Shown piece by piece: positions 1 to 64,000 of a DNA stretch of 64,000 nt; position 1 is the stretch's first letter; each line of letters opens with the position of its first letter. This stretch comes from Macrostomum hystrix (taxonomy: Eukaryota; Animalia; Platyhelminthes). The stretch covers positions 5,580,001-5,644,000 of the forward strand of contig CATNEN010000005.1 in the NCBI GenBank assembly GCA_950097015.1, written 5' to 3'. A program made the translations under genes and the position numbers. The notes beneath the pieces were generated by a model. That model was not told the DNA's origin. It saw only the letters and a program-made list of their open reading frames with translations, and did not search any database.

Positions 1-138
1 ATGATTCAGACTCTGGTTTAGCAATGATTCAAACTCCGGTTTAGCCATGATTGAAACTCTGGTTTTGCCATGATTCAGACTCTGGTTTAGCCATGATTCA
101 AACTCTGGTTTAGCCATGGTTCAAACTCTGGTTTAGCC
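1..138. repeat. 23-bp tandem satellite (consensus GCCATGATTCAAACTCTGGTTTA)
   Basis: Direct tandem units without spacers; the same satellite resumes at 19315. Confidence 0.95.
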
Positions 139-141
139 TAG

Positions 142-161
142 ATCCCACCCCGGTGCCACCA
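142..161 (-). promoter_or_regulatory. Extra primer-binding-site stub outside the 3' LTR of element A1
   Basis: ATCCCACCCCGGTGCCACCA followed by TT and the LTR, identical to 16962-16983. Confidence 0.85.
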
Positions 162-163
162 TT

Positions 164-2232
164 TGAAATGGTTAGGGCTTTTGTAAGCCGATGACCGCCC
201 TCATGAAAAGATAGGAGTGTGGAAAACGACGGTAGAGTCGGAAGGTCGATCGCGCTGCTGCCGCGAGTTGTCGCGGAGAGGGATGAGATGAAGGGAGGGA
301 TGAAGGGAGAGATGAAGGGTGAGATGAGGCGGTACAAAGGATGCAAGGAGCGGTCCTATTGGCCTCAGGCTGGCCAGTTCCACTCGTCCCATAGGCCACA
401 GGCATGACTGCCGTGCCTACCCCTAGCAATGCTCGAACCCGGCTAAAAGTCTAAAGTGAGGCATCGGACTATCCGTAGACAGATAGGACAGGGCTAGAGA
501 GCCTACTGTCGTCAGTAGCATGTAAATAACCGACTCCTAACCTTGGTAGCGGTGGTCGAAACGGCCCAGGCTCTTGTCACAGAAATGCGGAAAGGCTATT
601 GGCAAAGCGGAAAAAGATCTCGGGTAGCGCCACCACCCAATGCGCCTACGTTGCCACCGCAGACATTTGGGAACTTGGGTCCCCGGAGTACACAGCTCCC
701 AGTTCATCACACAGATCTAGACAAGCCGAAAAATAGGGCATTCTGCAACTTCCGTTTTAGACTGGGGTGAGAGCCCCAGAATGGATCGAGACACGCCTCA
801 ACAGGGGATTCCTGAATTCGCGCTACAGGGGTCTAGAAAGGTGGTACTGAGAACTCGAATGAAAATCCATAGCCGGAATCCTACTCATGAAACATCAGAC
901 ACATTCCGTACATTAGATTGCAGCCTACACATTAGGTAACTAACAAATCCGAATCTGTGTGAGATGAGGAAATCAGAGGCAGGAGAGATTAAGCAGAACA
1001 CTGGCTGAGTGATTACGCAAGCGAAAGACTATTTAGACCTCGCTCCCGCCCCTGTGGCGGTAGTTGCGAGAGGAGGGGGGAAAGAAGGGGAACTCCATTG
1101 GCAAGGGAGTTTGACACGTACCCCTTTGATCTGCCGGGGAGAGAGAGAAGCCCGCCAAGGAATCCCCCGCACCCCAGCAGAGGTGCACATGCTACGCTCC
1201 GCATCTGCCCGCGAATCCCTAGCTCCATATTACTCTTGTGCGCGCTCACAGTTGTCTTCCTGCCGCAGCCTTCAGCTCGGCATCACCAGAGCCCACCCCC
1301 TAGGAGATTAGCCACTCATCTCTGAGGGCTGTCTAATAGATAAAATAAACATAGAGAATAAAGCAGAGTGAGTTTAAATTGTTATTAAAGATTTGCCTAT
1401 GGTTAAAGATTTGGCGATAGTGCTAATTTATTAAGCCAAACAGTCCAAATGCCCTTTCCCCACTAAAGTGCCGCCTAATTAAAGAAAAGTCCCTTAGGAC
1501 TAACAATTACAAACCGCTGCGCGGGTTACTTATCTGGATGCTGATTCGGCCGCGTGCTGCAATCCTGTAGCTCTCGGGGAAGGGATAGGGCAAAACAGCA
1601 AGGCAGAGAAGGGGAAACTGCTGCGAGTTGGCAGGGGCCAACACACTGGGAGCACAGTGGCTCAATTTAGAGCTCACCTAAAGAGGTGGCTTGCGCTTAG
1701 GGGAATGGAAACAGGCAATGGGCCTGTACTAGCTGCACGGAGCTCAAGCTCAAGGGTCTAAGCCCTACTTGGGTCCGGAAAGTGCTGTGGGTCCGGTGGG
1801 AGTCCGGCCCGGCAAAGAGATAGGTCCGGGGAAAAGGTAAGGTAAGGGGAAGGGTTCTTCTAAGGGCAGCGCAGCGCGCTTCCTTAAATAGTCTTGCAGC
1901 ACGCCAACCCCGACATCCATCAAAATAACCCACATTCGCGCCCGCCTGTCAACGGGGAATCGAAGCGGCGATGGCCGCCCCGATTACCCAATGAACCGAC
2001 GGCGAGAACCGACAGATGCTCCTCGAGAGCAGCCGCCGGCAGACGGCCAATAATTGTTACTCCGCCGGGACAATGGGAAGCGCAGGCGCCGACCTGCCTA
2101 CAGTGACATTTACATGTATCTAAAGGAGGGAGGTCATAAAGTCGAGCTGGGCTCGAATACTGTAAAGAAGTGGGGACATGAAGAATTAATGATCACTCAT
2201 AATGCCCGAGTGATTCCCAATATCTGATCGCG
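164..2232 (-). repeat. 3' LTR of A1, main part (continues at 11296-11522)
   Basis: Near-identical to 16984-19052. Minus-strand TATTTAAG at 1883-1890 and AATAAA at 1427-1432; both are conserved in A2. Confidence 0.92.
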
Positions 2233-2257
2233 CAAAAAGCACAAAAGTACTCAGGCG

Positions 2258-2890
2258 GTGCCAATCACTGCGGAAGCGGCGACACAAGCACGCAGGCCAA
2301 TTCTGAGCAGTGAGAGCAGCGGCTCAGACGAGGCACAAGTGGATCCGGGCGAGGATCTGTGGGCAGCCCTACAGCAGGGGATGCCCTCAGACGATGAGGG
2401 AGTTGCAGACCCCGACTCCGACCACAGCAATGAGTCCGAAATCAAAGGCCCAGCAGCACCTCCGGCTGCGGAGCTGCCCCCGCCTCGAGACTCATCCTCG
2501 GGGGAGAGCCCAGACGACCTGGGAGCGGCCGCTCGTCCGAGACGGCGCAGAGGGGGTGCCCAGCGGCGTCGGCAGCGACGTGCCCAATGGGAGGGCAGAG
2601 CTTCAGACCGTGAAGCGGCTACACAATTCGTGGCCGAATCGTTGGCACGTGCCGCCCGGGGCCAACTGGATGAAGGCTGGCCTGCCGCAGTACAGAGAGC
2701 TTTCGCCGGCGAAGAGAGATCTACGCGGCGAGAAATGGCTCAGGAGGCAGCAGCGCGGGCAGAGGTGGCCATCAATGGCCCGGCCAGGACGCCACACCAG
2801 TTAATGGCCCGATATGGCCTGGTCATGATTGAACTGGTAGAAGGATGGTGGCTGCCTGAGGCCATGCTGCGCATGTCAGCCTACTATTAG
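2258..2890 (+). CDS. ORF-B, orphan acidic/Arg-rich protein, 5'-truncated copy
   Basis: Colinear homolog of 40053-40961 (SSGSDEAQ, RRRRGGAQRRRQRRAQW, LMARYG, WWLPEA). Confidence 0.75.
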   Translation: MPITAEAATQARRPILSSESSGSDEAQVDPGEDLWAALQQGMPSDDEGVADPDSDHSNESEIKGPAAPPAAELPPPRDSSSGESPDDLGAAARPRRRRGGAQRRRQRRAQWEGRASDREAATQFVAESLARAARGQLDEGWPAAVQRAFAGEERSTRREMAQEAAARAEVAINGPARTPHQLMARYGLVMIELVEGWWLPEAMLRMSAYY

Positions 2891-4403
2891 TTCATGCATG
2901 ACTATCCAGTAGCGCCACAATTCGTGTATGCGCCGGTGCTTTGTTCCTTTGCATGTGCTATTATTAGTTTTTATTTGTTGTTGTCTTTTGTATGATCTTT
3001 CTGGTTATTAGCCTTGTAGGGTCCTTGCTAGTTTTTGTTTGTCTAAGCGCCATGAGCATTTTATTTTCACCTTGATGTTCTTGGCCTACGTTTTATTTTG
3101 CTACATAAGGTTACTGTTGTAGTGTGCTTTGTCCTTGTATACTTGTTTATCCAGCAGTTAATGCGCCACGTACACTTGTTTGTTTATGCGCCATGGATAA
3201 TTTTAATATGATCGCAACGTCTGTTCATGGCTGATTTGCTTAGTGTGACAATTACGTGCGTAAATACAAGGGATAAAAAAGGTGCTTACCTGAATTTGGT
3301 TTAAGTGCGGCTGACGGCCAGCCGGTGTTGACCGTCATCCTTTAGCTGGAGGAGAATGATGTGCTGTAGACTGCTGAGCAGCCTCCAGGCAATCTGTGAG
3401 TCAGGCTGTTCTAGGTCTGTGGGAGGGCTAGGGTTGGTTGTTAGTGTTTCCCGTGCACTGTCACCTCCGCTCGCCACCCCCTCCGCTCTCTCTCTCTCTC
3501 TTTCCAGCTTTGTCTGCGCACTGAATCACATTGCACACCATGGTGCAATCGCTTAAGTTCGGAAGACTGGCAGAACAACGCTCAAATGCTCCTACTATAA
3601 GTAGAGCACAGTCCGACGAATCCTTGAGATGGTGTTAGTGTCATGGTAGCACTATTTCTTTATATTGACGGCACTTTCTTGTCTCTTGTCTTCATGCGTC
3701 GGTTTCGAACTCCTGACCTTCCATCATTTTCCTTAGGCACAGTTCCAAGTGCAGGCGACGAGAAATATCCAGACAGAACCGTCCTCCAAGCTAGAGCTCA
3801 ATTCTCTAGTACGGTTTTAGGAGCTCGTCAGCTATATTATACTCTTGAGAGTATCCTCCCCTAGGGCCTAGGCTAGTTAGTTTCTCCTCTTCTCCTCCTT
3901 CCACAGGAGGTTTTTTTCTCTCCTCTTAGAGGAGCCCTCTCTCCCTGCGCCTTGCCGCGCCCCTTGCCCCCCTGCCCCTGCGCCTTGCTGCGCCCCTGCC
4001 TCTCTGCCCCCTGCGCCCTGCTGCGCCCCCTGCGCTTTCGTGCGCCCCTTGGCCCACGCCTTGCTGCGTCCCCTGCCTGTGTCCTGTGCCCTCTGCCCCC
4101 CCTGTCCGTGGAATACGCTTTCCCGTGCGTACCTCCACCGCGTTAGCTAACCCATCGCCTGCGCTCGGACCCCTGTCTTCTTCCTTCACTCTGCTTTCTA
4201 GTACTCTCTTTGCTCACCATATCCTGCATCACCTTTAACTTCGCTTCTCGACCGACGGACTCTCAGCATTTAGCAAATAAGAAATAAGCAGTTTTATAAG
4301 GCATTCTATTGCAGTTTTAAGTTTTATAAATATTACCTACAGTAGTACATACAGTTTTAAGTTTTATTTTTATTAAATTACAAGAAAAGTAGAATAGTTT
4401 AGC

Positions 4404-6751
4404 ATGCATCAAAATAAACAACAACAACAACAAAAGCAGCAGCAGCAGCAGAAGGACAAACGCCAATGCCAGTCGGCCAACGCCACCGCTAAGGCGACTC
4501 TAGAGCCTGATGACAAAAAGGCCAGGCGACAATCGGGAATACCGAAGCCAACTGACGATGCCACAACTATTCCGAAGAACAGCAGCGCTCCGGTGACCGT
4601 AAGTCCCATGGACACCTCCGACAACTCCTCAAATAAGGCACCTTCTGTAGAACAGGCACAGCCGTCCAAAGGTGTTCAATCTGTTCAATCTGACTCTTCT
4701 TCACAAATTCAACTCCAAGCCTACGACAGTCCACTCATCTCAACAAAAGTTTTTTTTCACAAAACCCCTCATCGGCGACTCATGCCCAATCTCGTTTTAT
4801 CCGCACGCCTTCAAAGACATTGCCAACGATCTGCTCACGACTCTCACAGCCGACATTCTGCCTCTCGCCTCACGCAATCACACCAATGGACGAGCTGAAC
4901 CTCGAAAAATCTTCTGGTACGGCCCACCTTATACGTACTCTGGTGAGACAATCCAGGGCAACTCCAACTGGCATCCAGCAATCTCCAATCTTGCAAGTCT
5001 CCTACACACTCAATTAGGCCTTCCTGCCTTCAATTCTTGTCTTGTAAACTTCTATGAAACAGGTGCCGACTCAATTGGTTATCACTGATGACGAACCTGA
5101 GCTCGGCAAAAATCCAACCATCGCTTCCATCTCCATCGGTGCTCCACGCGAATTCCGCATCCGCTCCAAATCATCTGGCATCACTCTCTTCACACAAACT
5201 CTGCCACACGGGTCGCTGCTCATCATGAAAGGGGACACCCAAACTCATACACAGCACGCTCTTCTTCGTGATCCATCTGTCAAAGACCTCCGCATCAACC
5301 TCACTTTCCGTGTCACCTCACCAGCCATTCATGACATCACCATTCTACAAGGCCAAGGTATCTCTGACCCTGAGTCAGCTCCTCCAGTTCCAAATGAGGT
5401 AGTTCCTCCGGTAGTTGATCCGACCAACTCCGAGGCCGCTGTAGCCGCTGCCGCAACATCGGAAGGTGGCTCCTTCCATTCGGTCGCCGGCTCGCGGCAC
5501 TCATCACCTCGCAGTCAAACGCAGCCTCAAGCCAAGATCGCGCCAGTGCTGTTCACCTTCAGCAACTTTCTCCCAGACGAGCTCCGGTTTGAGTTTCTGA
5601 AGTTTCTGAAGGCAAACTTCCCTGAAATCCGCATTCGCTCAGTCCAGCGCTGTTATCTAACGACCGGTTTTAAAGTTTTCGCGGTCGATCACAAGGGGGC
5701 TAACCACCTCCTGTCTGACGATCTCAAGACCTCCACGATAGACGGTCAAGGTGTTGAGCGCCGCCTGCCCTTGCGCAAGCCGGAAGCCCCACCAAATGCC
5801 AAGCCTAGACTCCCGACCAGTATTTCTGCCCCGAGAAGCCACTCGTTCATCATAAAGAATGTCAATCGAGAGATCGACCTGTCAGAATTCCTGGAACGCA
5901 TCAAATAATCCGAACCTCGCATTAGTGGTGTGGTACGCATCAAGTCTGCCGCAACCAATGAGCCCACCACTCTTGTTCGAGCATTCACGCTGAATGACGG
6001 AACTCTGTCCAGATGTCTCACCCAAGGAATAAAAATTGGGTACTTCCTGTACAAATGCGAGGAGTCACGCGCACCACCACCATTGCGAGCGACACAATGC
6101 CATAACTGCCAGGCCTTTGGCCACCTGGCCAGACAGTGTACTCGAGAGTCGCGCTGCCGGACCTGTGGCTACTCACATGAGCCAAATCAAGCTTACCAGG
6201 TTGAGAACCAGCGCTGTCCAAACTGCCGCGGACCTCACCGATCAACGGACAAGAACTGTCCTGCTTATATAGCCGCGAACCAGCGAGTCCAAACCTGGGT
6301 CCAGCGAAATCGACCCCAACTCGCTCGCCAAACGCCATTGGCTAATCCACCAGCCAACCAATCAAACTCCTTGCTCCAGGCACCAATCGGACACTTGCCT
6401 TCTGGTATTGGCCAACAACCCTTAGGCATCCGGCCGGGTCAGCCTTGCCTTAGCCAACCACAACAGACCTACGCCAGCATAGTTTCGGACAGTAGACTGG
6501 AGGCGGCGACCAGGCCCACCCGCCAGTCGTACAGTGGCCCAAAAGTGAGCAGCGGCGAGTTGCTACAGGCCGTTGCCTGCCTGCTAGTCCACTTCGCCTA
6601 CTCCGCTCCAGAACAGCGTAGCGTCGCTAGCCTGGTAGAGACCGCGGCCAAATTGATCGAGACAATCACTGGCTGGAAGTCCCCGGAGCTGACGACAGCC
6701 GTCATAGCGGAACGGTGTGAAAACCTAAAAGAAAATTTGTTAAACAATTAA
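4404..6751 (+). pseudogene. LINE ORF1: Q-rich N-terminus, AlkB 2OG-Fe(II) dioxygenase, RRM-like segments, CCHC knuckles
   Basis: AlkB motifs FNSCLVNFY, IGYH-DDE, H-ALLR, RINLTFR; knuckles CHNCQAFGHLARQC and CPNCRGPH. Two frameshifts (~4750, ~5085) and an in-frame TAA at 5906. Confidence 0.88.
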
Positions 6752-9719
6752 ATGAAATCCATTAGAAAGTTTTTATTAGCAAAGCCAAAAGTAAAACTTA
6801 AAACCCCCCACCACTCCTACAAAAAACTAAAAAGGCGAGAGTAAAAATAATAATAACAATTTCAAGGTAGATGAACTCACCATTCTCCACCTAAACTGCA
6901 ATAACATCCTTAACAAAATCTGGGAACTCAATGACTTCCTGAGAAGTCCATCTGTAGACATTGCCCTCTTTTCAGAAACAGCACTCACTAACACAAACAT
7001 AGTCTTTTTCCCTGGCTACTCCACCATTCGGTTGGATACGCCGCACTGCACCCGAGGTCTTCTCGTAGCCTATAGAGAATATATTAAACTTTCGGAAGTC
7101 AAAATCTCTTTCGACAACATTAACCACGAAACTATCTCTTTCAAAGTCCAGACTAACGATCCAAAGCTAGACCTTCTTAACGTCTCGCTTATATACAGGA
7201 ACCCGAGGCACGACAACCTCAACCTCACCCTCCTCAGTTCCCTCCTAACCAATCCCCACAGTTTAATTCTGGGGGACTTAAACTGTCGCTTCAGTGCCCT
7301 TGAGGGTCAAAGCGACGAAAACCCCGCCGGAAGGCAACTCCTTAGATGGCTATCCAACCATGACAGTGCGCCCATCATTCTAAATGAACCAGGCGTCCCC
7401 ACCCGCTACCAAAAAAGATCTGGCAACCTCAAGGGAAATATACTAGACCTAGGTCTATGCTCCCCAGACCTAGCACCTTTTATTACCGACTTCCAAATAC
7501 TAGATGATCTTGGCAGCGACCACCTACCCCTCCTAACAAAAATCGCTGTCAAACCCCAGAACAAACAACCAATCAAACCACCCATGTGCTATAATAGAAC
7601 TGACTGGAAACAGTTCCACCTCACCCTCGAAGAAAATATCTCAGCCATCTGGGATAACAACTTTAACCCAAAAACCCCTGCCGAAATTGATAACTCCATC
7701 GAAATGATGAATGATTTAATTCACCTTACCATAGATAAAGTAGTCCCAAGGTCCTCTCCCAGAGAGACCCTCCCTCCCAACATTATCCAACTCATTAAAG
7801 CCCGAAGGAGATTTAGAAAACTTTACCACACTACCAGAATAGATGACTTCCGAATCCACGCCAACAACATGGCCACTCAAATTAGGAAAGAAATATGGCA
7901 CTTTCGCAGCCAAAAATTCAATAACTTATGCGAAAAAATTGCAAAACTTAGCATCAACCCCTCCAACCCCAAGTTCTGGAAAGATATCAGAATCATCACG
8001 GGCACTCAGACCCAAATCACCCATTTCCCTTCCCTCACCTATCTCAACAAAACCGCCATCACTGACAAGGACAAAGCCAACTTGTTGGCTGAAGCCTTAT
8101 CAGACAAAATGAAACCCGAACCCAGCTCAAATAACAGACTCCGAACCAAGATCGCCAAACACATCACAAATCATCCAAACTTCAAGCCTCTAAATCACCT
8201 TGAAATCCTTAATACAAATGATCTAAATTATCTCACCGCACCCATTCAGATAGCAGACGTCACTTGGGAACTCGCCCACCTTAGGTCGGGAGGAGCCCAA
8301 GGACCCGACAATATTCCAAATGTAGTGCTAAAACGGGGCTTGAGCCCCACCGCAATTATCATCCTCACCAAAATCCTAGACACCTGTCTCTCCCTAGGAT
8401 ACTTCCCCACCATATGGAAAAAAGCTCGTCTAACGATGCTTCCCAAACCTGAAAAACCCAAAAATGACCCACTTAGCTATAGACCAATCACTCTTACCTC
8501 TTGCCTAGGTAAGCTGTTTGAAAAAATTCTTAAAAAAAAGACTATGCAAATTCCTAGAAGAAAACAACATACTAGGACACAATCAATGTGCCTACCGGGA
8601 AAAAACCCTGTGCCTACGACAACCTCGCCAGACTTGCCCAAGACATCTATGATGCCCGAAACAGAAATAGGTCCACCATAGGCGTCTTCTTTGACATCGA
8701 AGGTGCCTTTGACAAAGTATGGCATGATGCCCTGAGGTATCGCCTACACAAAATCAGACTTCCCATTCCCTTTTCTAGGGTCCTCTCAAACTACCTCGAA
8801 AACAGAAAAATCTCAGTCAGAGTCAATAACGAATTCAGCGATGAATTCACCCCAGATGCAGGCGTCCCACAAGGCGGCGTCCTAAGCCCTGTCCTCTTCC
8901 TAATCTTTGTAGCCACCATGCCCAGACCCAAAGACATCAGAGTCAGAGCCAGCCAGTATGCAGATGACACTGCAATATGGAGCCAGTCGCGAAAGGCCCA
9001 TCTTGCAGCCAAATTATTACAAGATTACATCCAAATTTTTCACAAATGGCTGAAAAAAATATGGTATCAAAGTAAATCCCCACAAAAGCAAAGCAATCAA
9101 ATTCCCCACTCAACACAGCTTCGGCCAACCCACTCCCATCACACTAGACAACACAATCATTCCCTACCACACTAACGTTAAGTTTCTTGGCATCCAACTG
9201 GATACCAAACTTAACTTCAACGCCCAAATCAACAGCCGTATAAAACAATGTGAAATCCGCCTTTTACAACTATACAAATTAGCACATCTAACAAATGCCA
9301 CTAACAAATCCCTGATTAGAATCTACAGAGCATACATAGAGAGCATGATATGTTATGCAGCACCAATTATGGTGTTGCTAAACAAAACCCAAATGAATAG
9401 GCTACAAATCATCCAAAATAGAGCACTCAGAATTTGCCATGGGGCACCCAAATATTGCTGCACAAAATACTTACACAAAATCTCGAACATGGAGCCGGTA
9501 AAGACCAGACTTGAAAACCTGGCTTCTTCCTGGTTCCTAAAAGGAAAGATAAACAAAATACATGGTCTAGATATCATTCCACATGACATTAGTCTCCTCA
9601 CTGGCACAAACACCCCTCTCTTCACTAGGCTATACAAACTATGTCAAACAAAAGGCCAAATAAAAACTCAAAACCAAAATAACTGTAAGACTGGCTGGCT
9701 CTGCCTAGACTCTGCCTAA
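6752..9719 (+). pseudogene. LINE ORF2: APE endonuclease plus reverse transcriptase, no RNase H
   Basis: ATG directly after the ORF1 stop; motifs LHLNCN, SET, GDLN, SDH, YRPITL, FDIEGAFDKV, GVPQGGVLSP, YADD. Several frameshifts, mostly in A-runs. Confidence 0.95.
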
Positions 9720-11522
9720 ACCCTGTCTCAAATATAGACCCTCGATAACACCCACCTAAACAATCACTTTTGGCTTTGCTGAGGAGTGTTTGGATTAAAA
9801 GAGTAATGTAACGGTTTAAATCTATCTTACCAGAAGCGAGCAGATTGCGTTTCAGCGTAGTCCGTAAGATATCTGAATGAGAAATCTCTTATCAAACTTC
9901 AATAAGCTTAGCTATATTATACCGCTCACTCTATGAGTCGAAAAACCTAATTTTCGTAAGGTCACTTCTGCTAAGATGGAAAAAAATAACTTAAATTACT
10001 ATATTTTGCACCAGTATACTGCATAACTTGCAAAAGTAATAGAAATCACGCATCCTGTCTAAGTAAAATTGAAATTGATTGAAATAGGAAATGAAATCAA
10101 ACAACAAAAAAGCTGTGTCTCGGTTCTAGACAAATCTACCACACAAGTATGTGAATTGCAATCTTGACTGTCATCATCAAACCGAGACGTGGGACGTTCC
10201 CCGCAGTTAGAATAATCTACCACAGGTTACCAGTGAACCACAAACACTGGGCCGGTGAATGCATATAGGCGCATATCGGCTTAACTTTGTCTCCTTGGTC
10301 TGAACTGAATCAGTTATACCAGTCATATTGGAATCGGTATTTATACCCTCAAAAATTAGACCCACCACAAAGAGAATTATCTCTTTTGGTAGGGTACCAA
10401 ACTTCACTACTCACAGTAACCAGTCTCAAAAATACGAGAAATAAAAAATAAAAATCCAACAAAATCAAAAACAAAATCAAAAACAAAATCAAAACAATTT
10501 TAAATTTACTTTGTGATACAAACATACATACCTCTGCTGCTTAGGAAACTTAGGGACATAGGGACTTAATGTAAAATGTTTTAGTTTTAATTTTAGTTTT
10601 ATTTGCCTATTTTCTGCATGCTTTATTTGTCATTTGTGCACTATTTGTTTTAATTGCTTTAGTTGTTTTATTTGTTTTATTTTCTATACTGATTTACTTT
10701 CTACATATCTACACTATGAATGCTGCACTCTTTTTTACTTTTACTTATTTTTGCAAATGCCCAATACATGCTGTTTTATACACCCAAAATATTTAAAATT
10801 CGTATTCAGATCTCATGCCAAAAAATCGACCCATCCATTTTTACATTACTAACTCGAAATCATGATTCTAAATACATAATGGTGCAAGAGCCCCCGGGCT
10901 GATGCACGGGTCCTGCAGTCCGGATAGGGCTACAGGCACCCAAACGTAGCAAACAAAAATCTTGTCTTCATGCGTTTGCGATTGCGTTTGCGTCCTTTGC
11001 AATCTTTGCATCGTGTGCATCCTTTCTGCTAACATTATTGTGAAGCGAGGCCGTGTGTTGCATTTAGAAGCATAGCACATCGCCAGACTTCAGAGCAGAG
11101 AAGCAAAGTAGTGGGAATTATTGCTTGAGTCTAAATAACGTCCGAGAAAACTTAGCAATCAAAGCCTGACTACCGGGTTGTTCCACTGCGAAGAAGCATC
11201 AGAGTGTGAGGCCGGATATTCTCTCTCTCTCGGAATCTAGTTCCTGTCTTGGTTATTTTACCAATTGTGTGTGCCACGCTACCACAGGTACAACAAATAA
11301 AAGCTATGGCCGCGATCAGTCATTCCTACAGGGGTCTAGACAGATCCAGGGAGAAGGGATTCGACGGCTACTTAATTCACCGCCGCCCAAAACCCGGCCC
11401 TAAGATTAATGACCGTGTTTGCGGCCAGCTGCTATGTGGGTCGCAATAATTAGATACTTAAAAATTTGAAAAATTATGCTGGCTCACATTTCCACTCGAT
11501 TCCCGCAGCACACTCCACATCA

Positions 11523-11545
11523 CTCCACCTTCGCTCACTTTCACG
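11523..11545 (-). promoter_or_regulatory. Polypurine tract of A1
   Basis: Minus-strand GAAAGTGAGCGAAGGTGGAG abuts the LTR TG; the equivalent lies at 44082-44101. Confidence 0.75.
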
Positions 11546-12278
11546 TAAGACACTTACGTGCCTACTGACAGTAGTAGCGGGGTGTCTCGAGAATCGAGGG
11601 GAAAAAATAATAAAAATTACCTACAACATACTGTACAGAACCCTAAGAAGAATTCCGCTAGAGAAGAAATCCCAACGCGTACATACGTACGTATGCTATA
11701 AATAGATTGGTGCGAGAGTATAGAATGGTCGGCGCCCCTAGTGATTACGATATAGCGTCCTATGGCGGTGGGTGCGCATTCCGGCCGCGGCGAATAGAGT
11801 TCCTCGATGCCCAGGGGTGTGCCTTGTCCTGGCTCGCCTTCTTCTCCAGGTGGTTGCAGCTGTGCCCATCTTCTCCTGCCCGGCTTGGTCTCGGTTGCGC
11901 AATCCTGGGTGCCCCGGCCGTCTTTCCTTGAGTCCGAGGGGTCCGGCCGTGCTCTCGCCAGGTGGTTCCAGGTTGGTTGACCCGTCTGCGTCCTCACCGA
12001 TCCTGTTGCCGGGCGTTGGTAGCCTCTGATTTGCCGCGCGCTCCAGGTGTTTCCGGCTGGCCGTGCCCGAGAATGCTCGCCGGGCCAGTTGCCTAGCCGT
12101 TGCGCGCGGCCCAATCGGCGCTGCAGCTGGTCGCAGCTGGGGAAACCGCTGCTCAGGCCGCTTGTGATGCTGTTGCCGGCCGAGGTGTCTCCTCACCGTA
12201 AAGGTCAGGGCCCCAACAACTAAACTGTCACTAGGGTCCCCCTATGCTGGAATTTCCCACATTCCCAACTGTCTTCCT

Positions 12279-12326
12279 ATTGGCTGGCGCTCCCGCCACT
12301 TTACCCTCTAAACTAAGTGCTATAAA
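12279..12326 (+). promoter_or_regulatory. Internal antisense promoter (inverted CCAAT, GC-rich box, TATA)
   Basis: ATTGG 12279 and TATAAA 12321; same arrangement at 44835-44883 and ~25570-25620. Confidence 0.7.
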
Positions 12327-12448
12327 GACAGCCACTTGACGCCCCATTAACTCAAGCCTGTTATCTCCAAACAACTAATTTTCCCGAGTGCCATTTTGGC
12401 TTTTATTCCTTGCCGGCCTACACTGAATTTCAACAGCCTACAGTCAAG

Positions 12449-13247
12449 ATGCTAGTGACCGCTCAGCCCAATACGCCCATCCTGGAGGCCGAAACTACCG
12501 TTCAGCCGCAGCCTGTTGAGGGAAGGTGAGTTATTTATGCTTCTACTCGGCCTCCCAAGGCCGGTTATTGAGGGGTTATTACGAGGTTAGTTGCATATCA
12601 ATTAGGCCTAAGTGAACATCAAATATGATCCCCGGCACACCCAACTCGCTTCCATCTACAATTGGTTCCTACCCGGGCCCAGATGCCCTCGCCCCGTTGT
12701 TAACTAACGAAACCCTGCTGGCAGTTTTAATTAGAGTGAGATTGGATTTTAATTTCGTAAATATTGCATGCGCTGGTGGTCATCACTATTGACAACTCAT
12801 AAGTTTTTCGCCCCCCCTACTTTTTAGAGATCATGTGCTGCAACCCGGCCCGAAAATTACGATCGCAATCTGTAAGTCGCCGCAGCTTTGTTCCTACAAC
12901 TCACCCTTAATTAGCCACCCGTTGGCATTCCCGCCCGTAGGATCCACCGTTGGAAAGAAAAACTCCCCGGAATAAAATCCGCTAAATCCCTACATCTGCG
13001 CCGCCCCCCTAAGGCCGCGGCCATAGTTACCTGATTACCATCCCTGATATATTATTCTACTTTATCCTACTGTTCTATTCTTAACCTAAAACTCCGTTCT
13101 CCCGCCACAGCTCTGGAACTGGCACCCGGCCAAGAGGCGGCCTTCGGCGCCATGCTGGGAGACCTGTTATTCGGCCCGAGCGGCCTCGCCATGGCGGCCG
13201 GCCTTCTGACCGCCGCAGGAATATTGTGGATGGCCCGCCGACGCTAG
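12449..13247 (+). CDS. Three-exon small protein with a C-terminal hydrophobic segment, 85 aa (exons 12449-12525, 12828-12871, 13111-13247)
   Basis: GT-AG introns in phases 2 then 1 give an open frame ending ...GLAMAAGLLTAAGILWMARRR. AATAAA at 13404. Same structure in A2. Confidence 0.8.
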
Positions 13248-14319
13248 TTGGGCCCGGAAAGTGGGAGCCCCACCGACATCCAAACTCAAGAGGCTAACAA
13301 TCGCCCAGCGCCAGTCAGGTGCTATTGTAAATACTGTACACATTCTGCTGCATGCCTTTTTTTTCTCCTTTTCCGCTATTTGTTACGTATTCGCATTTAA
13401 TCAAATAAATATTCAGGCCGTCCGAGTCGTGTGTGATACCTACGCAATCCTAGTTGTTAAATTCTTCCCTTCTTTCTCAAAAGGACTTATGCTATTCATA
13501 CTAAGCGAAACTCCAATTTGAAATGACAGCCCGTTCCCCCGAGCCTGCCCACTAAAGTTCGCTTCCTTACTAATAGTAAGTTTTTAATCTGGCCCGAAAA
13601 CACATAACATTGTTCTTACTTAGGTGCCCGCAGTTCCATTGACTCATCCTAGTTGTAAACATCCATGTTCCCTGGCTAAGTGTCCCTTCCTTCTCCGCGC
13701 ATTTCCCTGAGAAAAGAAGCCACCATTTGAAATCTGCCATCCCCCGAGCCAATGAGAACGCTTCCCTTAAGTCCTATTATATGCCCGATCGGTTCCTTGA
13801 TTTACGACTGCCCTCAGTAAACATAGAAGTTCCCAACATACCACCCCGCTCACTTTAGCGGGTTGGTATCCTTCCTAGAGTAGAAATTGTCCCGAGGTGA
13901 ACCCCACAGACCCACACGAAGCAAAAAGATAAGGAAGGGTGCCATTCATAATGCGGTGCGAATAATGTTAAATGTTTGAGAAGAAGAAGGTGCACTTCCT
14001 AGTTTGCTACAATTATTGAAAACATCCCATGCGAAACCTTACAAGGGGAATTTCACCCCATTACGTATGTTTTTGTGATTTTGGCTAGATTATAATAAAT
14101 TTTTTAAGTGGATTTTTTGGCGCCAAGATGGCCTCTTCGTTTGAAAAAGGAAGAATGCACAATAGGGGAGAAAAAGCAAAAGGTGCGCTGTGCGAATCAT
14201 TACTAGAGGGCAAGAGGGAGGAAAGAAAAATGGGGGAAAGATCGGTGGGCGGGGACCTATTGTAACAATGTCTCGTTGGAGGCTACCCCGATATTCGGGC
14301 CCTGAGTTTCTCTACCTAC

Positions 14320-14901
14320 CTAATCTTCCCTGATAGCTGTACTTTCCGCTAAGACCCCACTCACCTCCTCGTCCTCCTCGTCCTCCATCTGCATCACCAT
14401 GCGGCCCAGCGTGCTGTCCCCAGGCGGTGGCTCCTCGGCGATGCGATGCCCGTGGAGCCATCCTCGCTAGTCCGGATCCTCCGCTGACCGCAGGGTGATC
14501 TCTGGCATCCCGATCCGGCGCATGACGAGCTGATGCTCCAGCTCCGCTTCTCCAGGAATCCTCTTGGCCTGTAGCCAGGATGCAAGCTCATCGGGGACGG
14601 CGATACTCCAATCCTCCGGCGGGCAGTACTCCATCCACCGCAGGTTCAAGGGGAGGTCTGCTTCGTCTTCTCCCCTAGGCGGTAGAGGATCCCTCTCTTC
14701 ACACCACGCCTGGGCCAGCCACCTAGACTCGGCCAGCTGGCAGGCAAGGGCGAGGTCGACACCTGCTTGGGCCGCGCGTCCCAACATGGGCAGCAACCAC
14801 AGGCGGACCATCAGCCAGGTCCTCCTTCCTGCTAAATCGCGGCGATAATCCGTAGCGGCCACTTCCAGCCACCACGCCAGAACGGTTCCAGAACTAGACA
14901 T
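14320..14901 (-). pseudogene. Family A ORF3 (193 codons) with a premature TAG at 14467-14469
   Basis: Same length as, and highly similar to, 47049-47630; a W codon is replaced by a stop. Confidence 0.85.
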
Positions 14902-15053
14902 GCCTTCCGCTAGAAATGAAATATCTATCCTAAGAATGAAATGAATGTCTCCCACTACACTTGCGGCTCTCCCTCTAAATAGTATCAAGGGGGGAGAAGG
15001 GGGGAAAGAGAAGGGGAGGGGGGAAAAATGGGAAGGGAGGAAGTTCCTCGATC

Positions 15054-15619
15054 CTAAAGAGCAGGCCTCCGCCTGAGCGAGAAAGGGATAGATTGGCTGT
15101 AGATAATTAGATTTCGCGAGTCAAAATCGAGAATGGCGTGATGGTGAGCCAACCAGGAAGCGCCTAGCAGGGGAGAGCAGTCGCCCTCGACCACTAGGAA
15201 TAGAGTGTCCAGTGCTTCGGCGCCAACCTGTAATTTGATCCTGACTTGCGCGAGTGCAACAATTGGTGTGCCATTGTAAGCAATTAGTGAAAATTGAGGG
15301 GGTTCGAATGGAAACTGTCGGATGATTGATGATAGCGAGTCCGGGAGCACATTTGATCATAGATCCATAGGACCATAGATCCAGTGTCGATCAACAGGTC
15401 AAGGGGTGCCCCGTCCACCTCCAAGGCGACCCACACCTCACTGAGCTTCTCAGAGCGGTTGGGGCGGGTGCGCACTCGGGTGGGGACTCGGCCGAGTGAG
15501 TTCACTCGGACTTCTCGTTGGGCGGAGGCAGCGGGTGCCGCCGCTCCGATTGTCGGGCCGCTGGCTGGGTCGCGGAGCCGCTGGCCTGCCTCCAATTGGC
15601 GGCCCCGCTCCCGTTTCCC
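15054..15619 (-). pseudogene. Retropepsin protease of A1, frameshifted
   Basis: LLIDTGS...LLGASWL; a 17-bp insertion follows the DTG motif; slippery G GGA AAC at 15613-15619. Confidence 0.88.
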
Positions 15620-16490
15620 ATCGCCTGCTCTGCGCCAGCCTCCCTAGCAGCTCCCTTCTCCGCGCGCTTTGGGTGCCATTGATGCCAATTCGGATGCGGG
15701 CAGAGAGGGGGAATGGGGTTAGGCCTGACTTCTAGCAGCTGCTGAGCGATCTCGGCTAGCTGTTGGGTCACTCTAGCCAACTCTTCTGCGAGCTGGTGCG
15801 GCTGCCCTGGCTGGCTCTGTTCTTCCTCAGGTTCTGCCCTACTTGGCGCACCCGTCGGCGAGGGTCGCGCTCAGCGGCCATCTCAAAGGCCTGCGTGGCG
15901 GCTCGCAGTTCGGCTGCGGCGTCCTCTGCCGTGGCGAATTCCAGTCTCATGACCGGCGCCAGGACCTCCGGGGCGGCTACGATTCCCTCCATAAAGGAAG
16001 CCAAAAGGGCCCGCTCAAAGTGCACGCCGCGGCCATTAGGGGTGGCCTGCAGAGCGGCGGTTCTCAGTCGGTCCGCGAAGGAGGTGTAGGTCTCCCCACG
16101 CTCCTGCTTCAGGAGCCGGGCGTAAGGGGTGCAGGTACCACTGAGACTCTCGGTCAGGTCCTGCACAAACCCTGCATGGGTCCCACCACGGGGCAGACCC
16201 ATCGCCTCGGTGAGGGGTTCGCCACACAAATGGGCCAAAAGGGTAAGGATCTTTTCTTCATCCGCCTCCAGGCCCTCCGCTTACAGTTTCAGGTCGAAAC
16301 GGCGCAGCCAGAGGGGGAACGAATCCTTTCGGGATTCGTAGGGTTCAATGGCGACTTTAACCCGATGATTACGGGGTCGCCGCAGGTCGATGCGCTCTAA
16401 AAGTAGCGCCAAACGCTCTAAGGGGTCGGCGTGCTGAGCTGCAGCAGCCGCTGGGGGTTCGGCGCGCGCCCTGAAAGCAGGCCCTGCATG
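15502..16490 (-). pseudogene. gag of A1
   Basis: Homologous to 48208-49245. The start was lost in a ~0.9-kb deletion; there is an in-frame TAA at 16281 and a frameshift near 15840. Confidence 0.88.
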
Positions 16491-16961
16491 CTGCCCAAGA
16501 GAACCAATCCCCGGTGCTCGGCGAGTCATCGATTCCCGGCTGCATTGCCGGGGGCTCCCCTCGCTCGGTTAGAAGGCCGTAAGGCATTGCCTGGTCCCTC
16601 GTTAAGAATGGCCCCTCCCAGAATAGTCACGCGGGAAACGCCACAGACAGTCCCTGACTCCTACAGCAGCCACATAACCCGAAGACACTCTAGCATGAAG
16701 TCCGCTCACACAGCCTACTCATAGTAGAAAGTCACTTATCAAAATTTTGGAAATTCTAACAAAAACTAAATTAAATTGAAATCAAATTGCAACTGTTCGG
16801 AAATTAATTGACAGTCACTAGAACTGAGATTCACTATTTAGAGATAAGATTTCGGCATACGGAAAATGAAATCTAGAAGGAGCCCTTTCGGCTAGCTACC
16901 ACAGAAATCTGCGGCGCTAAACTAACAATTGAAATTCAAGTTCGTTTCGCGCCCTTTCTAG

Positions 16962-16981
16962 ATCCCACCCCGGTGCCACCA
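16962..16981 (-). promoter_or_regulatory. PBS of A1, variant of a tRNA-Leu PBS
   Basis: TGGTGGCACCGGGGTGGGAT, 2 nt after the LTR CA. Confidence 0.8.
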
Positions 16982-16983
16982 TT

Positions 16984-19314
16984 TGAAATGGTTAGGGCTT
17001 TTGCAAGCCGATGACCGCCCTCATGAAAAGATAGGAGTGTGGAAAACGACGGTAGAGTCGAAAGGTCGATCGCGCTGCTGCCGCGAGTTGTCGCGGAGAG
17101 GGATGAGATGAAGGGAGGGATGAAGGGAGAGATGAAGGGTGAGATGAGGCGGTACAAAGGATGCAAGGAGCGGTCCTATTGGCCTCAGGCTGGCCAGTTC
17201 CACTCGTCCCATAGGCCACAGGCATGACTGCCGTGCCTACCCCTAGCAATGCTCGAACCCGGCTAAAAGTCTAAAGTGAGGCATCGGACTATCCGTAGAC
17301 AGATAGGACAGGGCTAGAGAGCCTACTGTCGTCAGTAGCATGTAAATAACCGACTCCTAACCTTGGTAGCGGTGGTCGAAACGGCCCAGGCTCTTGTCAC
17401 AGAAATGCGGAAAGGCTATTGGCAAAGCGGAAAAAGATCTCGGGTAGCGCCACCACCCAATGCGCCTACGTTGCCACCGCAGACATTTGGGAACTTGGGT
17501 CCCCGGAGTACACAGCTCCCAGTTCATCACACAGATCTAGACAAGCCGAAAAATAGGGCATTCTGCAACTTCCGTTTTAGACTGGGGTGAGAGCCCCAGA
17601 ATGGATCGAGACACGCCTCAACAGGGGATTCCTGAATTCGCGCTACAGGGGTCTAGAAAGGTGGTACTGAGAACTCGAATGAAAATCCATAGCCGGAATC
17701 CTACTCATGAAACATCAGACACATTCCGTACATTAGATTGCAGCCTACACATTAGGTAACTAACAAATCCGAATCTGTGTGAGATGAGGAAATCAGAGGC
17801 AGGAGAGATTAAGCAGAACACTGGCTGAGTGATTACGCAAGCGAAAGACTATTTAGACCTCGCTCCCGCCCCTGTGGCGGTAGTTGCGAGAGGAGGGGGG
17901 AAAGAAGGGGAACTCCATTGGCAAGGGAGTTTGACACGTACCCCTTTGATCTGCCGGGGAGAGAGAGAAGCCCGCCAAGGAATCCCCCGCACCCCAGCAG
18001 AGGTGCACATGCTACGCTCCGCATCTGCCCGCGAATCCCTAGCTCCATATTACTCTTGTGCGCGCTCACAGTTGTCTTCCTGCCGCAGCCTTCAGCTCGG
18101 CATCACCAGAGCCCACCCCCTAGGAGATTAGCCACTCATCTCTGAGGGCTGTCTAATAGATAAAATAAACATAGAGAATAAAGCAGAGTGAGTTTAAATT
18201 GTTATTAAAGATTTGCCTATGGTTAAAGATTTGGCGATAGTGCTAATTTATTAAGCCAAACAGTCCAAATGCCCTTTCCCCACTAAAGTGCCGCCTAATT
18301 AAAGAAAAGTCCCTTAGGACTAACAATTACAAACCGCTGCGCGGGTTACTTATCTGGATGCTGATTCGGCCGCGTGCTGCAATCCTGTAGCTCTCGGGGA
18401 AGGGATAGGGCAAAACAGCAAGGCAGAGAAGGGGAAACTGCTGCGAGTTGGCAGGGGCCAACACACTGGGAGCACAGTGGCTCAATTTAGAGCTCACCTA
18501 AAGAGGTGGCTTGCGCTTAGGGGAATGGAAACAGGCAATGGGCCTGTACTAGCTGCACGGAGCTCAAGCTCAAGGGTCTAAGCCCTACTTGGGTCCGGAA
18601 AGTGCTGTGGGTCCGGTGGGAGTCCGGCCCGGCAAAGAGATAGGTCCGGGGAAAAGGTAAGGTAAGGGGAAGGGTTCTTCTAAGGGCAGCGCAGCGCGCT
18701 TCCTTAAATAGTCTTGCAGCACGCCAACCCCGACATCCATCAAAATAACCCACATTCGCGCCCGCCTGTCAACGGGGAATCGAAGCGGCGATGGCCGCCC
18801 CGATTACCCAATGAACCGACGGCGAGAACCGACAGATGCTCCTCGAGAGCAGCCGCCGGCAGACGGCCAATAATTGTTACTCCGCCGGGACAATGGGAAG
18901 CGCAGGCGCCGACCTGCCTACAGTGACATTTACATGTATCTAAAGGAGGGAGGTCATAAAGTCGAGCTGGGCTCGAATACTGTAAAGAAGTGGGGACATG
19001 AAGAATTAATGATCACTCATAATGCCCGAGTGATTCCCAATATCTGATCGCGGTTTGGAGGAGAATTATGACCTAAACTACTCATACAATAAAAGCTATG
19101 GCCGCGATCAGTCATTCCTACAGGGGTCTAGACAGATCCAGGGAGAAGGGATTCGACGGCTACTTAATTCACCGCCGCCCAAAACCCGGCCCTAAGATTA
19201 ATGATCGTGTTTGCGGCCAGCTGCTATGTGGGTCGCAATAATTAGATACTTAAAAATTTGAAAAATTATGCTGGCTCACATTTCCACTCGATTCCCGCAG
19301 CACACTCCACATCA
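16984..19314 (-). repeat. 5' LTR of A1 (2331 bp)
   Basis: Uninterrupted TG...CA copy flanked by the PBS and the satellite. Confidence 0.93.
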
Positions 19315-19798
19315 CATGATTCAAACTCTGGTGTAGCCATGATTTAGTCTCTGGTTTAGCCATGATTCAGACTCTGGTTTAGCCATGATTCAAACTCTGG
19401 TTTTGCCATGATTAAGACTCTGGTTTAGCCATGATTCAGACTCTAGTTTAGCCATGATTGAAACACTGGTTTTGCCATGATTCAGACTCTGGTTTAGCCA
19501 TGATTCAAACTCTAGTTTAGCCATGCTGATGATGATGGTTTAGCCATGATTCCGACTCTGGTTTAGCCATGATTCAAACTCTGGTGTAGCCATGATTTAG
19601 TCTCTGGTTTTGCCATGATTCAAACTCTAGTTTAGCCATGATTCAGACTATGGTTTTGCTATGATTCGAACTCTGGTTTAGCCTTGATTCAGACTCTGGT
19701 TTAGCCATGATTCAGACGCTGGTTTAGCCATGATTCAAACTCTGGTTTAGCCATGATTCAGACTCTGGTTTAGCCATGATTCAAACTCTGGTTTAGCC
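19315..19798. repeat. 23-bp satellite, continued
   Basis: About 20 tandem units of the repeat at 1-138. Confidence 0.95.
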
Positions 19799-19799
19799 G

Positions 19800-20790
19800 G
19801 TGTGCTATGATTTATGATATTTTATTTACGAAATGAAAAATATATATTAAAATAGTCTTCAATCACTACTGGCTGAAAATTAGTCTAAATGATTTGACGC
19901 AGTGCAGAATCGAACCCTAGCCTAGCCTAACCTATTCCTAGTGCCTACACATCGGCTATTCCGACTGTTGGTTAGTGGGTGCAGAAATCAGCCTTATAAA
20001 ATGAATTCTCAAAGTTCTGGCTTTGTACAATGAAGTAAGAAAATAGAGTACACTCAGTCTCGCGGTTGGTTGTGTACATTTATTTCCAATTTGTCTCCAG
20101 AGTGCAGGCTTCAAATTCAATCAGCTAGGGGTTGTTGCGCAATTTGACGATGCAATTCTAATTCAGTGGCATTGAGTAAAATTGAGTAAAATTCTCAATA
20201 GGCCAATATAGTTTGACCTTTGAAAAAATCATGTTTTTCGAATATTTAATCCCTTTAGCAATAAAGTTAAGCTTAATAAAAATACGTGTATAATTGTCCC
20301 CATATTTAGCATCTTTTGGTGAAGAAATGGTGAAAATCGGTTGAGCCGTTCGGGAGAAAATCAATTACAAGCAAGCAACCAAGAAAGCAAGCATTTCATT
20401 TTTAGTATAGTGGACTAGCAAGTTTTGCCCCCCTTCGGGGAGCAGAAATATTATTAATTCGTCCAGTATATACTTTTTAGTAGCTATACGCTCGTATTTT
20501 CAGTTTTTTATAAGCAACAATGATACCCCAGTTGACAATGATCCCAAGTTGACAATGATCACACAGTTGACAATGATCCCCCAGTTGACAATGATCACCC
20601 AGTTGACAATGATCCCCCAGTCGATGATGATCACCCAGTTGACAATGATCCCCCAGTTGACAATTTTCCCCCAGTTGACAATGATCCCCCAGTCAACCAT
20701 GATCCCCTAGTTGACAATGATCCCCCAGTTGACAATGATCCCCCAGTTGACAGTTTTGCCTAGCAAGTTTTGCCCCCCTTCGGGGAGCAC
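19800..20790 (-). mobile_element. Non-autonomous Helitron termini, head-to-tail
   Basis: Minus-strand hairpin GCTCCCC-GAA-GGGGGGC plus CTAG at 20415-20418 and again at ~20760. The first is directly followed by the 5' end TCCACTATACTAAAAATG at 20414. Confidence 0.6.
20520..20755. repeat. 18-bp minisatellite (AGTTGACAATGATCCCCC)
   Basis: About 12 tandem units. Confidence 0.9.
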
Positions 20791-22017
20791 TACGGGTCAG
20801 ACAAAAAAATCTTGTGCAATGCAGAAGGACAAAACACACCTGAAAGCAAACAAAAGCGAAAACCTAATTCGTCAGTAATAATTTTCCTGATTGCGAATAT
20901 ACGTGATTGCGAATCAAAGAGAATTTGAATTCTCGCTAAATACAAAAATAGTCTTGGGGAGCCATATTCAGTACTCTAAAGTGAAAATACTACGATAATG
21001 TTCTCTACGAGAACAATACGATTTTAATCGTATTTAAAATAGGAATTTTCTGGAGATCGTTAATAACGCATTTTAGGTAAAACAAAACTATTAACTTTTT
21101 TACGGTTTCTTTGTTTAGAGCCTTTTATATGTCAACGTTTTTGATAAAATTATTTTACTAATTTTATACATAAAATTGTTCAGAGCACTTTTTTAGTTGT
21201 TACTGAAAATGAAATTAAATTTTATTCCAAGAAATTCCCATTATCCGCGAAATGACTTGCTTTTTTCCGATTTTCTTGTTGCTTGTATTGCTTATGTGTA
21301 CTACAGTTTTATACACATCCAGACAAATTTTTTACTTTCTTCATTTGTAAGTGAATTTCTAAGCCCTGCTCATCGTACTAACTGCGACTGCAATGTTCCG
21401 AACAATAAGTAGCTCAGCATTGCAACTATTGCTCTTGAATGAGGCCCCTCTTATTATAATAAATGACTTAAAAAGTCAGTTCAATGCAGCTATCTCATTG
21501 TGAATGGACTCTGCAAAAGCAACTGGAGCTACATCCTTCGACCTTTGGTTTGACGCTTTTAATAAAGCTAACACTGGCTATATATAGCTATGATATATGA
21601 TACAAATAGGCCCCTATTGAATAGGACCTAATGTAGAACTTCTGCTGTACTGATCTTGAAAATCGGCCAACATTTTGGGATTGAGCTGTTGATAGGTCTA
21701 TGTGGAAGTCTATTTTATGTGTAGTTGTCTCACTCTCACCTTGAAGCTAGTCTTACTATACTCAAGGCCCTATTTACTTTTGGCATGTTTGCAGATCGAC
21801 TTTTCATTCAATTAATTATTAATTATAAACAATTAATTTTATTACAGGGTAACAAGTCAACATTCAGTAAGTATTCTTAGGAAATAACAGTATGACTGTT
21901 GTGCATTTGCTTTGGCTAAGCCATAGACAACTGAAAGCACTAGTCTCACAGTTTTTATAAAGTAGCTCAGGCAGATAGTATAAAAAGAGAATGTGCACTT
22001 GTATATAACAAATTATA

Positions 22018-22929
22018 ATGTATGCAGAAACTAAAAACAGTGAAACATCGATATTAGAAGACTATAAAAGATTAACAATATATATTTTGGATATGTCATG
22101 TTCTATATGTTCCAAATTGTTTTGTTTTAAAGCTGAGAACAAGTTGCACCACAATGATCATTCAATTCTTGAAGAATTGCCTATAGACATGATAAATTGC
22201 TTTGTCTTAGACTCTATGCATTTGGTTTCCCTTGGAGTTACAAGGCGTCTTTTGTATTTCTGGCTAAGTATGGGACCACTCTCATGCCGACTGACTACGC
22301 GCGAGTTGAAAGAAATCAATGAAAATTTTTCTGCAATGTCCACTTCCATCTCTTCATTGATGTCTAGAAAACCACGGCCATTGTCAGATATAAAGAAGTT
22401 CAAAGCAACTGAGTTTCATACAATCCTAAAGTACACTGGAGTTGTTGCATTCCGATTTGTTTTTGATGCAAATGTTCTTAAGAACTTCTGTCTACTTCAT
22501 GTTGGTTTCGCAATTCTCAGTGGTCCACTGTTCCGAAAGTTTTATCGTTTAGCCTTTAAATGTTTAACTGAGTTTCTAGAAAATAGTAAAGCTCAATATT
22601 CGCCACGATTCTTCAGTTACAACCTGCACTGCCTTATTCATATCTGTGAGGACGTCTCTAATATGAATCTACCACTGAGTGAGATTGATGCCTATCCATT
22701 CGAGAACTTTTTTGTTCATCTAAAAAGTCAATTAAGTCTACCTATCTTCCGATCGAGCAAGTTAGCAATCGCTTCCGCGAGGGCTTTTTCAAATTTTGTC
22801 AAAAGAAATCTGAGATTGTGTTACCCATTCCATTTCGCCATCTACCTAGCTTTTTGCCCATCAGTGGTCATGCTTCCGAAGTTTTTCACAAGATTGCTGT
22901 TGGTGTCTTCATGCTGCATTCTGATTTAA
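22018..22929 (+). pseudogene. CACTA/EnSpm-like transposase, C-terminal fragment
   Basis: DSMHLVSLGV, RKPR, KATEF, NLHCLIH, YPFENF; paralogous to 34652-38317 and 53061-55252. Confidence 0.75.
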
Positions 22930-23379
22930 AGGATGCAATTCTTTTGGATGAAGGGTGTTATCATCAGTTTGTCGCTGCTGTCAATCCTACTCGTCCTTCT
23001 CTCCTAACACTAAATTTATCTCGAGAATGTCTGTCCGACGTCTACACTTATCCATGCAAGTCATCACTGATCGGAATTGTTGAACACAATGAGCCAGTTT
23101 TCGATATCATAAGTGGCCAAACTCCAGTTGGGATGAAGTTTTCCATACTTGACTTGCACGCAGTATCTTCGAAGTGTGTTTGCCTACCCTCGTGTAGGTC
23201 CCAAGGTGGCTATTGTTTCTTTCCGATGAAAGTCAAGTCTACAACCGATGACGTCTGTTTTTATTGCCAAAAAGCAAGTGAAACTAAATTATATTTGATT
23301 ATTTTCTTACTTTAGTGTATTGTTGGTGTTCCTATCTTATTTTTTCATTCTGTGCAGACTACACACCAGTTTACAATAA

Positions 23380-24660
23380 TTACGCTCTCATCAAAGGCAT
23401 CATTGTTTATTTCAACGATGGATGTGAATCACCTGCTTAGTTTTTTTCGAGAGAAAAAAACATTCATCGTTTGTCCAAAGACGTGTGTCACATTTGAAGG
23501 CGATGTTGGATCATGGCGCTCGAATGATTGGCTGGCCAGTGGCGATAGAGATATCAATTTACTATGAGTGTGAATACTTTACAGGAGCAGGAGTTGTAAT
23601 CCAAGTCGCTGTCAGCGCGTCCGATTTGTCAGAATCTAAAAGACTTGCTATCGAGCTGCGTTCTGGAAAGAACATGCATGTAGCTCAGATGCTGGATTAT
23701 TTCCAGCGATTCAAAAATCCGAATCGCCGAGAGAATTTTGACGCTGTAAGTGTACTCAGTACGAGTTATAACCAGTTATTTGCTATTATATTTCTTCCCC
23801 CATTTCTCTACTTTCTACAGTATCGCCCATAGGAAAACTGAGTAGCCTTGGCTATACCTTGCATTGGCTAAACAACTTTGGTGTATCCCGGGTTGATTTT
23901 TATATATTTTTATATTCCAGTCTGCTACAATATAGGGATTACATACCACTAGTTTCCAATAAATGAGTCTTATTCGCTTGCTTGAAGCTCATTTTACTAT
24001 TTTTTCTTTGCCAGCAAACGTGGACCAACTCAGAGGATTCAAACGGTTGCGCGCCACAGACTTCTACTGCTCAGTGTCGCTCCACTGTGGCTATGCCAGG
24101 AGGAAACCGCAAACGAAACCAGGTCCAGTCCGCTGCAACGAATGATTTTAATGCCACCGACTACATCGACGCAGGTAAAATCGATGAGCTTTTGAATTGC
24201 CGGCTTCCGTTACCCGACGACACCGCCATTCCATCTTTCCACTCTGTGACGTCTGCTGACTCTAGCAGATTAAGCGAGCAGGCTACTAGGCGCAACAGCG
24301 CCACGATGGGAAGTTCCCGCATCAATTCGGACATCAAAGTTCGTTGTTTGAGTGATGGTATGGACACAATTGAAGCTCAGCAGCGCGTAATAATTCGTTT
24401 GCTGGAGGACGTCAAAAAGTACGTGCAAAGGCCAAGCGGTGCGTCCAACTTTGAATTCCCACAGGGTGTGCGAGTTCCATGCGGTTCAATCGAAAATCTG
24501 CGAAACCTCAATGAACTTCTATCCACCTCGAAAGAGGTGCGACTGAACATTGTCACCGCGCTGCAGCGGTTTTCTGACCCGTCTGCTGCCGATACTGTGA
24601 GACTTGTTTGTCGTGCGCTGCTAACGAACTCGTTAATGGCTTGTACTATTCGGAGCTTAT
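23380..24660 (+). pseudogene. Intron-containing accessory gene(s) downstream of the CACTA-like transposase, DUF4806-like C-terminus, truncated
   Basis: FPQGVRVPCGSIENLRNLNELL...DTVRLVCRALLTNSL; cut off by the family A fragment. Confidence 0.45.
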
Positions 24661-25655
24661 AGACAGGCAATGAGCCTGTGAGCGCTAGCTGAGCTTATAG
24701 CTCTAAGTCTGAACTCTAAGTGGGGGGAAATAGGTCCGGAAGATCCGTCGGGGGAAGACGGGTCCACCAAGTTTAAAGTGGAAAAGAAGGTCCTAGGGGG
24801 AGCAGCGCAGCGCGCTTGCTTAAATAGTCCTGCAGCACGCCAACCTCGGCATTCATCAAAACCCACATCCGCGCCAGCCTGTCATCGAGGAATCGAAGCG
24901 GCGATGGCCACCCCGATTACCCAATGAACCGGCGGCGAGAAACGACAGATGCTCCTTTACGAGCAGCCGCCGGCAGTCGGCCAATAATTGTTACTCCGCG
25001 GGAACAATGGGAAGCGCAGGCGCCGACCTGCCTACAGTGACATTTACATGTATCTAAGAGAGGAGGTCATAAAGTCGAGCTGGGCTCGGGTACACTAAAG
25101 AAGCGAGGACATGAAGAATTATTGATCACTCATAACGCCCGAGTGATTCCCGATATCTGATCGCGGTTTGGAGGGGAATTATGACCTAAGCTAGCTTATA
25201 CAGGCTCCGGCCGTTTTCTCCTTGAGTCCGAGGGGTCCGGCCGTGCTCTTCCCAGGTGGTTCCAGATTGGTTGTCCGTTTGCGCCCTCGCTAATGCCGTT
25301 GCCGGGGCTTGGTAGCCTCTGATTCGCCGGGCGCCCAGGTGTTCCCGGCTGGCCGTGCCCGTAAATTCTCGCCGGGCCAGTTGCCTAGCCGTTGCGCGCG
25401 GTCCAATCGGCGCTGCAGCTGGTCGCAGCTGGGGAAACCGCTGCTCAAACCGCTCAGTGATGCTGGTGTCGGCCGCTGGATCTCCGCACCGAAAAGGTCA
25501 GGGCCCCAACAACTAAACTGTTACTATGGGCCCCCTATGCTGGATTTTCTTAAATTTCCATCTGACTTCCAATTGGTCGGCGCTCCCGCCACCATGACCC
25601 CTAATCTAAGTGCTATAAAAACAGCCACTTAACGCCCCATTAAACCCAAGCGTTG
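24660..25655 (-). mobile_element. Family A third-subfamily fragment: partial LTR fused by deletion to the internal GC block and antisense promoter
   Basis: Matches LTR sequence 18530-19080, then the internal region 11920-12355. Confidence 0.85.
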
Positions 25656-25744
25656 TGAGTATTTGTGAACATTTGTGAATAAAATTTGTACTGCTGGAGT
25701 GAACTTGAAGTTCTAAATCCTTTATATATTTTTTCTCTGTTCTA

Positions 25745-28255
25745 ATGCCTAAACGCGGTCGAGGCAATTTGTCGCACTCTACACGCGCTGCATCTGGTGC
25801 CAAGAAGCGGAGGGACTCCGAGACACCAGAGGAGCATGCAGCACGCCTGGAGCAGAATCGGCTTTGCCAGGCAGAAAGACGCGCGGCTGAGGGCGAGGCC
25901 GAGCGCCAGCATCGCCTCGAGCAGAACCGGCTGCGCACAGCTGAAGACCGCGCAGCTGAGGGCGAGGCCGAGCGCCAGCATCGCCTCGAGCAGAACCGGC
26001 TGCGCACAGCTGAAGACCGCGCAGCTGAGGGCGAGGCCGAGCGCCAGCATCGCCTCGAGCAGAACCGGCTGCGCACAGCTGAAGACCGCGCAGCTGAGGG
26101 CGAGGCCGAGCGCCAGCATCGCCTCGAGCAGAACCGGCTGCGCACAGCTGAAGACCGCGCAGCTGAGGGCGAGGCCGAGCGCCAGCATCGCCTCGAGCAG
26201 AACCGGCTGCGCACAGCTGAAGACCGCGCAGCTGAGGGCGAGGCCGAGCGCCAGCATCGCCTCGAGCAGAACCGGCTGCGCACAGCTGAAGACCGCGCAG
26301 CTGAGGGCGAGGCCGAGCGCCAGAATCACCGCGAGCTAGACCGGCTGCGCACAGCGGAATGCCACGCAAGTGAATCGGAGACGGTCCACGTGCTTCGTCT
26401 TGACATGCAGCGACAGCGACAGAGTCAGCGTCGCACGGCTGAGGCCGCTGATGAGCACGATCTGCGTCTGCATGCGCAAGCAGACCGGCACCGAGACAGG
26501 TAGGCATTTCACTCATTATTATTTTACAATGAACATCAATACTTTCTCTGTATCATATTCTATGATAAGTACTATTAGTTATTTTTATTTAATGTACATT
26601 TTTCTAGCCCATACATTACAACCTTTATGTACAAGGTTCCTAGCTTAATACGAGTTTATTTCCACATTCAGCATCTTTAAAAAAATAATACACATTTAAA
26701 TTTCCCGTTTTTCGCTTCTCAGACTGCTGGAATTGACACACCAGCCACATATCCTCGGCCGCATGGACCGTCAGTGTCCGCACTGCGGCGCGCTACGCTG
26801 GAATGACGAGCCAGCCAGCATCTGCTGCCACTCTGGCAAGGTGAGTCCAATTTTTTAATCAGTTTTATTGATCATTTTGTTGATTACTTTATCAATGCCA
26901 TGAAGCTTTAGACACTTCATGAATACCCTAGCAAGAGCAAGAGCAAGAGCAAGTGCTACATTTTTTAGTTTTTTACTGATTGTTTACTGATAGCCATGCC
27001 GTAACTTTTATAACCTGTTTAAGATGAAGAATTTTTTAAATCCCACCGGCAGACCCACCTGGAGCCGTGCCGTGATCCGCCCGATGTCCTCAAGCGACTG
27101 CTGACTAGCGAGCATCCGGACAGCTCGCAGTTCCTCAAGGACATCCGGAAGTACAACGGCGCCCTCCACATGACATCTCTCGGTGCCGCACAGCGAGAGC
27201 AGCCCGGCTGGAACCCGAGCTTCATCCTCCATGGTCAGATGCACCATCGGATCGGCAGCCTGTTGCCGAACCCGGGGGACCCCGCTCGGTTCTGCCAGGT
27301 CTTTTTTGTAGACGAGGAGCTGCAAACTCGACTACAGTGGGCCACCGGGCTGAATAGCCGTCTGCTGGCGGAACTGCAGGCAACTCTGCACGACTGCAAC
27401 AGCTACGTGCGCAGCTTTAAGTCCGCAGTCGACTTGCTGCGCAGCGATCCGCAGCTGCAGAACGCCAAGGTCGTGATCAACTCAGATGCCCGCCCATCTG
27501 GGGAGCATGTCCGGCGCTTCAACTTGCCCGAGTGCAGTGAAGTTGGCATCCTAACGGACCTTGGCGATGATGAAGGCGTAATCCAGGCGCAGCGACGGGA
27601 TGTGATCTTGCGTCTGAGAGATGGTGGTGAGTTCTATGGCATCGACAGCCACATTGTTAATTTACTGCAATTATGGCTTTTATGAAGTAGCTGCAATTAA
27701 TTTATAAAAGCCGCAAAATTTCTTTCTCCCCTAGAGCTAATTCTTTTCCAGATTCTTGATTATTTCTTTACTTCGTAATTCTATTTTTACTCATTCGCAG
27801 GCCTGCAAGATATCTGCGAGACCCACTGCTCCTATGATCCGTTGGAGTATGTGCTCGTATTCCCCTTCGGTGAGGACGGCTGGCACATTGGGCTCAAGCA
27901 GGATCGCGGCATCACCAACATGAAGTTCTACGCCTTCATGATTCAGGTGCGGCCAGGCCAGTTCAACAGCCTGCTGTACGGTCGCCGGCTCTTCCAGCAG
28001 TACCTGGTGGACCAGGCTGCCAAGATCGAAACCGAGCGCCTCAGCTTCATTCGGCAGCACCAGAAAGACCTGCAGTCCGAGAGTCTTACGATCGGTCATT
28101 ACGATCCTGGGCTTTGAAGTGCACAGCCGATACCCCCCCTGTGATAAGACTCGCAGTCCATCTGAAGGACGAGCAGCGGGTCTTTTTCACTCGCGAGACG
28201 GCCCAGGCTGTTGCTGCTCGGCCTAAAGACACGACTCTGACCGCCTTCTTTGATG
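25745..28255 (+). pseudogene. Helitron RepHel N-terminal part, multi-exon and internally deleted
   Basis: STPR-like repeats, CPHCGALRWNDEPASICCHSGK, LHGQMHHRIGSL, YVLVFPFGEDGWH, RLFQQYLVD, VIRLAVHL, DTTLTAFF. Confidence 0.85.
25880..26345 (+). repeat. 69-bp coding tandem repeat (23 aa; 6 perfect units plus 1 degenerate)
   Basis: RAAEGEAERQHRLEQNRLRTAED units. Confidence 0.95.
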
Positions 28256-28357
28256 CAAGTCTTTCAGCCAACTGTTGCTTCTGCTTATATCTGTGTACTT
28301 TAGGCAATGCTTATTCTAGAATGCTTAAAGTTAATCAACATTACTCCGTATTTTCAG

Positions 28358-29230
28358 TTTCTGTGCGGCTGAGCTGCGCCAGAGGCAGCTGGCTGGTCGG
28401 AGGATCTTCTTTCACTCCGACAGTCAAGCAGCCCTCAAGGCCCTCAGTCGCTGCACCTCTCGCTCCAGAACCACCTTGGACTGCAACACCCAGTTAAACG
28501 GTTTGGCGCAGTCTAACAAGGTGGAGCTGATGTGGATCCCTGGGCACGCCGGGCTCACAGGGAATGAGATGGCGGACCAGCTTGCAAAGGCTGGAGCAGC
28601 CAGCTCCCTGATGGGCCCGGGCCCGGAATCCCCGATCCCCATCTCCGTTGTCAACTCCAGCATCAACCACTGGATGGAGACCCAGCACCGGAGGAGGTGG
28701 TCTAGCACCCTGAACTGTCGCCAGTCCAGGGCTGCGGTGCCAACCCCCTCTAGCAACCTGCGTAAGGCCTTACTCAGGCTAAACCGCAGAGACCTGAGAG
28801 CAGTCACCATGGCCCTTTCGGGACATGGCTGCTTCACCAGACACCGCTACCTCCAAGGCCACGTGCCTGAGGAAACGTGTCCCTTCTGCTGCTCCGGCCG
28901 TGAAAACGCCGAGCATTTCATCTGCCACTGCCCGGCTTTCACCCGGGCTAGGCTAAAGCACCTCGGGCCGGCACCGACTCTTGCCGAAGCCTGCTCGCCC
29001 GAGAACATCCCACAGCTCGCCCACTTCCTCCGGGATACCGGCCGAGCTGATTTCTTCCCAGCCTATGGCGAGGAAGATCGCGCGGCGGAACCGACCGACG
29101 GACCACCCTGAGCGGCACCGCCTCGCTGGAGGCCGTCTGGCTGCCAGGGGTTAGCGATATGGGCGGCACCAGCCGCCTCCTCGCTGCGTCCGTCATGGAG
29201 GCCCCCTGCCGCTAAGTCAAGTAAGTCAAG
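28358..29230 (+). mobile_element. 5'-truncated RNase H-bearing LINE (RNase H, C-terminal zinc motif, short tandem tail)
   Basis: [37 protein letters not shown]...[10 protein letters not shown]; tail (TAAGTCAAG)2. Confidence 0.88.
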
Positions 29231-29706
29231 CCATCAAATCTACTTTATTTTTGACAAGTAATTTTTGCTAACGAACTTTAAACTTTTAACTTTAAACTTT
29301 AAAACGACACTGCACCTTTACACCTCAATAACTATCGGCCCCCACCCCGACAACAGCCTATTGACTCAATAGCGTAAACAAGCTTAACCCTCTAACAATC
29401 AACCTCAAACTCTTCGATTTTCTCTATGCGCTCACAGTGTACAGCTGCAGGCCTATCCTACACAATGACTGCAATGTCTAAATGAACAATACCTACACCT
29501 GATCTAGACAGAGGCCCTTTTTGTTGGTTTTTTTTAAGGTAAAACCTTTAGCTGGCTACGCCAACCAGTTCTAAACCAGTTCTGTGCAAATCTAGCCCTA
29601 TAAATGTGACAGCAGCTATTCATCTGAAATAATATCTGCCCCCTAAAATTTATACAATTTATTTATACCTCATTTATTTATACCTAATTTATATCTAACT
29701 TAACTA

Positions 29707-30045
29707 ATGGCTCATCACACAACACCATCCGGCAGCAATCTGGAGAAGTTCAACAAGCAGAAGAAAGCCATGGAGCAGCACTTCACTACATTCCTAAGAT
29801 TGACATCGGAAATGATTCAGGAAGACCATGAGACTCTACAACACGAATCGAAGAGCAAGGCATTACTCGCCGAAGTCGTGGCTGAGCAAAGACAGCAACT
29901 GGACTACTACAAGAAGCGACTGGCAGACACCGAGGCTGAGCTGGAGCGCAAGAAGAGAGAGTGCGAACGACTGGAAGCCCTGGAGCAAGAGCAGGAGCAA
30001 GTCCTGTTCGCTAAAGTCGAGACCAACTTGGAGCCACCAGAGTAG
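29707..30045 (+). CDS. Small coiled-coil protein of unknown function
   Basis: ATG-initiated 112-aa ORF with a charged heptad pattern. Confidence 0.45.
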   Translation: MAHHTTPSGSNLEKFNKQKKAMEQHFTTFLRLTSEMIQEDHETLQHESKSKALLAEVVAEQRQQLDYYKKRLADTEAELERKKRECERLEALEQEQEQVLFAKVETNLEPPE

Positions 30046-30899
30046 TAATAGAAAATTTGACAGAGAGGGGGTTTTCAAATGGCGAAATGCATAGGAAGTA
30101 CACAATAGGAAAATGCAAGTCTGAAGGCAGGTGTAGCTTGAGAGAGCGAACAATCTGAACATTACGTGCGGACTTGAAAATTTCTTTCTCTTTCTCTTTA
30201 ACTCTTAATTTTGTAAGCGCTAAGTCTCAGAAAACTTCCGAGTTCATTAATTTGTCTTTTCAACAAGTCAACTAGATGCACGACAGCGTAAATTACCACA
30301 GATTCAAAATCTAAATGTTTCGCAGGTTACTGAAAATGAATCCAATTTATTAAGCACATTTGACAATACTATTAATTAGCTACTCGTCAGTAAACTGAGC
30401 AATACGATAACATCTCTCTCGAAACTTGACAAGAATAAATTTTTCAACATGCTTGTACCAAGACAAGGTGCAAGTAAGGCGGGGCTTTGGTTCTTGATAT
30501 AAAGGCAAGCGATTCGAAACAGTAAGATTCAAAAGGTTCTCTTAACATAACAAGGCATTCAATCGACGAAGTAAAAAATGTCTCGCTCTCAGTTCGACAG
30601 ACGCTAATAACTGCTCAAGAAATTATTTGCTCAAGGTAAGGTTTTTTAGCACATACTCAATTTGCATTTGGCATCCATCTATGAGTACTATAAATCTTGT
30701 TTAATACCTTTCAGCTGCAAATAACAATGTATTTGCTCACCACAACCTACATCGATTGCAACACCTCAAAGGTCTAATAAGAGAACAGCAACAACAGCAA
30801 ATGAGGAAAGCCTAGGCATGCGACTCCTGATAATCCTACCTACTGACTCAACGCAGCCACAAATGCTGGAGATGATTCACGAAAATTAAAAAATCTGAA

Positions 30900-32129
30900 T
30901 TGTAGAGCTGGACGCTACCATCCACAATTCATCCAAGCCGATAATCTATATCGGTGGAGACTCGACGTCGAACAACACCAACTGTCAGTTTCGTTCGATC
31001 GCTTGGAAACCTAACTCTGCCACGCAGAGGTGGCAACCGATAATAATCCAAACAGCTGCACCCATGTATCTCTTGCGAGGTATTTCTGATCGTCCTGAAT
31101 TCGATCCTACAACTCGTTCTGACATCCGACACGATCAGACACGCGAGGCAATTGCAATCACCTTTTATCAGGACAGTTGCGATAAAGAGTTGTTTCATTC
31201 CCTTCGGTATGTAATTTATTTTACCAATAACTTAAGCTTTTCATATTCAAATCTTTCAAATAAAGTAATGCGCAATACTCATTAGAAATACTTTTTTGTT
31301 GCATTTTTCTGCAGGCTAATCGAAAAAGCGATTGCTGAAAAGCTTTCCCTTGAAATGAGAGACGGGCGAACACTTGCTCGACTTACCAAGCCACAAGTTC
31401 AGGAAGAAGCGCTCGAGTTCGTCCCACAGCATTGGGTCGCAATCAAGCAAGCCTATCCTTGCATCACCATTCGTGTGAACCAGGAGAACCCGAGAGGAAA
31501 GGAAGTTCCCTTGAGCGAGTTTAAGGGTCTCAGCGGTCAGTACCAAATTTCCCTACAGGTCACGAGTCTATATCTACCGAGATCTCCTGGCGCATGGCAT
31601 TCTGCGTTCGCTCACTTATTCTGTATGAGCGAGAAGGTTCCGAAATACCCGCTGCGTGTGCCATGTTTAATGGCTTGAGTTCTCACTTACCGACGATTAG
31701 CGAGACTGCTGTCGAGGCATCCACAATGAGCAGGAACAGCTCGCCAGAACGTCACATCAACGAGCCCAGCCAGAAGAAGAAGAGGAAGACGAGCGAGAAA
31801 AAACAGCCACTCCAGGAGTGGCTGCTCCAGAGACGAGCAGGAGCTCCTCTCTAGAATGTGACATCGAACCTAGCAAGAAGAAGAAGAAGACGACGACAAC
31901 GCCAAGAGCAACAGCGGTGAAGCCGCCAGAGAAGAAGCCACCAAGGAATCGTAAGAGATCAGCACCTGTGCAAGAAGACATGGTCGACTGGCCAGACATC
32001 ACTCCGGCCAAGACATTGGTGAGCTTAAGTACTGCTGTTGCTGCTTCGTTTGGGAACCCGAGCAAGGATCTAACCAAACAATTGCTTCTAAGTGATTTGT
32101 CGGATGAAAGCGACAGTTCCTGCGACTAA
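30900..32129 (+). pseudogene. Degenerate intron-containing gene, possibly with an OB-fold, and a basic low-complexity tail
   Basis: Intron GTATGT...CAG at ~31208-31315 joins ELFHSLR to LIEKAIAEKL; beta-rich YQISLQVTSLYL; frameshifts. Confidence 0.3.
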
Positions 32130-32242
32130 GAATATTAAAGCTTGAACAATAGAAAAGATTGTCTAGAATGTTATAGAATGAGAACATTAATTTCTTTTCT
32201 TTTTCATTTACAGAGACTTGTTCTACTAATAGTTAGTGCTAG

Positions 32243-32620
32243 TCTCAGGATGCAACCGTTCAAAATTTTCGATTTGAAGCAGATGGCAGAAGATTTATTA
32301 GTGACTCTATTTATGAAATAGATTTTTATTCTGTAAAAATATCAAGTAGCACGTATGTCGGACTTCTTAACAATACATGCTCCTTGATTACCTTTCAAAT
32401 GTTAAAGCAATGTGTTGGCTTGAAATCAGACTATGTTGTCGCTTACAATGCGGAAGTTTTCCCACAAGCAGTTGCTATTCGTTCAGTTACCAATAAACGC
32501 CCGTTCTGCAATATTTTTTTCTCAGAAAAGTTTGTCATTATGGGGGCTAGAAATTTTCAAGAAGTGCAAGTAATTATTAACTTTTTAAAGAAAATTCTCC
32601 AACCAACTGTAACCAATTAG
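32243..32620 (+). CDS. Divergent TATA-binding-protein-like half domain
   Basis: AYNAEVFPQAVAIR...NIFFSEKFVIMGARNFQEV resembles the TBP repeat YEPELFPGLIYR...LIFxSGKVVxTGAK. Confidence 0.45.
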   Translation, partial: SQDATVQNFRFEADGRRFISDSIYEIDFYSVKISSSTYVGLLNNTCSLITFQMLKQCVGLKSDYVVAYNAEVFPQAVAIRSVTNKRPFCNIFFSEKFVIMGARNFQEVQVIINFLKKILQPTVTN

Positions 32621-34651
32621 GTGCTCGTTTTCTAAAGCGCGTTAATTATCCTATCTAACAACCCTTGTTAACTCATTTTACGCTCGTAGTTTGGAAGCTT
32701 TTTTCTCACACTCGCATGCCCAACTTTAAATGAAATTAACGCTTCATGGATTTTTACTATTGTTTTTTAATGAATATCATAGTCAAAAAACGAAAAATAG
32801 ATTCCTAGTTTTTACTAGCTATTTAAACTCGTTTCTCTGTTTTGTTTTCTTTTTCGCAAAGTTACCACAAAATCTATTCTCGTCATTGTTTACATAAACC
32901 TAAAAGTCCTCTTTATTCCAGCACAAGAGACAGAATCCCTGTTCCAAACACTCATGCCGCGTGCTCAATGTCTCGTCTGTCGAAAGACATTCGGTGGACA
33001 GGCCGAGCTCCACGCGCACTCCCATGGCGAATGCTTCTCACCAGACCCGTACAAAATTCCGACGTCGGCTGGTGGTCGGTCCGACGTCGGAACGCGAAAA
33101 AAACCCATCATGCAAAATAACACTTATTAAGTCACGAAAAGTTATCCAATCAATCGATAAAAACAATTACTTAACTTTAAAGTTACTTTGGAGCGTGATT
33201 GGAGGATGATAAAAATAAGCTGTTTGATTCCGACGTCCATTAGACGTCGCTTTAAGGCTGTTTCGGACTATATAAAAATGAACTCCTTTATGTCTCTTAA
33301 TTAGGTAGTACAATTAATATACGGAATAAAAATTCTTACTTTTTTATTTACTAAATTACCTAAACATTTGGTTTCAATTGCTGCTCCTTTAAATAAAATA
33401 TTGTTTTTTGTTGATCCGCACGAAAATTTAAACAGTACTTTGTGCAATTTTCTCCCGTTTTATTTTGTCTATTTTTCTAACGTACGAAGGCTTAATTTTG
33501 ATTTTCCATGGCTTTTTATTGAAGTGCAAACCACTTTTGATAAACATATCTTAGCTCCTCATAGCCAATTGTCTGGGTTGCTGTGTTTTTCTAGCCAGCT
33601 TACAAAGTATAATAAATTAGCCCTACGTTAGTTGCCATTGTAATAAATTAAGCTTTATAGGCCCAGCTTTCCTTAATATTCTTTTAAAAAGTATCCTAAG
33701 TTCAAATTTCAATTACTATTTTATTTTATTATTAAATTAAAAGTGTAAATTGAAATAATTATTTGAATTTAGCTAGCTACTGACAAAATAGAGACCTGTA
33801 GAGTGTAGGCCTATCTAGGCAATTATTTCCATCATTAAACTTGACTTTAATTTCAATTGTCATTATAGTTAGGCCTTTCTGTCATAGCTTTCCAATTATT
33901 CTCCTATTAGGTATTGATCTCTTACTAGTGAAGTGAATAATAGATATATCGATGATTGATAATGTTACTTGGCCCAGTTAGGCCTATACAAGTTTTGTAT
34001 TGTGTGGGACAACATTATAGATCATTGATCAAGTTTACTTAAGGAGAGCTAGGCCTAGACTATCATTTTAATTTTGCTGACTGCTATCTTTGTAACAGAC
34101 TAGAGCCTAGGCTACCAAAGAAATAAATATCAATATTTATCTAGTAGTGACTAATTAATAATTTGTTTTTATATTCAGTTTTTGTTATTAGTTATACCTA
34201 GAAGAACTGTCTAAACATACTTAGCATTAAAATCTATCTTGACCCATAGGCGTAGCCAAATATTTTTGGTGTAAAGATTGTACAAATTGAATAATAAATA
34301 GCTAGGCCCAGCTATCAATCTTAATGATTATTAATAGTATTTCAATATATGATAAGAAACTATTGTCCTGGTTTATTATATTGTTGACCATAAGTTAAAT
34401 ACTTAAATATATACCATTCGGGTAACCATGAACTGGTAAGAAAATTAATTCCTTTACTTACTTGCCTAGTTTATTAACTATAAAAATTTTGTATTTGGTA
34501 ATTTATTTAAATAGAACAAATCTATTGCAGTATTAAACCATTTTTCTAATTCCATGTTTTAAATAATAACTCAATCAATGACATTCATATTTAAAATCTA
34601 TAATTGTCTTATTTTCTTTTTAAGCTTATATGACTAAATGAACCAAAACTA

Positions 34652-37600
34652 ATGTCATCTCGACAATGTTATGAAAAACGTCATATAAAGAAATTTCTTC
34701 TTGACCAGGATGAAGATTCAATTCAAAGTGTGTTATTTGATAATGAGGCTTCCAATAGTTCTTTACTACATATTCCAAGTACCACACTGCAATTAACTTC
34801 AGAATTGTTATTACAACCAAAAAATGACCTCAAACCTAGTGAACATGAATTGGAATACAAAGAGGTAGACAATAACAGTGACTGCTCTTTTGTATCAGAT
34901 GCTAAAGAATCTACAGATTTTTCTGATGAAGAGTATGACATAGAAAGTGACATAAAAGATTGGGCATATAAATTTAATATCAGTGGTAATGCTTTAAGTC
35001 ATTTACTAAAGATTTTAAAGAAGCAAAATCCTGAATTACCTGCTGATGCTAGAACTTTGCTAGAGACAACCAGGAAAAGAAAAGAAATTAATGCCATTGT
35101 TGAAGTATTTCCTGGCAAATATTGCCACTTTGGAGTTAAATCCGGTTTGCACTACATTTTGTCAACTGTTAAAGACAATTTTAACTTATATAACATGCAA
35201 TACTTGACTCTTTCATTGAATATTGATGGTGTTCCTCTTTTTAATAGTTCTGTAGCCGGATTCTGGGTCATTTTAGGTGCAATAAATGAAATTGCAAATT
35301 CAGTTTTTGTTATTGGCATTTATCATGGCCAAAACAAGCCAGATTCAGCAAACATGTTTTTAAAAGAGGTTTGCAAAGAGCTTAGCATTATTTGCAATGA
35401 ACCCTTTTGCTTTCAAAACCTTCAGCTATCATTTTCATTAAGATGGATTATTTGTGACCTTCCTGCAAAAAAATAAGTGAAGAATACTGTGGGAATCACT
35501 GGTTACAATTCATGTAACAGATGTTTTACTCATGGTCAGCATTGTCATAAATCAAGAAGCATAGTCTTTCCTGAGACAAATGCAGAAAGAAGAAGTAATG
35601 AAGCCTTTCATGAACGATTACAAGTTGAGCATCACCATGGTCTATCAGAATTTGAGCTTTTGCCAGTTGACATGAATTATGCATTCACCATGGATTCTCT
35701 TCATCTATATATATAAAAGTGAAAACTCTGTCTGTCTGTGTGTGTGTGTGTGTGTGCAACCTTTTGTCTTTATAGACGCCGAAACCGCTCAACCAAATCG
35801 CACCAAACTTTGCACATACCTAAAACCACCTACGCTGAGTGCAATAGGCTACTCAAATTCCTGAAAAATCATTTCCTTCCTGCTCAAAAGTGCAAAAAAC
35901 TGCTCAAAAATCGTCAAAAAATCACTCAATTCGACATATCGTCGCCCCACTTTGTCAGATTTTCTCCAAATTTGATCCACTTACACTTTACATGTTTTCC
36001 AACAATGCTGTCAATTTTGAACATCTCTACTCAATCCAGAGCAAAGCTGCATCATCTCAAAGTGAGTCACTTTTTGTTTTCCGAGGACAGCCACCCCAAC
36101 TCTCCTCCGCCACTCTGCGGGCCAAATTTTATTACAGCCACCCCCTCCCTTCCCCGGGCGCCGGAACCCCAGACTGTACATTGTATTTCAAGCCGTGAAT
36201 GTACACAGCCCAAACCCCTAAACTGTCTACTGGCCCCCAAGCAGCACTGAGACTGTGCGGTGAGTGCGGTGGCGTCCCAGTGCGCAGGGCTCTCCGGTCG
36301 ATATTTCTCTCCAGCCAGCCTGGGATAGAAGAAAGAGAGAGGCCGCTCAAAGGCCACAGGACACTACTCTTACTGCTTTCTTCAAGTTGTGCGCTGAAGA
36401 CCCCTTTGCCAGGACTTTGCTGTACCACCAGGTGCCTGCCTATTACACATGGAACGCCTCTTCGAAAGGATGGAAGCGGCGGGTTCAAGGCGCTGCAGTT
36501 CCGGGCCATCCTGAAATACGACAGACTGATGCATTAGCCAGAGTGTACACGGTGCACCCAAACCGCCGCGAATGCTACTACCTGCGTATATTGCTACACA
36601 CCGTGATTGGTCCGACGTCATTTAGACACATTAGAACGGTGGAAGGCCATACCTGCCAAACTTTTCATGAAGCATGTCAGCGACTGGGACTGCTGGAAGA
36701 TGATGCTCAATGGAGAGCGACATTGGAGGAAGCGGCAACGGTGCGCTCACCAAGTCACCTGCGAGATCTCTTTGCCATCATGGTTGCCACCTGTGGTCTC
36801 TCTGATCCACTTCAGCTTTGGGAAACATTCAAAGAACCCATGGCCGAAGACATTCTCTTCCGGGCGCGATTCGTGGCTCAGGAGCCAGAGTTGCCATTCA
36901 CAGAAGCAGTGTTTAACGAGGCCCTGCTGCGCATTGAGGACAAGGTGCTGGAGTTGACCGATCGCTATCTAGATTCTTTTGGACTCCCAAAAGCAAACAG
37001 AACAGGACAACAGGACAACCTGTGCAGGAAGATGCTGCGAGAAAGAGGCTATGACCAGGAGCAGCTGGGACAGTTCATAGAGGAGAATGAGCCCCGACTC
37101 ATGCCTGAGCAGCTAGAGGCGTACCGCGAGCTATTGCGCAGAGCCAGTCGCAGCACTGGCGCCCCTTTTCGGCCGCTGGCGCCCCTTTTTCAGCCGCTGG
37201 CTCCCGTTTTTCAGCCGCTGGCGCCCTTTCTTGGCTCCTGGCGCCCTTTTTCGGCCGCTGGCACCCCCTCTGTGATTCTCATGGCGCTCCCCTGACAGAC
37301 CGCCCCAAAACAAAATTCCTGGATCTGCCACTGACTGTATAGAGGAGTGGCTAAGAGACATGTTTCTAAAGAAGTAATCAAGAGGGGGCTGTTTGGACAA
37401 ACTTTTCACTTATTTTTTACTTAAAACGCCCTTAAACAAACTCTTCACTTTTCATTAATGCAGTAAATAAATAAATGGTGACCTTCACTATAAAGTTAAT
37501 ACAGAGACGTGAATTGCTTACTGCTTTGCTTTAAATTTCTGCCCCAAAAACAACGGGCAAAAAGGCTAGTATTCTATATAAAGGTGTTGCACTTAAAGCA

Positions 37601-38317
37601 TTGTTGCTACTGTCAAGTAAAGGTCCACTACAGTTCCGAATTGGTGAACCTGGTCAGATTGAGTTGAGTAAACTCCTTGATCAAATTGGAAATTTTGTAC
37701 CATCTGATTTCCAACGGAGGCCAAGAGCCTTTAAGCATATCAGACTCTGGAAAGCAACAGAACTCCGCTTCTTTGTTATTTACCTTATACCACTTGTACT
37801 GCCTCGCTTTGTCAGAAACCAAAGGCTTATGGATTTGTTTCTATGCCTGCATTTGCTTGGTATACTTCTAAACACAGAAGATATCATTGATAATCAGCAC
37901 CAGATTCTAGAAAGAATTCTTCAAGCTTTTTATTCTTGTGTAAATGATTTGCTTGGGCCCAGCTTCTTCAGTCCAGTTGTTCATGGACTTCAACATCTTG
38001 TAGAAGATTATAAGCTTCATGGGTGCATAGAAAAGTTTTCTTCATTCTCTTTTGAGAACTTTAATAGGTATATTAAAAAAGCTGTCCATTCACCACATTT
38101 GCCTCTAGAGCAACTTGCCAACCGTGTCTCTGAAACAAACCCATGCCTCAAACGACTGACTATAGATAATGCTACATTTCCAATCATCAGCAGGCAGTAC
38201 TTTTCCTGTTCATTTAAGTTGCCAGAGTTGCTTAGTCAATTTTTGATGTACAAGCAAGTGCAACACAGCAAGGACTTGTTCCTCTCACTTAAGCAAAGAG
38301 ATTCCTTTTTTGTATAA
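34652..38317 (+). pseudogene. CACTA/EnSpm-like transposase split by a Helitron
   Basis: NIDGVPLF, ICDLPA, GYNSCNRC. Removing 35704-37569 restores MDSLH-ILYKGVALKALLLL in frame; then RRPR, KATELR, FSFENF. One stop at 35474. Confidence 0.85.
35704..37569 (+). mobile_element. Non-autonomous Helitron (1.87 kb) carrying a RepHel fragment (36340-37150)
   Basis: Inserted between A and T; 5' TCTATATATATAAAA; 3' hairpin TGCCC...GGGCA then CTAG; no TSD. Confidence 0.92.
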
Positions 38318-38835
38318 AAGAAAATGGTCAGTTTAAAGCATGCAAGCTGGTTAATATTATTCAAGACTCCATCGGATGTAAAACTTTACTGATGTATCAT
38401 CAGTTTTCTGTCTGTCAAGGGTACTATCATCACCCACTGGATTCATCAAAGATTGGAGTATTTTCCCTATCTGGCTTGCAGAAACGCATTCAAGTTGTTG
38501 ATGCAAATTCTGTGCACTGAAAGCTTTTTGTTGTGCCAAAAAACGGGACTTCATTCATGAGCAATTCGGAAATGTTTGGATGCATCATTCTTCATACTTT
38601 CTAGTATGGTAAGTGATTAAAAAGCTAGCCTAGAAAATGGTTAGAAAAAGTTAGGCCTTAAGTTTTTTTTCATTTTTAGATATGTTGCCTTATAGTCTCA
38701 ATTACACTACCATCACACTAAGCAAGACATTGTACATTATTCTATAAAAACTAATTTGATGGCAGCATTAAGAAGCTTTAAGAAGACTAAGGAAGTCATG
38801 TTTTAATTTTAAATCCATGTACCACTTCTTTTCAG

Positions 38836-39620
38836 ATGTTTTTTCTTGTCGAGTTTTGCGACGAAGAAGATAGTCCTGTTGCAATTGTGCCCTCAACATG
38901 GGTCTCTGGCAATGAAGTTGCATTTCCACCTAGGCAACTTTACAAAAAAATAAATGAATTATGCCGTGACCAATCGGTGCCTTCCTCTCAATGGAAGCTG
39001 TTTAAGATAAACATACTTACCGAAGGCGGTAAGACAAATATTTTTTCTTTATTATTAGAAACTTGTGTTGTAATTTTATTGTCTCCCTCGCTTTTTCTGC
39101 ATAACTTTAGATGACTTGGACAGAATGCGAACGCTCGAGCGCAGGTTTTCGATAAAAGGCACTTTTAGCGAAAGTGAATCGGAGGGTCCCCGAAAACGGC
39201 TGGCTCCTGCTAGACTTCTAGAAGAGTACCAACCGGTTCAGAAAGACCTTGTCGCGGCACAGTTTCACCCGATTCATTTTCATCTAGCTCGTCTGCAATG
39301 CAACTTGGTCATACGCTTGGATTTTCGTTCAATGATATTTGCAGTGATTCAGTAAATCATGCGACTGCCGCTGCAGCTTTCGCGTCGCCGCAGCAGACCA
39401 GCGAGACCACACGTTCAAAAAATACTGCTGCTAGCGCCGCTGCAGCCTTTGCGTCGCCGCAGCAGACCAGCGAGACCACACGTTCAAAAAATACTGCTGA
39501 TAGCGCCGCTGCAGCCTTCGCGTCGCCGCAGCAATGTTCTGCCACATCACATAACGAGAACTTCGATCCGGCATTCCAGTTTCGCCACTCAGAGATGAAT
39601 TCATGTCAGTGTGCCAGCAT
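38836..39620 (+). pseudogene. Second, multi-exon gene of the CACTA-like element
   Basis: MFFLVEF...AIVPSTW...FPP pattern, short GT-AG introns, and a ~60-bp internal repeat at 39365-39535. Confidence 0.45.
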
Positions 39621-40052
39621 TCTGAGTAAGAATAAATTTCTGTTGGCACTTTACTGTAACCGCATGCTTATGTGCCTTTTAAATTTTTATATAGCTACAG
39701 TATATTCTAAAATAGTAATTGCTAGGTATTTTAGAAATTTAAAATAAAAACTCCAACCCTGCCCCCTATCCCATCCTCTATGCACGGGGAAATTGCAGAT
39801 AATGTCAGGGCTGAGAATGTAGGTGAGGCTGCTCAGGACCAGGAAATAGGTGTAGCTAGGGAGCATGAGCCGCAGCAAAGGCCGCAGAGAGTTAGGCGAG
39901 AGCCTGAGAGGCTACAGATGGCTCCTAGCAGAAAATCCTATTTCATCAGAGCGATGTACGGCCTGCCTACAATGTTTCAGTGACCTCCTTGTCCGAATCT
40001 TGGCCAGAAGCCACTCTAAACAAAAAAAGGATAAGGAAAAATTACAGAGAGA

Positions 40053-40961
40053 ATGGAAGATAAGGAGAACTACGGACCGGAAGAAAGGCTGCCGACGCGC
40101 CCACGTTTGATGGGACTAGTGAGGAAAGTCAATGAGTCGACGGAGGTGAGTAGACGGGTGGAGCTCTCAAGGAACCAATTCCGCCAAAGTGCGCCCTTCC
40201 CATTGGAACAGCGCTCGCCGAGTTGGCACCAGCATTTCATGCCATCTCTCCCTCGTTCGCAACAGGCGGTCAAGCGCCCTGCTGTTACGCCACTCGGGCC
40301 AGCAGGCAAGAGGCGGCAAATAGCAGTACAGGCGGTGCTGGAAACCGCAGAAGCCGGTGTGCAGGTGCGCCGACCGGTAGCGAGCAGTAGTAGCAGCGGG
40401 TCAGACGAGGCCCAGGCAGACCCAGACGAGAACGTATGGGCTGCCTTGCAAGAGGGCATGCCCTCGGAGGACGAGGGCCTTGCAGACCCAGACTCCTCCG
40501 AAGAGTTGCCAGTTGCCGAGGGGCCGGCGGCACCACCACCACTGCCATGGCAGCCGCCCCAGACTTCGTCCTCCAGCGACAGCCTGGAAGAAGCTGGCGC
40601 GGGGGCCAAGCCAAGGAGACGGCGAGGTGGCGCCCAGCGGCGCAGGCAGCGCCGGGCACAGTGGGGCCACCGGGCGCCGAGCCGAGAACATGCTGTTGGC
40701 GAATTGGCGCAGGCATTGGCTAGGGCAGCCCGAGGAGTACAAGAAGACGGGTGGCCGGCCGAGGTTCAACAAGGATTCGCCAGTGAAGAAAGGGCCACCA
40801 GGCGGGAGATGGCCCACGAGGCAGCGGCCCTGGCGGAAGGGATCGTTGGCGGTCCAGCGGCGGCTCCACAACGACTAATGGCCCGGTATGGGCAAGCGGT
40901 CGTTGAGCTAGTGGAAGCGTGGTGGTTACCAGAGGCACTAGTGCGTATGGCCCAGCTATAA
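40053..40961 (+). CDS. ORF-B, 302-aa orphan protein with an Arg-rich motif
   Basis: Intact ATG ORF; homolog at 2258; AATAAA at ~41151. Confidence 0.78.
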   Translation: MEDKENYGPEERLPTRPRLMGLVRKVNESTEVSRRVELSRNQFRQSAPFPLEQRSPSWHQHFMPSLPRSQQAVKRPAVTPLGPAGKRRQIAVQAVLETAEAGVQVRRPVASSSSSGSDEAQADPDENVWAALQEGMPSEDEGLADPDSSEELPVAEGPAAPPPLPWQPPQTSSSSDSLEEAGAGAKPRRRRGGAQRRRQRRAQWGHRAPSREHAVGELAQALARAARGVQEDGWPAEVQQGFASEERATRREMAHEAAALAEGIVGGPAAAPQRLMARYGQAVVELVEAWWLPEALVRMAQL

Positions 40962-41772
40962 GAACCTTTTGTTTGCGCGCTGGCCCGACCCTCTGGTACC
41001 GTTGTCATGCGCCATCGTTGACCAAGGGGTCTATTTTATTCAGCTCGCGGTCTGTGTGATTAATAATTTTCTCTGACTGATGTTGACTTGTTCTTGTTGT
41101 TGTTCTATTGTTCTAGTAGTTTGTTTGTGCTTGTTTTCGATTGAAAAGTAAATAAAAGGTGACCTTTTATTTATATTTATAAATAAATAAAATTATTTTA
41201 TTTATTTATTTATAAACAAAAACTTACCTGTTTTTGGTTTAAGTGCGGCTGACGGCCAGCCGGTGTTGACCGTCATCCTTTAGCTGGAGGAGAGTGATGT
41301 GCTGTAGACTGCTGAGCAGCCTCCAGGCAATCCGTGAGTCAGGTTGTTCTAGGTCTGTGGGAGGGCTGGGGTGTAGGTAGTTAGTGTTTCCCGTGCACTG
41401 TCACTTCCGCTCGCCACCCCCTCCGCTTTCTCTCTCGTTCCAGCTCTGTCTGCGCACTGAGTCACATTGCACACCATGGTGCAATCGCTTAAGTTCGGAA
41501 GAAGACTGGCAGAACAACGCTCAAATGCTCCTACTATAAGTAGGGCACAGTCCAACGAATCCTTGAGATGGTGTTAGTATCGTGGTAGCACTATTTCTTT
41601 ATATTGATTGCACTGTGTGTACGGAAATTTCTTCATGCGTTTGCGATTCACGTTGCCTTTTACGTTCCTTCGCATCCGAGACAGCAATCTTTTTTGGGAA
41701 ACTAGGTTATATACTGCATTTCGAAGCAGAGTATATAACCCGTTTCAGTAGAGTCATTAGAGTTAGCCAAAC

Positions 41773-44081
41773 TGAAATAGGTGCGGGTTTTGCAATCCGA
41801 TGACCTGTCCTCAAGAGAGAAAAGGAGTGTGGGAATGGCGATAGAGTCAGGAGTCGTACCGCAAAGCCTCGCGATTCGTCGCGGGAGGCGGGATGAAGGG
41901 AGAGATGAAGGGAGAGACAGTGGATGCAGGGAGTGGTCCTCTCGGCCTCAGGCTGGCCAGTCCCACTCAACCCATAGGCCACAGGCATGACTGCCGTGCC
42001 TACCCCAAGCAGTGCTCGAAACCGGCTAAAGTCTAAAGAGATATCGGACTACCCGCAAGCAGGTAGGACAGGGCTAGATAGCCTACTGTCATCAGTAGCA
42101 TGTACATAACTGACTCCTAACAGTGGTAGCAGTGGTCGATTCGGCCCAGGCTCTTGTCTTAGAAATGCGGAAAGGCTATTGGCAAAGCGGAAAATGATCT
42201 AGGGTAGCGCCACCACCCAATGCGCCTACGTTGCCACCGCAGACATTTGGGAACTTGGGTCCCCGGAGTTCACAGCTCCTAGTTTGTCACACAGATCTCA
42301 GACAAGCCGAAAAATAGGGCATTCTGTAACTTCCGTTTTAGACTAGGGCGGAGACCCCAGAATGAATCGAGACACGCCTCAACAGGGGATTCCTGAAACT
42401 GCGCTACAGTGGTCTAGAAAGGTGGTACTCCGAACTCGAATGAGAAACCCATAGCCGGAATCCTACTCATGAAACATCAGGCACATTCCTTACATTAGAT
42501 TGCAGCCTACACATTAAATAACTAGCAAATCCGAATCTGTGTGAGATGAGGAAATCAGAGGCAGGAGAGATTAGGCAGAACACTGGCTGAGTGATTATGC
42601 AAGCGATGATTATTAGATCACACCCCTCGCTCCCATGGCGGCGGCAGCGAGAGGCGGGGGACAGAAGGGAAACATTAATTGACAAGGGAGGTTGACACGC
42701 ACTCCTTGATCTGCCAGAAAGAGAGGAAAAACCCGCCAAGGAATTCCCCCACCCCTAGCAGAGAAATACATGCTACGCTCCGCATATTACTCGCAAATCC
42801 CTAGCTCCTTATTACTTTCATGCGCGCTCACAGTTACCCTCCTGCCGCAGCTTTCAGCTAGGCATCACCAGAGCCCATCCCCTAATGAGTTAGCCACTCA
42901 TGGTTGAGGGCTGTCTAACGATAAAATAAGAGAAAGTGAAATGCATAGTAAAAAGGATTTAAGTTGTTATTAAATTGCCAATAAGTTAGATAAACTGTGA
43001 TTTAATAGTTTATTAGGCTAAATCAAATCCCTGCCCTTGCCCTTATTACCCACTAGCTAGATAGTAAATCCCTTAGGGATAACAATAAAAGTCCGCTGCG
43101 CGGGTTACTTATCTGCGATGCTGGTTGACAGGCTGCAGGCCGTTGTTCTCGCTGGGAAAGGGCAATTGAAAGAGGAAGCAGGGACGGGGGTGTCTAGTGC
43201 GATCGGCAAGGGGCCAAATCGCAGGAGCACACGGCTCAATTGGAGCTCACCCAAAAAGGTGGCTTAAATGCTCAGGGGCTATGCAGGTAATTTACCTGCG
43301 GCTGTTCTGAGGAGCCTTAGGCTCAGGGGCTAAGTCCTATCTAGTAAGGGGGAGAGTCCACGGACCGTGTTCCGGGACCAGACAGGAAGGGGGGTAGGTT
43401 TTAGTCCAGGGTGGAGGGTCCTGGGAAGGGTCCGGAGGAAGGTTGTCCTAGGGGCAGCGCAGCGCGCTTTCTTAAATAGTCCTGCAGCTCCGTCAACCCC
43501 GCATTCATCAAAGCAACCCACATGCTCGCCAGCCTGTCAACGAGGAATCGGGTCGGCATTATGCCACCCCAATTGCCCACTGAAGCGGCGGCGAGAATCG
43601 CCAGATGCTCCACTAGGAGCGTCTGCCGGCAGTCGGCCAATGATTGTGATCCCGCCGGGATATGGGAAGCGCAGGCGCCGACCTGCCTATAGTGTCGTTA
43701 CATGTATCTAAAGGGGGAAAGGTCATAATCGAGCTTCGGCTCGGGTTACAGTAAAGAAAGGGGACATGAAGAATTAATGCTCACTCTAGACGCATGAGTG
43801 ATCCCTACAATCTGATCGCGGTTTGGAGGGGAATTATGACCTAAACTAGTCCATACAGTATTGCTATGCCCGCGATCAGTCACTCCTACAGGGGACTAGA
43901 CAGATCCGAGACAAGGGGAATCGGCGGCTACTTAATTCACCTCCGCCCCAAGTCTGGCCCTAAGATTAATGATGGTGTTCTGCGGCCAGCTGCTATGTGG
44001 GTCGCGATTATTGACTTGCTAAAAATGGAAAAATTTGGCTGGCTCACAACCCCACTCGATTCCGAAGTACACTCCACATCA
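41773..44081 (-). repeat. 3' LTR of A2
   Basis: TG...CA; matches 50581-52889. Confidence 0.95.
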
Positions 44082-45019
44082 CACCGCCTTCGCTCACTTT
44101 CACGTAAGGCACTTACGTGCTTACTGTCAGTAGTGGGGTGTTTCGCGAATCGAGGGGCAAAGAAATTTACATTACCCTACTGCATACCGTAAAGAATCCT
44201 AAGAAGAAAACCGCTAGAGAAGAAATCCTAGGTTATCGTACGTAAAATACTGCTATAACTAGATTTGTGCGAGAGTAAAAAAACGGTCGGCGCCCCTAGC
44301 GACTAAGGGATAGAGTCCTGAGGGGAGGTGGGTGCGCATTCCGGCTGAGTTAAAGTTGTTCTCGTTGCCCAGGGGTGCCGTGTCCCGGCTCGCCTTCTCC
44401 TCCAGGTGGCTGCAGCTGTCCCCGTCTTTCCTTGCCCGGCTTGGTCTTGGTTGCGCAATCCCGGGAGGCTCCGGCCGTTTTCTCCTTAAGTCCGAGGGTC
44501 CGGCCGTGCTCTTCCCCAGGTGGCTCCGGGTTGGTTGGTCCGTTCGCGCCTTCCCGATTCCGTTGCCGGGCCGTGGTAGCCTCTGATTCGCCGCGCGCCC
44601 AGGTGTTTTCAGCTGGCCGGGCCCGAAAATTCTCGTCGGGCCGGTTGCCTAGCCGTTGCGCGCGGCCCAATCGGCGCTGCAGCTGGTCGCAGCTGGGGAA
44701 ACCGCTGCTCAGGCCGCTTGTGATGCTGTTGCCGGCCGAGGTGTCTCCTCACCGAAAAGGTCAGGGCCCCAACAACTAAACTGTTACCATGAGCCCCCTA
44801 AACCGGTTCTGCCCGGAATTCCCACTGTACTCCCATTGGCTGGCGGTTAGACCGCCACGTCTCCCTAAATTAGCCCTATAAAAGCAAACACTTGGCGCCC
44901 CATTAACCTCAAGCCTCTTTATCTCCTAAACAAACACCTTACCTACCGCTAGCTTGTCTGCAATCGCCACCTAGCCTGCGTCGCCCGACTAGCTAAATAC
45001 GTGCTCTGCTCCTTGTACT

Positions 45020-45707
45020 ATGGCCCAGCCGCAGTCTGAAGAAGAAAGGTGAGTTATTTGACTTCTACTCGGCCCCCCAAGGCCGGTTATTAAGGATAAT
45101 TGCGAGGGTTATGTCATAATAATTCAAGTAGTCAGAGTCCACCCTTACCCACGGCACCCCTAATTATCCCAACAACTTGAAATTGACCCCCGACCCGAAA
45201 CTGCGAAAAACCCTTCCCTAATTGAAACTTATTAATTGTAGGTAGTGTAAGTTTGTCATAGCCAACATCATGAATAATCACTACTTAATGCTGTTGCCAT
45301 CACCTAACTTTCACAGCTTTCTACCTGGGCCTTACGAACCCGTCCGGCAGCGATCTGGCTCAGGCGAGCCCATAACCATGTCCTTCATTATGAGTAAGTT
45401 AAATGCTTTTTGTCGTGCCCTCCCACTCACCCTGGGTACCACAAACTGCGATTCCCTCCTACGAATTACTGCTGGACCTTACTTTCCTCATGTCTATCCC
45501 GCCACGTTTCACCATTTGAGACTCTATTTGCTGCAACCCCATTTGCTCCTCCACCTTACTCCTGCAGACATCAACGTGCCTGAAGGTCGCGAGGCTGGAG
45601 TGGCCGCCATCGCGTATGTATTTCTGCGAGGCTCAGCCGGTCGAGTGCTCGGCGCGGCTACTGCCGTCGTGGCCCTGGTCGTGGCCATCACCTTATGGCT
45701 GTTTTGA
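45020..45707 (+). CDS. Three-exon small protein with a C-terminal hydrophobic segment, 81 aa (exons 45020-45048, 45317-45393, 45568-45707)
   Basis: TATA at 44877; introns in phases 2 and 1; ends ...VLGAATAVVALVVAITLWLF; AATAAA at 45799. Confidence 0.82.
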
Positions 45708-47048
45708 ATTACTCATCGGCGCCTGCTCGGCCTCTGTACTCACTCGGACTGTTCACCTGGTGCTAATTTGAAAACCCCTTTTTTTGTTTCTTTCTGTAAA
45801 TAAAAATAACGTGCTAAGGGATATGATTTGCTTCCGTGCCACCGTTTGAATGTGCAAAATGGAACTCACTATCTTTACCCGTCTTCTTTCCTCGATGAGA
45901 CATTACTGCTCAAGTTTTACAACCGCCTAGTAACCAAAAAAAACTAACTGATAGACTGTTAATGAGTTTTTGAAACGTCTGGAACCTTAATTCATACGAT
46001 TTATTACTATTCTACCCCTCCAGGTACCTAGATTTGAATGCCCAGCTGCTAACTTCTGGCTCCCCAAATAATGTTTCTTTTTGTCTTTTCTAGCCCTAAC
46101 AAAAGAAAAATTATCATTTTGAAATCTGTCGCTCATTGAAACAGCCAGATTGCCTCCCCTAGAATTTGAATACCTGACCCTACCGGCTTCTTGATTTACA
46201 ACCGCCCACTCCTTAAACAAACATTAAGCAAAACTCCCGAAACATACCACCCCGCTCACTTTAGCGGGTTGGTATACCCCCTAAATAGAAGCCGGCATAG
46301 CTAAACTCCCGAAACCAAACATAGAGAACATGTGAGATAAGCAACTTTAAGAAAAGTAGGTGCGAACCCTAGTTTGCGGCAGTTAATACGAAAATATTCC
46401 ATGTGAAAATTCTTACGAAGGGGAATTTCGCCCCACTAAGTATGTTTTTGGATTTTGATTAGTTTATATAAGTTTTTAAGAGGTTTTGGCGCCGAGATGG
46501 CTTTTTTGATTTGAACCGCCTTCCCTCCCTTAAAGAAAGCATAGAATTTCCCAAGGCATACCACCCCGCTCACTTTAGCGGGTTGGTGTCCCTCCTAATT
46601 TAGAAGTTGTCCTAAATTGAACTCCCACAGACCCACCAATATGAACAAGATAAGGCAGAGGTGCCATGCATGATGTGGTGCGATTAAAAGTAAAAATGCT
46701 CTTTGAGAAAAGAAGGTGCATACCCTAGTTTGCTACAATCAGATAAGCATCTCATGTAAAAAAAGTATCAGGGGAATTTCACCCCACTATGTGTATTTTT
46801 GTGGTTTTGGCTAAAATTATAAGAGTTTTTTTTGTGTGAGATTTTTGGCCAAGGCGGCTTTAGATGAAAAGGGAAAACATGCACAATAGGAAGAAAAGAA
46901 CAAACGGTGCAGAGTGCGAATGATTATTAAAGGGGGGAAGAAAAAGGAAAAGGACAAAGGGGGAACAGGGAACAAGGGCCTAGCGGATAGTGGTCCTGTT
47001 CCTACAATACTGCGGTCACTACCTCTATTGACCCTACCTAGCGCCTTC

Positions 47049-47630
47049 CTATTCTTCGGCCGCCTCCTTGATGGGCGTGCTTTCCGCCGGTCCCTCGCTA
47101 GCTTCTTCGCCTTCCATTTCTCTCACCATGCGGCCGAGCGTGCTGTCCCCGGGCGGTGGCTCTTCGGCGAAGCGATGTCCGTGGAGCCACTCACGCCAAT
47201 CCGGGTCTGCCGCTGACCGCAGGGGGGTCTCTGACACCCCGATCCGGCGCATGACCAGCTGGTGCTCCAATTCTTCCTGTCCTGGGATCCTTTTGGCTTG
47301 CAGCCAGGACGCGAGCTCGTCGGGGATGGTAATGCTCCAATCCTCTGGCGGGCTGTACTCCATCCACCGCAGGTTCCAAGGGAGGTTTGCCTCGTCTTCT
47401 CCCCTAGGCGGCAGAGGGTCCCGCTCTTCGCACCACGCCTGGGCCAGCCACCTAGATTCTGCCAGCTGGCAGGCAAGGGCGAGGTCAACGCCTGCTTGGG
47501 CCGCTCGTCCTATCATGGGTAACAGCCACAGGCGGACCATCAGCCAGGTCCTCTTCCCGGCCAGTTCGCGGCGATAGTCCGTGGCGGCCACTTCTAGCCA
47601 CCACGCCAGGACGGTGCCAAAGCTTGCCAT
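47049..47630 (-). CDS. Family A ORF3, 193-aa Trp-rich orphan with an acidic tail
   Basis: Intact and conserved with A1 despite many silent changes. Confidence 0.85.
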   Translation of the reverse strand: MASFGTVLAWWLEVAATDYRRELAGKRTWLMVRLWLLPMIGRAAQAGVDLALACQLAESRWLAQAWCEERDPLPPRGEDEANLPWNLRWMEYSPPEDWSITIPDELASWLQAKRIPGQEELEHQLVMRRIGVSETPLRSAADPDWREWLHGHRFAEEPPPGDSTLGRMVREMEGEEASEGPAESTPIKEAAEE

Positions 47631-47776
47631 GTCTAAACTAGTTTCCTCGTCTTTTAGTAAAATTTTCCCTGCTTAATTTTTCCGGCCCTTACTTAAATAA
47701 GCCGACAACTCGGGAAGGGGATGGGGTGGGCGAGGAAAGAAAATGGTAATTGACCCCAGGTCACGGTGACCCTCAT

Positions 47777-48325
47777 TTAAAATCTAGCCTTCCGCCTGAG
47801 TGAAAAGGGGAGGAATTGGCGATAGATGATTAAGTGGCGCGAGTCAAAGTCAACGATGGCATGATGATGAGCCAACCAGGAGGCACCGAGCAGGGGAGAG
47901 CAGTCGCCCTCAACCACTAAGAACACGGTGTCCAGCGCTTCGGTGCCAACCTGTAATTTGACCCTGACCTGCGCCTGTGCAACAATGGGTGTTCCATTAT
48001 AAGCAAAAAGAGAAAATTGCGGGGGTTCGAATGGATAGTGTTGAAAGATTGATGACAACGAGTCCGGGAGCACATTCACCATAGACCCTGTGTCAATGAG
48101 GAGGTCTAGGGGTGTCCCTTCCACTTCCAAGGCGACCCACACCTCACTAAGCTGCTCAGAGCGATTTGGGCGGGTTCGCACTCGGGTGGGGACTGGGCCG
48201 AGTGCATTCACTCGGACTTCTCGGCGGTCGGAGGCAGCAGCTGCCGCCGCTCCGACTGTCGGGCTGCGGGCTGGGTCTCGGGGCCGTGGGACTGCCTCCA
48301 ATTGGCGGCCCCGTTCCCATTTCCC
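47777..48325 (-). CDS. pro: Retropepsin aspartic protease, reached by a -1 frameshift from gag
   Basis: LLIDTGS, LLGASWL; slippery G GGA AAT at 48319-48325; stop right after the domain. Confidence 0.92.
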   Translation of the reverse strand, partial: GKWERGRQLEAVPRPRDPARSPTVGAAAAAASDRREVRVNALGPVPTRVRTRPNRSEQLSEVWVALEVEGTPLDLLIDTGSMVNVLPDSLSSIFQHYPFEPPQFSLFAYNGTPIVAQAQVRVKLQVGTEALDTVFLVVEGDCSPLLGASWLAHHHAIVDFDSRHLIIYRQFLPFSLRRKARF

Positions 48326-49245
48326 TTTTCCGACTTGGGGTTCGCCTCCTTAGCGGCCCCGTGCTCGACACGTTTGGGGAGCCACTGGTGTCCGGTTGGG
48401 TGCGGGCAAAGAGGGGGAACGAGGTTGGGCCGCGTATCCCGCAGCTGCTGGGAGACCTCAGCCAGCTGCTGAGTTACTTTGGCCAACTCCTCCGTTAGCT
48501 TATGCAGCGGCTCCAACTGGACCTGCTCATCGTCGGGCTCCGCTCTAATTTGGCGCACCCGCCGGCGAGGATCCCGCTCAACCGCCATTTCATGGGCCTG
48601 GGTGGCAGCACGCAGTTCGGCTGCGGCAGCCTCCGCCGTAGCGAACTCCATCCGCATGATGGGTGCCAATACTTCCGGTGGGGCCACGATCCCCTCCATG
48701 AAGGAGGCCAACAGGGCGCGCTCAAAGTGCACGCCCTGGCCGTTGGGGGTGGCCTGCAGGGCCGCTGTCCTTAATCTGTCGGCAAAGGCGGGGTATGTCT
48801 CATCCCGCCCTTGCTTCAGATTGCGCCCACTCAGTAATCGGGCGTAGGGGGTGCAGGCGCCACTGAGAATCTCAGTAAGGTCCTGCACGAACCTAAGGTA
48901 GGTCACCCGGCGGGGCAACCCTAACGCTTCGGTGAGGGGCTCGCCACTCAGGTGAGCGAGGAGGGTGAGGACTTTCTCTTCCTCGGATTCTACACCCTCC
49001 GCCTCCAGCTTCAGGTTAAATCGGCGAAGCCAGAGGGGGAAGGAATCTCTTCGGGACTCGAAGGGTTCGATAGAAACTTTGACCCGGTGGTTCCGGGGTC
49101 GTCGCACCTCTAGCCGCTCTAGAAGCAGCGCTAGGCGCTCCACAGGGTCGGCTTGCTGTGCTGCAGCAGCCGCTGGGGGTTCGGCGCGCGCCGCAGCTGC
49201 GGCGCGGCCTCTGGGTGGGCGGTTGACTCCAACCACTTCCACCAC
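48208..49245 (-). CDS. gag: Ty3/gypsy-type Gag capsid protein, 345 aa
   Basis: FPLWLRRFNLKLEAEG and LKQGRDETYPAFADRL resemble the retrotransposon gag core; no zinc knuckle. Confidence 0.88.
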   Translation of the reverse strand: MVEVVGVNRPPRGRAAAAARAEPPAAAAAQQADPVERLALLLERLEVRRPRNHRVKVSIEPFESRRDSFPLWLRRFNLKLEAEGVESEEEKVLTLLAHLSGEPLTEALGLPRRVTYLRFVQDLTEILSGACTPYARLLSGRNLKQGRDETYPAFADRLRTAALQATPNGQGVHFERALLASFMEGIVAPPEVLAPIMRMEFATAEAAAAELRAATQAHEMAVERDPRRRVRQIRAEPDDEQVQLEPLHKLTEELAKVTQQLAEVSQQLRDTRPNLVPPLCPHPTGHQWLPKRVEHGAAKEANPKSEKGNGNGAANWRQSHGPETQPAARQSERRQLLPPTAEKSE

Positions 49246-50560
49246 CTCACCCTCCTGGTCGGAAATTTTCGGCCAAAAGAGGAATGAGGGTTTTGCGAAT
49301 GAAAAAGAGGGGGTCTGTCGCTAATGCAACAATGGGGGAGGGGAGGAAAGGAAAACACAGATCACGACTGGAGATCGTGCGGGGGGGGAAAGAAACGAGC
49401 CTGAGCTGTCAAGTCCAGCCCTGATTAATGATGCGGCGAAATCCCTACTCCTAGAGAGCAACCCTACCGCAAAAAGATCAAAGATCAATGAGAGAGAAAA
49501 GGGCCCAGGGCCCTGGCTAGCTTTGCTTCCAGCCTTGGCTACTGACAACTGTTTGCGCGCACTTAAGTTTGGGACATAGAAGTCTAGGTTTTAACTTAGC
49601 ACTCGTTCTGCAACCCTATAGCGGACTGTTGCACTATAGGTACGGCGGGGTCAGTACTACTGCAAGCTTGCGCCTGCAACAGCCTATCACCCTACCTTTG
49701 GAAAGTACACGCCTCAATAAGATACTCAGAGGAGGGATAATCCCCGACTCGTTCAGGGAGTCATCGATTCCCGGCTGCATTGCCGGGGGCCCCCTCGCGA
49801 TTTACGAGACTGGGAAGCCCAGGGGGGATATACCTGGGATCTCGCTCGGGTAGGAGTCCATGGCTAAAGCCTGGCTACCCCATTTAGAAACCCCCCAGAG
49901 AATCTCTTAGAAAAACGTGCCGACCGAATTCTAGCCCATACTTGAAGTAGGCAGCTTCGAGAGGCGGGCACGGGGGTCGCTAGACCTCCCTCAAAGCCCC
50001 ACCTCCTTAACTGTTCCCCACCAAAGTCAGACTTAGTCAAAGTTATGTGACACTTTCAAAATCAGGTACACGTAAGCAGGCCTGTATGCTGCCCAAGAGA
50101 ACCAATCCCCGGTGCTCGGCGAGTCATCGATTCCCGGCTGCATTGCCGGGGGCTCCCCTCGCTCGGTTAGAAGGCCGAAAGGCGTTGCCCGGTCCCTCGT
50201 TAAGAATGGCCCCTCCCAGATCAGACACGCGGGAAAACCCCACAGACAGTCCCTGACTCCTGCAGCAGCCACTAACCCGAAGACACTCTAGCATGAAGTC
50301 CGCTCACACAGCCTACTCATAGTAGAAAGTCACTAATCAGAATTTTGGAAACTCTAACAAAAGCCTAAATTAAATTGAAAACAAATTGCAACTGTTCGGA
50401 AATTAATTGACAGTCACTAGAACTGAGATTCACTATTTAGAGATAAGATTTCGGCATACGGAAAATGAAATCTAGAAGGAGCCCTTTCGGCTAGCTACCA
50501 CAGAAATCTGCGGCGCTAAACTAACAATTGAAATTCAAGTTCGTTTCGCGCCCTTTCTAG

Positions 50561-50578
50561 ATCCCACCGCTGCCACCA
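50561..50578 (-). promoter_or_regulatory. tRNA-Leu primer-binding site
   Basis: TGGTGGCAGCGGTGGGAT is complementary to the metazoan tRNA-Leu 3' end ATCCCACCGCTGCCA-CCA. Confidence 0.9.
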
Positions 50579-50580
50579 TT

Positions 50581-52889
50581 TGAAATAGGTGCGGGTTTTG
50601 CAATCCGATGACCTGTCCTCAAGAGAGAAAGGGAGTGTGGGAATGGCGATAGAGTCAGGAGTCGTACCGCAAAGCCTCGCGATTCGTCGCGGGAGGCGGG
50701 ATGAAGGGAGAGATGAAGGGAGAGACAGTGGATGCAGGGAGTGGTCCTCTCGGCCTCAGGCTGGCCAGTCCCACTCAACCCATAGGCCACAGGCATGACT
50801 GCCGTGCCTACCCCAAGCAGTGCTCGAAACCGGCTAAAGTCTAAAGAGATATCGGACTACCCGCAAGCAGGTAGGACAGGGCTAGATAGCCTACTGTCAT
50901 CAGTAGCATGTACATAACTGACTCCTAACAGTGGTAGCAGTGGTCGATTCGGCCCAGGCTCTTGTCTTAGAAATGCGGAAAGGCTATTGGCAAAGCGGAA
51001 AATGATCTAGGGTAGCGCCACCACCCAATGCGCCTACGTTGCCACCGCAGACATTTGGGAACTTGGGTCCCCGGAGTTCACAGCTCCTAGTTTGTCACAC
51101 AGATCTCAGACAAGCCGAAAAATAGGGCATTCTGTAACTTCCGTTTTAGACTAGGGCGGAGACCCCAGAATGAATCGAGACACGCCTCAACAGGGGATTC
51201 CTGAAACTGCGCTACAGTGGTCTAGAAAGGTGGTACTCCGAACTCGAATGAGAAACCCATAGCCGGAATCCTACTCATGAAACATCAGGCACATTCCTTA
51301 CATTAGATTGCAGCCTACACATTAAATAACTAGCAAATCCGAATCTGTGTGAGATGAGGAAATCAGAGGCAGGAGAGATTAGGCAGAACACTGGCTGAGT
51401 GATTATGCAAGCGATGATTATTAGATCACACCCCTCGCTCCCATGGCGGCGGCAGCGAGAGGCGGGGGACAGAAGGGAAACATTAATTGACAAGGGAGGT
51501 TGACACGCACTCCTTGATCTGCCAGAAAGAGAGGAAAAACCCGCCAAGGAATTCCCCCACCCCTAGCAGAGAAATACATGCTACGCTCCGCATATTACTC
51601 GCAAATCCCTAGCTCCTTATTACTTTCATGCGCGCTCACAGTTACCCTCCTGCCGCAGCTTTCAGCTAGGCATCACCAGAGCCCATCCCCTAATGAGTTA
51701 GCCACTCATGGTTGAGGGCTGTCTAACGATAAAATAAGAGAAAGTGAAATGCATAGTAAAAAGGATTTAAGTTGTTATTAAATTGCCAATAAGTTAGATA
51801 AACTGTGATTTAATAGTTTATTAGGCTAAATCAAATCCCTGCCCTTGCCCTTATTACCCACTAGCTAGATAGTAAATCCCTTAGGGATAACAATAAAAGT
51901 CCGCTGCGCGGGTTACTTATCTGCGATGCTGGTTGACAGGCTGCAGGCCGTTGTTCTCGCTGGGAAAGGGCAATTGAAAGAGGAAGCAGGGACGGGGGTG
52001 TCTAGTGCGATCGGCAAGGGGCCAAATCGCAGGAGCACACGGCTCAATTGGAGCTCACCCAAAAAGGTGGCTTAAATGCTCAGGGGCTATGCAGGTAATT
52101 TACCTGCGGCTGTTCTGAGGAGCCTTAGGCTCAGGGGCTAAGTCCTATCTAGTAAGGGGGAGAGTCCACGGACCGTGTTCCGGGACCAGACAGGAAGGGG
52201 GGTAGGTTTTAGTCCAGGGTGGAGGGTCCTGGGAAGGGTCCGGAGGAAGGTTGTCCTAGGGGCAGCGCAGCGCGCTTTCTTAAATAGTCCTGCAGCTCCG
52301 TCAACCCCGCATTCATCAAAGCAACCCACATGCTCGCCAGCCTGTCAACGAGGAATCGGGTCGGCATTATGCCACCCCAATTGCCCACTGAAGCGGCGGC
52401 GAGAATCGCCAGATGCTCCACTAGGAGCGTCTGCCGGCAGTCGGCCAATGATTGTGATCCCGCCGGGATATGGGAAGCGCAGGCGCCGACCTGCCTATAG
52501 TGTCGTTACATGTATCTAAAGGGGGAAAGGTCATAATCGAGCTTCGGCTCGGGTTACAGTAAAGAAAGGGGACATGAAGAATTAATGCTCACTCTAGACG
52601 CATGAGTGATCCCTACAATCTGATCGCGGTTTGGAGGGGAATTATGACCTAAACTAGTCCATACAGTATTGCTATGCCCGCGATCAGTCACTCCTACAGG
52701 GGACTAGACAGATCCGAGACAAGGGGAATCGGCGGCTACTTAATTCACCTCCGCCCCAAGTCTGGCCCTAAGATTAATGATGGTGTTCTGCGGCCAGCTG
52801 CTATGTGGGTCGCGATTATTGACTTGCTAAAAATGGAAAAATTTGGCTGGCTCACAACCCCACTCGATTCCGAAGTACACTCCACATCA
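50581..52889 (-). repeat. 5' LTR of A2
   Basis: TG...CA, 2309 bp. Confidence 0.95.
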
Positions 52890-53060
52890 AAACACAGGTT
52901 AACTAAGAAGGTACGAGAAAACTTGCAATCTAAGCCTGACTACCAGATTGCTCCACTGCGACGACGCACCAGTGTTGAGGCCGGAAAAGATCCTCTCAGA
53001 ATCTAGTTCCTGTCTTGGTCATTTCACCAATTGTGTGTGCCACGCTACCACAGGTACAAC

Positions 53061-55252
<2,192 letters not shown>

Positions 55253-55799
55253 ATGGTGTTCGCTTTTCCTCTGACATCAATGACTGTCACTTGACAGTGA
55301 CTACTGCTGCTACCAGGTTTTCCACTTTCTTACTTCTGGAAGCTCCTATGAAGTTGTCTGCAAGCGCTATAAGAAGTACTCCAGTGCATATGATTACCCA
55401 TTTGATTCCCGTAAGATACATGTATATTGCATTTCTGGACTCTCATCTAAGTTGCTCACTGTTCCCCTCTCCAGAATGTTTAGGAAGGCATGTATTTTGC
55501 CCTACCAGCAGACTCAGTATACTTACCCACTGTTTGGCTCTCTGGAAGTCAGCAGAGATCATTAACTAATGACTTTTCTATCATTCAGTGCCATGGTCGT
55601 TTGTCAAAAACAGTTTTTATTGTTTTGTTTAGTGCTTGGTGTTGACACACTCATCTAGTGCGGCGCAGTTTTTTTATTGGTGTTTAACACTTTAGTCCAG
55701 TTTGTCATGATAAATTGTCAAGGGCTACAGAGCCGGAGGCCACCGCAACAGCAGCCCTACCGCTGAAGGACTTAGCTCGCTACTCCGAGGCATCAACGG

Positions 55800-56950
55800 A
55801 CCTGGATGAAGATCCGGAGGCCACCGCATATGCAGCCCTCCAGCCCGGATTTTATTAATTCGAGAGCAACTTCAAGAACTGCATCGCCTGTTCGACGTTC
55901 GTATGCTGAAGCCTGCAGCCAAGGTTCCTTCGAGCAACTGGACGCAGTCAATCAGTCATCGCCGCCGCCTGTGCAGTTAAATGTTGAGACTACGACAGGC
56001 GTGGACAACATGGAGTCCCAGCCTTGCCGTGTCGATCTGACCGATTTTCTAAAACCACCGGTGACCCGTGAGCAACTCATCGCAGCCCAGCGGGCCGACC
56101 TGGCCATTAATTTTGTGCTCAATCTTGTCGAGAACAACGCCCCGAAGCCGAAGTTCGACGACCGGTTGCGACTAACTCGAGATCAACGAAATCTACTTGG
56201 CTACTACGAGAATCTCCGTGTAGAAGACGGCCTACTGGTGATCAACCCGGATAACGACTGACAGTCATCAAGGATCGTCTTGCCCGAAGCTTTCGACGTC
56301 CAGGTGTTCCAGAGCGCCTCATCGCTGAGTACGGAGTTCCCTGCTGGATCCACACGGACCAAGGGACCAACTTCACCGGATCCGCCTTCAAGAAGTTTTG
56401 TGACTTGTACGGGATCCGACACACGGAGTTCCCTCACGGACACGGACCACCACGCCATACAACCCAGCCTCCAATGGGCAAGTCGAGAACCTCAACAAAC
56501 AGCTGAAGAGTATGCTGACTTGCCTCTTAGAGCGAGACCACCGCGACTGGGATACCTTCCTCCCAGCCTGCTTAATGGCGCTGCGCTCCGCTGTCCATCA
56601 GGTGACGGGCTATACGCCAGATTTCCTAGTCTACGGCAGAGTTTCGTCTACCGATTGACAACACCCTAAAGAAGCTGCCGGAGTACGACAACCTGCCTGA
56701 GTATGTCAAAGACTTCCAACATCGACTCGACGAAGCGACCAAGCTAGCCAAAAACCGACTGGCCCTACGTCCCAGTCCACCTCCGGATCGGCCATCCGGC
56801 GGCGTGTCGCGCAGCTCGAGAAAACGTGCCGGACGTAGGCCGACGTATACCAATCAGCCTGCCTAACCGTCGGCTGACCAGCTCTACCCCCCCGGCCTAC
56901 GCCGCCGGTGGAGGATGACAACCCGGTCCTACAAGGGATCCGCAGGATCC
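55800..56950 (+). pseudogene. Deleted gypsy pol/integrase fragment
   Basis: REQLIAAQRAD...LRVEDGLLV; VENLNKQLKSML; DWDTFLPACLMALRS; TGYTP. Confidence 0.7.
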
Positions 56951-58555
56951 GGAGGGCCCAGGAGGCGACAGCAGAGGCGCCTGAAAAAAATCGTCGGCCT
57001 CTATCACCGATTCACAAGAATATCTAGGCCACTGCTCCGGAGAGCGCTGCGCTCACCATCTTCTCCCATTTGCAGGTGATGGCAGAGGCGGTGACGCCGC
57101 CACGGACGCCACCTTCGCTTGCGCCGGCCATGTTGTTGCCTATCGCGCCGCCAAAATTCGGCCACAGCCGAACTGTGCGATATCGCTGCCTACGAGCTGG
57201 CAGCGTTAATCTACGACGCAGCTCACTTTAACATCGACATTGATTATCACGGCTGGCCAAAGATCCGGGACGTCCAGGCCCTGACAATAGCTGACAATCA
57301 GGCCATCCTAAACGCGGCGTTGGTCCTGGCGCACCCCCACCTGCGGCCCGCTCGCCACCCGGTCGCTGCATAGGCGGCCGCCGAAGCTTTCACCAAGGCG
57401 GTGCTCACTCGCCATAGGGTGCCAGATGCCCACTTTTTTCTAAATGGCGCTGAGTCCGCCCATTAGCACTGAGCCACTAATGTGGACCAACAACCTCGGG
57501 GGCTGGTCTGCCGTTTGAGCCCACTGTCTTGAAGGCAGTGAAGATCAAATTTCCTGAATTGGCTCTTAAGCGTGAATTTCCTGAAGACTTTGTCAAGGCG
57601 GTTGCAGCTGCTTTGATGAACTCTGGGATATAATCCGTTTTTCCCACTGGGATATAAAGTGAATAATTAAGGACATTCAAAAGTTTGCTATAAGATAATA
57701 TTCGAATTATTCAGAATACATCTGTAACAACTTTGGTGACAGCAGTGGGATTTTGAGATAGGCCTTATTTTTTATAATTCCTAGAAATCTTTTCTCACGA
57801 AAATTTAGTATTTTGTTTAAACTTTACATAATATTTGTTTGAATGCACCAATTTGTTTAAATGCAGCAATTTGTTTTAATCACACCGAAAATAAAATGTT
57901 TTAATGAAGTTGCGGAGGTGAGGAGGAAGAGTGTATAAATACACACAAACAAAAGAGAGAAGAATTAACCCTTGTTTGAGAAGGAGTTTGGAATAAAGAA
58001 AGCTTGAATCTTGAAATGTTTGTGTTGAAGTTATTTGAAAGAGACATTGCGAAAGAGAAGTAAACAGAGTAAGGGAGAGCTGTAAATCTAGATCCACTGG
58101 TAAAGCCCAAAAACAGACTGAAGATTGAATTGAAGATTGAACTAAAGATTGAACTGAAGATTGAATTGAAGATAGATTGAATAGTAATTGAAGAGTGACA
58201 ATGACTGATAAAGATGGATGAAGAGTGATAAAGTCTGATAAAGATGGATAAATACCGATAAAGAGTACTTGCAGAAATAATACATCAAAGTTATAAATAT
58301 AAGTGAATATAGAAGATAAATATCGGCCATCTTGAACATATAACGCTACCAGATTAAAATGCATAAATGCTACCAATTGACTTAAATTTGAAAAAAGAAA
58401 ATGCATAAAGTGAATAAATAAATACAAAATAATTGAATAAAAAGTGTACAATCACTATGATAGGGTAATGTATCATCAACCGAACAGTGTATCTTCAAAA
58501 CCGAACAAGAATTTTGACTCCTTCCTTGGTCTTGTGCAAGACAGAAACAAGCTAT

Positions 58556-59014
58556 TGATGTGCTGTAGGCTGCTGAGCAGCCTCCAGACAATCCGTGAGT
58601 CAGGCTGTTCTAGGTCTGTGGGAGGGCTGGGGTGTAGGTAGTTAGTGTTTCCCGTGCACTGTCACCTCCGCTCGCCACCCCCTCCGCTTCCTCTCTCTCG
58701 TTCCAGCTCTGTCTGCGCACTGAGTCACATTGCACACCATGGTGCAATCGCTTAAGTTCGGAAGAAGACTGGCAGAACAACGCTCAGATGCTCCTACTAT
58801 AAGTAGGGCACAGTCCAACGAATCCATGAGATGGTGTTAGTATCGTGGTAGCACTATTTCTTTATATTGATTGCACTGTGTGGACTGAAATTTCTTCATG
58901 CGTTTGACTCCAATCCTTTTTGGCAAACTAGGTTATATACTGCATTTCGAAGCAGAGTGTATAACCCGTTTCAGTAGTCATAAGAGTTAGCCAGACATAG
59001 GTTAACCAAGAAGG
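58556..59014. repeat. Element B fragment (copy 3) containing the empty A2 target site
   Basis: Matches 41295-41772 joined to 52894-52912. Confidence 0.88.
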
Positions 59015-59298
59015 CCTTAACACTGGTGCGTCGTAGCAGTAGAAGCAACCCATTAGTCAGGCTCCAATTGCTAAGTTCTCTCCTCAAATGCGTCGAGGAG
59101 AAACGATGCATGGAAACATGGCTCGTCACAATGCCGACACTTCCGATCCACGAGGCCTCCGAGCTTTGCATAGAGAAGCGAGGCCATCACGAAGGGCAAT
59201 AAGTCCGCCCAGGCCCAAGTGTCTCGGATACCGGTGCTAACGCTCCAGAACGGCATGCCTGGCAATGGGGGTCTGCCGAGGCTCGCGAATTCGTAGCT

Positions 59299-59919
59299 TT
59301 GAAGACTGACACTGAGCCCGTCGCCGCGACGAAAGTATATGAGCAGGCAGTATCCATGTTTCAGGCAGACGCATGCTCATTGCCTGCTGTCAAGCAGGCG
59401 CTTGCTCGACGACGCGCTGCTTTTGACATGGACAAGAACGAGCTTCACGACCTACTATTGCAAAAGGACGCATTGCTTGTGTCTATGCCGGCCAAAATAC
59501 CAGGCTTCTTACAGTCTGTCAGTGCATCCCCACTGGGCTTGACTATGTACTCCGCAAAGCAACTGGATTTGCTGCACATCGTCACTACCAAAGACCCAAT
59601 GGCGCCAGTACACATGGATGCGACAGGTGGAATCGTTCGTCGATCTGAATTTGTGCAGTCCGAGCCGCTGCATTGCAGTATGGTAGTGGCGTCTGAGGGA
59701 ATTGTCGCAACCGCGGTCTCAGAAGCCATCCTGGAGAAGACAAGGACCGAAGATATCGTCCATTGGGTCGACAAAACCCTCCTCGACTTTGCTCGATTTC
59801 GTGATGTTGGAGTTTGGGAATCTGGACAGAACGGGCCACAGCTGTTCGTCACAGATTTCAGCTGGGTGTTCATCCATGCTATTCTCCGCTCTACTGCTTC
59901 TATGGACATCATTAGGTAG
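59299..59919 (+). pseudogene. NOF-FB/MULE-related transposase fragment
   Basis: VHMDATGGIV and VTDFSWVFIHAI motifs. Confidence 0.55.
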
Positions 59920-60494
59920 GTCATAAGAAACGATACATGCAAGTGCATCATTAAGCGAGGTACATGTACAGTATGATGATTTGTATTTTGATGTAGCCTA
60001 GGCTAACTATGTCTCGAGTCGACGTCGCAGTTATGGTTGTGCCCTCGGACAACCAGAAGTCAGGAATTGCCCATAGATCCATTTTGTGGTGTACATGTAG
60101 CTCTTCGTGACTTCAGGACCCCGAACTGGAGACAGCAATTTTCCAATCTTAGGGACGCCATGCGAGGTATGTATTCTACAGCTGTGGTCTAGAAATGCTG
60201 AAAACAAAGACTTGTGCTTTTTATTTGCTACATCAGACGGATTATAAATTTCTGGGCTTCTGCGTGTACGATATATCTACATGATACATTTCTACATCAA
60301 TATCCTAGATACATGTATTTATATGGTTTGCTTTCGAATTGTCTGTACTCATTGTCACTACTCATAGTACTCGGTGAAAGGTGATGACTATGACTATAAG
60401 TATATACGGAAGGGACAAATGAAGGGCGCCGATAACAAAAAACTGTAACTATTAAAATGCGCCGGGCCGCTCTGTTCCATCAATCCAGTACAAC

Positions 60495-60622
60495 AAACCG
60501 ACGTCGGTGGTTATTTCGAAAGTGTGAACGTCTGGAGGTCGGTAGATAGGAAAAGCCTAATGTTACGGCGATGACGATATACGTCGAAATGTTGGATACG
60601 TCGGCCATTTTGGACGTCTGGG
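60495..60622. repeat. Probable DNA-transposon terminus (ACGTC subterminal repeats ending in CTGGG)
   Basis: Clustered GACGTC/TACGTC motifs; a similar cluster lies at 33055-33250. Confidence 0.35.
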
Positions 60623-61914
60623 AGAGCGGATGATGGATGAGGGAGGGATGAGTTTTTAATGTTAAATCCAAGTGCTCACCACGTGCGTCTTTATTGTTGA
60701 AGATGCTGTTATTAGTAACATTGTCCATTTAGCTTAAAACTCCACTGTACACAATTTCATGATGCTCTCTATCCTTCTCTAGCTACCTGCATTTTCAACA
60801 CCGCCGACTGACACGGGAGCCCCTTGGTGCACGAACAAAGCCGATTGTTTTTGTTTGCTATCTGAGAGTGTATTTAAACAAACAGACTTTTGAGTCGGAA
60901 TATTCCGACAGTTAAATTCGAGTTGGAATAACTGTCTGAGAGCTGATTAGATGTATGCATGTCATTTCGAGTCGGAATAACTGTTTGAGTGAGGTAGTTA
61001 GAAGTTTATCGTTTTAGAATTCTATTATTATTTTAAATTTTTTTGTGTAAACAAATATTGTCAATAAATTGTATTATGAAATGTATTTTATTAGTATAGT
61101 AAATGCTTTTATTCTTTTGTAATAATTAGTCTTCTTGTTTAAAAAGGAATTTAGTTGCGATATTTGTTTTAATTTTCTCCGCCACCCCAACCTTTTGGTA
61201 TATATAGCAGCAGTTTTACGTCCTCGAAATATAACTTCCTTCACCGTTGGCTATAAAATTTATTCAAAAAAGTAAAAGAAGCCATTATAACTTAGTGTTA
61301 TTTATTTAAAGGTTCTAGAACTGTATTAGTTCTGGTAACGAGAACGTATACGGTGATCATAGTGTTGAACTGTACTAGTTCTATACTATTATCTAGGGTA
61401 TATCAACGTATTGTTGATCTAAATAAAGACGTATTGTCTTTATTACTTAGGTTAAATCAACGTATTGTTGATCTAAATAAGACGTATTGTCTTATTAGTT
61501 AGGGTATATCAACGTATTGTTGATAAAATTAAGACGTATTGCCTTACTGTTTAGGGTGTAGTATCCTGGACAGATAAATATAGTGAGATCATACGTAGTG
61601 TATGGTCAGTAAGGTATAAATATACAATTCCCGACTGTATTAAGAAAGAATTCTCACTCCTGATCGTGACTGCCGGGCAATTTCAATCCACCGCGTAAAG
61701 CCCCGGAAGACTGGAAATAGAATTTTAGGAAGTGCCTTACCGCTCGGGCACATTCAGCTACCATAGTAACACGTCATTCACGTGATACTAATAGACAAAT
61801 ATTAGAAACTAGGATAAATAAAACCGCACAGAGAGAACGGCTGCTACAACTTGGTGACAGCGGTAAAGGATTGAAATCCGGTAAAACGCACGATCAGACT
61901 GGTGACAAGTCAAA

Positions 61915-62841
61915 ATGGCCGGAATCAACGACGCCATCGGTCTATTAGCCGAAGAACTGCGAAACAGATTAGAACTAGGACCACTAAGACATGTAAAAAT
62001 ACAAAAATTCACGCCCAGCCAAGACATAAGAATCTGGCTGACAGCTTTCGACCAAAGGTGCGACACGGAAGGAATCGATGAGGACCACCGAAAGCAAGAG
62101 TTACTGGCCAATCTAGACCTATCAACTGCTTTCGCCGCCGTCCAAAGACTGAACCTACCGGAAGAACTCACTTATGACGAGTTTAAGGAAAGATTAATTG
62201 AGAGATTTGGAAGACTGGGAAACTCCAGCGAATTCAGGGAAGAGTTCAGAGGTCGGATGCAAGGTCGTAATGAACCTACCGACGCGTTTGCCGACGTCCT
62301 GATTGAACTCGCAACCCGAGCCTTTCCGAACATGAATGGTGAACAGAGAGAAGAGGAGGTAGTGGAGCAATTTATCAAGGGAGTCAGAATTCCAGCGGAC
62401 ACCCGTGAAAAGCTGATATTTACCCAGCCCGCCAACCTCCAGGAAGCTCGTCGTATGTTGCGCAGGATCGAAGCAGCCTGGCATATGTCTCACAAGTCAA
62501 GCGGTGTCCGAGCTGTTAAGAGTGAGGAGGATCGCCAGCTTGATAAATTTGATCTCATCATGAGAGAACAACAAATCGAGATTGAGAGACAAAAGCAGGT
62601 TATTCAAGAGCTGAAACAGCGGATTGAAGAACAACAACAGTCACAGCCACAACCGCTGATGAGCCAGCAATTTCAGCCCAGATATCCTGGAAACTCACAG
62701 TACCGACCCACGCAGGGACCGCATAACTATGCCAACAGCAGGGGCAGAGGTGGTGGTCAGCCTGGGCCAATGAGAGCTGGACATCAGTACAGTGTGAGCC
62801 GTCCACCCCAGTCCCACCGGAACCTGGCCTCGGGAAACTGA
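61915..62841 (+). CDS. gag: Gag, 308 aa
   Basis: Intact ORF; DIRIWLTAFDQRC, RMQGRNEPTDAFAD. Confidence 0.9.
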   Translation: MAGINDAIGLLAEELRNRLELGPLRHVKIQKFTPSQDIRIWLTAFDQRCDTEGIDEDHRKQELLANLDLSTAFAAVQRLNLPEELTYDEFKERLIERFGRLGNSSEFREEFRGRMQGRNEPTDAFADVLIELATRAFPNMNGEQREEEVVEQFIKGVRIPADTREKLIFTQPANLQEARRMLRRIEAAWHMSHKSSGVRAVKSEEDRQLDKFDLIMREQQIEIERQKQVIQELKQRIEEQQQSQPQPLMSQQFQPRYPGNSQYRPTQGPHNYANSRGRGGGQPGPMRAGHQYSVSRPPQSHRNLASGN

Positions 62842-64000
62842 GTGCCGAGGTGCGGATGAGGCCACGCCCCTCCAGTCAAGTCCCAGCGAACGTTCAGGCC
62901 TCCCAGTTTCGAATTCCGTCCCAGTACAAGTTTTGCTATCCTCGCAAAACGGTACCTGTCTGGAAGGCATGTAAAAACAATGCGATCACACATCATGTGA
63001 TTCCAACATCACCAAATGCGTTTGCGTTACTAGCACCCAATGCGTCAGCACCCAATGCGTCAGCACCCAATGCGTCAGCACCCAATGCGTTAGCACCCAA
63101 TGCGTCAGCACCCAATGCGTCAGTACCCAATGCGTCAGCACCCAATGCGTCAGCACCCAATGCGTCAGCACCCAATGCGTCAGCACCCAATGCGTCAGCA
63201 CCCATTTCCTCAGCCCCCAATGCATGTGATTTTTCCAAAATTGAGAGAAAACCCTGCAAAGCAAAGATGGCGATAAAGAAATCTGCCCCCACAGCCAAAG
63301 TGGAGCTGACCAAGCTGAATGGCTATGAAGCAGTCATCGCTGGAAGTGTCAAGAACCAGTCAGTAGACTTCCTACTAGACACTGGAGCTAGGAACAACTT
63401 CCTTAGCAAATCGACATGGTCAAAAATCTTCAAACCAGACCAAATTCAAGAGACAAACAAGAGAGTGTCCACATTTGATGGTACTCAGGTACAACTAGAA
63501 GGAGAAGTCACAGCTAAAATGAGATTCGGCGACATCAAATTGGAAGTAGAATTCTTGCTTTGTCAGCATGATTGTGACGACATTTTAGGAATGGAGTTCT
63601 TTCTTAGTCACTGTGAAAGCATCCACCTTGCTAAGGGCATGTTGGTACTGAAGAGAGGTACCTGTGTTCCTATGAAGTACACTCGCCTGCCAGTTCGAGT
63701 TTGCCGGGTATATACCCAAGAGAGAGTTGTAATTCCGGCTAATTGTGCACTCAGAATTCCAGTGAAACTCGCCAGAAACAGTGAAGCCAACTATGGCACT
63801 CCTATGACCATCGAGACTATTGGAGATGGAGTGAGAACTAAAGAAGTAACTCTGGAAATGGCACCGACTCTGGTCACGATGCAAGAAGGAGTTGGAATCG
63901 TTGAGATCGTGAATCAACATGCAGTCGATGTCACCCTGTCGAAGTCAGCACTAGTAGGATTGGCGAAACCCATGAAAGTGCAAGAACTTACCTATTGGCA
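62832..64000 (+). CDS. pol: Pol N-terminus via -1 frameshift; protease; open to the window end
   Basis: G GGA AAC at 62832-62838; the -1 frame has no stop in the part read; FLLDTGA and ILGMEF. Confidence 0.85.
63033..63212 (+). repeat. 15-bp coding tandem repeat (SAPNA) x11-12
   Basis: GCACCCAATGCGTCA units, in frame with pol. Confidence 0.95.

What the first reader, a model, noticed from the sequence alone, without database searches (positions are those of the whole stretch)
12279..13409. Hidden three-exon antisense gene for a small membrane protein inside the LTR element
This gene is absent from the ORF track. A CCAAT/TATA promoter, ATG, two GT-AG introns and AATAAA are conserved in both subfamilies. 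Intron phases (2, 1) are identical even though the middle exon is 44 nt in one and 77 nt in the other. Products: MLVTAQPNTPILEAETTVQPQPVEGRDHVLQPGPKITIAISLELAPGQEAAFGAMLGDLLFGPSGLAMAAGLLTAAGILWMARRR (85 aa) and MAQPQSEEESFLPGPYEPVRQRSGSGEPITMSFIMNINVPEGREAGVAAIAYVFLRGSAGRVLGAATAVVALVVAITLWLF (81 aa). They share QPQ, a beta-like ITI/M stretch, PxG(Q/R)EA and a Gly/Ala-rich C-terminal hydrophobic helix. Introns survive retrotransposition because they are antisense to the genomic RNA. In A1 this is the only ORF still intact. Inference: a tail-anchored protein acting as an env substitute or fusogen (by analogy to viral FAST proteins), a VLP membrane tether, or a host-manipulating factor.
Basis: partly seen in the sequence, partly recalled or inferred. 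Interest (0 to 1): 0.92.

Follow-up and report, generated by a model that had tools for sequence, protein, structure and literature searches.

The report
Spliced antisense gene inside LTR retrotransposon
Two diverged copies of a non-autonomous LTR retrotransposon each carry, on the strand opposite to gag, what looks like a real small gene with its own promoter, two introns and a poly(A) signal; it would encode an orphan protein of about 80 residues with a membrane anchor at its very end, which is a rare variant of the known "antisense accessory ORF" of retrotransposons, but nothing supports the idea that it is an envelope or cell-fusion protein.

Summary
Both three-exon models translate to the quoted 85-aa and 81-aa products.

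An objective splice-model search of both strands finds such models at only three loci. Two are these models; the third is a Helitron gene. Chance gives about 0.8 loci.

Other support:
- Exons are GC-richer than introns, and their codon usage resembles the element's gag.
- The ATTGG/TATAAA promoter is conserved in three copies with identical 42-nt spacing.

The two subfamilies differ by dS about 0.63. Only the promoter, the end of exon 1 and the start of intron 1 align. Exons 2-3 share architecture but no demonstrable sequence homology. An ORF that survives this divergence in both lineages argues for selection on coding capacity.

No homologue exists in any library searched. There is no expression evidence and there are only two copies.

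Best reading: a spliced antisense accessory gene for a tail-anchored membrane protein. The env/fusogen idea fails because there is no ectodomain. This is a new variant of a known kind, of moderate interest.

The parts
12040..12240 (+). Conserved upstream block of the A1 antisense gene. Sub-block 12103-12202 is 99% identical to B, the most conserved 100 nt of the whole element. It contains a CCAAT and two CAGCTG boxes.
12279..12326 (+). A1 core promoter: ATTGG (12279-12283) and TATAAA (12321-12326), 42 nt apart. The predicted transcription start near 12350 is an inference.
12449..12525 (+). A1 exon 1, coding part. It starts at the first ATG after the TATA box. The last ~29 nt are homologous to B exon 1.
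12526..12827 (+). A1 intron 1 (302 nt, GTGAGT..TAG, phase 2). The first ~100 nt are conserved with B and hold a CGGCC-N6-GGCCG hairpin.
12828..12871 (+). A1 exon 2 (44 nt).
12872..13110 (+). A1 intron 2 (239 nt, GTAAGT..CAG, phase 1).
13111..13247 (+). A1 exon 3, coding part including stop TAG 13245-13247. It encodes the Gly/Ala-rich hydrophobic C-terminus.
13404..13409 (+). A1 AATAAA poly(A) signal, 157 nt after the stop.
44835..44882 (+). B core promoter: ATTGG (44835-44839) and TATAAA (44877-44882), 42 nt apart.
45020..45048 (+). B exon 1, coding part (29 nt). It starts at the first ATG after the TATA box.
45049..45316 (+). B intron 1 (268 nt, GTGAGT..CAG, phase 2).
45317..45393 (+). B exon 2 (77 nt).
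45394..45567 (+). B intron 2 (174 nt, GTAAGT..CAG, phase 1). It is stop-free and in frame, so its retention would keep the frame open, but its codon score is not coding-like.
45568..45707 (+). B exon 3, coding part including stop TGA. It encodes a strongly hydrophobic C-terminal helix.
45799..45804 (+). B AATAAA poly(A) signal, 92 nt after the stop.
41773..52891 (-). Element B. LTRs are 41773-44083 and 50581-52891 (99.96% identical, TG..CA ends). A PBS-like site sits just inside the 5' LTR and a purine tract next to the 3' LTR. No RT or integrase.
164..19315 (-). Element A1. The 3' LTR is 164-2232 plus 11296-11523, split by a nested non-LTR element. The internal part is 11524-16983. The 5' LTR is 16984-19315 and the LTR pair is 99.9% identical. 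The sense genes are broken.
2233..11295 (+). Nested non-LTR (LINE-like) retrotransposon inside the A1 3' LTR. It is a neighbour, not part of the gene.
48211..49320 (-). B gag-like reading frame (370 codons; weak Gag_p24_C match).
47780..48349 (-). B retropepsin-like protease frame (190 codons; weak matches to gag-asp_proteas and DDI1).
47052..47672 (-). B ORF-X, a sense-strand orphan frame. Its 140-codon core shows dN/dS 0.08 against A1.
14470..15120 (-). A1 ORF-X counterpart.
24790..25651 (-). Third, truncated copy (C3). It holds an LTR piece, the conserved block and the same ATTGG/TATAAA promoter, then ends where a Helitron gene begins.

Best explanation
The region is an independent RNA polymerase II transcription unit nested in the 3' internal part of a non-autonomous LTR retrotransposon and oriented antisense to gag and protease. 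The element has gag-like, protease-like and orphan ORF-X frames but no RT or integrase.

Proposed mechanism:
- A conserved upstream block plus an ATTGG/TATAAA core promoter, about 750-800 bp inside the 3' LTR boundary, starts transcription toward the interior of the element.
- The pre-mRNA loses two GT-AG introns and is polyadenylated after AATAAA, still inside the element.
- The mRNA encodes an 81-85-residue protein. It has an acidic, Pro/Gln/Glu-rich and probably disordered N-terminal half, then a short hydrophobic helix, a turn, and a Gly/Ala-rich transmembrane helix that ends the protein. This is a tail-anchored topology with the N-terminus in the cytosol.
- The introns are antisense to the genomic RNA, so they are copied intact at every retrotransposition.
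- Selection acts on keeping a spliced open frame with a C-terminal anchor, not on the exact residues.

Shown: the anatomy, its rarity against chance, its coding-like composition, promoter conservation, and ORF persistence across dS of about 0.63.

Inferred: transcription, splicing, translation, membrane insertion, and the role. The role I think most likely is a membrane-anchored accessory factor of the element, comparable in kind to small retroviral accessory membrane proteins. It is not an entry or fusion protein.
For: - Both models translate exactly as quoted, with consensus splice sites and identical phases.
- They are unique solutions of an objective enumerator. Only 3 loci in 128 kb give such a model, against 0.78 expected by chance. 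The third locus is a genuine spliced Helitron gene, which shows the host uses GTRAGT donors and introns of similar size.
- Exon GC is 0.50-0.68 against 0.42-0.49 for introns and UTRs. The codon-position pattern matches the element's gag.
- The annotated frame is the best of six in 5 of 6 exons. Exon 3 lies in the top 3% (A1) and top 1% (B) of stop-free control stretches.
- The promoter motifs and their 42-nt spacing are conserved in three copies, and the first ATG after the TATA box is the start codon.
- The 100 nt lying 120-220 nt upstream of the TATA box are the most conserved part of the element: 99% identity, against 81% median for the LTR and 79% for sense coding DNA.
- Neutral divergence between the subfamilies is dS 0.63. 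In a substitutions-only simulation an 85-codon ORF survives that in 1.4% of runs, yet both lineages keep the ORF, the splice sites and the phases.
- Both insertions are young, with LTR pairs 99.9-99.96% identical, so both subfamilies carried an intact gene when last active.
- A hydrophobic C-terminus is present in both products.
Against: - There is no expression, junction or peptide evidence.
- Only two copies carry the gene, both from one window.
- No homologue turned up in any search. No relatives of the element were found either, so conservation in further copies could not be tested.
- Exons 2-3 are no more similar between subfamilies than introns at the DNA level. tblastn does not link the two products. 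Protein similarity is marginal: exon 3 p about 0.02, whole protein z about 3. The two genes could therefore be only analogous.
- The enumerator's criteria were set after seeing the models.
- The A1 anchor is only borderline hydrophobic (1.62) and contains Asp and Pro.
- The spliced products could not be given to topology, structure or database tools.
Confidence: 0.6

Rival explanations
1. The antisense transcript itself is the functional product. It could be a regulatory RNA that pairs with the 3' part of the sense RNA, or promoter activity that modulates the element, for example copy-number control or siRNA production. The open frame would be incidental or only weakly translated.
For: The strongest conservation is in the promoter block and the first 100 nt of intron 1, not in the coding exons. 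Exons 2-3 evolve at about the neutral rate at the sequence level. Regulatory antisense RNAs are documented for micropia, TART and IAP, and are discussed for plant elements (PMC7264820).
Against: A non-coding RNA does not explain why an ATG-initiated frame stays open through three exons in both lineages at dS 0.63. Nor does it explain the gag-like codon usage of the exons, the absence of upstream ATGs, or the fact that both products end in a hydrophobic anchor.
Confidence: 0.17
2. It is a real spliced gene but a passenger. A host gene, or part of one, was captured in antisense orientation by an ancestor of both subfamilies and is carried along without a role in the element's life cycle.
For: Transduction is a proposed origin of antisense additional ORFs (PMC7264820, PMC11963269). 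The unit is self-contained, with its own promoter, introns and poly(A) signal. Both carriers are non-autonomous elements, which tolerate cargo.
Against: No host paralogue or any homologue was found. A neutral passenger should have lost its frame at dS 0.63. The promoter block is the most constrained sequence of the element.
Confidence: 0.12
3. It is a chance pattern. The region is GC-rich and hypervariable, open frames and GT/AG pairs happen to line up, and the conserved block and TATA-like motif serve the sense RNA or DNA of the element, for example as an export or packaging signal near the 3' end.
For: GC-rich DNA here is full of spurious stop-free runs on all frames. The conserved segments lie outside exons 2-3.
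Against: The chance expectation for such a model in one 1.2-kb single-strand region is about 0.007, and it occurs at the homologous place in both copies. Codon-usage and GC contrasts appear independently in both copies. The conserved block shows no RNA-structure signal on either strand, with z of -0.6 and -0.1.
Confidence: 0.06
4. One reading: the protein replaces an envelope protein or acts as a FAST-like cell-cell fusogen that lets the element spread between cells.
For: It is small and membrane-anchored, and it sits where env lies in retroviruses, between the last sense gene and the 3' LTR.
Against: The anchor is at the extreme C-terminus, with 0-3 residues beyond it. There is no signal peptide, no ectodomain, and no polybasic endodomain after a central transmembrane segment. 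The orientation is antisense, unlike env. No envelope or FAST family was hit in Pfam.
Confidence: 0.03

Closest known systems
Antisense additional ORFs between pol and the 3' LTR of plant Ty3/gypsy elements (aORF-3R: maize Grande gene23, rice RIRE2, Silene Retand / TRP28 ORFs)
   Same: Same position (between the last sense gene and the 3' LTR), antisense orientation, and own upstream promoter (shown experimentally for Grande gene23). The ORFs are family-wide and orphan, and they also occur in non-autonomous members (PMC7264820, PMC11963269).
   Different: Those ORFs are long (over 600 bp), are described as continuous with no introns mentioned in either review, and are nuclear or DNA-binding (TRP28, SMC). 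Here the ORF is about 250 nt split by two introns, the product is a tail-anchored membrane protein, and there is no TRP28 hit. The host is unknown and the carrier lacks RT and integrase.
HTLV-1 HBZ and other retroviral antisense genes
   Same: An antisense gene in a retroelement that is expressed from a spliced mRNA (PMC10186651; established knowledge).
   Different: The HBZ promoter lies in the 3' LTR and the product is a nuclear bZIP factor. Here the promoter is internal, about 750-800 bp from the LTR, and the product is a small membrane protein.
HIV-1 antisense protein (ASP)
   Same: An antisense-encoded, strongly hydrophobic, membrane-associated orphan protein of a retroelement (established knowledge).
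   Different: ASP is unspliced, about 190 residues, has several hydrophobic segments and overlaps env. Here the gene overlaps no sense ORF and has one C-terminal anchor. No sequence relation was found.
Drosophila TART antisense transcripts with introns; Penelope elements that disperse intron-containing genes
   Same: Both are retroelements in which introns persist through retrotransposition (TART: PMC1636488; Penelope: PMC3846280).
   Different: TART is a non-LTR element. Penelope keeps introns through an unusual replication mechanism, and that paper states that other retrotransposon types do not disperse intron-containing genes. Here an LTR element would do so simply through antisense orientation.
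Reovirus FAST proteins
   Same: Small size and a single membrane-spanning segment.
   Different: FAST proteins have an N-terminal ectodomain, a central transmembrane segment and a polybasic cytoplasmic tail (established knowledge). Here the anchor is terminal and there is no ectodomain, so a defining feature is not met.

Membership tests
LTR retrotransposon (the carrier element) | Direct long terminal repeats with TG..CA ends, a PBS next to the 5' LTR and a purine tract next to the 3' LTR | tested here: met
   LTR pairs are 99.9% (A1) and 99.96% (B) identical. TG..CA ends, a TGG-started PBS-like site and a purine tract are present, which fixes the element sense as the minus strand.
LTR retrotransposon (the carrier element) | gag and pol (protease, RT, RNase H, integrase) | tested here: not met
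   Only weak gag-like and retropepsin-like matches. There is no RT, RNase H or integrase in any minus-strand frame of the young copy B. The element is therefore non-autonomous.
Antisense additional ORF of LTR retrotransposons (aORF-3R class) | Located between the last sense gene and the 3' LTR, antisense to gag | tested here: met
   The gene lies at 12449-13247 and 45020-45707 on the plus strand. gag, protease and ORF-X are on the minus strand at higher coordinates, and the 3' LTR is at lower coordinates.
Antisense additional ORF of LTR retrotransposons (aORF-3R class) | Present in all or most copies of the family | tested here: inconclusive
   It is present in 2 of 2 full-length copies, and its promoter is in a third truncated copy. 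No further copies could be retrieved.
Antisense additional ORF of LTR retrotransposons (aORF-3R class) | Transcribed from its own promoter | not testable with these tools
   Only sequence motifs are available: ATTGG and TATAAA with conserved 42-nt spacing, plus a 99%-conserved upstream block.
Retand/Grande TRP28 or gene23 protein family | Sequence homology (Pfam PF04195 Transposase_28 or relatives) | tested here: not met
   The exon-containing reading frames hit no such Pfam family at E<=1; the only hit was an insignificant C19orf12-like match, E 0.15.
Tail-anchored membrane proteins | A single hydrophobic segment within about 30 residues of the C-terminus, a very short tail after it, and no N-terminal signal sequence | tested here: inconclusive
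   B has a Kyte-Doolittle 19-mer maximum of 2.47 at residues 62-80 of 81. A1 has a borderline 1.62 at residues 64-82 of 85, followed by three Arg. The N-termini are polar. No dedicated topology predictor could be run on the spliced products.
Reovirus FAST fusogens | N-terminal ectodomain, central transmembrane segment, polybasic cytoplasmic tail | tested here: not met
   The hydrophobic segment is C-terminal with 0-3 residues after it. No family hit.
Retroviral / errantiviral Env | Sense-strand gene, signal peptide, large ectodomain with fusion peptide, transmembrane anchor | tested here: not met
   The gene is antisense, the product is 81-85 residues with no signal peptide, and no Pfam envelope family was hit.
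HBZ-type retroviral antisense gene | Antisense promoter inside the 3' LTR; bZIP product | tested here: not met
   The TATA box lies about 800 bp inside the internal region, at 12321 against an LTR end at 11523, and at 44877 against 44083. No bZIP hit.

The most novel reading that the evidence does not exclude
An LTR retrotransposon family routinely disperses an intron-containing, protein-coding gene by carrying it antisense. The product would found a new family of tail-anchored retroelement accessory proteins kept by selection even in lineages whose gag and protease have decayed. It would act in the element's own cycle, for example by placing gag assemblies on an organelle membrane or by helping a non-autonomous element exploit its autonomous partner.
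Probability: 0.25. Interest if true: 0.75.

Novelty: new variant of a known kind. Interest (0 to 1): 0.55.

Why it matters
Antisense accessory ORFs of LTR retrotransposons are known, but their functions are not, and those described are long, intronless and nuclear.

A compact, intron-bearing antisense gene for a membrane-anchored protein would matter for three reasons:
- It would show that LTR elements can stably spread intron-containing genes. That affects how retrocopies and 'orphan' small genes are annotated, because this gene is invisible to ORF tracks.
- It would widen the range of retroelement accessory proteins beyond nuclear regulators.
- It would give a tractable case of selection for 'an open frame with an anchor' at near-neutral sequence divergence.

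If it is only a regulatory antisense RNA, it is still a clear example of an internal, strongly conserved antisense promoter in a non-autonomous element.

Tried and rejected
Searches that found nothing:
- Relatives of the element or the gene. B gag against 5.8 billion proteins. The A1 exon-3 frame, length-matched. The B exon 2-3 frame by full HMMER against 1.84 billion representatives.
- Exact look-ups of the window ORFs gag, ORF-X and the B 145-aa ORF.
- A 24-nt pattern from the ultraconserved block in metagenomes.
- ORF-X profile scans of metagenome, viral and prokaryote genome contigs.

Restriction on the spliced product:
After that I sent the spliced products to no outward tool and searched window-encoded pieces only. 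No DeepTMHMM-type or AlphaFold result exists for the mature proteins.

Host identity:
- The best LINE ORF2 hit is 39% identical, on an unnamed Logan contig. Run and assembly accessions appear in no paper. There are no tRNA or Rfam genes in the window. The source organism remains unknown.

Other dead ends:
- ORF-X structure prediction gave pLDDT 41, unusable, so I ran no fold search.
- The ultraconserved block and the intron-1 hairpin gave no significant fold, no covariation and no Rfam match.

Ideas rejected:
- That the third copy shows the same promoter driving a different cargo gene. The ORF after it (STPR repeats, Helitron_like_N) belongs to a Helitron that cuts the copy off.
- That the unalignable gene body requires hyper-evolution or module swapping. 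dS 0.63 makes unconstrained DNA unalignable anyway.
Full report
**Setting**

The window is transposon-dense eukaryotic DNA from an unidentified, poorly sampled organism. A self-comparison and the LTR ends define two full-length copies of one LTR-retrotransposon family, both on the minus strand.

- A1 spans 164-19315. Its LTR pair is 99.9% identical. Its 3' LTR is split by a 9-kb non-LTR element at 2233-11295.
- B spans 41773-52891, with LTRs 99.96% identical.
- The orientation is fixed by three features: a TGG-started PBS-like site just inside the higher-coordinate LTR, a purine tract abutting the lower-coordinate LTR, and minus-strand gag-like and retropepsin-like frames.
- Neither copy has RT, RNase H or integrase in any frame. 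The family is therefore non-autonomous.
- A third, truncated copy (C3, 24790-25651) keeps an LTR piece and the region up to the antisense promoter.

**The observation**

- A1: ATG 12449; exons 12449-12525, 12828-12871 and 13111-13247, with stop TAG at 13245-13247. It yields the quoted 85-aa product.
- B: exons 45020-45048, 45317-45393 and 45568-45707. It yields the quoted 81-aa product.
- Donors are GTGAGT and GTAAGT in both copies. Acceptors are YAG after pyrimidine tracts. Phases are 2 and 1 in both. The middle exons differ by exactly 11 codons.
- ATTGG and TATAAA are 42 nt apart in A1, B and C3. No ATG lies between the TATA box and the start codon. AATAAA follows the stop by 157 nt (A1) and 92 nt (B).

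**Is it more than chance?**

I wrote a rule-based enumerator. Its rules were: donor GTRAGT; acceptor YAG with at least 10 of 15 pyrimidines upstream; introns of 60-400 nt; two introns; product of at least 75 aa.

- Over both strands of the window it returns models at three loci only. The A1 and B models are each the single solution at their locus. The third locus is a gene at 26763-28497, which Pfam shows to be a Helitron Rep/helicase gene.
- That third locus also shows that the host uses such donors and introns of 170-400 nt.
- Forty composition-matched simulations give 0.78 loci per 128 kb. That is about 0.007 for one given 1.2-kb single-strand region.
- The criteria were set after seeing the models, so the figure is somewhat generous. 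Even so, two hits at homologous places downstream of a conserved TATA box are not plausibly chance.

**Coding signal**

- Exons are GC 0.50-0.68. Introns and UTRs are GC 0.42-0.49. The codon-position pattern (G-rich first position, GC2 about 0.5, high GC3) matches the element's gag.
- With a codon table trained on the element's own sense frames, the annotated frame is the best of six in five of six exons, and all introns score negative in all frames.
- Against 542 stop-free control stretches from the same window, exon 3 ranks in the top 3% (A1) and top 1% (B). An off-by-one frame was corrected.

**Conservation**

- ORF-X, a sense-strand orphan frame, gives dS 0.63 and dN/dS 0.08 between A1 and B. 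Unconstrained DNA between the subfamilies is therefore expected to be about 57% identical before indels, and hence unalignable.
- Against that background, several parts are clearly constrained: the LTRs (median 81%); the stretch from the 3' LTR to the promoter (83%); the last 29 nt of exon 1; donor 1; and the first 100 nt of intron 1.
- The 100 nt at 12103-12202, which lie 120-220 nt upstream of the TATA box, are 99% identical. This is the most conserved part of the whole element.
- The rest of intron 1, exon 2, intron 2, exon 3 and the 3' UTR show no DNA similarity. tblastn does not connect the two products.
- Protein alignment is colinear but weak. The whole protein gives z 4.1 against plain shuffles and about 3 against segment-preserving shuffles. 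For exon 3, the coding frame pair is the best of nine, with p about 0.02.
- So the two products share an architecture rather than demonstrable homology: a polar Pro/Gln/Glu-rich N-terminal half with PGP and an I-T-x-x-x-I stretch, then P-x-G-(Q/R)-E-A, then a short hydrophobic helix, a turn and a terminal Gly/Ala-rich helix.
- This low sequence constraint is itself informative. A substitutions-only simulation leaves an 85-codon frame open in only 1.4% of runs at 0.63 substitutions per site. Indels and splice-site loss would lower that further. Yet both lineages keep the start codon, the frame, four consensus splice sites and the phases.
- Because both insertions are very young, this reflects the state of the active source copies, not post-insertion luck.

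**The A1 'only intact ORF' claim**

Relative to B, A1's gag-like frame has one frame switch and one in-frame stop, and lacks part of its N-terminal region. The protease frame has one frame switch. ORF-X has one in-frame stop. The antisense frame is intact. Given that it is about nine times shorter than the sense frames together, intactness by chance has a probability above one half. This point therefore adds little.

**What it most likely is**

It is a self-contained pol II gene, antisense to the element, whose introns persist because the genomic RNA carries their reverse complement. This class is known: antisense additional ORFs between pol and the 3' LTR, with their own promoter (Grande gene23, RIRE2, Retand TRP28; PMC7264820 and PMC11963269).

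Those ORFs are long, are described without introns, and are nuclear or DNA-binding. No TRP28 or other significant family match is found here. HTLV-1 HBZ is spliced and antisense, but it starts in the LTR and encodes a bZIP protein. HIV-1 ASP is antisense and hydrophobic, but unspliced. A paper on Penelope elements states that other retrotransposon types do not disperse intron-containing genes (PMC3846280). That makes this arrangement in an LTR element worth noting.

**Function**

The hydrophobic segment ends the protein in B. In A1 three Arg follow it. The N-termini are polar and lack a signal sequence. That is the signature of a tail-anchored protein with its bulk in the cytosol.

An envelope substitute or FAST-like fusogen needs an extracytoplasmic domain, so that reading is rejected.

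I favour a membrane-anchored accessory factor of the element. This is inferred, not shown. The main rival is a regulatory antisense RNA. That rival fits the conservation pattern (promoter and early intron more conserved than exons) but not the persistent frame, the codon usage or the shared anchor.

**Limits**

- There are no expression data.
- There are only two copies and no relatives anywhere.
- The host is unknown.
- I do not repeat it, and I give only counts of breaks.

Noticed in passing
window 12103-12202 (B: about 44660-44760; C3: about 25395-25495): A 100-nt block 120-220 nt upstream of the antisense TATA box is 99% identical between subfamilies whose neutral divergence is dS 0.63, which makes it the most conserved part of the element. 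It holds a CCAAT box and two CAGCTG boxes. It shows no RNA-fold signal on either strand and no Rfam match. Whether it serves the antisense promoter or the sense RNA/DNA is unexplained.
   Followed up: partly
window 12546-12565 and 45068-45087 (start of intron 1): A conserved hairpin, CGGCC-N6-GGCCG, lies about 20 nt after donor 1, inside a 100-nt stretch of intron that is better conserved than the exons. With two sequences there is no covariation to judge it.
   Followed up: partly
window 47052-47672 (-) and 14470-15120 (-): ORF-X is a sense-strand frame downstream of the protease. Its 140-codon core is 89% identical in protein between subfamilies (dN/dS 0.08), far more constrained than gag (75%) or protease (77%). 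It has no Pfam or PDB match, and the AlphaFold model was unusable (pLDDT 41).
   Followed up: partly
window 41773-52891 and 164-19315: Both young copies lack RT, RNase H and integrase but keep gag-like, retropepsin-like and ORF-X frames between 2.3-kb LTRs. This is a recently active non-autonomous family whose autonomous partner is not in the window.
   Followed up: partly
window 2233-11295 (+), ORF 5054-5908: The non-LTR retrotransposon nested in the A1 LTR carries a CCHC ORF1, an APE endonuclease and an RT. Upstream of them is an ORF with the C-terminal half of an AlkB-type 2OG-Fe(II) oxygenase domain (PF13532, E 3e-16). AlkB/m6A-demethylase domains have been reported in orchid Ty3/gypsy elements (PMC9289625), but I know of none in LINEs.
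   Followed up: no
window 25572-28497 (+): In the truncated third copy, the element's antisense ATTGG/TATAAA promoter is followed, with no intervening ATG, by the start codon (25745) of a Helitron protein. That protein has 23-residue STPR repeats encoded by 69-bp tandem repeats, and a Helitron_like_N domain at 27779-28114. The Helitron gene itself appears spliced (donors at 26841 and 27627). This could be a simple insertion or a promoter capture; one copy cannot tell.
   Followed up: partly
window 138-163 versus 16958-16983; satellites 1-137 and 19316-19890: A1 is inserted in an array of 23-bp tandem repeats. A second copy of its about 26-nt PBS region sits outside the 3' LTR, so the repeat shared by both ends is LTR plus PBS. 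This suggests an aberrant reverse-transcription or recombination product.
   Followed up: partly
window 19087/19088 equivalents (2232/11296 in A1; 25202/25204 in C3): The LINE insertion in the A1 LTR, which removed 35 bp of the target, and the internal deletion breakpoint of copy C3 fall at the same LTR position, just before an AATAAAAG motif. This may be a preferred endonuclease target.
   Followed up: no
window 41223-41643, 52905-53060, 58556-58906: Fragments related to the nested LINE (3285-3675 and 11134-11294) flank element B on both sides and recur at 58.5 kb. B may have landed in an older LINE copy.
   Followed up: no
window 37601-38317 (+); 28335-29108 (+); AT-rich blocks 20-24 kb and 32-36 kb: There is a DUF4218 (CACTA-type transposase-associated) fragment and an RNase H fragment. 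Two blocks of 32-38% GC hold long ATG ORFs (22018-22929, 34652-35476) with no Pfam match. An 18-bp tandem array lies at 20507-20806.
   Followed up: no

Follow-up and report, generated by a model that had tools for sequence, protein, structure and literature searches.

A pol-less LTR retrotransposon family with capsid, protease and a third conserved gene in Macrostomum hystrix

How can an LTR retrotransposon multiply when it carries no gene for a reverse transcriptase or an integrase? This question was raised by an element in the genome of the flatworm Macrostomum hystrix, which was analyzed within a window of 64 kb (64,000 nucleotides; contig CATNEN010000005.1, positions 5,580,001 to 5,644,000). 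The element, termed A2, occupies positions 41773..52889 on the minus strand (11,117 bp) and is bounded by a 4-bp target-site duplication (41769-41772 and 52890-52893), which reads AAAC on the plus strand. Its 5' LTR in element orientation (50581..52889, minus strand) and its 3' LTR (41773..44081, minus strand) are both 2,309 bp long, have the termini TG..CA when read on the minus strand, and differ by one mismatch. An element-free paralogue of the insertion site (58556..59014, plus strand) is uninterrupted near 58.99 kb and contains a single 4-mer, AGAC. A2 is a real LTR retrotransposon and a recent insertion, and the near-identical LTRs, the 4-bp duplication and the nearby empty site described in an earlier sequence-only reading of this DNA were all recovered.

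The internal part of A2 begins with a PBS-like site (50561..50578, minus strand), which starts with TGG 2 nt past the LTR and has its first 8 nt in common with A1, the second full copy of the family in the window. Scanning the 64-kb window for tRNA genes gave none with which this candidate PBS could be compared, and an Rfam scan of the window was also empty. The leader (50074..50580, minus strand) is 97% identical to that of A1, reaching 99-100% over the first 200 nt. It contains a hairpin just upstream of the ATG with which A1 Gag begins, and the fold of the leader was not exceptional (z = -1.35). At the opposite end a purine-rich 20-mer (44082..44101, minus strand), which is kept in A1, adjoins the 3' LTR. 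This tract belongs to an internal non-coding region of about 3 kb between ORF3 and the 3' LTR (44082..47048, minus strand); the PPT-proximal 850 nt of the region align to A1 at about 83%, and its center does not align. Coding sequences in the LTRs or in the 3' non-coding block were considered and rejected. No periodicity was present, and the only window with p = 0.02 had its peak at codon position 1 of the ORF located there. The spacer between protease and ORF3 (47631..47776, minus strand) contains a long pyrimidine tract, and such a tract occurs in both lineages with different sequences.

The open frame for Gag in A2 (48208..49245, minus strand) comprises 345 codons including the stop and encodes a two-domain capsid of the Ty3/Arc type. 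The best phmmer match among Ty3/gypsy Gags had an E value of 9e-13, and the Gag of the autonomous element G1, likewise located in the window, was 27% identical (E = 2e-13). When an AF2 model of Gag was compared with known structures, the capsids of PNMA2, Arc, dArc1, MLV and Ty3 were the best matches. A full HMMER search of 1.84 billion representative proteins yielded only 11 matches, all of them distant, and the closest Gag was 29% identical. A CCHC zinc knuckle, which is usual but not obligatory in Ty3/gypsy Gag, was not found in A2 Gag and was present in 9 of the 11 aligned relatives. A2 had been called intact; this is too strong, because the first in-frame ATG of the Gag frame occurs only at codon 183. 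The ATG that opens Gag in A1 also exists upstream in A2, where it is cut off from the frame by an A2-specific stretch of about 0.9 kb. A joined or spliced Gag across this stretch of the leader was not adopted, as no intron was predicted and the stretch is missing from A1.

The protease ORF of A2 (47777..48301, minus strand) lies in the -1 frame relative to Gag and encodes a retropepsin with the motifs D-T-G and L-L-G. Its Pfam match (E = 7e-5) was below the curated cut-off, and it was 25% identical to the protease of a relative's pol (E = 5e-8). A candidate -1 slippery heptamer, GGGAAAT, is located in the Gag frame at 48319..48325 (minus strand), and A1 has GGGAAAC at the same place. Both lineages therefore combine a GGGAAAY heptamer in the 0 frame with an open -1 frame. 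A GC-rich stem about 6 nt past the heptamer gave modest z values of -1.9 and -2.6 relative to shuffled sequences, and the MFE pairs differ between A1 and A2. Of the proposed frameshift regulation of the protease, the -1 frame behind a conserved canonical heptamer was confirmed in both lineages, while the stem was weakly supported.

A1 represents a diverged sister lineage and lies at 138..19315, like A2 on the minus strand. Its left LTR (164-2232 and 11296-11523) is split by a LINE at 2233-11295 and is followed by the internal region (11524-16983) and the right LTR (16984-19315). All three genes of A1 are broken: Gag (15502..16529, minus strand), which has an ATG start, by one frameshift and one stop, the protease (15054..15595, minus strand) by one frameshift, and ORF3 (14326..14901, minus strand), which is 83% identical to A2 ORF3 over 189 amino acid residues, by two stops. 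A1 had been regarded as an old copy; its LTR halves, which differ at 3 of 2,297 positions (99.9% identity), contradict this view. At this level of LTR divergence, simple arithmetic leads one to expect about 1.4 changes of whatever type in the three genes, as compared with the five disabling lesions present. No target-site duplication was found for A1, and its 3' end is odd. A truncated third copy, consisting of an LTR piece and an internal piece, is located at 24790..25651 (minus strand). The census within the 64-kb window thus came to two full copies and one fragment, and neither a word-indexed search of proteins, run with Gag and ORF3, nor exact-protein look-ups nor two metagenome scans yielded further copies or homologues.

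The claimed absence of pol was confirmed in both copies. On the sense strand of 44082-47049, where reverse transcriptase (RT), RNase H (RH) and integrase (IN) were sought, ORFs did not exceed 106 aa and Pfam gave no match. When two full pol proteins of relatives were compared with A1 and A2 by tblastn, only the protease (PR) matched, and remnants of RT, RNase H and integrase were detected in neither copy. A2 shows neither an RT nor the Ty3/gypsy order PR-RT-RH-IN, and its descent was judged from Gag and protease alone. As RT and integrase are missing, copying would have to rely on the enzymes of another element. G1, which begins at 61.9 kb and is the window's sole autonomous element, was rejected as an unsupported helper candidate; its Gag has the 27% identity given above, and the PBS is not shared.

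The order Gag-PR-ORF3-noncoding is the same in A1 and A2, as had been claimed. The two copies show a divergence of 17-23%, and 36-55% of the synonymous sites differ, corresponding to a synonymous divergence of 0.5-1.0. Downstream of the protease, ORF3, the pyrimidine-rich spacer and the PPT-proximal block are common to both. The dN/dS ratios between A2 and A1 were 0.13 for Gag, 0.20 for the protease and 0.094 for ORF3, against 1.2-2.4 for wrong-frame controls. A third-position periodicity of the mismatches was present in these three genes only. The substitution pattern shows strong purifying selection on Gag, PR and ORF3, as strong as for many host genes. Continued selection on the three genes implies that they promote the spread of the element itself.

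Had these frames been dispensable, both lineages would show their decay; ratios of 0.09-0.20 in three genes over a synonymous divergence of 0.5-1.0 cannot be residual. For this reason, and because the slippery heptamer was kept in both lineages, we consider it rather unlikely that the family is a LARD-like passenger for which a helper's Gag-Pol does all the work, with its own Gag, PR and ORF3 as dispensable leftovers. Such a passenger would nevertheless account for the finding that both full copies in the window are damaged in their coding regions and yet recently inserted. It would also fit the conservation of the leader and of parts of the LTR, which far exceeds that of synonymous sites, as expected if cis signals matter. 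A different possibility is that an autonomous family persists whose LTRs and Gag are the same, and that pol-less copies arise from it repeatedly, as described for the ATHILA gag-protease derivatives of Arabidopsis (PMC11735389). This is quite improbable, as A1 and A2 have the same content after the protease at 17-23% divergence, as an ORF under selection stands in the place of RT, and as no Gag with more than 29% identity was found among the 1.84 billion proteins. The proposal of a single pol-less lineage instead of two independent deletions is upheld by an architecture that is unchanged although 36-55% of the synonymous sites differ, and by the purifying selection on the three genes.

ORF3 of A2 (47049..47630, minus strand) encodes 193 aa, and its ATG has an A at -3 and a G at +4. 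It sits where RT would be and is itself under selection. The protein is Trp-rich, acidic and predicted to be helical. It gave no match to Pfam, PHROGs or PDB sequences, to the Gag profile with hhalign, or to pol or extra ORFs of relatives. The single-sequence AF2 model was poor (pLDDT 42) and below use for a fold search. An ORF on the plus strand (47068-47577) overlaps ORF3 and also has a low dN/dS of 0.20. Its third codon positions coincide with those of ORF3, so that periodicity alone cannot separate the strands. The minus-strand frame, however, has the lower dN/dS (0.094), and its start ATG in good context is kept in both copies, whereas the plus-strand ORF is down to 94 codons in A1 with two in-register stops. 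It is thus very improbable that the constraint on ORF3 is due to the overlapping ORF or to an RNA element.

Two accessory genes had been claimed for the family. One of them, ORF3, is present in both copies and under selection; the other, an antisense "membrane gene" (45270-45707, plus strand) inside the non-coding region of A2, is unsupported. The stretch that holds it does not align to A1, tblastn found no counterpart there, and 4.4% of shuffled sequences contained an equally long ORF. The antisense ORF is probably a chance ORF.

Taken together, we interpret A2, with a probability of roughly 0.7, as a young member of a family of non-autonomous LTR retrotransposons with Ty3/gypsy-type descent, which lost RT, RH and IN before the A1 and A2 sublineages split and which persists by means of the enzymes of an autonomous element. 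It is reasonable to infer that the family builds its own particles and borrows the Pol of a helper. A full-length RNA starting in the 5' LTR would serve as genome and mRNA at once, and the two-domain capsid protein Gag would be translated from it. Frameshifting by -1 at GGGAAAY with the downstream stem would yield a minority of Gag-PR fusion. For ORF3, translation would probably start at the ORF's own ATG; the message may be a subgenomic RNA, as a pyrimidine tract lies upstream. The strongly conserved leader would mediate packaging of the full-length RNA, which RT, RH and IN of the helper would copy and integrate, resulting in the 4-bp duplication. Damaged copies such as A1 could still be carried by the proteins of intact siblings.

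More tentatively, the family may be viewed as a long-lived satellite in an animal, which has gone without RT, RH and IN over a synonymous divergence of 0.5-1.0, and in which selection kept the capsid, a frameshift-dosed protease and ORF3. ORF3 might then be the device enabling the parasitism, e.g., by recruiting the helper's Pol into the particles or by biasing packaging to the element's own leader. We regard this as possible, though doubtful at present. A role of the orphan ORF3 could explain the competition between satellite and helper.

Non-autonomous LTR elements are usually viewed as gene-less passengers. In animals, the mouse elements ETn/MusD and VL30 are mobilized in trans by a coding relative. 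The A2 family would resemble them in this respect; to our knowledge, however, ETn and VL30 lack functional genes, unlike the A2 family. In plants, TR-GAG elements (cited in PMC13570524) are, like A2, non-autonomous elements with LTRs that kept a capsid gene. Gag is their sole gene, whereas in A2 the protease and ORF3 are present and selected as well, in an element of 11 kb with LTRs of 2.3 kb. LARDs and TRIMs have LTRs, a PBS and a PPT, as does A2 with its candidate PBS, and they are moved in trans (PMC13570524), as A2 would be. They are non-coding by definition, and the three selected genes set the A2 family apart from them. Tandem or re-arranged copies are common among LARDs and TRIMs (PMC13570524), which may bear on the odd 3' end of A1.

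The implied view that only Gag-only elements were known is outdated, as derivatives with gag and protease have been published. Numerous ATHILA derivatives of the Ty3/gypsy type in Arabidopsis have only gag and protease and lack RT, RNase H and integrase (PMC11735389). In wheat, subfamilies 1.4 and 1.5 of Fatima (RLC_famc1) contain only gag and protease ORFs, another subfamily provides RT and IN, and the authors propose mutual complementation (PMC6097303). A2, with gag and PR present and RT, RH and IN absent, corresponds to this type in its gene content. It agrees with the ATHILA derivatives in its Ty3/gypsy descent, but these are plant elements, described as deletion derivatives of a recognizable autonomous family, in which no new conserved gene has taken the position of pol (PMC11735389), while A2 has no recognizable parent and carries a selected orphan ORF3 after the protease. 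Fatima also kept gag and PR; unlike A2, it is a Ty1/copia element of a plant with a known partner subfamily. As parasites with gag and protease are already known from plants, the interest of the present family is in ORF3 and in the long-term selection on structural genes without pol. A pol-less lineage that keeps three selected genes indicates that structural proteins can pay off for a parasite of a parasite.

In Macrostomum lignano, the autonomous Ty3/gypsy elements belong to the Mag, CsRN1 and Gmr1 clades (10.1101/2024.12.18.629116) and, unlike A2, carry PR-RT-RH-IN. Elements of this kind, of which G1 is one, are the likely helper pool. Because the survey of M. lignano mined elements through RT (10.1101/2024.12.18.629116), pol-less families would have been overlooked; they are a blind spot of RT-based annotation of transposable elements in flatworm genomes. 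AT-rich blocks in the window had suggested a fungal genome subject to RIP; this idea was abandoned, as the blocks contain long ORFs and G1 has a flatworm match. The Gag of G1 is 71% identical to the M. lignano protein A0A1I8IYI7.

The main element, A2, was delimited by two direct repeats of 2,309 bp found by self-comparison of the window (41773-44081 and 50581-52889, minus strand), of which the second is the 5' LTR because the genes of A2 lie on the minus strand. The LTRs differed at one position over 2,309 bp, and began with TG and ended with CA. The 4-bp sequence AAAC (plus strand) was duplicated around the element, while a paralogue of the flank at 58556-59014, uninterrupted by an element, contained a single 4-mer (AGAC) at the site; the bounds of the insertion are therefore fixed. 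These near-identical LTRs, 4-bp duplication and nearby empty site agree with the sequence-only reading. A PBS-like, TGG-initiated site was located 2 nt past the 5' LTR and a purine-rich tract directly upstream of the 3' LTR, and both recurred in A1, the second copy (138-19315). The A2 flanks were similar to two distant parts of a LINE (non-LTR retrotransposon; 2233-11295, plus strand), with similarity among 3285-3675, 41223-41614 and 58556-58877 and also between 11134-11294 and 52905-53060; A2 was therefore inserted within, or next to, a rearranged copy of the LINE. An ORF run in AT-rich DNA adjoined A2 (53015-55252, plus strand), and a second such run occurred at 34652-38317 (plus strand). 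Because of a weak DUF4218 match in one of them (E 1e-4, below the cut-off), these runs are possibly a CACTA-like DNA transposon.

The sense strand of A2 contained three ORFs, encoding Gag (49245-48208), a protease (48301-47777) and ORF3 (47630-47049). Pfam matches of Gag were only weak. A full HMMER search of 1.84 billion representatives revealed 11 distant relatives. Every one was a Gag protein that carried Retrotrans_gag and CCHC domains, and two came from Macrostomum lignano. The best match lay on a transcript-like contig and was followed by a PR-RT-RNase H ORF. The Gag of the autonomous Ty3/gypsy element in the same window (from 61.9 kb) was 27% identical to A2 Gag (E 2e-13). An AlphaFold model built on a 12-sequence alignment was confident for residues 60-225, and its best PDB matches were all retroelement capsids (PNMA2, Arc, dArc1, MLV and Ty3). 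In the alignment with the relatives, A2 Gag was missing their CCHC knuckle. The element had been called intact, a description that does not hold for Gag: the first ATG of the A2 frame did not occur before codon 183. A1 Gag starts with an ATG located in the leader; the same ATG and first codons were present in A2, separated from the long Gag frame by a single A2-specific stretch of about 0.9 kb.

The protease ORF, with D-T-G and L-L-G motifs, was in the -1 frame and could be aligned to the proteases of relatives. The heptamer GGGAAAT occurred in the A2 Gag frame about 115 nt ahead of the Gag stop, the A1 counterpart at the same place was GGGAAAC, and the -1 frame was open from there onward in both copies. 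Support for a candidate GC-rich stem about 6 nt 3' of the heptamer was modest. The start ATG of ORF3 had a good context and was conserved in A2 and A1, with a pyrimidine-rich spacer upstream. Its product was Trp-rich, acidic and helical by prediction, and the searches made detected no homologue. A plus-strand ORF over ORF3, sharing its third codon positions, is unlikely to be the constrained frame: its dN/dS was higher than that of ORF3, and it was cut in A1. The supposed antisense membrane gene (45270-45707, plus strand) had to be abandoned. It had no counterpart in A1, lay within the part without A1/A2 alignment, and was equalled in length by an ORF in 4.4% of shuffles; a hydrophobic tail was its sole supporting feature.

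RT, RNase H and integrase were absent from A2, as claimed earlier. The 3-kb remainder (44082-47048) contained no sense ORF longer than 106 aa and no Pfam match. When A2 and A1 were compared with two full-length pol proteins from relatives, one including integrase, the protease was the sole matching part in both copies. An integrase fragment at 56312-56643 (plus strand; 39% identical to the IN of a relative) and an RNase H ORF at 28476-29111 (plus strand) came from other decayed retroelements. On the metagenome contig of a distant Gag relative (L003, region 2382-6905), RNase H and integrase of the pol protein were separated by a NADAR domain, and a third ORF of 618 aa came after it.

The left LTR of A1 was split by the 9-kb LINE. 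Its LTR halves differed at 3 of 2,297 positions, so A1 is also a young insertion. Identity to A2 was 77-86% in genes and LTRs, and the two copies therefore represent diverged sister lineages. Between them, dN/dS was 0.13 for Gag (dS 0.98), 0.20 for PR (dS 0.49) and 0.094 for ORF3 (dS 0.78), compared with 1.2-2.4 in wrong-frame controls, and an excess of mismatches at third codon positions occurred in these three genes only. Together with the shared pol-less make-up, these values and the periodicity argue that pol was lost before the A1/A2 split and that Gag, PR and ORF3 have all been maintained since, in line with the earlier view of an ancient loss. A1 Gag contained one frameshift and one stop, PR one frameshift and ORF3 two stops. 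From the LTR divergence, about 1.4 changes, whatever their type, are expected in the 2.1 kb of A1 genes, so most of these lesions probably predate the insertion; we infer that A1 was carried by proteins of other copies. A 23-bp satellite array surrounded A1 (1-163 and 19315-19798), in register across both sides, and no target duplication was found in these flanks. The A1 3' LTR was followed by a 26-nt copy of A1's own PBS/leader start. These surroundings may reflect an unusual mode of insertion or what is left of a tandem arrangement.

The leader from the PBS to the Gag ATG (50074-50580 versus 16475-16983) was 97% identical between the lineages, and its first 200 nt 99-100%. A block of about 500 nt in the LTR (50912-51411) reached 89-96%, the remaining LTR 52-85%. 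Either tightly constrained cis signals or recent recombination of the lineages would give this pattern; recombination, if true, would imply co-packaging. A hairpin just 5' of the Gag ATG (50116-50157, minus strand), with a 6-bp GC stem and a 6-nt loop containing TGCA, was conserved in A1 and had a second copy inside the A2-specific leader stretch (49753-49794, minus strand). The hairpin may serve as a signal for dimerisation or packaging.

Derivatives with only gag and protease have been published for ATHILA (PMC11735389) and wheat Fatima (PMC6097303), whereas TR-GAG, LARD and TRIM elements are defined as gag-only or non-coding (PMC13570524). By analogy, the A1/A2 family would work like the ATHILA/Fatima group, from which it is set apart by its host, the lack of a recognisable parent and ORF3. 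The M. lignano LTR survey mined elements through RT (10.1101/2024.12.18.629116), and the literature search turned up no paper that deals with non-autonomous elements of the genus Macrostomum.

The autonomous Ty3/gypsy element (61915-64000, plus strand) was truncated by the window edge. Its Gag was 71% identical to M. lignano A0A1I8IYI7 (E 3e-133), which makes a macrostomid flatworm the probable host, and a 15-nt tandem repeat of about 13 units (63032-63223) lay between its gag and protease. The ORFs of the LINE nested in A1 encoded a 2OG-Fe(II) oxygenase (AlkB-like) domain (5054-5908, E 3e-16) as well as a CCHC knuckle, endonuclease and RT. AlkB capture has been published for orchid Ty3/gypsy (PMC9289625); no report of such capture by a LINE was found in the literature. 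Further tandem repeats comprised two arrays of 69 nt (25839-26359 and 39360-39566) and one of about 18 nt (20517-20757).
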